From contig CAZYCQ010000015.1 in assembly GCA_964645535.1 (NCBI GenBank), forward strand, positions 443-53,891: a stretch of 53,449 nucleotides of DNA, given 5' to 3'. The DNA is from an uncultured archaeon (lineage in GTDB: Archaea > Asgardarchaeota > Heimdallarchaeia > Heimdallarchaeales > Kariarchaeaceae). Shown here piece by piece: positions 1 through 53,449 of this stretch; the first letter of the stretch is position 1, and the number at the start of each line of letters is the position of its first letter. The position numbers and the translations under genes were made by a program. The notes under the pieces were generated by a model that did no database searches, was not told where the DNA came from, and saw only the letters and a program-made list of their open reading frames with translations.

Positions 1-1911
1 GTGCCTAACTCATTGAATCCAAACGTTGTTGTTTTCATGAGTTACAATGAATTTTTTTCAAAACCACAACTTCTTGCTTTTCGATTTTCGAAGGTGTCTG
101 TTTTTTCTTATACTTGGTTCAATTTTGATGAACAAATTGTTCCCTCTGATTTGGACAATGTTCGTAATTCTCTTGTCTCTCCATTCCAAATTGTTGAGTT
201 TCCTCTTGAAAATGTTGTAAAAATGCAAAATGTAGTAGGAGATTTGCTCCAAAAACTGGAATTGGCAGTTGGAACGCTTATGGGCTTGATTTTGAGTTCA
301 ATTGGTGTAGTTGCCATTCGGCAATATCAAAAAAAACGGATAGAAATATTCCAAAAACTGGAAAACAATTGGGGCGATCCCGAAAAAAGTTCTTCAATAG
401 TTGAGTTAATTGAGTTCTTATTCAATGATGAATTGGTTCTTTTATTCATCATTTCTTTTTACTTGGTTGGTGGTGATTTTTGGACTGGATCGGTTAGGGT
501 TCTTATTCTTTTTCTGTTGGTTCTAAGAATTTCTTATTCTATTCAATTGGATAATGCTAGATCGCTTATACGACCTAATGACGTTAAACTGTCAACTCTC
601 GATTACGTGATGATTTTACTTCCTATGCTCTTCTTTTTTTCTGATTTTCTTCCTTATGTACTTCGTCAATCATTATTCTTGCTACTTCCTTTTTATATGG
701 TTGTTATTTTCTTGAATTATTACCCTAAATTTGTATCTTTATTCTCTGACAAAATAAAAATAAAAGGAATTCAAATTCGCAAAAGATACTTTCAAAATCA
801 TATGTTGAATTCTCCATCAATCCATCGTTTTATTTTGGTCTTTGCCCTTTTGACTGCTCAGATCACTGTAGGTCAATATGTGAATTCTCAATTGAAAATC
901 CAAGAAGAACAGGGCATTGGTGGTGATTTTGGCATTGTCGACAACTCAATTTATTATGTAAATGAGACTTTTCAAAAGATTTCTGGCGTTTCTCGTATAT
1001 CTTTTTTGGAGATTGTTAGCTTTGTTGAAGAACGTTTGAATGGGGAAAATGAAATAAAACTTCTAGGAGTTGATCTTGATGGCTATTCAAACATTGTTCC
1101 GCATGAGGACGCATTAGTGTCCTTTAATCGATATATAACTGATATGAAGGATAACAAAGTTTTTCTTTTGGGAAAGAATAGATTTAATGAAATAAAGCAA
1201 TTAAAATCACTAAGGGTTAAAAACCAAGGTCAAATTGGGCTTAATTATCTGGACTTGGATGTTGAAAATTTAACTAGTATCCCCGATTTTTTTGGTCTGG
1301 ATTGGATTGATTCATCGAATGAAGCAATAATTCTAATCGTTCCACGACAGTTTGTCACAAATATTGTTGAAAATCTTAATTACCAATCATTCCGTGTAAT
1401 AACGGGAATTTTCAAGGAAAACGTTCCTTTAAGTGATGCACTTGCAGAATTCAGGAACTTTTTCAGGAACTACTCCAGAGCAGAGATTCGGACGATCTCA
1501 TCGCAACAGGATCAAACTAAGGTAGAGTACCCATGGTATCCTCTTCACCAATTTGTAAACCTTCTTTTCATTTCAATGATCCCTCTGATTGTTTTTGAAT
1601 TTATAGAGCTTTATGGGGAAGTACGATCAACTTATCGCTATTATCGTCGTATTTCTCTAACGAAACGTCACCAATCGCTTCTGAATACCTATGCCATGAT
1701 TGGATTAATCGGCGTATTTCTGCTAGACTTGTTGTTTGTGTATGTGATAGTGATTCCACTTTTCATAAACTATTTCTTTTATGTTCTTGATCTAGGAAAA
1801 TCATTTGCATACTTTTCTGGCATCCCCCATCTTTCTCTGATTGCTTCCGTTTATTTTGCAATTCTTTTGATTAATGAATGTAGGAGGTCTAAATTTGAAG
1901 ATCGAAATTAG
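1..1911 (+). CDS. ABC transporter permease, FtsX/MacB-like multi-pass membrane protein (probably 5'-truncated by the window edge)
   Basis: Clusters of hydrophobic helices flank a large soluble domain, ending in C-terminal TM helices. Lies directly upstream of, and overlaps, two ABC ATPase genes. The family is inferred from topology and context only. Confidence 0.6.
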   Translation: MPNSLNPNVVVFMSYNEFFSKPQLLAFRFSKVSVFSYTWFNFDEQIVPSDLDNVRNSLVSPFQIVEFPLENVVKMQNVVGDLLQKLELAVGTLMGLILSSIGVVAIRQYQKKRIEIFQKLENNWGDPEKSSSIVELIEFLFNDELVLLFIISFYLVGGDFWTGSVRVLILFLLVLRISYSIQLDNARSLIRPNDVKLSTLDYVMILLPMLFFFSDFLPYVLRQSLFLLLPFYMVVIFLNYYPKFVSLFSDKIKIKGIQIRKRYFQNHMLNSPSIHRFILVFALLTAQITVGQYVNSQLKIQEEQGIGGDFGIVDNSIYYVNETFQKISGVSRISFLEIVSFVEERLNGENEIKLLGVDLDGYSNIVPHEDALVSFNRYITDMKDNKVFLLGKNRFNEIKQLKSLRVKNQGQIGLNYLDLDVENLTSIPDFFGLDWIDSSNEAIILIVPRQFVTNIVENLNYQSFRVITGIFKENVPLSDALAEFRNFFRNYSRAEIRTISSQQDQTKVEYPWYPLHQFVNLLFISMIPLIVFEFIELYGEVRSTYRYYRRISLTKRHQSLLNTYAMIGLIGVFLLDLLFVYVIVIPLFINYFFYVLDLGKSFAYFSGIPHLSLIASVYFAILLINECRRSKFEDRN

Positions 1912-2752
1912 GTCCCTGACCATGATTTATCCCGGAAAAAAGCAGAAAACAGTTGCTTTGGATTCCGTCTCTCTTAATATTCCAAGTGGTAAGATTGTTT
2001 CAGTCATTGGTAACAGTGGATCCGGTAAAACAACTTTACTCAAGGCAATTTCTGGTTTTCTAGTGCCTTCCGCTGGAGAAGTTCTTATCAACGGAGTTTC
2101 AATATATGAAATGGACAATCCAGAACGGAAATTTTTTCTAAAAGACAAGATTTATCTTGTTTTTCAAGATATCGAAAATAATCTTTTCTTTAACTTGAGC
2201 GGTTATGAAAATGCCGAATTAATCCTCTTCCAACACAATTTAAAAAAAGACATTATTCAACACTTCCATTCATTAGGACTTGTTGACCTTTTATATCAGA
2301 AAGTATCCACTCTTTCCGGTGGACAGAAACAACTCTTGATCTTTGGAATTATTCTCCTTTTGGATTGCAAGATAATCGTGATGGATGAACCTACCAGTCA
2401 CATGGATCAAGCCTCAAAGCATCTGGTGATGGAAAAAATCAGCGACTACTGCCGAAAAAAAGGGATCACTTTAATTTACTCTACACATGACCCTGATATA
2501 ATAAAATATTCTGATGTAGGCATTGGTATATATTTTGGAAGGTTTGATCGGATTATTGAGAAGCCTTCTTCAAATCGGAAAACAAAAGAAATAATGGATG
2601 GTGTGTATCATATTGTACCGGTGTCTCCAGATGGTACCATTCGTATTCCAAATTTTATGCGTCAATTATTGGGCATTCATGAAAAGGTAAAGTTGCTATT
2701 GAAAGACGGAACCATTGTGGTTGAAGCATATGGAGGTCAAAATGATGATTGA
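1895..2752 (+). CDS. ABC transporter ATP-binding protein with C-terminal AbrB/SpoVT-like domain
   Basis: Walker A GNSGSGKT, signature LSGGQ, Walker B IIVMDEP, H-loop STHD. The C-terminus VSPDGTIRIPNFMRQLLGIHEKVKL resembles an AbrB swapped hairpin. Start placed at TTG 1895, behind the SD-like AGGAGGT (1882-1888); the ORF track starts at 1874. Confidence 0.9.
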   Translation: MKIEIRSLTMIYPGKKQKTVALDSVSLNIPSGKIVSVIGNSGSGKTTLLKAISGFLVPSAGEVLINGVSIYEMDNPERKFFLKDKIYLVFQDIENNLFFNLSGYENAELILFQHNLKKDIIQHFHSLGLVDLLYQKVSTLSGGQKQLLIFGIILLLDCKIIVMDEPTSHMDQASKHLVMEKISDYCRKKGITLIYSTHDPDIIKYSDVGIGIYFGRFDRIIEKPSSNRKTKEIMDGVYHIVPVSPDGTIRIPNFMRQLLGIHEKVKLLLKDGTIVVEAYGGQNDD

Positions 2753-3344
2753 AATCGCATTGGAAAACGTTACAAAAAAATTTGTACTTGATTCTGGTGT
2801 TGTAATTCCTGCTCTTATTGACATTAATTTGGTTATTGAACATGGTGATTTGATTTGTATTCAAGGACCAAGTGGATCTGGAAAGACAACCTTATTGAAG
2901 ATTATCTATGGTATATTGAACGTAGACTCTGGTGTGATCAAATATTCCCCAAATGAAATAAAAAATGACATTGCCTATCTGCCTCAAAATCCGGAACTGA
3001 CAAAATTTTTGACGATTGGTGAAAATTTTCTTGAGACTCAGGGGACTGGTGAATGTTTCGACCTATTAGATCCAGAACTTTTGATGAGCTATCCTGAAGA
3101 AGTTTCATTGGGTGAACTTCAAAGAGCTGCCCAAATCAAATTGGCAAAATTGAATCCAAGAGTAATGCTTCTGGATGAACCAAGCGCCAACCTCGATTCA
3201 AAAAACATTGTAAAATTGATCAAATTCTTAAAGATGAAGAATGAAGAAAACATAACTATTGTATTCACCACTCACTCGGATTTATTGGCCAACATTGCAA
3301 AAAAGAGGTATATCTTAAATGGTGGTCAATTAAAATTACTTTAA
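2742..3344 (+). CDS. ABC transporter ATP-binding protein (short, LolD-like)
   Basis: GPSGSGKT, degenerate signature VSLGE, LLDEP, TTHS. ATG 2742 follows GGAGGT and overlaps the end of the upstream gene. Confidence 0.88.
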   Translation: MMIEIALENVTKKFVLDSGVVIPALIDINLVIEHGDLICIQGPSGSGKTTLLKIIYGILNVDSGVIKYSPNEIKNDIAYLPQNPELTKFLTIGENFLETQGTGECFDLLDPELLMSYPEEVSLGELQRAAQIKLAKLNPRVMLLDEPSANLDSKNIVKLIKFLKMKNEENITIVFTTHSDLLANIAKKRYILNGGQLKLL

Positions 3345-3564
3345 ATCCTCTTTCGATTCCGATGAACAAGATGTGTGTAAGAAACAAAAAGTTCTCTCTT
3401 TGTCGAACAAGCTTCAATACATGTCTAAAATTAATTACGATTTTTCATTCTGATTAATGGAATATGTCTCAGGATGTTTTGAATTAGTGGGTAATTATTT
3501 CCTTATTTCTTAATCCTTTAGTCCCTTTGCTTTTCCTTTTAAGCTTCAAAACCATGGGTTGGAC

Positions 3565-4803
3565 ATGGAACGAGATCCAAGTGGCATGCAACTTTTTCTT
3601 CTGTTTGCGGCCGTGTTCATCGATCTTCTGGGTTTTGGCATCATTATTCCCAACCTTCCATTCTTGGTAAGGGAATTCACGCCTCTCGATAGTCCAGTTT
3701 CTGCAGAGATTCACTACACCCTTATTGTTGCGGTGTTCAGTCTCATGCAGTTCATCTTTGCCCCGATCTGGGGTGCGGTTTCAGATAGGGTCGGTCGTAA
3801 ACCAGTCATTGTAATCGGGTTGGGGGGTTCTGTCATTGGTTTCGGAATTTTTGGGTTGGCGACGGATCTCTCGTTCCTGTACCTTTCGCGTACCATTGCA
3901 GGCATATTTACTGCAGCAACATTGACTGTCGCAAATGCCTACATCGCTGATGTTTCTCCCCCTGAAAAGCGAGGTGCCAACTTTGGTCTGATCGCGGCAG
4001 CCTTCGGTTTGGGATTCGCCATTGGACCTGGTATCGGTGGACTTCTGGGTTCTCTTTCCTTCGCCAATCTTGAAGGGTATCAGTTGGCCGCCTTTTTTGC
4101 ATCCCTGCTTTCCCTGCTCAACATGTTGGCTGCTATTCCATTCCTTCCTGAATCCTTGATTGACCGGAAGGAAGGATGGGACATCCGGCTTCCCATATTG
4201 CAGACTGCTTCCCTGAAGGAATATGGCAATGTCCTCTGGTATATCCTGATCTTCGCATTGGTTGGTTTGGGTTTCTCGAACTTTATCGCGGTATTCCCAC
4301 TCTATGCAGTGGATTTAAGCCAAATTGGAGAACTAGAGTTGGGGTACTATTTCACCTATGCGGGATTGATCATTTTCTTCACGCAGACTGTCCTGATCCG
4401 TCCCTTGTTGAGGAAATTCGGGGAGGAGATCGTTCTGAAGACTGGTGTTTTTCTGATCGGTTTGGGTTTCTTCACCCTGACCTTGGCTCCCACCTTCTGG
4501 TGGTTTTTCCTGACAAATATTCCATTGCTATTTGGCATCTCCTTTGTCAATCCCTCATCAACCAGCTTGATCAGCAGATCCACTCCCCGACATCGGCAGG
4601 GTGAAGTCTTGGGTATCCAGCAAGGCTGGTCCTCATTCAGCCGGATTTTGGGACCGCTTTTTGCCTCTGGTCTGTTGCTGGTAACCATTCCGCGGTATAT
4701 CTTCTATCTCAATAGTCTTCTATTTCTGATTATCTTCCTGATCGCTTGGAAGGTAACTGGAATCTCTCAAATCCCAGAAACGGCTGTTTTGATCTGCAAG
4801 TGA
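3565..4803 (+). CDS. MFS transporter, TetA/DHA1-like drug:H+ antiporter
   Basis: Motif D1 FIDLLGFGIIIP, motif A GAVSDRVGRKP, motif C GFAIGPGIGG, about 12 TM segments. Confidence 0.9.
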   Translation: MERDPSGMQLFLLFAAVFIDLLGFGIIIPNLPFLVREFTPLDSPVSAEIHYTLIVAVFSLMQFIFAPIWGAVSDRVGRKPVIVIGLGGSVIGFGIFGLATDLSFLYLSRTIAGIFTAATLTVANAYIADVSPPEKRGANFGLIAAAFGLGFAIGPGIGGLLGSLSFANLEGYQLAAFFASLLSLLNMLAAIPFLPESLIDRKEGWDIRLPILQTASLKEYGNVLWYILIFALVGLGFSNFIAVFPLYAVDLSQIGELELGYYFTYAGLIIFFTQTVLIRPLLRKFGEEIVLKTGVFLIGLGFFTLTLAPTFWWFFLTNIPLLFGISFVNPSSTSLISRSTPRHRQGEVLGIQQGWSSFSRILGPLFASGLLLVTIPRYIFYLNSLLFLIIFLIAWKVTGISQIPETAVLICK

Positions 4804-5078
4804 GGAATCCATGGATATCATAATGCTTATCTGCAAAGTGAAAAAGAGAATTTTGGTTCTCTAAAATGCAAATGCGTATTCTGAAATCATGGTTTACTTT
4901 TCCCGGCCACAACTGGGGACAACATGTCTTGGTGCTTGGTCAACGAAGCTGGGTGGTTGCTGTTCAAAATTTTCCCAAGAAGATTCCATACGACTAGTGT
5001 GAATGTATTTCTGAGATATTTCCTTTTTTCAAAGAATTATTTGACAGATGTTTTAAGATGATTTCATTTAGGTGAAGT

Positions 5079-5912
5079 ATGAAGTGGGAAGTAGCAAAGG
5101 AGTACGAAGATATTACCTACAAGAAATCGAATGGTGTTGCCCGAATTGCTTTCAATCGTCCCGAAGTGAGAAATGCCTTCCGTCCGAAGACTGTTTTCGA
5201 ATTGTATGATGCCTTCAAGGATGCTCATGAAGACACCTCCATTGGGGTGGTGTTGCTTGCTGGGGAGGGACCCTCTCCGAAAGACGGAGGCTATGCTTTC
5301 TGCAGCGGTGGCGATCAACGGGTTCGAGGTTCCCAAGGCTATGTCGATGACACTGGGATGCCTCGATTAAACATATTGGAAGTACAACGCCTGATTCGTT
5401 TCATGCCGAAAGTTGTTATTGCCGTTGTGGATGGGTGGGCTGTCGGCGGTGGTCATAGTCTTCACGTGGTTTGTGATCTCACCTTAGCCTGTAAGGAACA
5501 TGCGATCTTCAAGCAGACGGATGCAGATGTCACCAGTTTCGATGGAGGGTATGGATCTGCCTACCTTGCTCGTCAAGTGGGGCAGAAACGTGCCCGGGAA
5601 ATATTTTTCCTTGGACGAAACTACAGTGGACAGGAGGCTTATGAAATGGGGATGGTCAACGCAGTGATCGATCACGATCGATTGGAGGATGAGGCGTACA
5701 ATTGGGCTCAAGAAATTCTCGGGAAATCTCCCACCTCCATTCGGATGCTTAAATTTGCCTTCAATCTCATCGATGATGGTCTTGTAGGTCAGCAGGTGTT
5801 CGCAGGCGAGGCTACTCGCTTGGCCTATATGACGGAGGAGGCAAAAGAGGGGAGAAATGCCTTCCTTGAAAAACGGAAGCCGAATTTCCGTGATATCAAG
5901 TGGTTGCCCTAG
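5079..5912 (+). CDS. menB: 1,4-dihydroxy-2-naphthoyl-CoA synthase (menaquinone biosynthesis)
   Basis: Crotonase fold with MenB signatures FNRPEVRNAFRP, AFCSGGDQ, AVGGGHSLHVVCDL, FKQTDADVTSFDGGYGS and EGRNAFLEKRKP. SD AGGTGA upstream. Confidence 0.96.
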   Translation: MKWEVAKEYEDITYKKSNGVARIAFNRPEVRNAFRPKTVFELYDAFKDAHEDTSIGVVLLAGEGPSPKDGGYAFCSGGDQRVRGSQGYVDDTGMPRLNILEVQRLIRFMPKVVIAVVDGWAVGGGHSLHVVCDLTLACKEHAIFKQTDADVTSFDGGYGSAYLARQVGQKRAREIFFLGRNYSGQEAYEMGMVNAVIDHDRLEDEAYNWAQEILGKSPTSIRMLKFAFNLIDDGLVGQQVFAGEATRLAYMTEEAKEGRNAFLEKRKPNFRDIKWLP

Positions 5913-6052
5913 GCAACAAAACGAATCCAGCATTGTAAAAACTGTTTCTCCTATTGAAATCCCGTTCCGAGTCTGTCAAAATCTGTCCATGATCCTGCAC
6001 CTCTCCCATTTTTCAAACGTAGATTATTAATTGACTGTTCCGTTTATTCAAT

Positions 6053-6901
6053 ATGGATTTTTCAGAGGATCGAGTTGAAACAATATATGCCATTGATGGC
6101 GAACCACTCATGCTTCATGTTTGGGAACCTCCATCCCCCCAAGGAGTTCTATTAGGGATACATGGGGGATTGGCACATGCGGGAGACTATGTCACCCCTG
6201 CGCTCTTTTTCAAGGATAAGGGTTATGCAACCATAGCGCCTGATCTTAGAGGACATAAGCAAACGAAAGTCGATATCAAAAATTTTGACCTGTATGTCAA
6301 GGATATGCTTGATGTTCTTGATTGGATAAACGGCAAGTATCCTGATCTTCCTATCTTCATTGTCGGGCATTCCATGGGTGGATTGATCGCCACTGTAATG
6401 GGATTGAAGTATCCCACTCGTTTAAAGGGAGTCAGAGGCTTCATTCTTTCATCTCCATACTATAGAAATGTTGTACCTGTCCCCAAAATAATGGAAGCCT
6501 TGAGTGGAGTGTTTGCAACAATCCTCCCCAAAATGAAAGTTCCAGCAGAGGATTTCATAGATGTGTTGACCCATGATGAGGAGATTACCAAACGGCATCA
6601 TGAGGACGAAAGAAAGGGTTTACGTGGGAAATATGTAACTGCGCGTTGGGCTCATCGCATTCTTTCAACACAAAAATGGGTGGAGAAACAGATACATGAA
6701 TGGAAATTCCCCCTCTATGTAGTAGTTGCGGGGAAGGACAAACTTGCGGATACTTCATTTACCGAACAGCTCCTGCAGCGTATTAAACCAGACTTAGTTA
6801 AATTACGTATTGAACCTGAAAACTATCATGAAAATTTCAATGAGATAAATCGCCAGGAAATTTTTGATGATATCCTAGAATGGCTAAATCAACAGAAATA
6901 G
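6053..6901 (+). CDS. Alpha/beta hydrolase, lysophospholipase/monoacylglycerol-lipase-like
   Basis: HGG oxyanion motif, DLRGH, nucleophile elbow GHSMGG, catalytic D in GKDKLAD, catalytic H in YHENFNE. Confidence 0.88.
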   Translation: MDFSEDRVETIYAIDGEPLMLHVWEPPSPQGVLLGIHGGLAHAGDYVTPALFFKDKGYATIAPDLRGHKQTKVDIKNFDLYVKDMLDVLDWINGKYPDLPIFIVGHSMGGLIATVMGLKYPTRLKGVRGFILSSPYYRNVVPVPKIMEALSGVFATILPKMKVPAEDFIDVLTHDEEITKRHHEDERKGLRGKYVTARWAHRILSTQKWVEKQIHEWKFPLYVVVAGKDKLADTSFTEQLLQRIKPDLVKLRIEPENYHENFNEINRQEIFDDILEWLNQQK

Positions 6902-6957
6902 AATTTCCTATACATGTTCAACCATTTTCAAAATTTACTCCACATTAAATTCATTTG

Positions 6958-6966
6958 TTTTTTTTT
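6958..6966 (+). terminator. Candidate archaeal oligo-U terminator
   Basis: T9 run about 57 nt after the hydrolase stop codon. Confidence 0.35.
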
Positions 6967-7024
6967 ATGTCGATCCTTTTATTAGTTGTTATGTGTCTGA
7001 AAGATTTGAGGTTTGCAGGAGTAT

Positions 7025-8320
7025 ATGAGAGATCTTCAGGAACTAAAACGAGCATTTCCCAATCAGATTGTATTGCCTAGGGGTGTGGAAAACCCCGTTC
7101 TCCTGTTGTTGGTTGCCGAAAACAAGAATACTGCTGAAGATCTCAAAACTCGGTTTCTTGATCTAGGTTATGGTGTTGTGGGACCGGTTCAATCCACAGA
7201 TTCTGCTCATTCCCTTGCGCGAAAGATTCCTTTAGATGGTTTTGCTTATCTAATAGGCAATGACCTCAGTGAGATACTTTCGTTCTTTCATCTCTTAGAG
7301 GAATTCCCACTTCTTCCTGTTATTTTTTTGGGGCAACTTGATGCCACTGTCAAAGTGAAGATGAAAAAGTTGGAGAACCCAAATGTGCATCATGGTTTTC
7401 CAATCCAGGATACTTCTTCTTTTCTTCTTTCATTGAGCCGCCTTTTCGGTGATCGCGGCGGAGAAATGCCTGAACTCTTGCTTTTTGCAAACGCCACTTT
7501 TCGGGAACTCATTGAACTTTCATTAAGGCGGGATAGGTCTGAAGTGGCAAAAATTTTGACTGATGAGCTCGGTCAGCTTCCAAGTCGAATGGAAGGCTTT
7601 TCATTCACAAAAGACCCCTATCCTACTTTAATATACATTTCTCCCAAGAAATTTGACAGATCACAGTTCTTTGTGATGCTGGAACTTTTGTTTTCAGACT
7701 TGGAGGAGACCATCAACACGAAATTGGAAGTCGATTGGGGTGCTGATTTCATCAATGATGCCATCCTGCAAGCCATTGCAAAGCATAAATTCAAAGACAA
7801 CCTAGTTCTTGATTTTGCTAGGTCACGAGGTCTTCCAGATCTTAACATCAAAAAAATGTTGGATCGTGTTACTGTCAAAGAGAGAAATATTGCTGTCGGA
7901 TATATTGAACTCAGTGACCACGGACCGGAATTGATGAAAATGAAGGCGGATCCTGGATTGGAAACATTCATCAATGACCAGACCGTTGCCCAATTAATTT
8001 CCATTGTTGGGCAAGGAGAAAGCTATCGTGAAGGACAATTTGGCGTGGTTCCTCTTCTTCAAAGTCATGAATATGTTTCCATTCTTACCTCAAAAATGTT
8101 GGATTCGGATACTTTGAAGGACATAAGGATGGCGGGACGGTCATTGACGCTTATATTTGTTGTTCTCCACAAGAGCTTCTCCAACTTGGCAATGGACAAA
8201 TCTTTCTTAAAAGAAGCCATGGCGGAGTACAATTCGATATCTGATGTCAGCCAAGTTACGGATGAAATGATTGAAAGAATCTATGAAAAATTCAAGTTCA
8301 TCCTTCCAAGTTCCTCGTAA
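7025..8320 (+). CDS. Hypothetical protein: N-terminal degenerate receiver (CheY-like) domain plus C-terminal longin/uDENN-like domain
   Basis: LLLLVAENKNTAEDLKTRFLDLGYGVVGPVQSTDSAHSLA follows the receiver beta1-alpha1-beta2-alpha2 pattern but lacks the acidic pocket. The C-terminal 'ELSDHGP...GQGESYREGQFGVVPL...DIRM' pattern resembles Asgard longin/uDENN-like modules. Start ATG 7025 after AGGAG (track start 7013). Confidence 0.5.
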   Translation: MRDLQELKRAFPNQIVLPRGVENPVLLLLVAENKNTAEDLKTRFLDLGYGVVGPVQSTDSAHSLARKIPLDGFAYLIGNDLSEILSFFHLLEEFPLLPVIFLGQLDATVKVKMKKLENPNVHHGFPIQDTSSFLLSLSRLFGDRGGEMPELLLFANATFRELIELSLRRDRSEVAKILTDELGQLPSRMEGFSFTKDPYPTLIYISPKKFDRSQFFVMLELLFSDLEETINTKLEVDWGADFINDAILQAIAKHKFKDNLVLDFARSRGLPDLNIKKMLDRVTVKERNIAVGYIELSDHGPELMKMKADPGLETFINDQTVAQLISIVGQGESYREGQFGVVPLLQSHEYVSILTSKMLDSDTLKDIRMAGRSLTLIFVVLHKSFSNLAMDKSFLKEAMAEYNSISDVSQVTDEMIERIYEKFKFILPSSS

Positions 8321-10277
8321 GTGAAAGATATCCTGACCAATTGCAACGAACTTTCCATCCTACGGGTACCCAGACGGTGGTATCCGTTTGTTCAATGATC
8401 AGTGGTCCTGTCAATTCTGTGTCTTTTCCGAAATCGGTTCGAAGGAAGATATCGACATTACCGATCCCCATGACCTTTCTTGTTGCAATCGGCTTAGGAT
8501 TTACTTCTTCTTCTAGCTGATTCAAAACAGGATCGGGTTGAGCTATTTTCGCAGAGACTCTGAGAGTTACCAATTCGATGCGTTGTGTTCGGTCAACAAA
8601 TCCATACTCTTTTTCATGAGTTTGGAAAAAGGTCTCAGCCAATCTTCTTTTGTCATCACTCCATGGGATCGTGAGCTCAAACGATTGACCAATAAACCTT
8701 GCATCGACTGACCTTTTGATTTTTGGGTTCTGTAGCCTATCTGCCTCAATTTCTTTCAGAATATCCTGTTCAAGTTTTTCAAATTCCGTATTCAAGTCAC
8801 TCAAATCAGTTTCTTCCAATGCAAGCAAAATGCTCTTGCCCTTGTCATATCGATAATCTGCCGTCAACAACCCCAAAGCGGACCAAATACCCGGAAATGG
8901 CGGAACAATTACTTCCGGAATCTCCATAATCTCAGCTAGCTCTGCACCATGTACGGGCCCTGCACCTCCAAAGGCAAGAAGGGAATAATTTCGAGGATCA
9001 ACCCCCCGTTCAGTTGAAACTGCTCTTAAAGCTTGGGCAATATTCTCATGAAACACTCGTCTGATGCCATGAACTACGTCTTCAAATCCTATTCCTAAAG
9101 ATGCCGCCACATCATTGATTGCTTGACTGGAAAGAGACTTGTCCAGCATTATGGCTCCATCACCTAAATGATCGGGAAGGACTCCAAATAGTAGATCTGC
9201 ATCTGTAACTGTTGCATCTTTTCCGCCTCTGCCATATGCTGCTGGTCCCGGGTTGGCACCTGCACTCTGGGGACCCACTCTGAGGAGTCCTGCCGATGTC
9301 CAAGCGATTGAACCACCTCCTGCTCCTATGGTTTCTACATTGACGGATGGTATCATGACTGGCAAATTACCAAGTTTAAGACCATACTGACGATCTGCAA
9401 CCCCATTCGTTATTTGTGAAACGTCTGTTGACGTTCCTCCGATATCCAGCGAAATCAAATTCGGTTTGTTCAGCATCCTGCTGGTATATTCCGCCGCCAG
9501 CACCCCTCCAGCCAATCCAGAAACCATAAGCTCTACAGGTTTCGTGATGATTCTTCGAGGGACTGCTAGCCCCCCACTTGACTTGATGATCGCTATAATG
9601 GCATCTTTGCTATATTTATTTACTTTATTCTCCAATTTGGCAATGTAGGTTGAAATCAATGGTTTGACATAGGCGTCCATTACAGTTGTTGAAAATCGTT
9701 CATATTCTCGGTATTCCGGCACAATATTTGACGAAATGGAGATCGGTATCCCCAGATCCCTGATTTCCTGCTCAACTTTCTTTTCATGTACTGGATTGAG
9801 AAAACTGAAAAGGAAACCGATCGCTATGGATTCCGGATTTATCTCCTTGATTTTATCCTTGACATTTTTCAAATCTTCTGCATCCAATTTCTTTTCGACT
9901 GATCCATCAAACAGTATTCGTTCTGGAACAGGTAGTCTCATTTCAGCTTCTACAAGTGGTTTTGGGCGTGTTGGAATGATGGAATAGATGTCATCCCTAT
10001 TCTGCCGTCCGATTTCAATGACGTCCTTGAACCCTTCTGTAGTCAGAAACAATGTTCTCGCCCCTTTTCGTTCGAGAAGGGCATTGGTTGCAACTGTTGT
10101 GCCGTGCAAAAAGAAATCGAATTTACCTCCTTCAGTTTCCAGAATCTTCTCAACAGATTGAGTCGGATCATGAGGCGTGGATAAAACCTTGGTGATCTTT
10201 ATTTTTCCGTCTTGGAATGAGATTGCATCCGTAAAACTTCCGCCAATGTCCACTCCTATGAGATGGGATGTGACCAC
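8298..10277 (-). CDS. hyuA: Hydantoinase A / 5-oxoprolinase ATP-binding subunit
   Basis: GVDIGGSFTD, HGTTVATNALLERKG, EYREYERFSTT, DIGGTSTD, IGAGGGS, GPQSAGANPGP, AFGGAGPVH. Start moved to GTG 10277; the track's 10493 start would overlap the DCC gene. Confidence 0.93.
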   Translation of the reverse strand: MVTSHLIGVDIGGSFTDAISFQDGKIKITKVLSTPHDPTQSVEKILETEGGKFDFFLHGTTVATNALLERKGARTLFLTTEGFKDVIEIGRQNRDDIYSIIPTRPKPLVEAEMRLPVPERILFDGSVEKKLDAEDLKNVKDKIKEINPESIAIGFLFSFLNPVHEKKVEQEIRDLGIPISISSNIVPEYREYERFSTTVMDAYVKPLISTYIAKLENKVNKYSKDAIIAIIKSSGGLAVPRRIITKPVELMVSGLAGGVLAAEYTSRMLNKPNLISLDIGGTSTDVSQITNGVADRQYGLKLGNLPVMIPSVNVETIGAGGGSIAWTSAGLLRVGPQSAGANPGPAAYGRGGKDATVTDADLLFGVLPDHLGDGAIMLDKSLSSQAINDVAASLGIGFEDVVHGIRRVFHENIAQALRAVSTERGVDPRNYSLLAFGGAGPVHGAELAEIMEIPEVIVPPFPGIWSALGLLTADYRYDKGKSILLALEETDLSDLNTEFEKLEQDILKEIEADRLQNPKIKRSVDARFIGQSFELTIPWSDDKRRLAETFFQTHEKEYGFVDRTQRIELVTLRVSAKIAQPDPVLNQLEEEVNPKPIATRKVMGIGNVDIFLRTDFGKDTELTGPLIIEQTDTTVWVPVGWKVRCNWSGYLSLTRNLEG

Positions 10278-10294
10278 ATGCTCACATGAACCCG

Positions 10295-10678
10295 TTATGT
10301 TATAGAGTTTGCGGAAACTTGCAAATCTCCTGAACCTGTGGCTTTGCACTCTAGCTTTCTTCTTCGCTGAAAATGCCTCAATAATTTGGTTAAGAGATCC
10401 AATATTGGTGGAAATGAGGCAACTTTCTGTAATACAATTCCCATTGGAAGGAGACCTGCTAGGCGGACAATGGCTTCTTTCTCGGAAAACCATTCCCCTT
10501 CAACAACTACATGAAAACTGGTCCAGTATTCTTCAAATCCAAGTTTTGAAATTCCTGCTTTCATAATCTGAGAATGGTGCATGGGTACAACAATTGCTGT
10601 CCTTCGAACCAGTGGACGAAGAAATTTTGAAAATTTAGTGCAGACCGAGCAATCATCATCGTAGGTAATAATATTCAC
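10295..10678 (-). CDS. DCC1-like thiol-disulfide oxidoreductase family protein (DUF393)
   Basis: N-terminal YDDDCSVC is the DxxCxxC family motif, followed by SFHVV..G and a size of about 127 aa. Confidence 0.8.
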   Translation of the reverse strand: MNIITYDDDCSVCTKFSKFLRPLVRRTAIVVPMHHSQIMKAGISKLGFEEYWTSFHVVVEGEWFSEKEAIVRLAGLLPMGIVLQKVASFPPILDLLTKLLRHFQRRRKLECKATGSGDLQVSANSIT

Positions 10679-10779
10679 GAAAGATTCTTCCTAAAAATAC
10701 AGATTAAATTTTGCTTCCATCCAAATTTTTGTTCTATGGATGGCGAAATCAATTAAAAGTCTCTTTCAACAGGTAAAAC

Positions 10780-11682
10780 ATGAAACGGGCTGTCTCGATT
10801 TCCCTTGGTAGTAGTTCACGCGACCATAAGGGAACCATCGAACTTGGAGGGGAAACCATTGAGGTACAGCGTATCGGAACAAATGGGGATACCAAAAGGA
10901 TGCAAGAACTCTACCGGGATTTGGACGGTAAGGTCGATGCTTTTGGAGCAGGTGGCTTTCTGTTTGGTTTCCACGTCGAGGATCGTTTTTATGAATTGCG
11001 AACAGTAAAGAAACTGGTAAAATATGTCGAAAAAACTCCAATAGTCGATGGGAATGGTGTGAAAGATACCATTGAACGTCACTCATTGCAATCAGTTTGG
11101 CCAGAAATCCAAGATATATTTGAAAATAAACCCAAAACTGCTTTGGTGACTTCCGCCGTTGATAGGTATGGTATGGCGAAATCTGTTGCAGAAGCAGGCT
11201 TTGACATGGTATGCGGTGATTTCTATTTTGCGTTAGGCATTCCCATTAAGGTTCGAACCCTCAAAGGAGTCCAACGTCTTGCCCGGATGATCATGCCATT
11301 GATTTCCTTCTTCCCACTAAGTTGGCTATATCCACTGGGGGAAAAACAGGACAAAAGAACGCCAAAGCATACCAAACTGTTCAAAAATGCAACTCTCATT
11401 GCGGGAGACTTCCTTTACACAAAGAAATATTCTCCGGATGACATGAAAGGCAAAATCATTCTCACAAACACCACTACCCAAGAAGACCGTGATGATCTTT
11501 TCTCAAGAGGGGTCGAGGCAATCATCACAACCACTCCTGAAGTGGGAGGACGGTCATTCGGAACCAATGTGCTAGAAGCAGCAATTGTCGCTCACAAAGG
11601 TCTTGGAAGAGCCCTTTCTCCAGAAGAAATGAGAGTTGAAGTTGAAAAGTTGGGTTTGAAACCCCAAGTTCATTTCCCGTAG
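10780..11682 (+). CDS. Conserved protein of a family often auto-labelled 'quinate 5-dehydrogenase' (function unverified)
   Basis: Family motifs SISLGSSSRDH, RIGTNGD, LDGKVDAFG, VDGNGVK, AVDRYGMA, GDF and GRSFGTNVLEA, recalled from bacterial homologs. Confidence 0.65.
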   Translation: MKRAVSISLGSSSRDHKGTIELGGETIEVQRIGTNGDTKRMQELYRDLDGKVDAFGAGGFLFGFHVEDRFYELRTVKKLVKYVEKTPIVDGNGVKDTIERHSLQSVWPEIQDIFENKPKTALVTSAVDRYGMAKSVAEAGFDMVCGDFYFALGIPIKVRTLKGVQRLARMIMPLISFFPLSWLYPLGEKQDKRTPKHTKLFKNATLIAGDFLYTKKYSPDDMKGKIILTNTTTQEDRDDLFSRGVEAIITTTPEVGGRSFGTNVLEAAIVAHKGLGRALSPEEMRVEVEKLGLKPQVHFP

Positions 11683-11691
11683 GTGGTATAT

Positions 11692-12519
11692 ATGGATGAT
11701 AAGGTGCCATTCATCGTTCTTGCGGGAAGCCCTCCCGAAAGAGATGCCCTAATGGAATATGCAGACATTGATTACAAGGCATTGATTGATGTCAATGGGA
11801 AGACCATGCTGACGCGGGTTTTGGAAGCCATCAGGGATTCTGAACGTGCATCCTACATCCTTATTGTTGGTCTTCCTAAGCAACTTGTGGACTTGCCTCA
11901 GGGGATCGATTCAGACCGTGTAGGTTTTTATGAGATTGAAGGGAAACAGGTAGATAAAATCATCAAGTCATGTATGCATCTTCTATCACTTGGTAAAGAA
12001 GACCCATCTATCTTTCCAAGAGGGACGAACCATGCAGTAATTACCACCTCCGATATTCCTGCGATCAGTGGTGAAACGATTTCCAAATATTTGGATGAAT
12101 GCTTCTTGACAGATCATGCATTCTATTACTGCGTCGTTGATCGGGAACACATGGAATCCATGTTTCCCAATAGCGGACGATCTTGGATTAAAATGGACGG
12201 GAATCAATATTGCGGGGCAGATCTTGCTTTGTTTGATGTAACCTATGCTGAACAATCGTATGATATTCTGAAAATCATTACTGAAAACAGAAAGTCGTTC
12301 ACCAAAGCATTGTTCAAGGCTTCTCCTCTCACCTTTTTCAGATACATCCTCAAACTTGCCCGGATGAAGGATGTGGAACGGCTTATGACAAAGATTTTTG
12401 GTTTCCCATCTAAATTGATAATTGATGAAGACGCAAGAATTGCGTTTGATGTTGACAAACCGTTCCAGCTTGATATAATGCGATCCTTTCTCTCCTCATA
12501 TGAGGGGGGAACCCATTAA
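11692..12519 (+). CDS. MobA-like NTP transferase family protein
   Basis: IVLAG, KALIDVNGKTML, TSDIP and a C-terminal FDVDK. ATG 11692 lies after AGGTGG, immediately downstream of the previous gene. Confidence 0.75.
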   Translation: MDDKVPFIVLAGSPPERDALMEYADIDYKALIDVNGKTMLTRVLEAIRDSERASYILIVGLPKQLVDLPQGIDSDRVGFYEIEGKQVDKIIKSCMHLLSLGKEDPSIFPRGTNHAVITTSDIPAISGETISKYLDECFLTDHAFYYCVVDREHMESMFPNSGRSWIKMDGNQYCGADLALFDVTYAEQSYDILKIITENRKSFTKALFKASPLTFFRYILKLARMKDVERLMTKIFGFPSKLIIDEDARIAFDVDKPFQLDIMRSFLSSYEGGTH

Positions 12520-13818
12520 TGTACGTTGAATGAAATCATCTGCTATCTTCTGTAGGTTACGGGCCTCTTCCCTTGAAATTGTCTCCTTCATGAATTGGTA
12601 CTTGCTAAGGCTACGATCTACAGAGATATCATAAATCGATTTCTCATTGCCAATGACTTTATCTCCGATTCTACACCCACAGGCAACCGCGTCCAAGAAC
12701 AATTCTTTCATTTCATTAGAAACTGCCGCATGAACTAGATTCATTGCAATTTCCTCAATCGATCCATCAAGAGACCTGCTGGTGAATTCAAGCATTGCTG
12801 CAATAACCGCGCCTGCATTGGCGATAAAATCCGGAATTACTGTTATGCCTGCTTCTTCAAGGTACTTTCGTCCCGCATAAGTAAATGGGTAATTTGCAGA
12901 GGGAATCACGGCTTTGATCCCCGCAGCTTTGATTAGCTTTGCAATATCCAGATTGACTCTTTCCACTCTTGTTCCCGGAATTACAAAATCACAGCTCACT
13001 TCAAAAAGCCTATCCAACGGTTGAATTTCTAAATCTGTATCGAATATAAAATCATCCCCCTTCTCCTTGTATAATTTCAAGATCTTTTCAACAACAAAGC
13101 TGTCATCTTCACAGAATTCAGATTCTTTATGTGCAACAATTGTTCCATGCCTATTTGAGATGGCTCTCAACCGACATCTTCCTTCAAGAAGGGAGGCAAT
13201 TCCACTGGCCACCTTGCCAAATCCTTCCAATGTATATGATTTGCCATAAAGGGGGTCTATGTCTCGATTCATAGTTTCCAAGGCTGTAAACGTTTCCTCA
13301 ATTGCAACAACAACTCCGTAACCTGTAAGAACATTGTCCAATGGTAATCCGAATTTTTCAGAAAGTCGGGAAAGCAGTCCTTCCCTTGCAATTTCCTCCA
13401 AACCGTTCTTTCTGAGGGAATCCAGAAATGATGCCTCAGAGGTTCCCATATCCGGTCCGGTAACAAATACGATTTCTCCGGTACCATTCAAATTTCCCAT
13501 TACCTGCCAATCCTTTTCATTGATTTCAGAAATATTGATGCCTTTCAGGAGTGGGGAAATCTCTCCGATAAACTCATCAAGCTTTTTCTTATCAAATGGT
13601 TTATTGTCAATCCCTGCCTTTGCTCCAGTAAAAGGCAACATATACGTTGAAAGTTTGAGTGCCATGGATGTGGCCAATTTTTCAATCTCTTCCTTCGTCA
13701 CTCCTGGTTCCATCCTGATGCCACCAACAGCCAGTGGGAAGTCAAGATGCGAAAAGGAGACAATCCCTGATTTTGTTCTGATTGAAACAGGAGAAAATAA
13801 TGTTGCTTCATCCATCAA
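12496..13818 (-). CDS. Glu/Leu/Phe/Val dehydrogenase family protein (divergent)
   Basis: GGIRM, MALK...GAKAG, GPDMGT, TGYGV, EGFGKVA (NAD(P) binding), SANYP, PDFIANAGAV. Confidence 0.85.
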   Translation of the reverse strand: MMDEATLFSPVSIRTKSGIVSFSHLDFPLAVGGIRMEPGVTKEEIEKLATSMALKLSTYMLPFTGAKAGIDNKPFDKKKLDEFIGEISPLLKGINISEINEKDWQVMGNLNGTGEIVFVTGPDMGTSEASFLDSLRKNGLEEIAREGLLSRLSEKFGLPLDNVLTGYGVVVAIEETFTALETMNRDIDPLYGKSYTLEGFGKVASGIASLLEGRCRLRAISNRHGTIVAHKESEFCEDDSFVVEKILKLYKEKGDDFIFDTDLEIQPLDRLFEVSCDFVIPGTRVERVNLDIAKLIKAAGIKAVIPSANYPFTYAGRKYLEEAGITVIPDFIANAGAVIAAMLEFTSRSLDGSIEEIAMNLVHAAVSNEMKELFLDAVACGCRIGDKVIGNEKSIYDISVDRSLSKYQFMKETISREEARNLQKIADDFIQRTLMGSPLI

Positions 13819-13948
13819 TGGTTAATCGGGGTTTACAATTCAAATCTTGCGCTTCTTGCAATCCTCAAAATGTTTGTTTGCCACTTAAATCAAAAACTCT
13901 TTTGACAGACCATAAGATTATAACTCTCACCGTACAAATCGGAATAAT

Positions 13949-15166
13949 TTGGTCGACAAATTGAATATGGTTCGTCCTCCATTCCATAATTGGTACCTTC
14001 CCTTATTCGGGTTCTTCTATTTTGGACAGGGATATTCACTAGGGTCTCTAGCATTGATGTTTCCAATTTACATCCGAGACGTTCTTGGAGTCGCCAGTGA
14101 GGCAAAAACGATATTCATCAGCTCAATGCTTCTTTTTCCTTGGTACTTGAAATTTGTTTATGGCTTCGTTTCAGACAATTTTCCCATTGGAAAGTTTGGA
14201 AGACGAAAGCCATATCTTGTCATTGCCGCCGTATTGAGCTTTTATGGATGGATCACACTGCTGTTGCACGAAAGCGTAAACATGGGTTTCATTTTAAGTT
14301 CACTTTCTCTTGCTTTTGGTTCTGCCATTTCAGACACTGTCATTGATGGTCTAGGGGTGGAGATAACCCCGAGATCATATGTTTCCCGTTTGCAGGGGAC
14401 TGCTTGGGGAGGAAGGGGCTTAGGCATAGGTATGGCGGGGATTGCCTCATCCTTACTTGTCAAATTATATGGCTGGGCCGCAATGATGGAGGTATCTGCT
14501 TTCTTCGGGATTTCAATGGTCTTGGTCGTTCTTATCCTTCCTGAAGGGAAAATGCTCGTAAACCCACTTCCCTCTCAATCGTTGAATCATATTCGACAAA
14601 TGCTGCTTCATCAGGAAGCCAGTGCCAAAATCTTTTACCTTTTGTTTTCTGGAGCATCATTGGCCATCATTCCCTTGTTCTCCTTCCTCCTCAACAACGA
14701 TTTTGACTATGATGTCGTGGATTTTTCCATTCCTTCCTTTTTCTTTGCCTTTGGGGCATTTCTCGGTTCATTCTTGATGGCCATCATTTTCATAAAGAAA
14801 GAAACAAAATTGCAAGTGGTCATAGTTCATGTAATTTATTCGGCTACACTATTCATTGGGATTTTCCACCTTAAATTTAGAAGTTTTCTACCGATTGAAG
14901 CTTATTTTGTGGCACTAGGCATCGGTGCAGGATTGGTTGAATCCTTCCAATTGAAAGTCATCCAAGAAATTTCTCCCCAAAGAATTGAAGGAACTGCATT
15001 TGCCATTTGGACAGGAATTTCCAACATCGGACAGTTCATTTTGGGAGGAATTCTTCTTAGCCAACTAGCTGATTTTTTCCGGTTGTCGTTCTTGGAGATT
15101 CTACAATTCTCTCATTTCTTCCTAATCCTTGCAGTCATTGCCTTATTCAAAATCAATAGACACTAA
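13949..15166 (+). CDS. MFS transporter (BT1/AmpG-like)
   Basis: FPWYLKFVYGFVSDNFPIGKFGRRKPY, DTVIDG, about 12 TM segments. Start codon uncertain (13949 or 13967). Confidence 0.85.
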   Translation: MVDKLNMVRPPFHNWYLPLFGFFYFGQGYSLGSLALMFPIYIRDVLGVASEAKTIFISSMLLFPWYLKFVYGFVSDNFPIGKFGRRKPYLVIAAVLSFYGWITLLLHESVNMGFILSSLSLAFGSAISDTVIDGLGVEITPRSYVSRLQGTAWGGRGLGIGMAGIASSLLVKLYGWAAMMEVSAFFGISMVLVVLILPEGKMLVNPLPSQSLNHIRQMLLHQEASAKIFYLLFSGASLAIIPLFSFLLNNDFDYDVVDFSIPSFFFAFGAFLGSFLMAIIFIKKETKLQVVIVHVIYSATLFIGIFHLKFRSFLPIEAYFVALGIGAGLVESFQLKVIQEISPQRIEGTAFAIWTGISNIGQFILGGILLSQLADFFRLSFLEILQFSHFFLILAVIALFKINRH

Positions 15167-16230
15167 GACAGCCTGCTTGCGATATAGTAATCCTCAGAAT
15201 CATCAAAACTGTCATGGATGACAATTGCGTCCCTCCGTTTAAGAGATACGATGACAAATATTACATTGAGTCCCTTTAAATTGGGATTCTTGTCCAGTCT
15301 GAGTGTTTTCAAGGTAGGAATGGCATCCAAATCCGGAATGTAGACCAAGTCATTGGCATCAAGGGTCAAAGTATCTAATGGAAGCTTAATAATTGACTTG
15401 GGGAGCTTTCGTATTTGATTCCTTGAGAGATATAGGTATTTCAGACTCTTGCATTCCCCGATGGCCTCTGGAATTTCTGTAATCTGATTGTCTTGTAACC
15501 ATAGCATTTCAAGACCTTCAAGAAAACCGATTGTGCTTGGGATATTGTGGATTTTATTGTTGTGTGCAAACAATTGCCATAGATGTTTGAGCAGACCTAT
15601 GGTTTCTGGAATTGTACTTATTTCATTATGTTGAATAAAGAGCTTTCGCAACTGTGAAAGACGATCAATGTCTTCTGGGAGACAAACGATCTCATTGTTC
15701 TGTAGATGCAGAATTCTGAGATTTATCAGATTGGTCAAACTTTTTGGCAGATATCTGATCCGGTTATAGGAGAGATCAAGCTCCTTAAGTTTTGTAAGGT
15801 TACCAATACACTCTGGAATTTCCCTTAACTGATTTTTTCCAAGGCTTAGATATTCCAGATTGGTCAATTCTCCTATGGATTCAGGAATATCAGTAAGACG
15901 GTTCGACGTGAAGCTCAATCGCTTGAGGTTTTTCAGGTTGCCGATCTCCTCTGGAATGCGAAAAATATAGTTGTTGGATACAAACAGGTGCTTCAATTTC
16001 CTTAACTCAAAAATTTCAGGAGGTAGGTCATTGATCCCGGTGAAGGAAAGATGGAGTCCCTCCAAATTTTCGAAGAGCCCAATTTCTTTGGGGATGCGTT
16101 TGATGTATCTGTCTGTCAATCGTAAATAGATAAGGTCGCCATTTTCATCGAACTGGGATCTTTCATAGGTTTTGACACTTCCCCTAATAGAACAACCTAA
16201 GGCACGTTCCAATTCGGCAACCTTTGACAT
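15163..16230 (-). CDS. Leucine-rich repeat protein (about 12 repeats of 23 aa)
   Basis: Repeated LxxLxLxxNxI/LxxIPxxIG units, e.g. LKRLSFTSNRLTDIPESIG and LKELDLSYNRIRYLPKSLT. Confidence 0.95.
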   Translation of the reverse strand: MSKVAELERALGCSIRGSVKTYERSQFDENGDLIYLRLTDRYIKRIPKEIGLFENLEGLHLSFTGINDLPPEIFELRKLKHLFVSNNYIFRIPEEIGNLKNLKRLSFTSNRLTDIPESIGELTNLEYLSLGKNQLREIPECIGNLTKLKELDLSYNRIRYLPKSLTNLINLRILHLQNNEIVCLPEDIDRLSQLRKLFIQHNEISTIPETIGLLKHLWQLFAHNNKIHNIPSTIGFLEGLEMLWLQDNQITEIPEAIGECKSLKYLYLSRNQIRKLPKSIIKLPLDTLTLDANDLVYIPDLDAIPTLKTLRLDKNPNLKGLNVIFVIVSLKRRDAIVIHDSFDDSEDYYIASRLS

Positions 16231-16275
16231 TGATTATTATCATTCCGTAAACACTGATTAAAAAATTTGTCATAT

Positions 16276-16284
16276 AAAAAAAAA
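16276..16284 (-). terminator. Candidate oligo-U terminator of the MBL hydrolase gene
   Basis: A9 on the plus strand gives T9 on the minus strand, 13 nt past the stop at 16297. Confidence 0.4.
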
Positions 16285-16296
16285 TCTAATGTAAGG

Positions 16297-16947
16297 CTAG
16301 GGATTAAGAAAGGGGTTATGTTTCTTTTCAAACCCGATTGAAGAACCTGGACCATGACCTGGCCAGAACCAGACGTCCTCTGGAAGAATCTTGATAAGCT
16401 TTTCTAGCGATTTCTCCATCTCCATATGGTCGCTGAAAGGAAAATCTGTCCTGCCAATGGAATAGTTGAACAAAACATCTCCTGTGAAGGCCAATCTTGA
16501 ATCTTCTATGAAATATACTGTAGATCCTGGGGTGTGACCTGGTGTGTGGATCGCCTTGATCTGTATGCCTGCAATATCCAAAGTTTCATCAGGTTCGAAC
16601 CAGATATCTGGATCTGCAATCTGCTTCGATAGGATACCAAATTTTTGAGGCCATGTATTGAATTCTGGCAGGGCTTCTTTTTCCTCAATGTTCACATAGG
16701 TTTTTGCATTGGGAAACACTTTCTTGACATCACCCGCCCAACCAATATGGTCGAAATGACCATGGGTGATAAGGATATGGGCAATCCGAAATCCCTTGGC
16801 TTTGAGTTGTTTAGCTACACTGACTGCTTCCGGTCCTCCAGGATCCAATATCACTGCCTCGTCAGATCTTGCAAAAACGAAACAATTGGTACTGAGAGGA
16901 GAAAGAACATGATGTTCCCAAAGGGTCGCCCCAACAAGTTTCTCCAT
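16297..16947 (-). CDS. MBL-fold metallo-hydrolase, glyoxalase II/YcbL-like
   Basis: DPG, THGHFDHIG, HTPGHTPGS, FTGDVLF, SIGRTDF, PGHG, EKKHNPF. Confidence 0.92.
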   Translation of the reverse strand: MEKLVGATLWEHHVLSPLSTNCFVFARSDEAVILDPGGPEAVSVAKQLKAKGFRIAHILITHGHFDHIGWAGDVKKVFPNAKTYVNIEEKEALPEFNTWPQKFGILSKQIADPDIWFEPDETLDIAGIQIKAIHTPGHTPGSTVYFIEDSRLAFTGDVLFNYSIGRTDFPFSDHMEMEKSLEKLIKILPEDVWFWPGHGPGSSIGFEKKHNPFLNP

Positions 16948-16989
16948 GATCCCTTTTCATACTCTCAAAATATATGGTTTGTCACTTGC

Positions 16990-18414
16990 TCAAATTCCAA
17001 AGAAACCTTGTATTACAGGAAGTGCAACACCACCTAAGGCACTCAGTTTTGGCAGATATGATTTGACATAGAACGAAATGGATTTGGTGAATTTCATTTC
17101 TACACTTTGTCCCATCAATGTATTTCCATCCTTTTCTTCTACTTGGATCGTCACCACCTTATAGCCAAAGTTGTTGGGTTTTAACCTGAACCAAATGGTA
17201 TCTCCTACCTGCAAGATCCTATTCAATATTGTCAATATATCCTCTCCTGACGAAACAATCTCTGGTCTTTTTGCAGGAAGGTCAAAATCCAATGCATCCA
17301 ATCCAATGTTGACTTCTTGAAAATCTGGTTGGATCGAGTTTCTGTCTGCTCGTAAGGTAATCTTCACTTTTCTGCCTTTCTCATTGGTTTTATTGAGAAG
17401 ATAAACCAAAATCCCTGCGGATTCCTTGATGCTTCCCTGATTGGTTTTGGCAGAAACTGAAAAATACCGTGTTTTGTTTCTGAAAAAGTCATAGTTGTCC
17501 GTTAACTGTATCATCAGTCGATCAACTAGCCTGAACACTTCCGGAGCTTCCTTTTCAACCTTCAACAGAATTTTCTTGATTTCCGGAAAGGTCAGCCCTG
17601 TTTTCTTTCCAGTCAGGAATGCTTCAATGTCATCTTCACCAACAATTTCTATGAGCTCTTTTCTCAAAACCTCAACAGAAATAATTTCTGGAAGCCTATG
17701 ATGAAGATATGCCAGCAAAAGAACTTTTTCGATGGTTCTCTCAACCCTTGTTTTAGTATCTGTTTCCTCTTCGAAACTTGTTTCCATCATACGAGTGAGA
17801 TCATTGATCCATTCATCAATTTCCATGAACGTTGCAGGATCAAGATATGTCAGGAAAACATCTGTCAAGAGGTTGTCTAAGATCAACGGAAATATGTCTG
17901 GTTCATAAAACCCTATCAATCCTCCTGGTGAAAAACTGGTGTCTTCTGGATATTCAACGAGGAAAAGAACGCTGATGACAATAAATGCAAAGGCAATTGC
18001 TAATGTCGTAAGATTTCTCGTTTCAGTCAATCCCAGATATCTCACAAAGAAAAGTGCGAATGATATGATTGAACCAAATGTTATGGCAATTGACAGATTC
18101 CGAGCTCCTTTCAATGATGTTTTCAAATCCATGAACCCTCTTATTCCCTGAACTGGTTTGCCTTCCTTGAGATACTTTTTCACAGAGGCATTGAATGAGG
18201 TGTTCAACAGTATCCCATTAAGCGTATAAAAAAATGAAATCACCGAAAACAGAACCCAGAGATACAAAACAATATCTCCCTGCAATCCAGTCAGGCTTGT
18301 TTCATCAAAACCAATGGACAAGAGGAGGGAAAAAATCAGAACCCCTAAAATCGTCATTATCCATTTGTTAAAAGTTCGTGAGAGTTTGTTAATGACATTC
18401 AAAAGCGATGGCAT
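16990..18414 (-). CDS. Hypothetical membrane protein: about 4 N-terminal TM helices, a large soluble domain and a C-terminal hydrophobic tail
   Basis: Long ORF with hydrophobic stretches at the N-terminus; no recognisable catalytic motif. Confidence 0.65.
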   Translation of the reverse strand: MPSLLNVINKLSRTFNKWIMTILGVLIFSLLLSIGFDETSLTGLQGDIVLYLWVLFSVISFFYTLNGILLNTSFNASVKKYLKEGKPVQGIRGFMDLKTSLKGARNLSIAITFGSIISFALFFVRYLGLTETRNLTTLAIAFAFIVISVLFLVEYPEDTSFSPGGLIGFYEPDIFPLILDNLLTDVFLTYLDPATFMEIDEWINDLTRMMETSFEEETDTKTRVERTIEKVLLLAYLHHRLPEIISVEVLRKELIEIVGEDDIEAFLTGKKTGLTFPEIKKILLKVEKEAPEVFRLVDRLMIQLTDNYDFFRNKTRYFSVSAKTNQGSIKESAGILVYLLNKTNEKGRKVKITLRADRNSIQPDFQEVNIGLDALDFDLPAKRPEIVSSGEDILTILNRILQVGDTIWFRLKPNNFGYKVVTIQVEEKDGNTLMGQSVEMKFTKSISFYVKSYLPKLSALGGVALPVIQGFFGI

Positions 18415-18461
18415 TGAATGTTACATGATCGTTTTGATAAAAAAACTCTTGTTGGAAAAAA

Positions 18462-19520
18462 TTAATCTTTCAGTTCTTCATTGGCATTTGGTGCAACTTC
18501 ATTTCTGAGGATTTCTTCCCCGACCTTTCTGAAACGTTCAATCTCTTCTTCATTTGCGTTTCTGACCATGGTCATCCCCAATGGAATGCCTTTCAGGAAG
18601 AGGGTGAACCTGAGCTTGTTCACGTTCTCTTCATGGTTCCTTGTGAAATAGATTAAACCAGTCAAATAAGCTGGTCCTGCTATGACGACAACCACTAAAA
18701 AGAGAATGATCAGAGAAATAATGAAGACCTCAACAGTACTTAGCTGATTGCCGTTTTCATCTATCAATGGCAGGACATCCATTAGTAAGGTTAGACCACC
18801 AATAAAGCCTGCAAATCCTAATAACCTGTTGAGGAACCCATTTCTTACGTTTGTAGCCAATTCCCTCACAGTGTTTCGTTTCGTTACCTCTCTGATGGCA
18901 CTGTCCTGAAGTGTCCAAATGACCGGGATGAGCCATCCCACCAAAACAGGGGATATCAAGGTGGAAATGCCTGCAATTCCAAAAAATATGTCTCTAGCTT
19001 CCTTCGTGGTTAATTGTGATCTCACTAGAAAATACCTGAGTGCAGAACCTATTATGACAGTTACTGCTAGACATGCAGAAAGTAAATCTATAATTCTATC
19101 CTTGATGATTTCCCTTATTTTGGTCATGTCAATGTCTGGAACCTCTTCCTCAATGAAATAATCCTTTCTTGGATCGAGATATAGCCCAAAAAACATGAGG
19201 AAATACTTGAATGTCCTGCCGAAAACCCCCGTATATCTTTTGCTTCCCTCTTCCCTTTCTTTGATGTAACCATCAAAGTTCTCATGCACAAATTTCTGTA
19301 AAAAAAAGTTGCCCAGCCGTTTCCAACTGATTCTAGCCAACCATACAACCCCTGCAAATAAAACCAAAGCACCCCCACCAGCAAATGTCACCCATGAGGA
19401 ATAACTCACAAGGATGAATAGCAGAAGTAACGCCCATCTTAATTTTGTTGGTTGTTTGACATTGAATTTCAGATGTTCCGGATTGACTACTTTAGGTTCG
19501 AGGATGAATGTTCTTACCAC
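18462..19520 (-). CDS. Hypothetical multi-pass membrane protein
   Basis: Long ORF with about 6-7 hydrophobic segments, co-oriented within a minus-strand gene run. Confidence 0.65.
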   Translation of the reverse strand: MVRTFILEPKVVNPEHLKFNVKQPTKLRWALLLLFILVSYSSWVTFAGGGALVLFAGVVWLARISWKRLGNFFLQKFVHENFDGYIKEREEGSKRYTGVFGRTFKYFLMFFGLYLDPRKDYFIEEEVPDIDMTKIREIIKDRIIDLLSACLAVTVIIGSALRYFLVRSQLTTKEARDIFFGIAGISTLISPVLVGWLIPVIWTLQDSAIREVTKRNTVRELATNVRNGFLNRLLGFAGFIGGLTLLMDVLPLIDENGNQLSTVEVFIISLIILFLVVVVIAGPAYLTGLIYFTRNHEENVNKLRFTLFLKGIPLGMTMVRNANEEEIERFRKVGEEILRNEVAPNANEELKD

Positions 19521-19572
19521 AAAATGCGATCTGAAAAGAAATATAAAAACAATACTCCTTCAAGAGAAATCT

Positions 19573-20163
19573 CTAAATCAATTGGTCTATTTTCTCCTCA
19601 AATCTTCTCAACCGGTTTTGCTCTTCCATCAACATTTCTGATGCAATCCGTAACACCTCTTCAACATAGGTCTGGGAAACAAGCATTTGCCCATCCTTTC
19701 CTAACGGAAGGGAAAGGGTGCCTGTACCAAGGATTTCCACAACTAAGGCGGGACTGATGGATTGGTATTTGGATTTACCAAGGCCGCATTGCTGGGCAAG
19801 CTTGACCAATGCAATGGCTTTTTCAAATGATCTTGCCCCTACATGGAAATTTGGGGGTTCAAGGAGCATCCAAAGTTCCTTTTGATTGAACCTGATTGGG
19901 TATCCTATTTTCTTCAAATTCATTTCGTTCGGATTGTGGGTCTTGTAGATGAAGTCCGTTCTGTATTTGGATCGGACTGCTTCCTTGCTTATGATTGTCA
20001 ATCTGCCTGCACAACTGGAGGTTGTATAATAATCTTCCAAGACATTGATTTTCTCAACAAGGTCAATGATTTCAAGGTCTACCTGTTTGTTTTCCAAAGC
20101 CCTTTTCCACTTCTGTAAGGCAGCTGCCTTTCTTGTTTTGAAAATATTGTCCACTTGGATCAC
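19573..20163 (-). CDS. taw3: tRNA(Phe) wyosine-derivative N4-methyltransferase Taw3/TYW3
   Basis: VDLEI...IN...YYTTSSCAGR family motif and PPNFHV. The GTG start abuts the korB stop. Confidence 0.9.
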   Translation of the reverse strand: MIQVDNIFKTRKAAALQKWKRALENKQVDLEIIDLVEKINVLEDYYTTSSCAGRLTIISKEAVRSKYRTDFIYKTHNPNEMNLKKIGYPIRFNQKELWMLLEPPNFHVGARSFEKAIALVKLAQQCGLGKSKYQSISPALVVEILGTGTLSLPLGKDGQMLVSQTYVEEVLRIASEMLMEEQNRLRRFEEKIDQLI

Positions 20164-21069
20164 TTAACGAAACTCATTGAAAACATCGTCTGGTGAAATA
20201 TTGTTTGCCTTTAGACCCAATGGGGACTTGACGGGATTGATTCCTGTGGACAGTGTTCTTTCAATTTCTTCCAAAGGCTTTCTTGTTTCTTGATAGAACT
20301 TGCCGATAGGGATTCTTGAGCCCCATTCCAAGCCTCTTTTGAATGCTTCAGCAATATCCTTGTGATTATATCCTTCCTCTTCATCGAGGTTATAGATTCT
20401 TTCACGGTACCAATCATACGTGTTCAGTCTGTTGAATGTAACGCATGGACTTATATCATCGATGAATGCAAATCCCTTGTGTTCGATTGCGTCAATAATG
20501 GTTTTTTCAAGATGATCTCCCTGTCCAGAAAAGGTTCTCGCAACATATGTTGCACCTGCACCCAATGCCAGCGTGATCGGATTGATTCGCCTCTCATCAA
20601 CACCGTCTGGTGTTGTCAGGGTGACCATATGCTCTTGTGAGGTTGGTGATGCCTGTCCAAGTGTCAGTCCATAAATCTGGTTGTCCATGACAATGTAGGT
20701 GAGATCAATGTTCCTTCTGGCAGCATGGACAAAATGTCCTGCACCAATGCCGAACCCATCCCCATCTCCTCCAACGACAACTACTTCTAGTTCTGGATTT
20801 GCCAGTTTAATGCCCATAGCGATCGGTAAAGCACGTCCATGAGTTCCATGAAATCCATAGGATGTCGTGAAATGCGGGAAATTGCCGGAACAGCCAATTC
20901 CGCTGACAATCACTACTTCATGGGGTGCATATCCCATTTTTGCAAGAGCTTTGGTTGTAGCAGATAAAAGTCCATAATCTCCACATCCCGGGCACCATGA
21001 GGGTCTGGGTCCTCTGAAATCTTTTGCTGAAAAGAGTGGCTTAGATTCGGGGTTGATTGCCGTAGCCAT
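20164..21069 (-). CDS. korB: 2-oxoacid:ferredoxin oxidoreductase beta subunit
   Basis: WCPGCGD, SGIGCS, HGRALP, TPP motif GGDGD...DNQIYGLT, SPCVTFN. Confidence 0.95.
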   Translation of the reverse strand: MATAINPESKPLFSAKDFRGPRPSWCPGCGDYGLLSATTKALAKMGYAPHEVVIVSGIGCSGNFPHFTTSYGFHGTHGRALPIAMGIKLANPELEVVVVGGDGDGFGIGAGHFVHAARRNIDLTYIVMDNQIYGLTLGQASPTSQEHMVTLTTPDGVDERRINPITLALGAGATYVARTFSGQGDHLEKTIIDAIEHKGFAFIDDISPCVTFNRLNTYDWYRERIYNLDEEEGYNHKDIAEAFKRGLEWGSRIPIGKFYQETRKPLEEIERTLSTGINPVKSPLGLKANNISPDDVFNEFR

Positions 21070-21206
21070 ATAGTTTCCTCTTCTAATTGATCCAATATCC
21101 CCGTCAAATATAATTAAAGTTATAGATGAGGTCGTTGATTCTTGGAAATTATTGTCTGAAAACTGTGTTTATGACAAAGCCTATATTGATATAAAGCTGC
21201 AAGGGG

Positions 21207-22130
21207 TTGATGGATATCAGATCCACTCTCTCGTCAGTGCTGGATCTTCCAGCAAAGCGCTTTATTGCTCTGGAAAAGGGACTGTCAACCCAGAAATTTC
21301 TCCTATCTAGATCTGAACCGATTAATTTGCCTAACATCGACAAAACAATTGATACTTCCATCCTTTTCAGGGTGTACACTGAAGAAACCCATGGATCAAA
21401 TTACAGGAAGATTGCCCAATGGGAGAAAAACGCCTTAGACCATTTGAAGAATCAAACGATGCTTATTTTCCCTGATTTTCTCGGTCAGATCAATGAAACC
21501 AACTTTATTGCAAATATGGTTTCATGGATTGATGGCAAGATACCGCAAGGTCTAGATACTGTTATTTCTGCTTGGTCTATCTTTTCAAAGATCTCCAAGG
21601 ATCTCCAAATCAATGATACTCTATTGCCTGACCATGACAAAGTCATTCTGGATTCATTGGAAATCCTTTCCTCATTCCTGCACAAACACGGATTGGATGC
21701 GGAACAAAAACTCATCAGGGATTTTCTTGACTCTTTCAAAAACAAAAGTGGATTTGGCCATAAGTTACTGATCCATGGTGATTTTCATTTAAACAATATT
21801 ATCCAAAGTCCCAACGGAAGCATTGGAATCATTGATTGGGAATATGCCGCAATTGGAAATCCCCTTTTTGATTTGAGCTACGCTCTTCTGTATGATTATG
21901 GATTGCAGGATAAGCCAATCAAAGAATTTTACACGGAACGCCTGTCAAAAGCCTCAAAACAAGGCATTTCATTGGATAAAAATGATCTCTTCAAAGGCAT
22001 ATCTTCCATTTCTCTTTTCCTGATGGCATTATGGTTTTTTGAGCGGTATAGACAAACTGGACGTGAGCATAACTTGGCAAAAGCCATGATATACCTTAGA
22101 GGTGGTTTAGACCTAGAATTCAGATTCTAA
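21207..22130 (+). CDS. Aminoglycoside-phosphotransferase/choline-kinase-like small-molecule kinase
   Basis: Brenner motif LIHGDFHLNNII, IIDWEYA, GNPLFDL. Confidence 0.85.
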   Translation: MMDIRSTLSSVLDLPAKRFIALEKGLSTQKFLLSRSEPINLPNIDKTIDTSILFRVYTEETHGSNYRKIAQWEKNALDHLKNQTMLIFPDFLGQINETNFIANMVSWIDGKIPQGLDTVISAWSIFSKISKDLQINDTLLPDHDKVILDSLEILSSFLHKHGLDAEQKLIRDFLDSFKNKSGFGHKLLIHGDFHLNNIIQSPNGSIGIIDWEYAAIGNPLFDLSYALLYDYGLQDKPIKEFYTERLSKASKQGISLDKNDLFKGISSISLFLMALWFFERYRQTGREHNLAKAMIYLRGGLDLEFRF

Positions 22131-22213
22131 AGTTTTCCCAATAGCTCAATTTTTTAAATCATCCAGTTCCAAAAAAATCATCGGAGGAATGCGTATTTAC
22201 CGAAAAAACAACA

Positions 22214-23302
22214 TTGGAAAATGAACTGGGAAAGAAAAGAAAGGAAATCATGGAAATTGACAGGGCTCTGGTTGAACTCATGGCAAAAAGGATGGATATT
22301 GCCAAGGCTATTGGAAAAATCAAACATTCCCTAGGATATCCCGTCCGAAATTTTCAAGTCGAAAAGCAGGTATTCTCCCGTGTAAGTCAGATTTCAAAAG
22401 AGGTCGGACTTTCAGAGGAACTTGCAAACAATGTGTTCGAATATCTCGTCGCTGAATCTGTTGCTGTCCAGAGCAACCTTCCTCACAATTATGTTCAATC
22501 TGGAAGTTCAAAAGAAGTCCTCATCATCGGTGGAATGGGAAGAATGGGAAAATGGTTAACCCGATTTTTCTCATCATCGGGGCATCATGTTCGATCGGTA
22601 GATCCACTGCATCCCCCAACTCCGACTAATTTCACTTCCCTTCCCAAGGATCTTGATGAATTCGATGTGATCGCGATTTCGACACCTTTGAACACCATTC
22701 ATGAGACAGTCCATGAAGTCCTAGAAAAACGACCTCGTGGACTTGTATTTGACATTGCTTCACTCAAAACCGAAATCATCAATCGTTTGGAGAACAATAA
22801 TGTTTTGGATGGCATGAACTTTGTTTCCGTACATCCCATGTTTGGTCCATCTACTGTCAACCTTCATGAGAAAAACCTTATTGTCTGTAGGGTTCGATCC
22901 ACGAAGGCTGTTGACCAATTCAAGAAACTTTTTGCTGAAACTTCGGTAAATCTGGTAGAGATCCCAATTGAAGAACATGACAAACTCATGGGTTATTCCT
23001 TGAATTTGGTTCATCTTATCAACATCCTTATGGCGGACATGTTGGCAGTTAACGATTTCACTTTCAGTGAACTAAAACAGTTTGCATCAACAACTTTTGT
23101 CAAACAGATCCAAACCACATATGAGGTTGCCCATGAAAATCCGGATCTCTATTGGTCCATTCAACATTTCAACTCATATCGGGAGAATCTTTTCGAAGAA
23201 CTCAGAAAGTCCATAGAGAAGATTCATGAATCGGTAAGACATGACGAACCAATAGAATTTCAACAGATAATGAGGATGGCAAGGGACTATTTCAAAACCT
23301 GA
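22214..23302 (+). CDS. tyrA: Bifunctional chorismate mutase / prephenate dehydrogenase
   Basis: N-terminal AroQ motif (RKEIMEIDRALVELMAKRMDIAKAIGKIK) fused to a PDH domain (IIGGMGRMG, DIASLK, VHPMFGP, EEHDKLMG). Confidence 0.92.
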   Translation: MENELGKKRKEIMEIDRALVELMAKRMDIAKAIGKIKHSLGYPVRNFQVEKQVFSRVSQISKEVGLSEELANNVFEYLVAESVAVQSNLPHNYVQSGSSKEVLIIGGMGRMGKWLTRFFSSSGHHVRSVDPLHPPTPTNFTSLPKDLDEFDVIAISTPLNTIHETVHEVLEKRPRGLVFDIASLKTEIINRLENNNVLDGMNFVSVHPMFGPSTVNLHEKNLIVCRVRSTKAVDQFKKLFAETSVNLVEIPIEEHDKLMGYSLNLVHLINILMADMLAVNDFTFSELKQFASTTFVKQIQTTYEVAHENPDLYWSIQHFNSYRENLFEELRKSIEKIHESVRHDEPIEFQQIMRMARDYFKT

Positions 23303-23357
23303 TCTTTTTCCAGCCTTGCCTCGAAGAAATTAAAACTCCTCTTTTCAAGGAAATTCA

Positions 23358-24584
23358 ATGACTGAACAGGTAAGGATCGATGCTGATTTTGCTTTCGATG
23401 GAACTGGCACCTTGGTCAGAAATGCCTCCGTGGTTTTTGAAGGATCCCGAATTGTCTATTTTGGAGAAAGTGAACATGCGCCCAATATTGAAACCACACA
23501 GGAAGTTCCTGCCATGATGCCTGGGATGTGGGAATGCCACACACATTACACCGGCTCTCCAACCCCTTCAATTGAAGCCATGCTTTTTGTCAATCCCATT
23601 GTGGGGGCTGCAAGATGCACTTGGGATCTGAAAGAGACTTTGGCGGCGGGAATCACTAGTGTCCGGGAAGTTGGCGGGATGGGCGTTTTCCTAAATAGGG
23701 CCGTTCAAGAAGGTGCCATTCCTGGACCGCGGATCTACGGAGCCGGTGATATATTGAGTATGACTGGTGGTCATGGCGATGTCCATTCCGCTCCATTGAA
23801 AATGCTGGAATATGCACAAGAAGGTCTAGGGATTTTGGTCGATGGAGTCCCCGAATGCCTTAAGGGAGTTCGAATGCAATTAAGGAAAGGTGCTGAAATC
23901 ATCAAAGTCTGTGCATCTGGTGGTGTGATGAGTGAGGTAGATCATCCAATTCACCAACAATTTTCTCACGAGGAACTGCAAGCCATTGTTGAAGAAGCTG
24001 AAAGGGCGGAAAGATATGTGGCCGCTCACTGCCATGGGGCTCCCGGTATCAGAGCCGCGCTTGAAGCGGGAGTGAAAACAATCGAACACGGAACTTATTT
24101 AGATGAAGATCTTGCAGAAATGATGGTTGAAAAGGACGCCATATTGGTTCCTACCCGATATGTGGTTGAGAAGCTTTATCAGGCCACTTCCTCATCAAAC
24201 GTACCTGAATATGCCCTTGCAAAACTTAGGGCAATTTATGACCAACATTTTGAAGCCATGAAGATAGCCATCAACCATGGGGTCAAAATTGCCATGGGAA
24301 CCGATATGTTTGTGACTGGACCAAACGGTATCTTCCGTCATGGAGAAAATGCTTTGGAAATCGGTTTTCTAGTGAAGGCAGGGATGAAATTGGAAGACGC
24401 CCTTGTGGCAGCTACTGGAAATGGTCCATTGACTGTTGGAAAGCTAGCCGGCAAATCCGGAATGTTGAAGGAAGGCTATGATGCCGACATCATCCTTCTT
24501 AAGGAAAACCCACTCAATAGTCCTGAAGTTGTATCAAAAAGAGAGAACATTTTGGCAGTGATCAAACAAGGAAAATTCTATTGA
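23358..24584 (+). CDS. Amidohydrolase family metal-dependent hydrolase (Xaa-Pro dipeptidase-like)
   Basis: MPGMWECHTH, GITSVRE, TGGHGD, IKVCASGGV, AAHCHG, TIEHG, MGTD, GYDADI. Confidence 0.92.
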   Translation: MTEQVRIDADFAFDGTGTLVRNASVVFEGSRIVYFGESEHAPNIETTQEVPAMMPGMWECHTHYTGSPTPSIEAMLFVNPIVGAARCTWDLKETLAAGITSVREVGGMGVFLNRAVQEGAIPGPRIYGAGDILSMTGGHGDVHSAPLKMLEYAQEGLGILVDGVPECLKGVRMQLRKGAEIIKVCASGGVMSEVDHPIHQQFSHEELQAIVEEAERAERYVAAHCHGAPGIRAALEAGVKTIEHGTYLDEDLAEMMVEKDAILVPTRYVVEKLYQATSSSNVPEYALAKLRAIYDQHFEAMKIAINHGVKIAMGTDMFVTGPNGIFRHGENALEIGFLVKAGMKLEDALVAATGNGPLTVGKLAGKSGMLKEGYDADIILLKENPLNSPEVVSKRENILAVIKQGKFY

Positions 24585-25016
24585 TTACAATTGCTGATAG
24601 TTCATCCCTTGCCTTGCTGCAATCTTATTCTTCACTCTCTCAAAGGTCAGAAGATTCTTGTCATCCTCCTGTATCTGTGTACTTATTCCCTTGAATGCGG
24701 TTGTAATGGCCTTTTTGGTTCCTGCGTAGCTCATCCTGTCTCTGACAGAGGATTCCATGGGCATCCAAAATAGGAACAGCATCCTAGTATCGTCCAAACC
24801 TACTCTGTTCTTGATTGGGAAATCATAGAGGACATATCTTGGTTCATTATCAGGGAGGCTTTCTATAAGATCATCAAAGCTGGCATCTGTTCTTTGTTCC
24901 AAAATAACCTTTCCTTCAGAAATCTTCAAGATCATTCCTTGCGGTTTTTTCTCAAATCTCATTTCTTCATATTCTTTGATGAGATCATCTGGGATTTCAA
25001 TTCCTGTAGTACTCAT
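24585..25016 (-). CDS. ADF/cofilin family actin-binding protein (single ADF-H domain)
   Basis: 143 aa, colinear with eukaryotic cofilins: MSTTGI (yeast MSRSGV), SFDDLIESLPDNEPRYVLYDF, MLFLFWMP, VRDRMSYAGTKKA (yeast VRSKMVYASSKDA), FKGISTQIQ. Confidence 0.9.
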   Translation of the reverse strand: MSTTGIEIPDDLIKEYEEMRFEKKPQGMILKISEGKVILEQRTDASFDDLIESLPDNEPRYVLYDFPIKNRVGLDDTRMLFLFWMPMESSVRDRMSYAGTKKAITTAFKGISTQIQEDDKNLLTFERVKNKIAARQGMNYQQL

Positions 25017-25044
25017 TATTCTCTTATCTGCTTAGGATTTATCC

Positions 25045-25107
25045 AATAAAAACTTTCTAGGGAGTAGAAAAGTTTTTTGGAGTTTGACTCATCCCTAACC
25101 TTAAAAA
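25045..25107. promoter_or_regulatory. Back-to-back archaeal promoters for cofilin (-) and RNase P RNA (+)
   Basis: Minus strand AGAAAG-TTTTTATT (BRE/TATA-like, 25058-25045) lies about 30 nt before the cofilin ATG. Plus strand TTAAAAA (25101-25107) lies about 25 nt before the RNA 5' end. Confidence 0.5.
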
Positions 25108-25129
25108 AATTCAAAACAAAACAACTATT

Positions 25130-25414
25130 GCAAGGAGTGAAGGTGATGGCTGGCGGACCTTTGGTCTGAGGAAAGTCCAGGCACCTCAAGGCAGGCGGTA
25201 CAGGGGTAACCCTGTCGGGTGAGAGCCCGGCTCTGATAACAGAAACGAACTTTTCCCTTTGGGAAATGCTGAGACGAATCATCACCGCCGGTGAAATTGC
25301 AAGCAGATCCTGATGAGTTGCCTTGTGAGGGATCGGGTAGCAAGAGAAGATGGATGCCATCAAACTCTGGCCAAATGGCGAGTTCACAAAACCTGGATTA
25401 CCTTCTCACCTTGC
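25130..25414 (+). ncRNA. rnpB: RNase P RNA, archaeal type A-like, compact (about 285 nt)
   Basis: CR-I GAGGAAAGTCCAGG (25168-25181) pairs with CR-V ACAAAACCTGGATTA (25386-25400) to form P4. Also P1 GCAAGG..GAAGGTGA / TTACCTTC..CCTTGC, P2 GATGGC/GCCATC, P7 GGCGGT/ACCGCC, GNRA-capped P8 and P9, CR-II ACAGAAACG, CR-III TGAGACG, and no P18. Locally GC-rich. Confidence 0.93.
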
Positions 25415-26086
25415 CTCTTCAAAACTCTTATAATGTTTCCGTGGTTTGAATGCCCCAGTTGTTGAAATCGGGAAACGGATAAATGCCTCTGCATCCTCAA
25501 CCTCGGCTTGTATGCCTCTCAGCTTGGTTCTTGTCCCATGGAATTTTGAATAAAATCCTTTCCCTCCTTTGTGTGATTGGGATTCATACCGTTTGATAGC
25601 TTGCAGACGTTTCTCATTGGTTTCAGAGATGTCAATGTACAATTCGGGAAAGGGTATTAGAACTGTGGTTTCCGCTCCGAAAACTGCATGGACTTGAAAG
25701 GCAGATTCTTCTGAAGTCGTGTGACTTGCCCATTCGACTGCCTCCAAGACCGCTTCATGGATTAACCGATGTTCTCTATGGTAATCGAAAGGAACGTGAG
25801 TGATGATAAAAGTTGGTTTATGAAGACGAATAGTCCTTACAATCTTCAAAATCACATCTTCGCGGTTATGTGGTCCCACCGAGGCAAATCCAAGACTGAT
25901 GGGTTCCACGCCCAAAATCTCGCAGGCATCTTTGAATTCCTGTTTTCTTTTGGAATCCTCCGTAACGGTGACTGCCCAAGCCTTTGATTTGCTACCATAT
26001 TTTGCAAGAGTCCCACCTGCGGAAAAGGTTTCATCATCTTGATGTGCAAAGACCGTCATAAGTGAAGGGAATTCCATAATGGTCAA
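25406..26086 (-). CDS. PIG-L/LmbE family de-N-acetylase, BshB-like
   Basis: AHQDDE metal motif, R..E...ACEILGV, HREH (HxDH variant), YESQ, RG....AEAF. The BshB role is inferred from nearby bshA/bshC. Confidence 0.8.
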   Translation of the reverse strand: MTIMEFPSLMTVFAHQDDETFSAGGTLAKYGSKSKAWAVTVTEDSKRKQEFKDACEILGVEPISLGFASVGPHNREDVILKIVRTIRLHKPTFIITHVPFDYHREHRLIHEAVLEAVEWASHTTSEESAFQVHAVFGAETTVLIPFPELYIDISETNEKRLQAIKRYESQSHKGGKGFYSKFHGTRTKLRGIQAEVEDAEAFIRFPISTTGAFKPRKHYKSFEEAR

Positions 26087-26175
26087 TAATCATTTTCTGT
26101 TTAAGTCCTTCTTTTCTCTTCCTAATTCCTGTTTCAATCCCACAAGAATTTAATTCTCTATTTCATAAATAGTTC

Positions 26176-28359
26176 GTGATTATTGAACTGGTTTCCTCGA
26201 AACTTGGGTTGGAAAATGAGGTTGTCAAAAATATCCAGGAACTTGTTGCATCAGGGGCAACCATACCATTTATTGCCAGATACAGGAAAGAAATGACTGG
26301 CTCACTTGATGAAACCAAGATACGCGAGGTGGTTCAGGAACTTGAACGAGCGAATACGTTAATGACCAGAAAGGAAAGAATCTTGAATTCGCTTGAAGAG
26401 AGGGGATTGCTGACTGAAGATCTGAAACGCTTGGTGGCGTCTTCCAAGACATTGGCAGAACTTGAAGCAGTCTATTCCCCGTATAAAACCACAAAAAAAA
26501 CATTGGCACAACAGGCACGAGAAAAAGGCATTGATGAACTGGTTAACATTATCCTTAAATCTCCTTCGAAAACCAAAGCATTGATCCAATCCTTTGCTGA
26601 AATGAAAAAATTGCCAGAAGAGGAGCTTGAAGAAGGTATTGTACATATTTTCGCAGAAACCATGGCCAATGACTATGATGCCAGACAACGTACTCTTTCC
26701 GTCTCAAAGATAAAAGGTTCTATCGCCAATAAAATTATCTCCCCCGAAAAAAGGAAAGCAAAAAAAGGATATGAAGGTCAAGAAAACAAGGAATCGAAAT
26801 TATGCAATGAGGATGTCATTGTCCCTCTCAGGAAAATTCTTCCACATCAGATCCAAGCGTTTCAAAAGGCGGAAAATAGAGGGCAAATACGGATCGTCTG
26901 GGATTTGCCTGAAACTGAGATACATGGGTTTCTAGTCAATGTCATCCAGTCAAAGGTTGGACGTATGGATCACAAACTTTCAGATCTTGTATCCCAAAGT
27001 GCAGTTTCCAGCTTCAAGAGGCTCGTGAAACCCAGTATTACACGACAAATTTATCGTGAGCTCATAGAAGTCGCGGAACAACATGCAATTAAGGTGTTTA
27101 CTTCCAACCTGCGAAAACTGCTGATGCAGCCTCCCTTAAAAGGTAAAAAAATAATGGGTCTGGATCCCGGTCTACGGACTGGCACCAAAGCGGCAATAAT
27201 TGATGAAAAGGGTGATGTTCTTTGGACAGGAACATTTGATACCTTGAGGTCAACCTACGCTTATGAAAAAATTCATGAGAAAGTGAATGAGTATGGCGTT
27301 GAGTTCATTGCATTAGGGAATGGCACCGGTTCGCGAGATGTTGAAGAAATAATAAAGAAAGTCATCAGCAATGCTTCATGCGACTATTCCATTGTTTCCG
27401 AAGCAGGGGCTTCCGTGTATTCAGCAAGTGAAATTGCCCAAGAAGAATTTCCTGAACTTGATGTGTCAATTCGTGGTGCCATCTCGATAGCACGACGATT
27501 GCAGGATCCTTTGGCCGAGCTTGTCAAGGTAGATCCTCGATCACTTGGTGTGGGACAGTATCAACATGATATTGATCAAAAGAAATTAAAGAAAGCTTTG
27601 GAAGATACTTTGGAAGAAGTAGTCAATCTCGTTGGGGTTGATGTAAATACTGCATCATGGCCATTGCTGTCCTATGTGGCTGGGCTTTCAAAGAGTACTG
27701 CCAAAAACATCATTGAATTCAGAAAAGAAAATGGCTCCATAAAAAGTCGAAATATGGTCCAGAAAATAAAGGGAATTGGTTCCAAAACATTTGAACAATG
27801 TGCAGGTTTTCTCAGGATTTTTAATGGTGAGAACCCCTTGGATTCAACCCCCATTCATCCCGAATCTTATAATATTGCCCAACAAATCTTGGATCGTTTG
27901 CAATTGAGTCTATCCGATCTCACAACGGATCGTTTCCACAACACACAGGTCAAGAAGTTTTTTTCAAAGTCGGAACTCGTTGAACTGGCCTCTTCCCTCA
28001 ATGTTGGTATTCCCACCCTCCTTGATATTCTGGATGCTCTTCAAAATCCCCTAAAAGACCCTCGAGGTGAATTCAGAAAGATTACCTTCGATCCAAAGGT
28101 CAAATCCATTGAGGATTTGGAACCCGGAATGGTTCTAAATGGAGAAGTAAGGAATGTCACTGATTTTGGTGCTTTTATTGACATTGGTGTCAAAAGGGAT
28201 GCATTGGTACACATTTCGCAACTGGCAGACAAATTCGTCAAGCATCCCAGTGACATTGTCTCTGTTGGAGATCGGGTTAGGGTTCGTATTCTCAAAGTTG
28301 ATGATGGCAGAATCTCGGGTTCCTTAAAAGGAATGGATCAACTCCAAAAAGAAAATTAG
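26176..28359 (+). CDS. tex: Tex family RNA-binding transcriptional accessory protein (YqgF, HhH and S1 domains)
   Basis: GATIPFIARYRKEMTGSLDE, GLDPGLRTG, GNGTGSR, SEAGASVYSAS, ARRLQDPLAELVK, GVGQYQHD, IHPESY and a C-terminal S1 domain (NVTDFGAFIDIG). Confidence 0.95.
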   Translation: MIIELVSSKLGLENEVVKNIQELVASGATIPFIARYRKEMTGSLDETKIREVVQELERANTLMTRKERILNSLEERGLLTEDLKRLVASSKTLAELEAVYSPYKTTKKTLAQQAREKGIDELVNIILKSPSKTKALIQSFAEMKKLPEEELEEGIVHIFAETMANDYDARQRTLSVSKIKGSIANKIISPEKRKAKKGYEGQENKESKLCNEDVIVPLRKILPHQIQAFQKAENRGQIRIVWDLPETEIHGFLVNVIQSKVGRMDHKLSDLVSQSAVSSFKRLVKPSITRQIYRELIEVAEQHAIKVFTSNLRKLLMQPPLKGKKIMGLDPGLRTGTKAAIIDEKGDVLWTGTFDTLRSTYAYEKIHEKVNEYGVEFIALGNGTGSRDVEEIIKKVISNASCDYSIVSEAGASVYSASEIAQEEFPELDVSIRGAISIARRLQDPLAELVKVDPRSLGVGQYQHDIDQKKLKKALEDTLEEVVNLVGVDVNTASWPLLSYVAGLSKSTAKNIIEFRKENGSIKSRNMVQKIKGIGSKTFEQCAGFLRIFNGENPLDSTPIHPESYNIAQQILDRLQLSLSDLTTDRFHNTQVKKFFSKSELVELASSLNVGIPTLLDILDALQNPLKDPRGEFRKITFDPKVKSIEDLEPGMVLNGEVRNVTDFGAFIDIGVKRDALVHISQLADKFVKHPSDIVSVGDRVRVRILKVDDGRISGSLKGMDQLQKEN

Positions 28360-28425
28360 AAAACTTTTATACCTTGAAAATAAACTACTTCCTGTCATCG
28401 AAGATAGTCTAGGAGATGCCCATCC

Positions 28426-30600
28426 ATGATGAGTGAACGAACCGAACTCTCCCTTCCGGGATATTACAAATTTATATTTGAAGCCATCCCAGAAAATGAT
28501 AAAGAAAGTTTCATGATTACATGGGAAAGACTTGACCTTACCAATGACCCCTATGTTGATTTAGCGAATGCCATCAGGGAAACCCTGAAGGTCTGGAAAA
28601 AACCTCATCCTCTTTGGCTTTATATCCTTTCTAGAATTACCTTTACTCAATCCGACTACAAGGGTCTAGAATCTTTATACGAGAGATATCCAAATGATGA
28701 CAGCACTAAACTCTATATGGCACGGTTGAAAATCTATCAGACTCAATTCGAAGCTGCAAGAAAACTTTGTGAGGAAATCATGCTTAGAATCGATCTAGAT
28801 CGAGAAAGTACACTCATTGATGCGGTTCTCCTACTAGACACCTTGTTCACCCTTGGTTTAATTGAGATTTACACTAGGAATTTTGAAAGGGCATCTGAAA
28901 TCATTCAAGAGTATGAAAACTGGACTGACCAACATAAGGTCAAAAAATGGATTCCTCGAGAAGAATTTGCTAGTTTTCTTATTCCTCCATATCTTTTGCG
29001 TGCATTAAGTGCATTATATACAGGGCATTTTGAACAGCTTTCTTCAACGATCCATGAAGTCAAAAATTGGTTTGATGGGGTGAATGACCTCTGGTATCGT
29101 GGATTTTACCTGAACCTTTCAGGAATCTCCAACATCATGGCCAATGATGTCAAAAAAGGAATCGATGATCTTCAAGAGGCATTGAATTGCTATCGGATTT
29201 TGAAAGATCGGAGAGACTATTCTGTAGTCGGTGCCAATCTTGCAGTTACATTGATCTTGCAAGGAAGAAGATCTCAAGGAAGGGAAGTTCTTGAATCTCT
29301 TCTAGATCCTCTTGAAGAACTCCAAAACTATATTTTGGCTCTTACGCATACTCTTTTGGTAAGTAAAATCTATATGGACGAACGAAAATTCAACAAGGCC
29401 CAGCAACTTCTCAATCGGGCCGAAAAATTGGCGAAGAAAACCGAAATCAAGGAACCTGCCACATTTGCATACTTTGCCATCCTGCATTCAAGGCTTCGCA
29501 ATACTGAAAGGGCTGAATTTTACAACAAAAGGCTCAAATCCATGGTTGATCCGGAATTTCTCGACTTCAAGGGAGACATCAAAATACCTGAAAGAAAGCA
29601 GGGAAAGGACTTTTACACCCTTATTTGGTACCTCAATGCCACATCAATTCAATCCATGGTTGAGGGCAACCTTAAGGAATCCTATTCCATCCTGACTAAG
29701 GCATTGGAAATTGCAGAAAAAGAAAATATGTATGATTCGGTACTAGAGCTTTCCACCGTTTTTGTTGAAGTGATTCTCAAACGGCATCTGGTTGAAGCGG
29801 ATCAAAAATACCTTCGAGAGGCAATCGATGTGATTGCTGATTTGCGACCACTGATACTTCAAATTGAGAATCCATATTATAACACCTTGATTTTTCTGAC
29901 ACAAATCTATATTTTAATCGCTTTAGATGAAATATCTGCCGCTCAAAACTTGGCGGATGAAGTTCAAGATCTGTATTTGGCTACTGCCAGTGATCTAAGT
30001 GGTGATCAGTCATATGAGCTTGAATTGGTTACCAAGAGACTTGCTTCCCTTTCAGGACCACGACGGCCAGAAGAAGAGGAAATTGGCTTGAATGTCTGGT
30101 TCTTGGGAAATTCATATTACCGTCAAGTTGCCACGTTAGAGGCCATTCGGTTAATCAATGATTTACAGATGCAACAGAGTGCCATTGGTGAAAAGCCGAA
30201 AGAAGTCAATGTCAGACCCTCCATGATCCTTCTCTCTAAATCCACCGGGCAAAGTATCTTCTCCATCAAACTCAATGAGGATGACAATATTGATGATCAG
30301 CTTGTTTCTGCCTTACTTATGGCGATTTCCTCATTCTCAAAGGAAGTACTTGGTGGAGGATCACTGAATAAGATTGAACAAGAAGGTCATATCCTTCTTC
30401 TAGAGCATATTTCCAATGGATACACTGCGGTTATTGTTGTAAACGAGGATTCCTACTCCCTCCGTAAGAAGTTCAAGAGGCTCGTAAATGAACTCAAAAT
30501 GCTCAGGATTACTGAATATTTTGAAGTCGAGACTCTTCTCTCTCCTGGTGATCCTCAATACGAATTGATCCGTGGCATTATTGAAGATATTTTCAATTAA
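28426..30600 (+). CDS. TPR-like helical repeat protein with C-terminal longin/roadblock-like domain
   Basis: Long alpha-helical repeat region. The C-terminal GQSIFS...DDQLVSALLMAISSFSKEVL...LLLEH pattern is typical of Asgard longin-like domains. Confidence 0.7.
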   Translation: MMSERTELSLPGYYKFIFEAIPENDKESFMITWERLDLTNDPYVDLANAIRETLKVWKKPHPLWLYILSRITFTQSDYKGLESLYERYPNDDSTKLYMARLKIYQTQFEAARKLCEEIMLRIDLDRESTLIDAVLLLDTLFTLGLIEIYTRNFERASEIIQEYENWTDQHKVKKWIPREEFASFLIPPYLLRALSALYTGHFEQLSSTIHEVKNWFDGVNDLWYRGFYLNLSGISNIMANDVKKGIDDLQEALNCYRILKDRRDYSVVGANLAVTLILQGRRSQGREVLESLLDPLEELQNYILALTHTLLVSKIYMDERKFNKAQQLLNRAEKLAKKTEIKEPATFAYFAILHSRLRNTERAEFYNKRLKSMVDPEFLDFKGDIKIPERKQGKDFYTLIWYLNATSIQSMVEGNLKESYSILTKALEIAEKENMYDSVLELSTVFVEVILKRHLVEADQKYLREAIDVIADLRPLILQIENPYYNTLIFLTQIYILIALDEISAAQNLADEVQDLYLATASDLSGDQSYELELVTKRLASLSGPRRPEEEEIGLNVWFLGNSYYRQVATLEAIRLINDLQMQQSAIGEKPKEVNVRPSMILLSKSTGQSIFSIKLNEDDNIDDQLVSALLMAISSFSKEVLGGGSLNKIEQEGHILLLEHISNGYTAVIVVNEDSYSLRKKFKRLVNELKMLRITEYFEVETLLSPGDPQYELIRGIIEDIFN

Positions 30601-31124
30601 TCTTCTCCATAAAGTTCATCCATGAATTCTTTCTGTAGTCTAACCACTTCTTTTGAATCAGTTGCTCTAGAATACGCATCCAACCTGTCATAATTCAAAT
30701 CAATGAATGTCTGACCGTATTTGAATGCCTTGGCTATTCTTGTTGCATCCTGCTCAAATCCCAAGATCCAAAGCGCTGAAATTATGGCTTCTGCCGTATT
30801 TAATTTGGTGGGTTTCCCAAAATTAACAGTGTTCGCGGCAACAAGAAAAGGAAGTGCTCGAGGTGTGCCGAGTGAGAAGAGGGAATACAGTGTGTCTATC
30901 TGATTCCAACTTCCATCAATGCCTACAAGGCCAAATTCCGCGAAAATGTCGCGATCACTGGGTGAAAGGGCGATTGACGTAGTTGGTGAGAGGACAATGG
31001 CCTTCTTTATTGCCTGTTTCCGTATCCGTTTGGCAAAACCTAGCTTCAATAAACGATGCCCAGAACACTTTTTGATGTCACATTGATTCAAATATATGAT
31101 TTTGATTTTAGAAAGTGGATCCAT
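30597..31124 (-). CDS. tsr3: SSU rRNA aminocarboxypropyltransferase Tsr3
   Basis: QCDIKKCSG, LSPSD, DGSW, RALPFLVAANTVNFGKPTKLNTAEA, FKYGQTFIDLN. Start likely ATG 31124 (track 31151). Confidence 0.93.
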   Translation of the reverse strand: MDPLSKIKIIYLNQCDIKKCSGHRLLKLGFAKRIRKQAIKKAIVLSPTTSIALSPSDRDIFAEFGLVGIDGSWNQIDTLYSLFSLGTPRALPFLVAANTVNFGKPTKLNTAEAIISALWILGFEQDATRIAKAFKYGQTFIDLNYDRLDAYSRATDSKEVVRLQKEFMDELYGED

Positions 31125-31127
31125 TAC

Positions 31128-31143
31128 CATGATTGCAATCATG
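31128..31143. promoter_or_regulatory. Perfect 16-bp palindrome CATGATTGCAATCATG, candidate operator between tsr3 and bshA
   Basis: Self-complementary and in a divergent promoter region. A near-identical copy lies at 41941-41956. Confidence 0.5.
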
Positions 31144-31225
31144 ATGGTCATAAAAACATTTTACCTTTCTCCCAAGGCATTGGGTGGGAAGCCCAAATTT
31201 TTATCTATTTGGAATTGAATTCTGA

Positions 31226-32329
31226 TTGTTGAGAATTGGAATTGTAGGCTATCCCACTTTAGGTGGAAGTGGGATGGTTGCTGCTTCTTTGGCAAAGGAA
31301 TTGGCCAAAAGAGGATTTGAGGTTCATTTTTTCTCTTACAAGATTCCATTTCCCATGGTTGATGATCCCCACATTTCCAACTTCCATTTTCATCGCGTGA
31401 ATCTGGAAACATATCCCCTTTTTCGAGAAACAGGAATGAATTATGGATTTCAACTTGCAAGTTGCCTGCTTAAGGTAGCAAGAACAAAGACTTTGGACTT
31501 AATCAATACGCACTATGCAATTCCCCATGCGATGAGTGCAGTGCTTGCCAGAATCGAAACAGGGATTCCCGTAGTAAATACCCTTCATGGTTCAGATGTA
31601 CATACCCTTGGAAATTCTCCCAGCTTCAAGGAAACATTGCGTATGGTTCTAAAGAGAGCACGAACGACAGCAGTATCTGGTTTTCTTGCAAACATGGCCA
31701 AGGATGTTTTCGAATTGGATAGGTCTCCAAAGGTGATCTACAATTTTGTTGATGCCAATAAATTCACACCGAAAAAGGAAAAAGAAAACCTTACAATTGT
31801 TGCAGCCGGAAATTTTCGCCCAGTGAAAAACTTTCCTTTTCTTGTCGAATGTTATGCGGAATTGGCCAAGGAATATCCTGACTGGAAATTACGTATGATT
31901 GGTGATGGGCCTGAACGCCCTCTTTGCTTCAAAATTGCCATGAAACTGGATATTGCTGACCATGTGGAATTTATCCCTCCCACCAAAGACATTCCTTCTG
32001 AATTTGCCAACGCTTCTATCTTGGCGGCTCCAAGCAAAACTGAATCCTTCGGATTAACCATTGCAGAAGGCATGTCTTCAGGACTTCCGATTTGGGCTTC
32101 TAATGTGGGAGGAATTCCAGAGGTCTGTATTGATGGAGAAAACGGGCTTTTGTTCAACCCCCAAAACAAGAAAGAAGGTGTTGAAAAGCTGAGAATTTTG
32201 ATGGATGATCCCACTTTACGTTCAAAACTAGGTTCTGCGTCCAGACAACGAATTATAAAGCATTTTCATCCCGATAAAATCTTGTTAGATTATATTGAAG
32301 AGTTTAAGACCGCTCTTGATTCTTCATAG
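31226..32329 (+). CDS. bshA: N-acetyl-alpha-D-glucosaminyl L-malate synthase (GT4), bacillithiol step 1
   Basis: BshA-specific motifs IGIVGYPTLGGSGMVA, HYAIPHA, TLHGSDV, VIYNFVD, NFRPVK, GDGPE and ESFGL. Confidence 0.88.
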   Translation: MLRIGIVGYPTLGGSGMVAASLAKELAKRGFEVHFFSYKIPFPMVDDPHISNFHFHRVNLETYPLFRETGMNYGFQLASCLLKVARTKTLDLINTHYAIPHAMSAVLARIETGIPVVNTLHGSDVHTLGNSPSFKETLRMVLKRARTTAVSGFLANMAKDVFELDRSPKVIYNFVDANKFTPKKEKENLTIVAAGNFRPVKNFPFLVECYAELAKEYPDWKLRMIGDGPERPLCFKIAMKLDIADHVEFIPPTKDIPSEFANASILAAPSKTESFGLTIAEGMSSGLPIWASNVGGIPEVCIDGENGLLFNPQNKKEGVEKLRILMDDPTLRSKLGSASRQRIIKHFHPDKILLDYIEEFKTALDSS

Positions 32330-33902
32330 GACAAGAACCTGAACCTCCTCCTCCTGGTGTCTGGATGATCAGACGATCTCCTTTTTTGCCTTCTGCACTT
32401 GCTCTTCCTCCTAATGGAATTTCTTTTCCATCGGTCTTAACCAATATATTCCTGCCCGGTTGCCCGTCTCCCCCTCCAAAAATTCCCCATGGCCTGAATT
32501 TTCTTCTTTCTGTCTGCAAGGAAACTGTCGTTTCTTCCCTGAATTCGATTTCCCTAACAATCCCATCCCCTCCTTTTCTTTTGCCGTCCCCTCCGGTTCC
32601 TCTACAGATTTCATATCTCCTGACGATCAATGGAAACTGCATCTCCAATGCCTCGATCGGCGTGTTTTCTGTGTTTGTCATGTGGCATTGGATCGCTGAG
32701 GTTCCATCTTGTAAGCAAGTGGCGCCGGAGCCACCACCGATCGTCTCATAAATGGTCCAATTTGTCCCGCGAACAGTTCCTCCCAAAAGAATGTTGTTCA
32801 TGGTTCCTTGTGACGCGGCGGGGAGCCACGGAATTAATTTACCCAATGCACCCAGTACAACATCTACAATCCTTTGACTGGTTTCTGTATTGGCACTTGA
32901 AGTGGCCGCCCTAAAATCGGGATTAACTACGCATCCTTTTGGTGCATGGATCCTAACAGGTTTAAAGCATCCCCAATTTGTCGGAACATCTCTCCCTGTA
33001 AGAAGACGAATGACATAGTAAACCCCAGCAGTAGTGATTGAAAATGGTGCATTGACATTTCCTTTAGTCTGCGGATCGCTTCCAGAAAAATCAAAGGAAA
33101 TGGTGTTGTCATCATTGATGATGACCTTACAACAAATTTTCACAGGTTTGTCCGAAATTCCATCGGAATCTAAATAATCCTCGAAAAAAGCTTCTCCTTT
33201 GGGAAATTCTGCGATTTTTTCTCTTGTACCCCGTTCCGAATCCGCAAATAACCGTTCATGGAGTTTTTCAATATCTGCAAATTCTCCCAATTCCAGAAGT
33301 TCAGAAAGCCTTCTGACACCAAGCATCAATGCACCATATTGGGCATTAAGATCTCCCTTTCGTTCCATAGGTGTTCTGACATTTTCCAAAATGAGCTCCA
33401 TTACATCTTGGTTTATCTTTCCTTTTCTGAACAACCTGATTGGTGGAATTATCAATCCTTCTTGATAGACTTCCGTGGAATGAGGTGGAAGTGAACCCGG
33501 CACCATCCCACCAATATCCGCATGATGGGCTCGATTTGCAACGATATATTTCAATTCCCCCTTATGGAAAACTGGTGCGAGAAGAGAAACATCTGGTAGA
33601 TGGGTTCCACCAAATTCTGATCTTGGTGAATTCACGACTATTGCATCTCCTTCTTCCCATTTTCCCTGAAACTTTTCCAATATTGGCTTTGCCACAAACC
33701 CCATGGATCCTAAATGGACTGGGATTGCTTCCGCTTGAGCCACGAGCCTTGCCTGTGCATCAAATATGGCACAGGAAAAATCCGCCCTTTCCTTGATATT
33801 CGGTGAATATGCCGTTTTTCTCAATACTTTTGCCATCTCTTCCGCAATTCCTTCAAGTCTGTTTTGGAAAACAGTTAATGTAATGGGATCTGGATTTGCC
33901 AC
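32304..33902 (-). CDS. hyuB: Hydantoinase B / 5-oxoprolinase subunit
   Basis: TAYSPNIKERADFSCA, IPVHLGSM, GGTHLPD, HHADIGG, QGTMNN, YETIGGG, HMTNT, TPGGGG. Confidence 0.94.
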   Translation of the reverse strand: MANPDPITLTVFQNRLEGIAEEMAKVLRKTAYSPNIKERADFSCAIFDAQARLVAQAEAIPVHLGSMGFVAKPILEKFQGKWEEGDAIVVNSPRSEFGGTHLPDVSLLAPVFHKGELKYIVANRAHHADIGGMVPGSLPPHSTEVYQEGLIIPPIRLFRKGKINQDVMELILENVRTPMERKGDLNAQYGALMLGVRRLSELLELGEFADIEKLHERLFADSERGTREKIAEFPKGEAFFEDYLDSDGISDKPVKICCKVIINDDNTISFDFSGSDPQTKGNVNAPFSITTAGVYYVIRLLTGRDVPTNWGCFKPVRIHAPKGCVVNPDFRAATSSANTETSQRIVDVVLGALGKLIPWLPAASQGTMNNILLGGTVRGTNWTIYETIGGGSGATCLQDGTSAIQCHMTNTENTPIEALEMQFPLIVRRYEICRGTGGDGKRKGGDGIVREIEFREETTVSLQTERRKFRPWGIFGGGDGQPGRNILVKTDGKEIPLGGRASAEGKKGDRLIIQTPGGGGSGSCPMKNQERS

Positions 33903-33957
33903 AAATCAATCTTTGAAACCTACAATAAAAGTTGATATAGAGGTCGCCGGTTTTCCG

Positions 33958-34872
33958 TCAAGCAAGATTCAAAATCTTTCCCAAACGTTCTGCATCTTCC
34001 AATGCCCGGTCTAATGATTTTTCTCCTTTTATTACGTCTCCTAGGGCGAATATTTGCGGATGGCTGGTTTGGTATTCATTTACTTCCACATGACCTGTGG
34101 GGTCAAGTTTAAGTAGATCCCTGAAGAGTTCAGTAGACGGCTGAGGTTCTCCTTCAATGAAAACCACCTGCACGTCTAGATTCTTTTCCACTTCTCCTTG
34201 CATGAACTTAACTCCTTCAACTACATCTGACCCATAGATTTCAATATCCTGGACGCTATTGAAAATTTCAACGTTGTCAAGTTTCATTAGGGCTTGGAAA
34301 TGAGGATTTTGTTCTGGAAGGTCATGTTCCAACCAAAGGACATTGACCTTTTTTACTATATTGGCAATATATCTGGCACTCTTCAAGGTATATTTGTGAT
34401 TGCCCACAATTGCAGCATGCCTTCCTCTAAAGAGGTTTGCATCACAAACTGCGCAGTCTGAAACTCCCTTGTGGAAAAATTCTTTTTCACCTTTGAACCC
34501 GAAGGACTGCTGATGAGCCCCCGTTGCAATTATTAGAAATTTAGCATGGAAATCAACCATTTTGGTCTTGACAAGTAGATATTCTCCTTCCTCTTTTACC
34601 GCTATCGCCTTGCTTGATCGATGCTTAGCGCCAGCAGCCTTAGCTTCCTTTAATGCATTTTCGATCCATTTCATTCCTTTGGTGTCTTTAGCTATCCTTT
34701 TCGAATCCTCTATGATTCCCGCCTTGGCGATTTGTGAATCATAGGGACTGCCTAAAATATACACATCCTTTCCATTTGCCGCAAGAATTTTACCTAATGT
34801 TAATCCGGATACACCTGCTCCCATGATCAAATAATCTGTCTGAATTGGCTCCTGAACAGGCTTTGCAAACAT
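33958..34872 (-). CDS. Thioredoxin-reductase-like flavoprotein with atypical NAD(P)H site
   Basis: FAD motif GAGVSG, IATGA, redox motif GVSDCAVCD, FALGDV. The usual GGGxxA is replaced by GNHKYT. Confidence 0.82.
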   Translation of the reverse strand: MFAKPVQEPIQTDYLIMGAGVSGLTLGKILAANGKDVYILGSPYDSQIAKAGIIEDSKRIAKDTKGMKWIENALKEAKAAGAKHRSSKAIAVKEEGEYLLVKTKMVDFHAKFLIIATGAHQQSFGFKGEKEFFHKGVSDCAVCDANLFRGRHAAIVGNHKYTLKSARYIANIVKKVNVLWLEHDLPEQNPHFQALMKLDNVEIFNSVQDIEIYGSDVVEGVKFMQGEVEKNLDVQVVFIEGEPQPSTELFRDLLKLDPTGHVEVNEYQTSHPQIFALGDVIKGEKSLDRALEDAERLGKILNLA

Positions 34873-35025
34873 ACCAAGATTTCTCTAGAGGCTAAATAAT
34901 CCTATTGGAATTGCTTCATCTTATGAATTAACAATTGATCAAAAATAAATCAATTTACGATTCTGTTCTTTTTTTTTTGAAGACAGGTTGTACCTCCACC
35001 ATCGTTATTAAAAGGAAATCGAAAA

Positions 35026-36669
35026 TTGATGGGTATGGAAAATGAGCCTACAGGGCTAAACCCAAATGTGCTCTATGATTTGGCCGTTCTTGGTCAAGAA
35101 ACCCAAGCTGCTGAACGATTTTGGGGACCTATCCCTCCCACCTTAGGTGAACTCCAGAATTATGTTGACAATACCCCCAATCACCATCCTGATATTGAAC
35201 AATTGAAAAATAAACTGGTTGAATTCCACAAAAACCTTGGAATTTTCTCTCCAAAAGTTGAACAGCATCTCAATTATTTATCAAATGGGTCAATTCTTGC
35301 AGGGCAGCAACCTGTCATTCTTGGCGGACCTGGATTCATAGCAAACAAGTTGGGTCTTTTGGCCGCAATGACACGCAATCTTAAAGATTCGGGTCATCAA
35401 TTTGCCCCTGTCTTCATGATCGGTGATTATGATGGATTGCAAAAAGAATTGGGACGAACATATTTTCCCAATCCAATTTCTGGACATGCTACAATTCTTG
35501 ATTCGGAACATGTTCTCGATTTTCCTGAAGAAACTGCAATCCATACCGTAGACATTCCTGATGAGGAATGGTTGGTTGAAACCCTCCATCTTATCGATGG
35601 CTCTTTCAGAGGATTCAAAAAACAGGTCAAGGATATTTCCAAGCGAAAAATTCTAGATGAACGATGGGATCATATCCAGACTTTTCTAAGACTACTGCAT
35701 TTTCAGTCAGAAAAATTTCCTGATTTCTTTGCACGAATATGGGGAACAATTGCAAACAAAATAAACGACTATGGGATAATCTTTCTTCCTACATCCTTCC
35801 CAGAAATCCGTAAGCTATATGTTCCCGCCTTGTATTCACTGATGACTGCTCAGAAACAGTATGTGGAAACATTCAACCGTACTTACGACGAGCTTATCAA
35901 GCTCGGTTACGCACCAACTCTACCAAAACGGAACCACCATTATCTCCCAGTATATTTTGAATGTCCCTGTACTGATTTTCGTGTATCCCTTGAACTTTAC
36001 TACAGGGAGGGGAGACCTATAGCTGCAGGTGAGTGCAAGAACTGTGGTCATACCGTAGAAATTCCATTGGATGACATCTCCCATCTGGAAGAAAACGCAA
36101 GCAGAATTGGTCTCAGAGTCGATTCTTCACAAATTGCCTTTCAAGATCTATTGAACATCAAAATCAGAATATCTGGTCCCGGGGAGATTGCCTATTATTC
36201 CGTTGTAGCCCCTTCCCTCAAGAAATCTGGTTTTAAACTTCCCGTATTCTTCAAATACAAACGTGCCTTCTATAATTCTCCTTGGATTGAAAAACTTGGA
36301 AAATTACTTCAACAACGAAAACAACCCACTCTCCATACAGACAAACTTTTTGTTCTGTTGAAAAACCGGATACAGGCAATCCGCAATAAGGATCCAAACC
36401 TTTGGAGCACCACAGAAATTGAACTGAAAAAATTTATTGAGGCACAATATTCTGGTCTTCTCAAATATGAACAAAAACTGGATGCTCAAAAATATCTTGC
36501 ATGGATGTTTGGGCGGTTTACTCCTCACAAATTTGGTCAGGAAGTGTCTTGGACTTGGATTGATATGGCTCTTCAAACAGGTCTTTCTGATTATATTCCT
36601 ACCTATGAAAGAATGTACCATCCATTTTCCAAACCAGGTCTATTCCATTTCATAAATACAACACTTTGA
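35026..36669 (+). CDS. bshC: BshC-like protein (putative cysteine-adding enzyme of bacillithiol synthesis), divergent
   Basis: ILAGQQPVILGGP...ANK (BshC: GQQxxLxxGP...K), PVFMIGDYD (BshC: PVFW..EDHD), SGPGEIAYY (BshC: GGPGExAYW); similar length (about 545 aa). Confidence 0.72.
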   Translation: MMGMENEPTGLNPNVLYDLAVLGQETQAAERFWGPIPPTLGELQNYVDNTPNHHPDIEQLKNKLVEFHKNLGIFSPKVEQHLNYLSNGSILAGQQPVILGGPGFIANKLGLLAAMTRNLKDSGHQFAPVFMIGDYDGLQKELGRTYFPNPISGHATILDSEHVLDFPEETAIHTVDIPDEEWLVETLHLIDGSFRGFKKQVKDISKRKILDERWDHIQTFLRLLHFQSEKFPDFFARIWGTIANKINDYGIIFLPTSFPEIRKLYVPALYSLMTAQKQYVETFNRTYDELIKLGYAPTLPKRNHHYLPVYFECPCTDFRVSLELYYREGRPIAAGECKNCGHTVEIPLDDISHLEENASRIGLRVDSSQIAFQDLLNIKIRISGPGEIAYYSVVAPSLKKSGFKLPVFFKYKRAFYNSPWIEKLGKLLQQRKQPTLHTDKLFVLLKNRIQAIRNKDPNLWSTTEIELKKFIEAQYSGLLKYEQKLDAQKYLAWMFGRFTPHKFGQEVSWTWIDMALQTGLSDYIPTYERMYHPFSKPGLFHFINTTL

Positions 36670-36725
36670 TATTTTTACCTGATTTGGGATTTAGATGGTA
36701 AAATATCAATTTGTATAAATATACA
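36666..36725. promoter_or_regulatory. Two inverted repeats between bshC and korA
   Basis: TTGATATTTTTACC (36666-36679) pairs with GGTAAAATATCAA (36697-36709) over 13 bp with one bulge. TGTATA-AA-TATACA (36712-36725) overlaps the TATA-like TATAAATA. Confidence 0.5.
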
Positions 36726-36757
36726 CATTACAGAGATAGAACCGAGGCAGTCGAGTA

Positions 36758-38689
36758 ATGACTCTGAATATCCTGCAAGATCTGTTACATGAATTTCCCA
36801 AGATCAAACCTTTGGATCATTCTAAACCTGTAGAACGTTTTGCGATGCGTTGGGGTGGAGCCGCTGGTGATGGTCTCCAATCTACAGGTCTTTTAATTTC
36901 TAAATATTTTAACAAACTAGGTTATTGTGTTCATGGTGTCCCTGGAAACCAATCCGCAATCAGAGGTGGTCATATCTGGTACCACCTTGAATTTTCCACT
37001 GAACGGTTTGAAAACCATGACAATATCGCCGATATGATCGTTGCATTGAATGAATTTTCCATTGAAATGCATATTGACGAACTAAGACCTGGCGGTATTC
37101 TTATCTACAACAGTTCAAAAAGGGTGAACATTTCCCAATTTCAGGAGAAATTGGATGAGAAGGGCATCCTTGTCATTCCCATTCCAATGACGGATATTGC
37201 AAGGGAGATTGACCTGAAGAAACCTGTTCTAGGAAATACTGTTGCTGTGGGAGCAATTCTCAACTTCCTCAATCTTTCTAAGGAACCATACCTAGAAACT
37301 CTACGACGCAGATTTCCTAAAGAGACAATCTACAAGCTCAATGAGGATGCACTTAACAGGGGATATGCAGCTTTAGATGAAGTCACTGATCGCAGACTGA
37401 CTGTAGGTTCCCCTACGCTTGTCCCTGGTGAGGGAATTGTAGTGAACGGCAACCATGCAGTTGCAATTGGTGCCGCAGCTGCGGGACTCAAGTTTCTAGC
37501 CCAATATCCCATCACTCCTGCTTCAAGCATCCTGACTTATCTTGCAAAAAATGCCAAACGATTTGGAATTGTTGTTAGACAGGTCGAGGATGAAATTTCT
37601 GCAATTTCTTCGATTGTTGGAGCCGGATGGGCAGGTGCAAGAGCAATGACTGCAACCTCCGGTCCCGGAATCTCACTCATGGCTGAAAACATAGGTCTTG
37701 CCGGCATAACTGAAACTCCAGTTGTCATAGTCGATTCAATGAGAGGGGGACCATCCACCGGTGTCCCCACAAAAACAGAACAAGGAGATCTACTTCCTGC
37801 AATTCATGTAAGCCATGGGGAATTTCCAAGGGCAGTTTTTGCACCAAGAGATATAGAAGATGCTTATAGGCTTGCAGTCAAGGCATTCAATGTAGCTGAA
37901 AAATACCAACTCCCGGTCTTTCTACTTGTTGACTTTGGTCTTTCTGAAAGAATCGAGAATGTGATGCCATTTGACTTTGATGTGAAAATTGACCGTGGGA
38001 AGATTTGGGAAGGTCCTACTGAAGAAATGCCTGAATACCACAGATATGCCTTTACTGAAGACGGGATTTCCCCTCGAGCATTTCCCCCTACTCCTGAAGG
38101 AGTTCATGTGGCAGTTGGTGCAGAACACGATGAGGATTCCTTCTCTTTGGCAGGACACAAGGCTGGATTTCCGATTTCACGCATGATGAAAGTGAAAATG
38201 TTCGAAAAAAGGTTCCGAAAGCTGGAGAAATTGGCTTCTGAGGACATGGATCCTCCTCAATGGTACGGTCCTGAAAATGCGGATTTCACTCTTGTTTGTT
38301 GGGGAACCGTGCATACAGCTGCTGTTGAAACTGTTCGTATCCTCAACAAGGAAAGTTCCGCCACATGGAATGTCTTAAGCTTCTCTGATCTTTTCCCTCT
38401 TCCTGTTGAAAAAATAAAGGCGGAGCTAGAAAAAATCAAAACTTCGATTATTGTTGAAGCCAATTATACTGGTCAACTTGAATATCTCCTATGGTTATAT
38501 CTGCAATGGAGACCCCATGGAAGCATCCGACATATTGATGGGGAAATCCTCACCCCCACACGCATAATTTCTTATCTCAAGGATCTTCAGCTTGCCGAAA
38601 ATCCATCCTCTATTCCCTATTCTATTCCTCAGAAGGAGTGGAACAAGGCCGGAAATGTAGTCATCAACAAACCAAGTTACCCACTTTAG
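36758..38689 (+). CDS. korA: 2-oxoacid:ferredoxin oxidoreductase alpha subunit (gamma-alpha fusion)
   Basis: GGAAGDG, IRGGH, YPITPAS, EDEISA, TATSGPG, RGGPSTGVPT. Confidence 0.95.
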   Translation: MTLNILQDLLHEFPKIKPLDHSKPVERFAMRWGGAAGDGLQSTGLLISKYFNKLGYCVHGVPGNQSAIRGGHIWYHLEFSTERFENHDNIADMIVALNEFSIEMHIDELRPGGILIYNSSKRVNISQFQEKLDEKGILVIPIPMTDIAREIDLKKPVLGNTVAVGAILNFLNLSKEPYLETLRRRFPKETIYKLNEDALNRGYAALDEVTDRRLTVGSPTLVPGEGIVVNGNHAVAIGAAAAGLKFLAQYPITPASSILTYLAKNAKRFGIVVRQVEDEISAISSIVGAGWAGARAMTATSGPGISLMAENIGLAGITETPVVIVDSMRGGPSTGVPTKTEQGDLLPAIHVSHGEFPRAVFAPRDIEDAYRLAVKAFNVAEKYQLPVFLLVDFGLSERIENVMPFDFDVKIDRGKIWEGPTEEMPEYHRYAFTEDGISPRAFPPTPEGVHVAVGAEHDEDSFSLAGHKAGFPISRMMKVKMFEKRFRKLEKLASEDMDPPQWYGPENADFTLVCWGTVHTAAVETVRILNKESSATWNVLSFSDLFPLPVEKIKAELEKIKTSIIVEANYTGQLEYLLWLYLQWRPHGSIRHIDGEILTPTRIISYLKDLQLAENPSSIPYSIPQKEWNKAGNVVINKPSYPL

Positions 38690-39735
38690 GTATTAATCTC
38701 ATCAAGAACTCGCTGTAAATTGATTTCTTCCATAATCCGATCCCATTCCTTTACCTTTTCAGGTTGGTCTGAACTAAGTATTCCTCTAACTTGATGAGTA
38801 GCCAGGTATTGAACCGTCGTATACGTATCCCATTGCACCATCACAACAGGGATCTTTCTTTCTTGTGCTCTTGCAAGGACTGTGGATGGAGGATAAATTC
38901 CCCCTGTAAGAATAATCATCGAAGTATCGGTTTCCATTGCTGCCAACGCAAGTGCCGGTCTGTCACCACCGAGGATGACAGCCTTGTTTACAGACCTTCG
39001 GAAGAATTTCAATGCACTTTCAAGCTCCATTGCCCCGACTTGAAAGTCCTCCACAATCTTGTTCTTGCACTCTTCGCAGCAGAGGTATTTTGCTCCCAAT
39101 AACTGAACAATTTCTTCCACTGTTGGAGCTGCCAAGGCTGATTTGTCTGGAATCAACCCCAAGACTGTGATTTCGGATGTCTGTTCAAGTCTTGCTACAA
39201 TTCCCTTTTCTCTTTCCAATATTTCCAAAGGAACTAAAGAGAAAATAGTGCCTACAATTGGAATGTCTAGGTCATTGAAATATGACACCGCCAATAAAAC
39301 ATCGTCCAACTGTGCATCTGTATGTCCCGAAACCAATATGAGAACTTTTGCATCTAACATTTCCGCGAGCTCCCTTGATGAAAGCTTCAGGAAGCTCAGG
39401 TAATTCATGGTTTTGCAACCTTCAATCACAAGAAAATCATAATTCTGAATTAAGGTGTCATAGGCTTTCTTGATCTTTGCTCTTATCTCTTTGATCTCTT
39501 CCTGTTCCAAATCATAATCCCATTCCGTAATAGTGGCTGGGTTTATGACTTCGATGGGTTCTGACAGTTTTAGGAATTCCTTTGCCACTTGTGCATCCTT
39601 GTCATCTTTTGATGAGCTAATTGGTTTGAAATATCCAACTCTTTTCCCCATAGATTGGAATTTTCTCACCAATGCAAGGGTGAATGTGGTTTTTCCGATT
39701 CTTTCGTTACATGATGTTATCAACAGATTTTTCAT
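38686..39735 (-). CDS. Phosphotransacetylase N-terminal-like protein (BioD-like AAA_26 + DRTGG domain)
   Basis: IGKTT, GYFKPI, LVIEG, VGAM, GGDR and ILTGG. Start overlaps the acd stop (ATGA). Confidence 0.88.
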   Translation of the reverse strand: MKNLLITSCNERIGKTTFTLALVRKFQSMGKRVGYFKPISSSKDDKDAQVAKEFLKLSEPIEVINPATITEWDYDLEQEEIKEIRAKIKKAYDTLIQNYDFLVIEGCKTMNYLSFLKLSSRELAEMLDAKVLILVSGHTDAQLDDVLLAVSYFNDLDIPIVGTIFSLVPLEILEREKGIVARLEQTSEITVLGLIPDKSALAAPTVEEIVQLLGAKYLCCEECKNKIVEDFQVGAMELESALKFFRRSVNKAVILGGDRPALALAAMETDTSMIILTGGIYPPSTVLARAQERKIPVVMVQWDTYTTVQYLATHQVRGILSSDQPEKVKEWDRIMEEINLQRVLDEINT

Positions 39736-41897
39736 TGCTCTTCCTCCTTCAATTTCTTCAGTCGCTTGTGTTCATCCCGTGAAATCGTGATCTTGACGTC
39801 TACCGCCATGACCCCGGTTTCATCCGCAAATAGGGGGTTGATATCCAAGTCTGTTATTTGCGGAAAATCTTGTATCAATCGTGAAACTCTTTCCAACGTT
39901 TCAATAACGCTTGCAATGTCTGCTTTTTTTCCCCCTCTTGCTCCTTGTAATATGGAATATACCTTCGTCCGTTCTATCATGTGGGTGGCTTCAGTATGGG
40001 TAACTGGAACAAGGCCAAATGAGACATCTTCATAAATATTGGTGTAAATGCCTCCTGTCCCAATAATGGCAAGATGACCAAATTGCGGGTCCTTTGAAAC
40101 TCCGATGATCAGTTCCGTACTTGGTTGGGCCAATTGCTGGATATCTATCCCGATAACCCTTGCGTGTGGAAAATGTCTCCTTGCGGATCTCATCATTTCT
40201 TCAAATGCTTCGACAAGTTCATCTTCGTTCCGTATACCAATTCTTACTCCTTTTATGTCGGTTTTATGCATGATTTGGGGTGATGTTATTTTCATTACCA
40301 GTGGATAGCCAATTCGCTCTGCGATTTCTATGGCTTCTTTCTTTGTAAATGCCGTTTCGGTTTTGGGTGCCCTAATTCCGTATGCATTTGCAATAGCTAT
40401 GGCTTCACTTCCTAGTAGAGTCACCCTTCGTTTTTCCACAACTGAATCAAGGATTTCCTGAACTGTTTCTTTCTGAACATCGGGAAATTCCCGAGGAAGC
40501 TCATAGAATTCTGGTTTGGCCAATATCTTTTGGTATTTCCATAATCCTGCCAATGCAAGAATTCCTTTTTCAGGAAATGCGAAGGCAGGAACCCTGTTTT
40601 TCTTCAAAAATTCCAGTGCCTCTTCCATCGCCTCTCCTCCAAAAAAGGAGGCTGCAATTGGCTTGTCCGGATAGGTTTCCTTTATTTCGGTGATGACCTT
40701 TGCGATATCCATCGGTTTTGTCATTTCCTGCGGAGCTAGAATGACCAAGATCATTCCTACGTTGGGATCCTTCATGGCAAGTTCCATTGAAAGTCTATAT
40801 TCCTTTTCTCCTCCTGTCCCCAAAACATCGATCGGGTTATGGGTGGCTGCTGCTGGATGGAGATTCTCCTTAAGTGTATTGATGGTGGTTGAGGATAATG
40901 TTGCCAGATTCAAACCATTGAACTCTGCATGATCTGTTGCAATAATTCCCGGACCTCCTGCATTGGTGATAATGCAGATCTGATTTGATCTCGGAAGGGG
41001 TTGCCAACTGAATGTAGTGGCAATAGTGAACAGGTCTTCGGTTCGCTCAACCCGGATGACCCCTGATTTTTCAAAGGCAGTATCATATGCGGTGTTCGCG
41101 CCAGCCATTGCCCCTGTATGGGATGACGCCGCTCTTGCCCCTGCTTTTGATGTTCCTGACTTTATGGCAATTATAGGTTTCTTTCGGACAACTCTTCTGC
41201 AAACCTCAATGAATTCACGACCTTTATTGATCGCTTCTAGATACAATAGAATTGCCTTGGTATTCGGATCATTTCCCATCAATTCAATCAGTTCAACTTC
41301 ATCAATGTCCAGTTTGTTTCCCACTGAAATAAACTTGGAAAATCCAATGTCCTCTCGGGTCGACCAATCCAAAATTCCTGTGATCATTGCCCCTGATTGA
41401 GAAATAAATCCCAAATCTCCTTTCTTCGAGGAACTTTTGGTGAAGGTGATATTCAATGGTGTGAAATTATCAATCAAACCCAAACAATTGGGACCAATTA
41501 CTCTCATTCCATATTCTCTTATTTTTTTCAGAAGTTTTTGCTCCAGTTCCGCACCTTTTGCACCTGTTTCCTTGAAACCAGCTGAAATAATGAGGACTGA
41601 CTTGATTTGCAACTCGTGGGCTTCATCAAGGAGATCCAACACATATTGGGCGGGTATCGATACAACAAGGAGGTCGATTTCCTCTGGGATTTCCTTGAGA
41701 GACTTATATGCCTTCAAGCCTTGTACCTCTTTTTCCCTGAGATTGACCGGATATATCTTTCCTTCATACCCACTGAGTCGGAGATTATGAAGGAGACTAT
41801 ATCCGACCTTGGTTGGATTATTTGATGCTCCAACAATCGCCACGCTTTTAGGTGTGAAAAAATTCTGTAAAATCTGCATTTCCGAAAGGACCAGCAA
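39732..41897 (-). CDS. acd: Acetate--CoA ligase (ADP-forming), fused alpha-beta
   Basis: PKSVAIVGAS, IGPNCLG, SQSGA, SHTGAMAG (phospho-His), TNAGGPG, NPIDV, HKTD and LDINP. Start may be ATG 41879. Confidence 0.92.
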   Translation of the reverse strand: MLVLSEMQILQNFFTPKSVAIVGASNNPTKVGYSLLHNLRLSGYEGKIYPVNLREKEVQGLKAYKSLKEIPEEIDLLVVSIPAQYVLDLLDEAHELQIKSVLIISAGFKETGAKGAELEQKLLKKIREYGMRVIGPNCLGLIDNFTPLNITFTKSSSKKGDLGFISQSGAMITGILDWSTREDIGFSKFISVGNKLDIDEVELIELMGNDPNTKAILLYLEAINKGREFIEVCRRVVRKKPIIAIKSGTSKAGARAASSHTGAMAGANTAYDTAFEKSGVIRVERTEDLFTIATTFSWQPLPRSNQICIITNAGGPGIIATDHAEFNGLNLATLSSTTINTLKENLHPAAATHNPIDVLGTGGEKEYRLSMELAMKDPNVGMILVILAPQEMTKPMDIAKVITEIKETYPDKPIAASFFGGEAMEEALEFLKKNRVPAFAFPEKGILALAGLWKYQKILAKPEFYELPREFPDVQKETVQEILDSVVEKRRVTLLGSEAIAIANAYGIRAPKTETAFTKKEAIEIAERIGYPLVMKITSPQIMHKTDIKGVRIGIRNEDELVEAFEEMMRSARRHFPHARVIGIDIQQLAQPSTELIIGVSKDPQFGHLAIIGTGGIYTNIYEDVSFGLVPVTHTEATHMIERTKVYSILQGARGGKKADIASVIETLERVSRLIQDFPQITDLDINPLFADETGVMAVDVKITISRDEHKRLKKLKEEEQ

Positions 41898-41940
41898 TTT
41901 GATCAGATTCCTCTTTCAGTCAAATAAAATAAAAGAATGG

Positions 41941-41956
41941 AATGATTTCAATCATT
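41941..41956. promoter_or_regulatory. Palindrome AATGATT-TC-AATCATT, candidate operator upstream of acd
   Basis: 7-2-7 inverted repeat whose core is 13/14 identical to the palindrome at 31129-31142. Confidence 0.5.
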
Positions 41957-42056
41957 TTGCATTATTATTGTAGGATTTTTGTGCCTTTCAACATGAAAAA
42001 TTGGTGAAATGCCAAGATATCGATGAGTATAAATAAGCCCAACAAAATTTTAAATT

Positions 42057-42809
42057 GTGACTTCATTCAAGGAAAGATTGGAGGCCATATGGAAACGTAT
42101 CAGGGAAGATTTCCTAGTGGTTCTTTTCACCCTGCTCCTGATCTTGACGATTAATTATATAGTCCCTATGGGATTGGGCTGGGGTCGATCCATTCAGATC
42201 CTCCCAGCAATCAAACAAGATGGCGGTTCAATCAATTGGGCAAACAATGCCCAAGATTCCGACCATGACCAATTGCCGGATTTGATTGAACAAACTCCCA
42301 AGGGTCAGCCAGTCTATTTGGAAAATGGGAAGCAAGTGGGCTTTGGAACAGGCACCGATCCGCACCGTGCGGATACTGACGGTGATTTGTTTCCGGACAA
42401 TGCAGAAAACAAGTTAGGGAGTGATCCTCGAAATTGGTTCGATCCTGGATGGGTCTGGATTCTTTGGATAATTTTCTTAGGCATTGTAATCTATAAACTC
42501 TACATCGAAAAACCAGATCGACTGAAAGAATATCAGAGAAATGAAGAAATGATTTCAAGAGGTGTAGCAGGTAAAGGTGGAAAATTTGCTTATGGCGGCG
42601 GTTCAATTTTCGCAAAGAAAGCTGATGAATTGACAGAAGAGGAGAAGAAGCAAATTCTAGAATCAGATGCGAGATTCCAGGAACTCACGGGTCTTCCTGC
42701 TGAGGACGAGCCCATTCGACCGACTTTCTGGCAATTATATGGAAAATCCATCATTCAAATCATTATCATTACAATTGTGGTTGTTTCCGTTTGGGCGCTC
42801 CTGAATTAA
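42057..42809 (+). CDS. Membrane protein with thrombospondin type-3-like (DxDxD) Ca-binding repeats
   Basis: Three TM segments. The loop carries DSDHDQLPDLIE and TDPHRADTDGDLFPDNAENKLGSDP. Confidence 0.7.
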   Translation: MTSFKERLEAIWKRIREDFLVVLFTLLLILTINYIVPMGLGWGRSIQILPAIKQDGGSINWANNAQDSDHDQLPDLIEQTPKGQPVYLENGKQVGFGTGTDPHRADTDGDLFPDNAENKLGSDPRNWFDPGWVWILWIIFLGIVIYKLYIEKPDRLKEYQRNEEMISRGVAGKGGKFAYGGGSIFAKKADELTEEEKKQILESDARFQELTGLPAEDEPIRPTFWQLYGKSIIQIIIITIVVVSVWALLN

Positions 42810-42855
42810 ATTCAGCTTCATCAAGAATACAATTGTTTTAATTTCAACCATACTT

Positions 42856-43929
42856 ATGTTGTTTGTGGAGTTAAAGTACGATAGAGGGATAATAATAGGG
42901 AATAACGGGCAAAAGTTGTTTTTGGATCCGGAAACCTCCAAGATTCCTATAAAATCCACTTCTGTCATTTCACATTCTCACAGTGATCATACTGCAGGAC
43001 TTGCCAGTGATGCCAAGTCTTACTCTACTGAAGGAACCGAAAGGATATATTATTCTTTGTCGCCCAAGAGCCTGCGGAACAACAGAACAATTGACTTTAA
43101 CGAAATTTTTGAAATAAATGGTGTTGAAGTCGAACTTTTTCCAGCCGGTCATCTGTTGGGTGCTGCTCAAGCATTGGTGAAGGTTGATGATGTAAACATT
43201 CTGTTCACTGGTGATTTCTGTCCAGAACAATTATTGACCGTCCAAGCAGCTCAATTTCCAAAAGATGAAGTTGATGTGCTTATCATTGAGACAACCTATG
43301 GAACTCCCTCCGTGAAATTTCGAAGCCGTAGTGAGAACCGCATGAATATTCTCAATTGGGTTATGCAAACACTTGGCCACAATTCCATTCCGATATTGAA
43401 TGTAGCGCATTTGGGCGGTGCCCAAGAACTTATCAGGCTGTTCAATCAACTCACCGAAATTCCGATCTATGTTCATCCTAAAATTGAAAAGATTTCCTCA
43501 ATTTACAGAAACTATGGTATCGATCTTCAATATCACCCCATCTCCGACTGGAAAGGTTCAGAAAGCGCCTTGGTTTTGCTCCCACGGAATGAAAAAAACG
43601 TCCCTCCATCAATTGCGGAATTTGCCCATCGAAGAGGTATTGTGACTGGACAGAGTGCAAAATTTGGCTATCGCAATTTTGAATTCTCGGCTCCTCTTAC
43701 AACACATGCAACCTATACTGAATTGTTAAACACAATTTCCTCCTTATCCCCCAAGTTGGTGATAACAAGATATTCCTATGAACAACAATTCGCTAAACTT
43801 GTCCGTGAAAAATTGGGGATTTCTGCCATGGCCTCACAAGACCTGAAACATTCGCCAATAGATCTACATAAATTGGAGGATTTACAACCGTCTTCTAAAA
43901 ATACCTCTCTATTGCAGTTTCTGGATTAA
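42856..43929 (+). CDS. MBL-fold beta-CASP family nuclease
   Basis: SHSHSDH, PAGHLLGA, FTGD, IETTYG, GGAQE and a late THA motif. Confidence 0.85.
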   Translation: MLFVELKYDRGIIIGNNGQKLFLDPETSKIPIKSTSVISHSHSDHTAGLASDAKSYSTEGTERIYYSLSPKSLRNNRTIDFNEIFEINGVEVELFPAGHLLGAAQALVKVDDVNILFTGDFCPEQLLTVQAAQFPKDEVDVLIIETTYGTPSVKFRSRSENRMNILNWVMQTLGHNSIPILNVAHLGGAQELIRLFNQLTEIPIYVHPKIEKISSIYRNYGIDLQYHPISDWKGSESALVLLPRNEKNVPPSIAEFAHRRGIVTGQSAKFGYRNFEFSAPLTTHATYTELLNTISSLSPKLVITRYSYEQQFAKLVREKLGISAMASQDLKHSPIDLHKLEDLQPSSKNTSLLQFLD

Positions 43930-44291
43930 CCTCTGATCCGATTGATGGCGGTTTCCAGTTTATTTAGGGTGGCGGGTTTGATAATATATTCGTCCACTTG
44001 AATTGTTTTTTTCACGCTCGGTCTAATAGGTTCACTAGAAATAATTATTAGTTTAGTTTTTCTGTTATTTTTTCGATCATATTCATTTATGAACTTGGCC
44101 AATGCAGTTCCATTCTGTTTGGGAAGTACCTGATCGATGGTGACCAAAGTGGGTTGGAGTTCTGCAAATTTTTCCATAGCCTCTTCTGCCGTGGCGACCA
44201 TATCCACAACTTCATGTCCAAGCTCAATAAGATATCTTTTCAAAGCCAGCCTGTTCAGTGGTGAGTCATCCACAATCAATACTCGTTCCAT
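43926..44291 (-). CDS. Single-domain response regulator (CheY-like)
   Basis: VLIVDDS, phosphoacceptor D in VTIDQVLP, IISS and IIKP. Start placed at ATG 44291; the track's 44405 start overlaps spt5. Confidence 0.9.
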   Translation of the reverse strand: MERVLIVDDSPLNRLALKRYLIELGHEVVDMVATAEEAMEKFAELQPTLVTIDQVLPKQNGTALAKFINEYDRKNNRKTKLIIISSEPIRPSVKKTIQVDEYIIKPATLNKLETAINRIRG

Positions 44292-44361
44292 TGTTATTAT
44301 ACATGGTTTTTCCCTTCTTATGTATTTTGAAACAAGTTCCTGTGAATCACCTATGATTTGT

Positions 44362-44826
44362 TCAATCCTCACCTTCGGAAGCAATTTTTCTAACATATTC
44401 CGCATGTAGTTTCAGGGGCAGACCCATGGCACTTGAGGTAATTTCTGCGGTCACTTCTTGGTTTGCCATGTCCACCCTGGTAATGATTGCTCTTGAACCC
44501 TTGAAAGGCCCATTGATTATTTCTACCAAGTCTCCCTTCTTTAATCCTTCAATAGCGGGTCTTGGCACCAGAATATCTTCTAGTTCCGAAAGATCAACCG
44601 GTTGATTTTTTACAGGTTTATTGTTCACTCCTCTAATTGTTGAGGTTACTCGTTCAATACTCTGAATGTCTGGTCCTTCTATGAAGATATAGCCTTTGAT
44701 GCCCTCTGTTGCCATTACGGAGTAAATTGTCCCCTTGTATTGCTCCAGATTACTGGCCTTGTGGTTGATCAATTGTGCAACAGATTTTTCTTTTCCGTTA
44801 CTTGCTCGAAAAATATAGACTGGCAT
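44362..44826 (-). CDS. spt5: Transcription elongation factor Spt5 (NusG family)
   Basis: NGN domain (GKEKSVA, KGYIFIE) plus KOW domain (GDLVEIINGPFKG). Confidence 0.95.
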   Translation of the reverse strand: MPVYIFRASNGKEKSVAQLINHKASNLEQYKGTIYSVMATEGIKGYIFIEGPDIQSIERVTSTIRGVNNKPVKNQPVDLSELEDILVPRPAIEGLKKGDLVEIINGPFKGSRAIITRVDMANQEVTAEITSSAMGLPLKLHAEYVRKIASEGED

Positions 44827-44839
44827 ATGTATTCATTCC

Positions 44840-45025
44840 TCATCGTCCAATTGCAAAGGAAACAACCAGTTGGACAACAAATCCGATCGTTCCAATGAAA
44901 AGAACTCCCAAGGCTGTGATCCTTGATGTAATTACCAATTCCCTTCGGGAAGGTCTCTTGGTGGACTGGAAAAGAAGCCTCTTTGAGTTAATGTAATATT
45001 TCATTACGGTTTGCGTGAATCCCAT
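44840..45025 (-). CDS. secE: Protein translocase subunit SecE/Sec61-gamma
   Basis: KRPSRRE...ITALGVLFIGTIGFVV, 61 aa, in the canonical position upstream of spt5. Confidence 0.92.
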   Translation of the reverse strand: MGFTQTVMKYYINSKRLLFQSTKRPSRRELVITSRITALGVLFIGTIGFVVQLVVSFAIGR

Positions 45026-45153
45026 ATCTCCTCATTCCAAAATTTCTCCCGGATGATTTAAGATTTGTCATTTGTTTCTTACACGCAAAAGTCCCGTTTT
45101 TTTCAATCCGAATTAATAAATCATTAAAACGGTACTGTTCTTTTTCAGTTGAG

Positions 45154-45843
45154 ATGAAATACCCGAAAGAAGCGGAGGTATTGCGTGATATCCAACCTTT
45201 TCTTGTTGTTGGAGAACGAATAGATTCTCATGTAGTGCTCATAGAAACAAAATTGGTAAACCTTTTACTGGCCCTTTTCATATCCATATCATTTGCGATT
45301 TCCTTTTACCAAGCAGTCCAATACCAATCATATTGGATATTTGCGAGCATCATCCTGTTCTTTTTCGCTATTTATTATCTTTCTGGACTTCGGGTACGCC
45401 TCATCTATGCAGTGACCAAATTCAGAGTAGTTAAACTTGAAATAAACCTGATCAACAGATTTTTGTTGCGTTCATGGGGTTTTTCCAGATTTTCAGACCT
45501 CCATTTTTCCCATGCTGAAACAATTGAGATGGGGGTTGTTCCTTTTAACTCACAAAGATTTTGGTTGGCTAATTTCTCCCTTGGTGCGTCTTGGCTGGTG
45601 TTCAATGGTGAACAGGTTACCTCATTCCTTGATTCTAACTCGCCATTTATCCCCATGGCTCTTTTATTATTCTTTTTTGGGTCTGTCAATCTCTTGGTCA
45701 GCCTTCCTCTTGGAAACGATCGGATGATTATCCATAGCTTGTCCGGAAGAAAACTCACCCTTCCTCTCCAGAAGATTCCGACGCAATTCATTGAGGTTTT
45801 GGTCGAGCGGTGCAGAACATACCTCACTTTTGGAGTGGATTAA
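45154..45843 (+). CDS. Hypothetical membrane protein
   Basis: About 4 TM segments separated by short beta-rich loops (YAVTKFRVV, reminiscent of bacterial PH-like membrane-flanked domains). Confidence 0.6.
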   Translation: MKYPKEAEVLRDIQPFLVVGERIDSHVVLIETKLVNLLLALFISISFAISFYQAVQYQSYWIFASIILFFFAIYYLSGLRVRLIYAVTKFRVVKLEINLINRFLLRSWGFSRFSDLHFSHAETIEMGVVPFNSQRFWLANFSLGASWLVFNGEQVTSFLDSNSPFIPMALLLFFFGSVNLLVSLPLGNDRMIIHSLSGRKLTLPLQKIPTQFIEVLVERCRTYLTFGVD

Positions 45844-47830
45844 GCTGTTCTCTGAAATATATCCTAAGCCACTTACCATTCGGAAAAAGATACTTGACTT
45901 TGACGAATTCCATGAACGACTCTTGGATCAGGGAGAAGGGTACCAGAGGATTGCGTTCTATCCCCAAGCCCTTGCGGTTCTTGCCCTTTTGAATGCCATT
46001 TCCAATCGCCCATTAATTGTTTTATTTTCCTGTGTGTGGTTGGTCTATCTTTATGTTTTCAACGTCCAAAAGTTTAGAATTACCTTTACCGAAAAACGAG
46101 TTGTATTCAGAAATGAACGTCTTTCTTCTCGATTGAATCTTTGGTTTGTCTTATTTGGATTTGCTGTAATCCTTCTCTCTCAATTCAGCATTATGACACC
46201 ATTGAAAATAATCCAAGATCTGTTTATCCCTCGAATATGGCCTGCCCTTATTGTGTATATCTTTGCAATCACCATTCCCTCGCTATTGATCCAAATTCCA
46301 CTGCTCTCTAATTTAATTACCATCATAATTTTCCTTTTGGTCACATTTCTGTCCCTGAGAAATGAAGTTACCATTTCCCAAAATTCCTACAAAATGACAA
46401 AATCTGTTCTGCTTAAAGAACACAAAGTCTTCGGACTGAAAACACTCCGTCTACTTGGTCCGGTTTTCCTTGTTCAAGTAATTCTGAATCTTCTTGGTAT
46501 CCTGACTAAGATTTTCATATTTGATCTTGCTTCTTTCATTCTATTTCCTTTCTCCCTCCTCATACTTTTGAAATACCGGACAGAAACACAATATTCCTTT
46601 TCCTTATTCAATCCCATCGGGGGTGAACTCAGGGTTGAAATATTGCTGGATGAAATCAATTTTCAACGAATTGTCAAAGCATTATCCAATATTTTCAGTT
46701 TTACTCCCCATCCCTTCGGAAACTTTCCAGATCAAATAATCGATACTTCTGAATTTTCCATGTTTCCGACAGGATCAAAACCAATCAAAAATTCAATTGT
46801 ACCTGTGGGTTTTAACATTGGTGCTGGAGTTGCTTTCATCACTGTTGTTCTGGCTTCAATCACTGCTTTTTTGAGACAGGGGGATGCATTGGGTACTGTT
46901 TTTCTCGGCATTCCACTTCTTTGGGCAATCTACTTTTTTTCTTTTCAAGCAATTCGAAGATTATCCCGAAAATTGGTTGAAGGCGACCAAGTTGATATGA
47001 TCATTTTCAATTCTGAAATTTTCGGTTATATCTCCAAACATAGACTTTGGATCTCAAGTATTGTCAACTTAGAACAGAATGATCTTACAAAAAGAATGCC
47101 CTTGCCTCTCCGACAAAAAAATTCATTGCTTGGTGATTATACCAATTGGAAATTGATTATACTATATGGTGTCTTCTTCTTTGTATATGGGATTTTGGTT
47201 CAGTGGATCAGATTTGGCGCTTTGAATGCCGAAGGTCTGTATAAAATCGGTGTTTATTACTATTCGATCACTATACAGGTCTTTACCGAAATTCTGTTGA
47301 CACAGCCCCTTGTCATGCTCTTTATTTCCATCCTCCTTTGGGTATCCTTGATTCTTTTTCTTCCCCAATTTCTTCTGTTAACTCATCCCTCCTTGAGAAT
47401 GGATTTTGGTAAAAATGCATTTCTCTCTCACCCAAGTGGAGAAATAACTGATGCAGTGTTCATGGCACGATTATTAATTTCCTTCAAATTCTTTGCATCT
47501 CAAAGGGCTTCAACCAGTATCCGACCGAGTTACGCATATATCGTGGTGGGACTAAAATATGATGGGCACAACTCCGATTTACTGGTCAGAGTAGAGAATA
47601 ATGACTCCAAAATTCTGAAGAAAAACAATCCATATCCCGAAAGAATGATGTTAAAGGTCGGGATATACAAACTTTCTCCTTTGATTAAGCTGACACTGTC
47701 TTTTGTTGAAGGTAATGAAGAAAGATCTGTAGACCTCAAAATATCCCGACATGCCGAAGATAGAAAATTACAATTCTCTGATGGATCATCCCTTGAAATA
47801 ACTCTCCATGAATTGATTTTCAGAGACTGA
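45830..47830 (+). CDS. Hypothetical multi-pass membrane protein
   Basis: Long ORF with many hydrophobic segments. The start is uncertain (TTG 45830 overlapping the upstream gene end, or 45791). Confidence 0.6.
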   Translation: MEWIKLFSEIYPKPLTIRKKILDFDEFHERLLDQGEGYQRIAFYPQALAVLALLNAISNRPLIVLFSCVWLVYLYVFNVQKFRITFTEKRVVFRNERLSSRLNLWFVLFGFAVILLSQFSIMTPLKIIQDLFIPRIWPALIVYIFAITIPSLLIQIPLLSNLITIIIFLLVTFLSLRNEVTISQNSYKMTKSVLLKEHKVFGLKTLRLLGPVFLVQVILNLLGILTKIFIFDLASFILFPFSLLILLKYRTETQYSFSLFNPIGGELRVEILLDEINFQRIVKALSNIFSFTPHPFGNFPDQIIDTSEFSMFPTGSKPIKNSIVPVGFNIGAGVAFITVVLASITAFLRQGDALGTVFLGIPLLWAIYFFSFQAIRRLSRKLVEGDQVDMIIFNSEIFGYISKHRLWISSIVNLEQNDLTKRMPLPLRQKNSLLGDYTNWKLIILYGVFFFVYGILVQWIRFGALNAEGLYKIGVYYYSITIQVFTEILLTQPLVMLFISILLWVSLILFLPQFLLLTHPSLRMDFGKNAFLSHPSGEITDAVFMARLLISFKFFASQRASTSIRPSYAYIVVGLKYDGHNSDLLVRVENNDSKILKKNNPYPERMMLKVGIYKLSPLIKLTLSFVEGNEERSVDLKISRHAEDRKLQFSDGSSLEITLHELIFRD

Positions 47831-48364
47831 CTAAACGATTTTTTTGAAAGCCCATGCCAAATCCAATAGCTTCCCCAATTCCTTTTCGAGTCTTAAAAAA
47901 TTTTGAGATTGGATTTTATTTCCTTTTTCCACCTGTTGGTTTCTGTAGGATACAATCATGTCAAGAAGTGATCTCAGTGGGGTTTCGAATTTGGTCTCAA
48001 TCAACCCTTTTATGATCTGTTCCAAAGGCCTTAGCTCTATTTTCAATCCCTTGTTTCGGGGAAGAGATGTTCTTGAAATAATTCCCAATTCCTCCAATTG
48101 AACGGATCGCTGCGAGATTGCAGGCTGAGTAAAATTGGATTGTTCCACCACTTCCTTTAAATCAGTCTCCTTTTTTATTAAGCTGAGAAAAATGATATAT
48201 GAAGCCGTTTGAGAGAACCCTAGGCTTTCCAACCAATTCCTGACTTCTTTTGCTAGATTTTCCATCAAGATCTTTTCAATATCCTGTGATATGTCGGATT
48301 GGTCTTTTTGGAGCCCACTATCATCAGGTTCGATTTTGATCACTTCCCTGAAAATTAAAAACAA
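47831..48364 (-). CDS. Winged-HTH transcriptional regulator (TrmB/MarR/GbsR-like)
   Basis: LESLGFSQTASYIIFLSL...DLKEVVEQSNFTQPAISQRSVQLEELGIISR. Confidence 0.75.
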   Translation of the reverse strand: MFLIFREVIKIEPDDSGLQKDQSDISQDIEKILMENLAKEVRNWLESLGFSQTASYIIFLSLIKKETDLKEVVEQSNFTQPAISQRSVQLEELGIISRTSLPRNKGLKIELRPLEQIIKGLIETKFETPLRSLLDMIVSYRNQQVEKGNKIQSQNFLRLEKELGKLLDLAWAFKKIV

Positions 48365-48495
48365 TTCAATTTATGAACTAGTCGGTTTAATGGTTGGTTT
48401 TTGCCAGATATTCTGGGAACTAATTTGTTGGATATCCGATCAAACCTTTCGGGAGAGAACTAAACCTTTAAGGTAAAAGAATAGGATTATTAGTA

Positions 48496-48891
48496 ATGAT
48501 AAATCTAGGGTCTGTTGATGTATTCGTCACAATTACCCCGCGGGCGAAGGAGGAGTTACTACGCCAACTTGAAATGGCTGCTGACAAGGATTTGGCCGTG
48601 CGCATATTTGTAATGCTTGACCGATTTGCAGGGTTTGCCTTTGATCTGGAATTCTCCAAGAGAAATGAAAATGACTATTTTGCAAAGGTGGATGATATTC
48701 CAATAGTTGTGGATCGCAGTTTTCTTGAATATGTCAAGGGAATGGAGATTGATTATGATCCAGAAGCTCATGAGTTTTCCCTAATCAATCGGAAACCTGC
48801 TTACAATTGTGTACCTGGATCAAAATATGAATGCCCTTCGTGTAATCTCTATCAAGAAGCCAATTCCAGTCTGCAAAAAAATATCGATTAG
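48496..48891 (+). CDS. HesB/IscA-like protein with non-canonical cysteines
   Basis: ITPRA, RIFV, VVDRSFLEYVKGMEIDY and FSLINR match the A-type carrier scaffold. The GC and CxC motifs are absent; there is a C-terminal Cx7Cx2C. Confidence 0.7.
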   Translation: MINLGSVDVFVTITPRAKEELLRQLEMAADKDLAVRIFVMLDRFAGFAFDLEFSKRNENDYFAKVDDIPIVVDRSFLEYVKGMEIDYDPEAHEFSLINRKPAYNCVPGSKYECPSCNLYQEANSSLQKNID

Positions 48892-48931
48892 TATATTAAG
48901 GGAACCGCAATCTTTGAATTAGGAGATTGTC

Positions 48932-51900
48932 ATGAGTAAGGCTGTTCAGAGGATTTTCGAACCCGTTCCTCCCCAGAACAACTTCCCAAAAATGGAAGAG
49001 GAAATATTGGAATATTGGAAAAAAAATAATGTATATGAAAAAATCCAAGAAGAACGCAAGCATCAATCAAAGGGAAACTGGACTTGGTTGGAAGGACCAC
49101 CTACTGCGAATGGTCTCCCTCATGCAGGTCATGCCCTTACCCGGACACTGAAAGATATCATGCTCCGGTTCAGAACAATGCAGGGCTATCATGTCAGACC
49201 GAGGATTGGCGGTTGGGATTGCCACGGACTTCCTGTAGAGCTTGAAATAGAGAAAAAAATGGGCTTCAATACTAAACAGGATATCGAAAATTTTGGTATT
49301 GAGAAATTCAATGATCTCTGCCGTGAAAGCGTACTGATGTATGAAAAAGAATGGCGAGAAATGACAGAAAGGGTCGGCTTCTGGTTGGATCTGGATCATC
49401 CCTACATCACCATGGATGATAAATATATTGAAAGCGTTTGGTGGTCCCTCAAAACCCTTTTTGAACGTGGATTGCTCTATAAGGGTGTTAGGGTTGCCCC
49501 TCTCTGCACACGATGTGGTACTACCCTTTCAAGCCATGAACTTTCTCAGGGATATAAGGAAGTGAAAGACCCTGCAATCTTCGTGAAGTTCGAGGCAGAT
49601 GATCCTGAACTTGAGGGTGTGAAATTTTTGGCTTGGACCACGACTCCTTGGACGCTGCTTTCCAATGTCATGCTTTCGGTCAATCCTGATGTGACATATG
49701 CAATCGTGGAATACAAGGGTGAAAAACTCATTGTTGCTGAGCCTTTGATCGAAAAAGTGTTCAAGAAAAAGATAAAGCCTATTCGCACATTTAAAGGAAA
49801 AGAACTTGAATACAAGAAATACAAACCCCTTTTCCCATACTTCAAGGATATCGGTGGCAATGCATTCATCGTGACTGTTGCTGATTATGTCACCACTGAG
49901 GATGGAACCGGAATTGTCCATTCAGCACCTGCTTTTGGTGCAGACGACGCAGAAACAGGTAAACGCTACAATGCCCCGATCATTCAATGCGTTGACCAAG
50001 AAGGAAAATTCACGGAAGATGTACCTCCTCTGGCAGGCCTGTGGGTAAAGGATGCAGACAAAAAAATCATTGAGATGTTGAAGAAAGAAAACAAGCTATT
50101 CCGAAAGGACACCTATGTCCACCAATATCCCCATTGCTGGAGATGTGATACCCCTCTTCTCTATTATGGTACCGAATCTTGGTTCATTGCAATGTCGACT
50201 CTCCGTGACAAATTGGTTGAGAACAACAAAAAAGTGAAATGGCAACCAAAATATATCCGGGATGGGCGATTTGGGAATTTCCTGGAAAATGTGATCGATT
50301 GGAACCTTTCAAGGTCAAGATATTGGGGAACTCCTCTTCCAATCTGGGTCTGCAACGAATGTGGACATACCGTGGCAATCGGTTCCAAACAGGAACTTGA
50401 AGAAAAGGCAGGCTCTCTCCCTGATAAATTTGAACTTCACAGACCATACGTTGATGAAATCAAGTGGGATTGTGACAAATGTGGCAAAGGGACCATGATC
50501 CGTGAAGAATATGTCATTGACTGTTGGTATGATTCTGGCTCTGCACCGTTTGCACAATATCACTACCCATTTGAAAATGAAGAGCAATTCAAGGAAGACT
50601 TCCCCTTTGACTGGATTACAGAAGCCATTGATCAAACAAGGGGATGGTTCTATACCCTGATGGCTGTCAGCACTGCCCTCTTTGGGAAGTCTCCCTACAA
50701 GGCAGTTCTCTGCATGAATCACATCGTAGATGAACATGGACGCAAGATGTCCAAGAGCAAGGGCAATACAATCAATACCAAGGACCTATTCGAAAAGGTT
50801 GGTGCAGATTCAACACGATGGTATCTTAGCAAGAGTCCCGCATGGAACCAGACTCGTTTCAGTATCAATCTGGTGGAAGAAGCACAGAGAAAAATGTTGA
50901 ACACCCTTTGGAATGTCTATAGCTTCTTTGTCACGAATGCTAATGTAGATAACTATGTTCCCGGTGAGATGACAGAATACCAAGAAAGACCAGAAATTGA
51001 TAGATGGATCCTCTCTCGGCTTCAGAATCTAACAAAAGAGGTCGCCAACAGTATTGATGAAATGACTTTCCATGTAGGTGTAAATGCCTTAGATTATTTC
51101 ATCATTGAGGAACTCAGCAACTGGTATGTAAGGAGATCACGCCGTCGTTTCTACAAGGAAGAGATGGATCTGGATAAAAGATCTGCTTATGATACACTTT
51201 ATGAGGTTCTTACCACTCTGACACGGTTGCTGGCTCCCTTTACCCCCTTCTTGGCAGAGGCAATCTACCTGAATTTGGAAGGCAATCGTAAGAACACGAC
51301 TGTCAAATCGGTACATGCCGAACTCTTCCCTGTTGCCAAGGAAGAGCTAATCGACCAAAATCTCGAAGAAAAGATGAGCTGGGTACTGAATGCAGTCATT
51401 GCGGGAAGAGCGGCTCGTTCTTCTGCCAATATCAAGATGAGACAACCTTTGAAAGAGATGATCATTTCTGTTCAAGAGAATGTCCCTGATTTGAAGGATC
51501 TTATCCCGGTCATTGCAGAAGAAATCAATGTCAAAAAAGTGAAATTCAGTGGCGGTGGAAATCTTGTCGAGTACAAGATCCTTCCAAACCTTAAGGTCCT
51601 TGCACCAAAAGTGAAGGGAGAGATCACCAAGATAAAGGAATATCTTTCCACAATGGACAAGGAAGAGGCAAAACGATTTGTTTCCGAAATGAAGCAGAAT
51701 AAGTCTGCCACTATTGAAATTGACGGTAAAACATGGGAATTCACCGAAGATGAGGTAAAGGTCAGTGAGGTTGCCACAGAAGGCTATGCCATGGGCTCCT
51801 CTCGAGGTGTGGAAGTTTTTATCTCAACCAAAATCACTCCAACCCTTAAACTTGAGGGATTGGCTAGAGAACTCGTCAGAAGGATACAGGAGATGAGAAA

Positions 51901-52105
51901 ATCGGCAGGCCTTGAATTCACTGATCGCATTGTCCTCTCGGTAGAAACCGATGACAAGGATATCAAGAAATCTCTGACCAAATTCCAGGATTACATCCTC
52001 ACGGAAACCCAGGCCGATAAATTGGTCACAGAAATCACTGATGGCTATACACAGGAATGGAAGATTGGAGACAAAACTGTAACAATTCATCTGAAGAAAG
52101 CCTAA
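48932..52105 (+). CDS. ileS: Isoleucine--tRNA ligase, type 2 (archaeal/eukaryotic type)
   Basis: EGPPTANGLPHAGH (HIGH), GWDCHGLP, AWTTTPWTL, DGTGIVH, WNLSRSRYWGTP, DQTRGWF, KMSKS, SNWYVRRSRRRF, EGLARELVRRIQ. Confidence 0.98.
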   Translation: MSKAVQRIFEPVPPQNNFPKMEEEILEYWKKNNVYEKIQEERKHQSKGNWTWLEGPPTANGLPHAGHALTRTLKDIMLRFRTMQGYHVRPRIGGWDCHGLPVELEIEKKMGFNTKQDIENFGIEKFNDLCRESVLMYEKEWREMTERVGFWLDLDHPYITMDDKYIESVWWSLKTLFERGLLYKGVRVAPLCTRCGTTLSSHELSQGYKEVKDPAIFVKFEADDPELEGVKFLAWTTTPWTLLSNVMLSVNPDVTYAIVEYKGEKLIVAEPLIEKVFKKKIKPIRTFKGKELEYKKYKPLFPYFKDIGGNAFIVTVADYVTTEDGTGIVHSAPAFGADDAETGKRYNAPIIQCVDQEGKFTEDVPPLAGLWVKDADKKIIEMLKKENKLFRKDTYVHQYPHCWRCDTPLLYYGTESWFIAMSTLRDKLVENNKKVKWQPKYIRDGRFGNFLENVIDWNLSRSRYWGTPLPIWVCNECGHTVAIGSKQELEEKAGSLPDKFELHRPYVDEIKWDCDKCGKGTMIREEYVIDCWYDSGSAPFAQYHYPFENEEQFKEDFPFDWITEAIDQTRGWFYTLMAVSTALFGKSPYKAVLCMNHIVDEHGRKMSKSKGNTINTKDLFEKVGADSTRWYLSKSPAWNQTRFSINLVEEAQRKMLNTLWNVYSFFVTNANVDNYVPGEMTEYQERPEIDRWILSRLQNLTKEVANSIDEMTFHVGVNALDYFIIEELSNWYVRRSRRRFYKEEMDLDKRSAYDTLYEVLTTLTRLLAPFTPFLAEAIYLNLEGNRKNTTVKSVHAELFPVAKEELIDQNLEEKMSWVLNAVIAGRAARSSANIKMRQPLKEMIISVQENVPDLKDLIPVIAEEINVKKVKFSGGGNLVEYKILPNLKVLAPKVKGEITKIKEYLSTMDKEEAKRFVSEMKQNKSATIEIDGKTWEFTEDEVKVSEVATEGYAMGSSRGVEVFISTKITPTLKLEGLARELVRRIQEMRKSAGLEFTDRIVLSVETDDKDIKKSLTKFQDYILTETQADKLVTEITDGYTQEWKIGDKTVTIHLKKA

Positions 52106-52461
52106 CTTTTTTGCAAATCCTTTTCAATCCATGAAATGTCACTTTTGGGATTGATGGTCAAAATCAGAGTTTTCAATAGCAATGCCTCTTCCTCAGTCAA
52201 AACTTCGTCACTCATCGCAGTAAAATATGTGTCGGAATACATCTTCTCCTCCAAATCATATAATTCATTTCTTTCATCCTGTGTTATGATCCCGTCTTCT
52301 GCTGCTTTTTCGAACGTAGCCTCCAATTTCTCGATGGAAGAAGTAACAATATCAATTATTGCTTGTTCATCTGCAGTGATCTTCCCATCTTCTTTTGCCT
52401 TCTGCCAGATTTGCGTCAAAGCCTTTCGTATTCGTTCCATCCTCTCAGTAGCCTTTTCCAC
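52102..52461 (-). CDS. Small acidic helical protein with three TerB/EF-hand-like DGxITxDE repeats
   Basis: AKEDGKITADE, AAEDGIITQDE and AMSDEVLTEEE at about 29-aa spacing. Confidence 0.65.
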   Translation of the reverse strand: MEKATERMERIRKALTQIWQKAKEDGKITADEQAIIDIVTSSIEKLEATFEKAAEDGIITQDERNELYDLEEKMYSDTYFTAMSDEVLTEEEALLLKTLILTINPKSDISWIEKDLQKS

Positions 52462-52601
52462 AACGCAACATTCTCAAACTAGGTTATATTTCTATTGTAT
52501 TGCCAAACCGATCAATCTGTCATCCTATTAACAACATTTAATAACAATCAAATCCATTTCTTAATTGAACTCCATTCGAAACCGATTTGGGGTGTTACAA
52601 A

Positions 52602-53449
52602 TTGAATACAACGCACCCTTCACTTTCAGTCCCCATAATTAGGGAAATGAAAACTTCTGATGCAGAGGCACTTGCAACATTGGCTTTTGAATCAGCCAAT
52701 CCAAAAATTCTAAGCGCCTTCCGCGATAAGGTTGAAGAAGGCAAAGAACTTCTACGAAATCTCTACGAGCGTACCTCTGATGGCATATATGTGCTGTATG
52801 AGGGGACTGAACTAATTGGAGCATTTAAAATAAGACTTGCAGAGGATAAGCCTTCACATTCCTTGGGATTTAGGGAATTGATTCGAAAACTAGGATTTTT
52901 CAAAGGAATTCGGGCAGGTCTCCTTCTTTCCCAATGGGATGAATATTCTCCTAAATCACATGAGGTCAACCTTGAGTTCCTTTATATTAGACCGGACTGG
53001 AAAACTTCTGAAACCTATCAACTCCTCTTGGATAAAGCTAGATCGATTTCAAAATTGCGAGGCAAACGATTTCTCAGTATTTTCATAGAAGGTTCTCAGT
53101 TTCTGGAACTTGGTCAGTTCGAACGGTGGGGTTTCTATGAATACAAGAAAAGTACCTCCCTGTTGGCTCGTGTCCTTAACGCTCCATACAGATGGCGAAA
53201 AATGGTGGCTCCTGTCGGAAACGAACCAATCACTGTAAAGGAAATGGTTCTTCAGAAAGTTTACAATGTAAGGCAGATCTGGGTTGACAGAAAAGAAGAA
53301 TTCATTTTTGCAACCAAACTGGCAACCGGATTGACTGCCGTTCCAATCATTGCTGGATCTGTTGCCTATGTCCGAGGTTTCCATTGGGCGGCATATGGTT
53401 GGTTATTGGTTGTCCTTGCCCATCTTATGGGGGTGGCGTTGGTGTTCAA
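52602..53449 (+). CDS. GNAT-fold protein fused to a C-terminal membrane region (3'-truncated; not in the supplied ORF track)
   Basis: Hand translation from TTG 52602 (after GGGGTG) is open to the window end: IIREMKTSDAEALATL...YVLYEGTELIGAF...VNLEFLYIRPDWK...LLDKARSISKLRGKRFLSIFI...QFERWGF, then hydrophobic helices. Confidence 0.7.
   Translation, partial: MNTTHPSLSVPIIREMKTSDAEALATLAFESANPKILSAFRDKVEEGKELLRNLYERTSDGIYVLYEGTELIGAFKIRLAEDKPSHSLGFRELIRKLGFFKGIRAGLLLSQWDEYSPKSHEVNLEFLYIRPDWKTSETYQLLLDKARSISKLRGKRFLSIFIEGSQFLELGQFERWGFYEYKKSTSLLARVLNAPYRWRKMVAPVGNEPITVKEMVLQKVYNVRQIWVDRKEEFIFATKLATGLTAVPIIAGSVAYVRGFHWAAYGWLLVVLAHLMGVALVF

What the first reader, a model, noticed from the sequence alone, without database searches (positions are those of the whole stretch)
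25406..36669. Dispersed but complete bacillithiol-type (BshA/BshB/BshC) thiol pathway in an archaeon
Seen: a BshA with family-specific motifs (31226-32329), a PIG-L deacetylase (25406-26086) and a BshC-like protein (35026-36669), all within about 11 kb but in separate transcription units. Known: BshA makes GlcNAc-malate, BshB deacetylates it and BshC adds cysteine to give bacillithiol, a low-molecular-weight thiol characterised in bacteria (Firmicutes, Deinococcus, and N-methylated in Chlorobi). Inference: this archaeon makes bacillithiol or a variant as its redox buffer. Other thiol-redox genes in the window fit: a TrxR-like gene head-to-head with bshC, a DCC DxxCxxC protein and a glyoxalase-II-like hydrolase.
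Basis: partly seen in the sequence, partly recalled or inferred. Interest (0 to 1): 0.85.

Follow-up and report, generated by a model that had tools for sequence, protein, structure and literature searches.

The report
Archaeal bacillithiol-type thiol pathway, dispersed
This Heimdall-type Asgard archaeon carries all three genes of a divergent archaeal form of the bacterial pathway for the protective thiol bacillithiol, plus a matching disulfide-reductase gene elsewhere in its genome; the idea has been in print since 2020 and nobody has yet detected the compound in any archaeon.

Summary
BshA (31226-32329) passes NCBI's curated BshA cut-off. The PIG-L deacetylase (25406-26086) and the BshC-like gene (35026-36669) fall far below the BshB and BshC cut-offs, but other evidence ties them to the pathway. 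The BshC-like model matches B. subtilis BshC along its whole length (Z 33.5). The PIG-L is the ortholog of the deacetylase that sits beside bshA and bshC in other Asgard lineages and in Bathyarchaeia. In 301 Asgard genomes the three genes occur in the same families. This genome holds a loosened copy of a normally tight cluster.

The genome also has a YpdA/Bdr ortholog above its cut-off. That is rare in the phylum (9 of 301 genomes), and the protein contains no cysteine. No bacilliredoxins were found.

The archaeal BshC branch carries a four-cysteine ribbon that canonical BshC lacks.

Most likely the organism makes bacillithiol or a close derivative. This is unproven.

It is not new as an idea. 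A 2020 review listed BshA and BshC hits in Asgard, NCBI names such proteins BshC, and this scan has reported the same gene set on other genomes (notes on Thor-type and Heimdall-type archaea).

The parts
31226..32329 (+). bshA: GT4 UDP-GlcNAc:L-malate N-acetylglucosaminyltransferase (step 1)
   Evidence: TIGR03999 297.7 bits against a cut-off of 273.7, and the only match over the cut-off in the genome. The best solved relatives are all BshA: 2jjm/3mbo, 5d00, 6n1x, E 1e-58 to 1e-51. The GGSG, HYAIPHA, TLHGxD, NFRxVK, ESFGL and GGIPE motifs align. It groups with the other archaeal BshAs inside the bacterial BshA radiation.
25406..26086 (-). PIG-L/LmbE-family zinc deacetylase, the archaeal counterpart of BshB (step 2)
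   Evidence: PF02585 66.7 bits. It is below the BshB1/B2 cut-offs and is the weakest of the genome's four PIG-L paralogs against BshB1. Even so, it is the ortholog (34-59% identity) of the PIG-L next to bshA/bshC in other Asgard families and in Bathyarchaeia; the other three paralogs match those genes at 22-31% in all but one locus (L039), which carries the other PIG-L type. It has the same family distribution as BshA and BshC-like. Its best solved relatives are BshB1 (2ixd, 6p2t), with AHxDD, RK(E/Q)E and HxxH aligned.
35026..36669 (+). archaeal-type bshC: BshC-fold putative cysteine-adding enzyme with a four-cysteine ribbon insert (step 3)
   Evidence: PF10079 51.6 bits against 27; TIGR03998 only 66.4 against 265.8. 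A profile of 31 homologs hits only BshC 4wbd in the PDB, E 8e-17. The AF2 model has pLDDT 94.3. Foldseek top hit is 4wbd, E 8.7e-21, TM 0.68. VIA-align gives Z 33.5, rmsd 2.6 A over 448 residues, against Z 21.3 for class I LysRS. The G(Q/H)QP and GPGE motifs are shared with canonical BshC. The protein's only four cysteines form C-x-C...C-x2-C.
33958..34872 (-). TrxR-like flavoprotein (CAVC, no NADPH motif), head-to-head with bshC; a candidate accessory reductase whose role is inferred only
   Evidence: TIGR01292 159.7 bits against 343. It has CAVC at 140-143 and 'GNHKYT' in place of GGGxxA. The same divergent pairing with bshC-like is found in Heimdall-type loci L027-L033 and L037.

Best explanation
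The window encodes a complete archaeal version of the bacillithiol (BSH) pathway, spread over 11 kb.

- Step 1: BshA transfers GlcNAc from UDP-GlcNAc to L-malate.
- Step 2: the PIG-L zinc deacetylase removes the acetyl group to give GlcN-malate.
- Step 3: the BshC-fold enzyme adds cysteine to the free amine.

The step-3 chemistry is unknown even for bacterial BshC. The oxidised thiol would be recycled by the YpdA/Bdr flavoenzyme encoded on another contig. The TrxR-like gene beside bshC may also take part.

The gene families, the fold, the clustering in relatives and the co-occurrence are shown here. The malate acceptor, cysteine as the added amino acid, and the product acting as a redox buffer are inferred from homology.

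In most other Asgard and Bathyarchaeia genomes the three genes are adjacent. Here other genes separate them.
For: - BshA passes the curated equivalog cut-off, and its closest solved relatives are all BshA.
- The archaeal BshAs nest within bacterial BshA diversity.
- The BshC-like model matches BshC 4wbd from end to end at Z 33.5, well above the aaRS hits, and shares its two most conserved motifs.
- In 43 archaeal loci, BshA is next to BshC-like in about 40 and the window-type PIG-L lies within about 2 kb in about 35. The same holds in fetched Asgard loci of two other families, f11 and f17.
- The census of 301 Asgard genomes, given as BshA / BshC-like / window-type PIG-L: f1 10/10, 9/10, 10/10; f2 28/29, 27/29, 29/29; f11 71/76, 67/76, 69/76; f17 17/19, 17/19, 16/19; f14 2/68 (weak hits only), 0/68, 0/68.
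- The PIG-L catalytic motifs are kept, and its best solved relatives are BshB1.
- The YpdA/Bdr ortholog scores 376 bits against a cut-off of 339.9, in an archaeal gene context, and is present in 3 of 3 genomes of the genus.
- In Bathyarchaeia a DinB/MST-superfamily gene (the thiol S-transferase superfamily) sits next to bshA in 21 loci.
- This genome has several DinB-family genes.
- GC content of the region matches the rest of the window, so nothing suggests a recent island.
Against: - The BshC-like and PIG-L proteins score far below the curated BshC and BshB cut-offs: 66 against 266 bits and 61 against 182 bits.
- BshC-like is only about 15% identical to B. subtilis BshC and carries an extra Cys4 ribbon.
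- No BrxA/B or BrxC was found, in a genome that is 89% complete.
- The YpdA ortholog has no cysteine at all. It has Val where S. aureus has Cys14, and one study found Cys14 necessary (PMC6591457). A structural study argues that Cys14 is buried and is replaced in non-Firmicute YpdAs (bioRxiv 10.1101/2020.12.02.408641).
- YpdA was found in only 9 of 301 Asgard genomes, so most carriers of the pathway lack it.
- BSH has never been detected in an archaeon (PMC7278568).
- The BshC reaction has never been reconstituted, even for the bacterial enzyme (PMC5790435).
Confidence: 0.72

Rival explanations
1. The three enzymes make a related but different compound. It could be a GlcN-glycoside with another aglycone or another amino acid, or a further modified BSH. 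On this reading the archaeal BshC and BshB branches have a changed specificity.
For: Two of the three enzymes fail their equivalog cut-offs. The Cys4 ribbon is specific to the archaeal BshC branch. Bathyarchaeia add a conserved Amidohydro_2 gene inside the cluster. Bacilliredoxins were not found. YpdA is rare among the genomes that carry the pathway.
Against: BshA, the enzyme that chooses the aglycone, passes the BshA equivalog cut-off. It keeps the motifs of its N-terminal (acceptor-side) domain, aligned to B. anthracis BshA, and it sits inside the BshA radiation. A YpdA ortholog above its cut-off is present here.
Confidence: 0.2
2. The GT4 and PIG-L genes serve glycolipid or cell-surface glycan synthesis, such as GlcN-containing lipids, and the BshC-like protein has an unrelated aaRS-like role.
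For: PIG-L and GT4 families also act in GlcNAc-PI-type pathways. The window PIG-L is the weakest BshB1 match of four paralogs.
Against: The three-gene linkage and co-occurrence hold across two archaeal phyla. BshA passes its equivalog score. The PIG-L's best solved relatives are BshB1. A DinB/MST-type gene neighbours the cluster in Bathyarchaeia.
Confidence: 0.05
3. The three genes are functionally unrelated and lie within 11 kb by chance.
For: They are in separate transcription units, with unrelated genes between them.
Against: Their orthologs are adjacent in most other genomes and share one phyletic pattern.
Confidence: 0.03

Closest known systems
Bacterial bacillithiol biosynthesis: BshA, BshB1/BshB2, BshC (Bacillus subtilis, B. 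anthracis, Staphylococcus aureus, Deinococcus, Thermus)
   Same: The same three enzyme families in the same logical order. BshA meets the equivalog model. BshC-like has the 4wbd fold and the GQQ and GPGE motifs. The PIG-L keeps the zinc and catalytic motifs of BshB1. bshA and bshC co-occur, which is how bshC was first found in bacteria (PMC5790435).
   Different: BshC-like is about 15% identical to B. subtilis BshC, fails TIGR03998 and carries a Cys4 ribbon. The deacetylase belongs to a distinct PIG-L subfamily that fails TIGR04001 and TIGR04000. No Brx genes were found. The host is an Asgard archaeon.
Canonical bshC-bshB1-bshA cluster in another family of the same Asgard class (f6, for example locus L022)
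   Same: Same phylum and class, and the same three steps, clustered.
   Different: There BshC scores 375-389 bits, above the cut-off, and has no Cys ribbon. The PIG-L there is nearer a different PIG-L paralog of this genome (L008, which scores higher against BshB1), and the window-type PIG-L was not found. So two versions of the pathway exist within Asgard.
YpdA/Bdr bacillithiol disulfide reductase (S. aureus, B. cereus, B. subtilis)
   Same: The ortholog on contig C29 passes TIGR04018 (376 bits against 339.9), with FAD and NADPH GxGxxG motifs present.
   Different: It has no cysteine. Val replaces the Firmicute Cys14 (GAGPVG against GGGPCG). It is restricted to this family and its sister family within the phylum.
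Mycothiol pathway (MshA, MshB, MshC)
   Same: The same logic: a GT4 transferase, a PIG-L-family deacetylase, then an aaRS-like cysteine ligase.
   Different: The MshA, MshB and Mca models score far lower than the Bsh models (72.5, 23 and 27 bits). The third enzyme here has the BshC fold, not a CysRS-like MshC.

Membership tests
BshA (NCBIfam TIGR03999, equivalog) | Whole-protein HMM score at or above the curated cut-off of 273.7 bits | tested here: met
   297.7 bits and 297.2 bits in the genome search, where it is the only match over the cut-off.
BshA (NCBIfam TIGR03999, equivalog) | GT4 GT-B architecture, with BshA-type motifs aligned to solved BshA | tested here: met
   Glyco_transf_4 plus Glycos_transf_1. 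Full-length alignment to 2jjm at E 8e-59, with GGSG, HYAIPHA, TLHGxD, NFRxVK, ESFGL and GGIPE.
BshA (NCBIfam TIGR03999, equivalog) | Uses L-malate as acceptor | not testable with these tools
   This needs an enzyme assay. The papers that list the malate-contact residues were not held.
BshB1 / BshB2 (TIGR04001 / TIGR04000) | HMM score at or above the curated cut-off (182.5 / 195.25 bits) | tested here: not met
   61.2 and 57.7 bits. The three other PIG-L paralogs in the genome score higher (76-102 bits) but are also below the cut-off.
BshB1 / BshB2 (TIGR04001 / TIGR04000) | PIG-L/LmbE fold with zinc and catalytic motifs (AHxDD ... HxxH) | tested here: met
   PF02585 66.7 bits. AHQDD, RKQE and HREH align to BshB1 2ixd and 6p2t.
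BshB1 / BshB2 (TIGR04001 / TIGR04000) | Genomic linkage and co-occurrence with bshA and bshC | tested here: met
   Its orthologs are adjacent to bshA/bshC in f11, f17, Heimdall and Bathyarchaeia loci. Its phyletic pattern matches.
BshC (TIGR03998; Pfam PF10079; PDB 4wbd) | Equivalog HMM score at or above 265.8 bits | tested here: not met
   66.4 bits, covering profile positions 30-273 only.
BshC (TIGR03998; Pfam PF10079; PDB 4wbd) | BshC N-terminal Rossmann-like domain (Pfam gathering score 27) | tested here: met
   51.6 bits. All 34 homologs carry PF10079.
BshC (TIGR03998; Pfam PF10079; PDB 4wbd) | Full-length BshC fold | tested here: met
   Against 4wbd: Foldseek E 8.7e-21, TM 0.68. VIA-align Z 33.5, rmsd 2.6 A, 448 aligned residues, model 10-544 against chain 12-539; the next hit is LysRS-I at Z 21.3.
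BshC (TIGR03998; Pfam PF10079; PDB 4wbd) | Adds cysteine to GlcN-malate | not testable with these tools
   The reaction has not been reconstituted in vitro even for bacterial BshC (PMC5790435).
YpdA/Bdr (TIGR04018) | HMM score at or above 339.9 bits | tested here: met
   376 bits for L011:1489-2535.
YpdA/Bdr (TIGR04018) | Cys14 in GGGPCG (the Firmicute enzymes) | tested here: not met
   The motif reads GAGPVG, and the protein has zero cysteines. The structural preprint says this Cys is replaced outside Firmicutes.
Bacilliredoxins BrxA/B (TIGR04191) and BrxC/YtxJ (TIGR04019) | Any match in the genome | tested here: not met
   No match at E <= 0.001 in a genome that is 89.4% complete.

The most novel reading that the evidence does not exclude
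The Cys4-ribbon BshC branch and its dedicated PIG-L subfamily, shared by most Asgard lineages and many Bathyarchaeia, define a distinct archaeal low-molecular-weight thiol system. Its product would be a BSH derivative rather than BSH itself. In Heimdall-type genomes its disulfide would be reduced by the NADPH-motif-less TrxR-like flavoprotein that is conserved head-to-head with bshC, using ferredoxin or another donor. If so, the archaeal lineage closest to eukaryotes would rely on a sugar-cysteine thiol and not on glutathione.
Probability: 0.2. Interest if true: 0.75.

Novelty: new variant of a known kind. Interest (0 to 1): 0.45.

Why it matters
No sugar-cysteine thiol has been measured in any archaeon, and the main redox buffer of Asgard archaea is unknown. 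This gene set gives a concrete, testable candidate.

The literature disagrees on the point. A 2020 review lists BshA and BshC hits in Asgard (PMC7278568). A 2025 survey of RefSeq found no archaeon with the full pathway (PMC12719100). The likely reason is that the archaeal BshB and BshC are too divergent for its BLAST thresholds and that most of these genomes are MAGs.

- the deacetylase, identified through cluster orthology;
- the spread of the same cluster to Bathyarchaeia, with a DinB-type neighbour;
- a cysteine-free YpdA in this family;
- a zinc-ribbon-like insert in the archaeal BshC branch.

A second, divergent BshC lineage may also help with the open question of what BshC uses to activate cysteine.

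Tried and rejected
- I looked for the malate-contact residues of BshA in the structural papers (PMC5954418, PMC2943542, PMC6511738). None is held, so acceptor specificity was judged only from the equivalog score and aligned motifs.
A later try worked.
- I took the ORF at 25016-25387, next to the PIG-L gene, for the DCC protein. It has no family match and lies opposite the RNase P RNA. The DCC1-like ORF is elsewhere.
- tblastn with the Bathyarchaeia DinB protein found nothing in this genome or in the Asgard loci. The family HMMs did find DinB-type genes in this genome, but none is near the bsh genes.
- BrxA/B and BrxC were not found.
- NmbA (N-methylation of BSH) was not tested, because no reference sequence or family model was at hand.
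- The BshA tree is a quick LG+G4 search with very long outgroup branches. The node that unites all archaeal BshAs has SH-aLRT of only 39, so I claim no donor or direction of transfer.
- Whether the Cys4 ribbon lies near the active site could not be measured, because model coordinates are not readable in the script box.
Full report
**What is in the window.**
- BshA (31226-32329, +) scores 297.7 bits on the curated equivalog model TIGR03999, whose cut-off is 273.7. It is the only match over the cut-off in the 3.6-Mb genome.
- Its five best solved relatives are all BshA enzymes: 2jjm/3mbo, 5d00, 6n1x and 6d9t, at E 1e-58 to 1e-51. The alignment is full length and covers the GGSG, HYAIPHA, TLHGxD, NFRxVK, ESFGL and GGIPE motifs.
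- The PIG-L protein (25406-26086, -) passes Pfam PF02585 but reaches only 61 and 58 bits on BshB1 and BshB2, whose cut-offs are 182.5 and 195.25.
- The BshC-like protein (35026-36669, +) passes Pfam PF10079 (51.6 bits against 27) but reaches only 66 bits on TIGR03998, whose cut-off is 265.8.

One of the three is therefore a clear family member. The other two needed further tests.

**The BshC-like protein.**
- A search of 5.8 billion proteins returned 34 homologs, all carrying PF10079. Those with names come from Heimdallarchaeota (LC_2) or Kariarchaeaceae, and NCBI already calls some of them BshC.
- A profile of 31 of them hits only BshC 4wbd in the PDB, at E 8e-17.
- An AlphaFold2 model built on that alignment is very confident, with pLDDT 94.3 and pTM 0.93.
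- Foldseek ranks 4wbd first at E 8.7e-21 and TM 0.68-0.69.
- VIA-align gives Z 33.5 and rmsd 2.6 A over 448 residues, spanning model 10-544 and chain 12-539. Class I LysRS follows at Z 21.3, and other class I aaRS score about 11.
- The two most conserved motifs, G(Q/H)QP and GPGE, are shared with canonical BshC.

One difference stands out. The protein's only four cysteines form C-x-C ... C-x2-C in a beta-rich insert. Other Asgard families and Bathyarchaeia have C-x4-C ... C-x2-C at the same place. A sister family (f2) keeps only two of the four. Canonical BshC has none.

**Which deacetylase.** The genome has four PIG-L paralogs, and the window copy is the weakest match to BshB1. Gene context nevertheless picks it.
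- In fetched loci of two other Asgard families (f11, f17), a PIG-L lies directly beside bshA and bshC. It is 35-40% identical to the window protein and 22-25% identical to the other three paralogs.
- In 43 archaeal loci found with the BshC-like profile, BshA is adjacent to BshC-like in about 40, and the window-type PIG-L lies within about 2 kb in about 35.
- Its best solved relatives are BshB1 (2ixd, 6p2t), with AHxDD, RK(E/Q)E and HxxH aligned.

**Co-occurrence.** I searched the same 301 genomes of the phylum with all three queries. The three columns are BshA, BshC-like and window-type PIG-L.

| Family | BshA | BshC-like | PIG-L |
|---|---|---|---|
| f1 (own family) | 10/10 | 9/10 | 10/10 |
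| f2 | 28/29 | 27/29 | 29/29 |
| f11 | 71/76 | 67/76 | 69/76 |
| f17 | 17/19 | 17/19 | 16/19 |
| f14 | 2/68 (weak only) | 0/68 | 0/68 |
| f5 | 2/21 (weak) | 3/21 (weak) | 0/21 |

One family of the same class (f6) instead has a canonical cluster. Its BshC scores 375-389 bits. Its PIG-L is nearest a different PIG-L paralog of this genome (L008, which scores higher against BshB1). It has no window-type PIG-L. The co-occurrence test is passed, and there are two versions of the pathway within the phylum.

**Layout here.** In this genus the cluster is loosened.
- PIG-L lies 5.1 kb from bshA, with Tex, a TPR gene and TSR3 between them.
- bshA and bshC are separated by a hydantoinase-B gene and a TrxR-like gene.
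- The same order is seen in a genome of the same genus and in close Heimdall-type MAGs.
- GC content is even across the region.

**Accessory genes.**
- A YpdA/Bdr ortholog lies on contig C29 (376 bits against 339.9), next to an Lrs14/Sta1-type archaeal regulator.
- Such orthologs were found in only 9 of 301 genomes, all in f1 and f2. The 2020 review counted two in all archaea (PMC7278568).
- The protein has no cysteine, and GAGPVG replaces the Firmicute GGGPC14G.
- One study found that BSSB reduction depends on Cys14 (PMC6591457). A structural study found Cys14 buried about 8 A from FAD and replaced in YpdAs of other phyla (bioRxiv 10.1101/2020.12.02.408641). This is a caveat, not a refutation.
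- BrxA/B and BrxC were not found in a genome that is 89% complete.
- In Bathyarchaeia the cluster is PIG-L, Amidohydro_2 and BshC-like, convergent with BshA and a DinB/MST-superfamily gene. DinB is present in 21 loci and the amidohydrolase in 16.
- DinB proteins include bacillithiol and mycothiol S-transferases, so this neighbour supports a thiol product.
- This genome has several DinB-family genes elsewhere.

**Evolution.** In a quick tree of 130 BshA sequences with two outgroup GT4 paralogs:
- The 29 Bathyarchaeia sequences form one clade (SH-aLRT 99).
- The Heimdall-type sequences form one clade (96).
- All 52 archaeal sequences sit together inside the bacterial radiation. That node has support of only 39, and the outgroup branches are long.

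This fits membership in the BshA family. It does not settle where the archaeal genes came from.

**Novelty.**
- Rawat and Maupin-Furlow (2020, PMC7278568) reported 39 archaeal InterPro hits each for BshA and BshC, mostly in Asgard, and proposed that archaea may make BSH. They did not analyse BshB.
- A 2025 paper found no archaeon in RefSeq with the full pathway, using BLAST thresholds of E < 1e-20, identity above 25% and coverage above 80% (PMC12719100).
- No held paper links bacillithiol with Bathyarchaeia or Heimdallarchaeia by name.
- This scan has reported the same gene set on other genomes, including the zinc-ribbon BshC branch.

So the core idea is published. The archaeal BshB and BshC branches are a variant of the known system. 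What this window adds is the dispersed layout and the YpdA ortholog.

**Verdict.** The product is still unproven. Interest is moderate.

Noticed in passing
window 25133-25411 (+): Archaeal RNase P RNA (RF00373, 142.3 bits against a gathering score of 84). Its 3' end overlaps the stop of the PIG-L gene by 6 nt. The 123-aa ORF at 25016-25387 (-) is therefore spurious.
   Followed up: yes
window 33958-34872 (-), with loci L027-L033 and L037: A TrxR-like flavoprotein with CAVC but no NADPH GGGxxA motif. It is head-to-head with bshC-like here and in most Heimdall-type loci (34-63% identity). It is a possible dedicated reductase for the thiol system in lineages that lack YpdA.
   Followed up: partly
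window 32304-33902 (-) and 8298-10493 (-): The hydantoinase/oxoprolinase B and A subunit genes are 22 kb apart. The B gene keeps its synteny with the TrxR-like gene and bshC in several Heimdall-type relatives (L027, L028, L030, L032, L033, L036). Whether that link is functional is unknown.
   Followed up: partly
G000:C29:33056-34018 (L011:1489-2535, +): The YpdA/Bdr ortholog has no cysteine at all (GAGPVG in place of GGGPCG). It could serve to test whether Cys14 matters for BSSB reduction.
   Followed up: partly
Loci L040-L068 (Bathyarchaeia): A conserved five-gene block: PIG-L, Amidohydro_2 (about 325 aa) and BshC-like, convergent with BshA and a DinB/MST-type gene. Two loci have a Thioredoxin_9 protein between bshC and bshA. 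The amidohydrolase has no counterpart in the bacterial pathway.
   Followed up: partly
L022 (G229:C90) and other f6 genomes: One family of the same Asgard class carries a canonical BshC above the cut-off (375-389 bits), a different type of PIG-L and a high-scoring BshA (405-423 bits), all clustered. This is a second version of the pathway within the phylum.
   Followed up: partly
window 24585-25016 (-): A cofilin/ADF-family actin-binding protein (PF00241, 87 bits), a eukaryote-like signature gene typical of Asgard archaea.
   Followed up: no
window 26176-28359 (+): A Tex/Spt6-like protein (Tex_N, YqgF-like, HHH and S1 domains) in an archaeal genome, divergent from the PIG-L gene.
   Followed up: no
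window about 10355-10669 (-): A DCC1-like thiol-disulfide oxidoreductase ORF (PF04134, 31.9 bits against 27.8). It overlaps the annotated 5' end of the hydantoinase A ORF, so that gene probably starts further downstream.
   Followed up: no
window 15163-16230 (-): A 355-aa protein made almost entirely of leucine-rich repeats (LRR_8, LRR_14).
   Followed up: no
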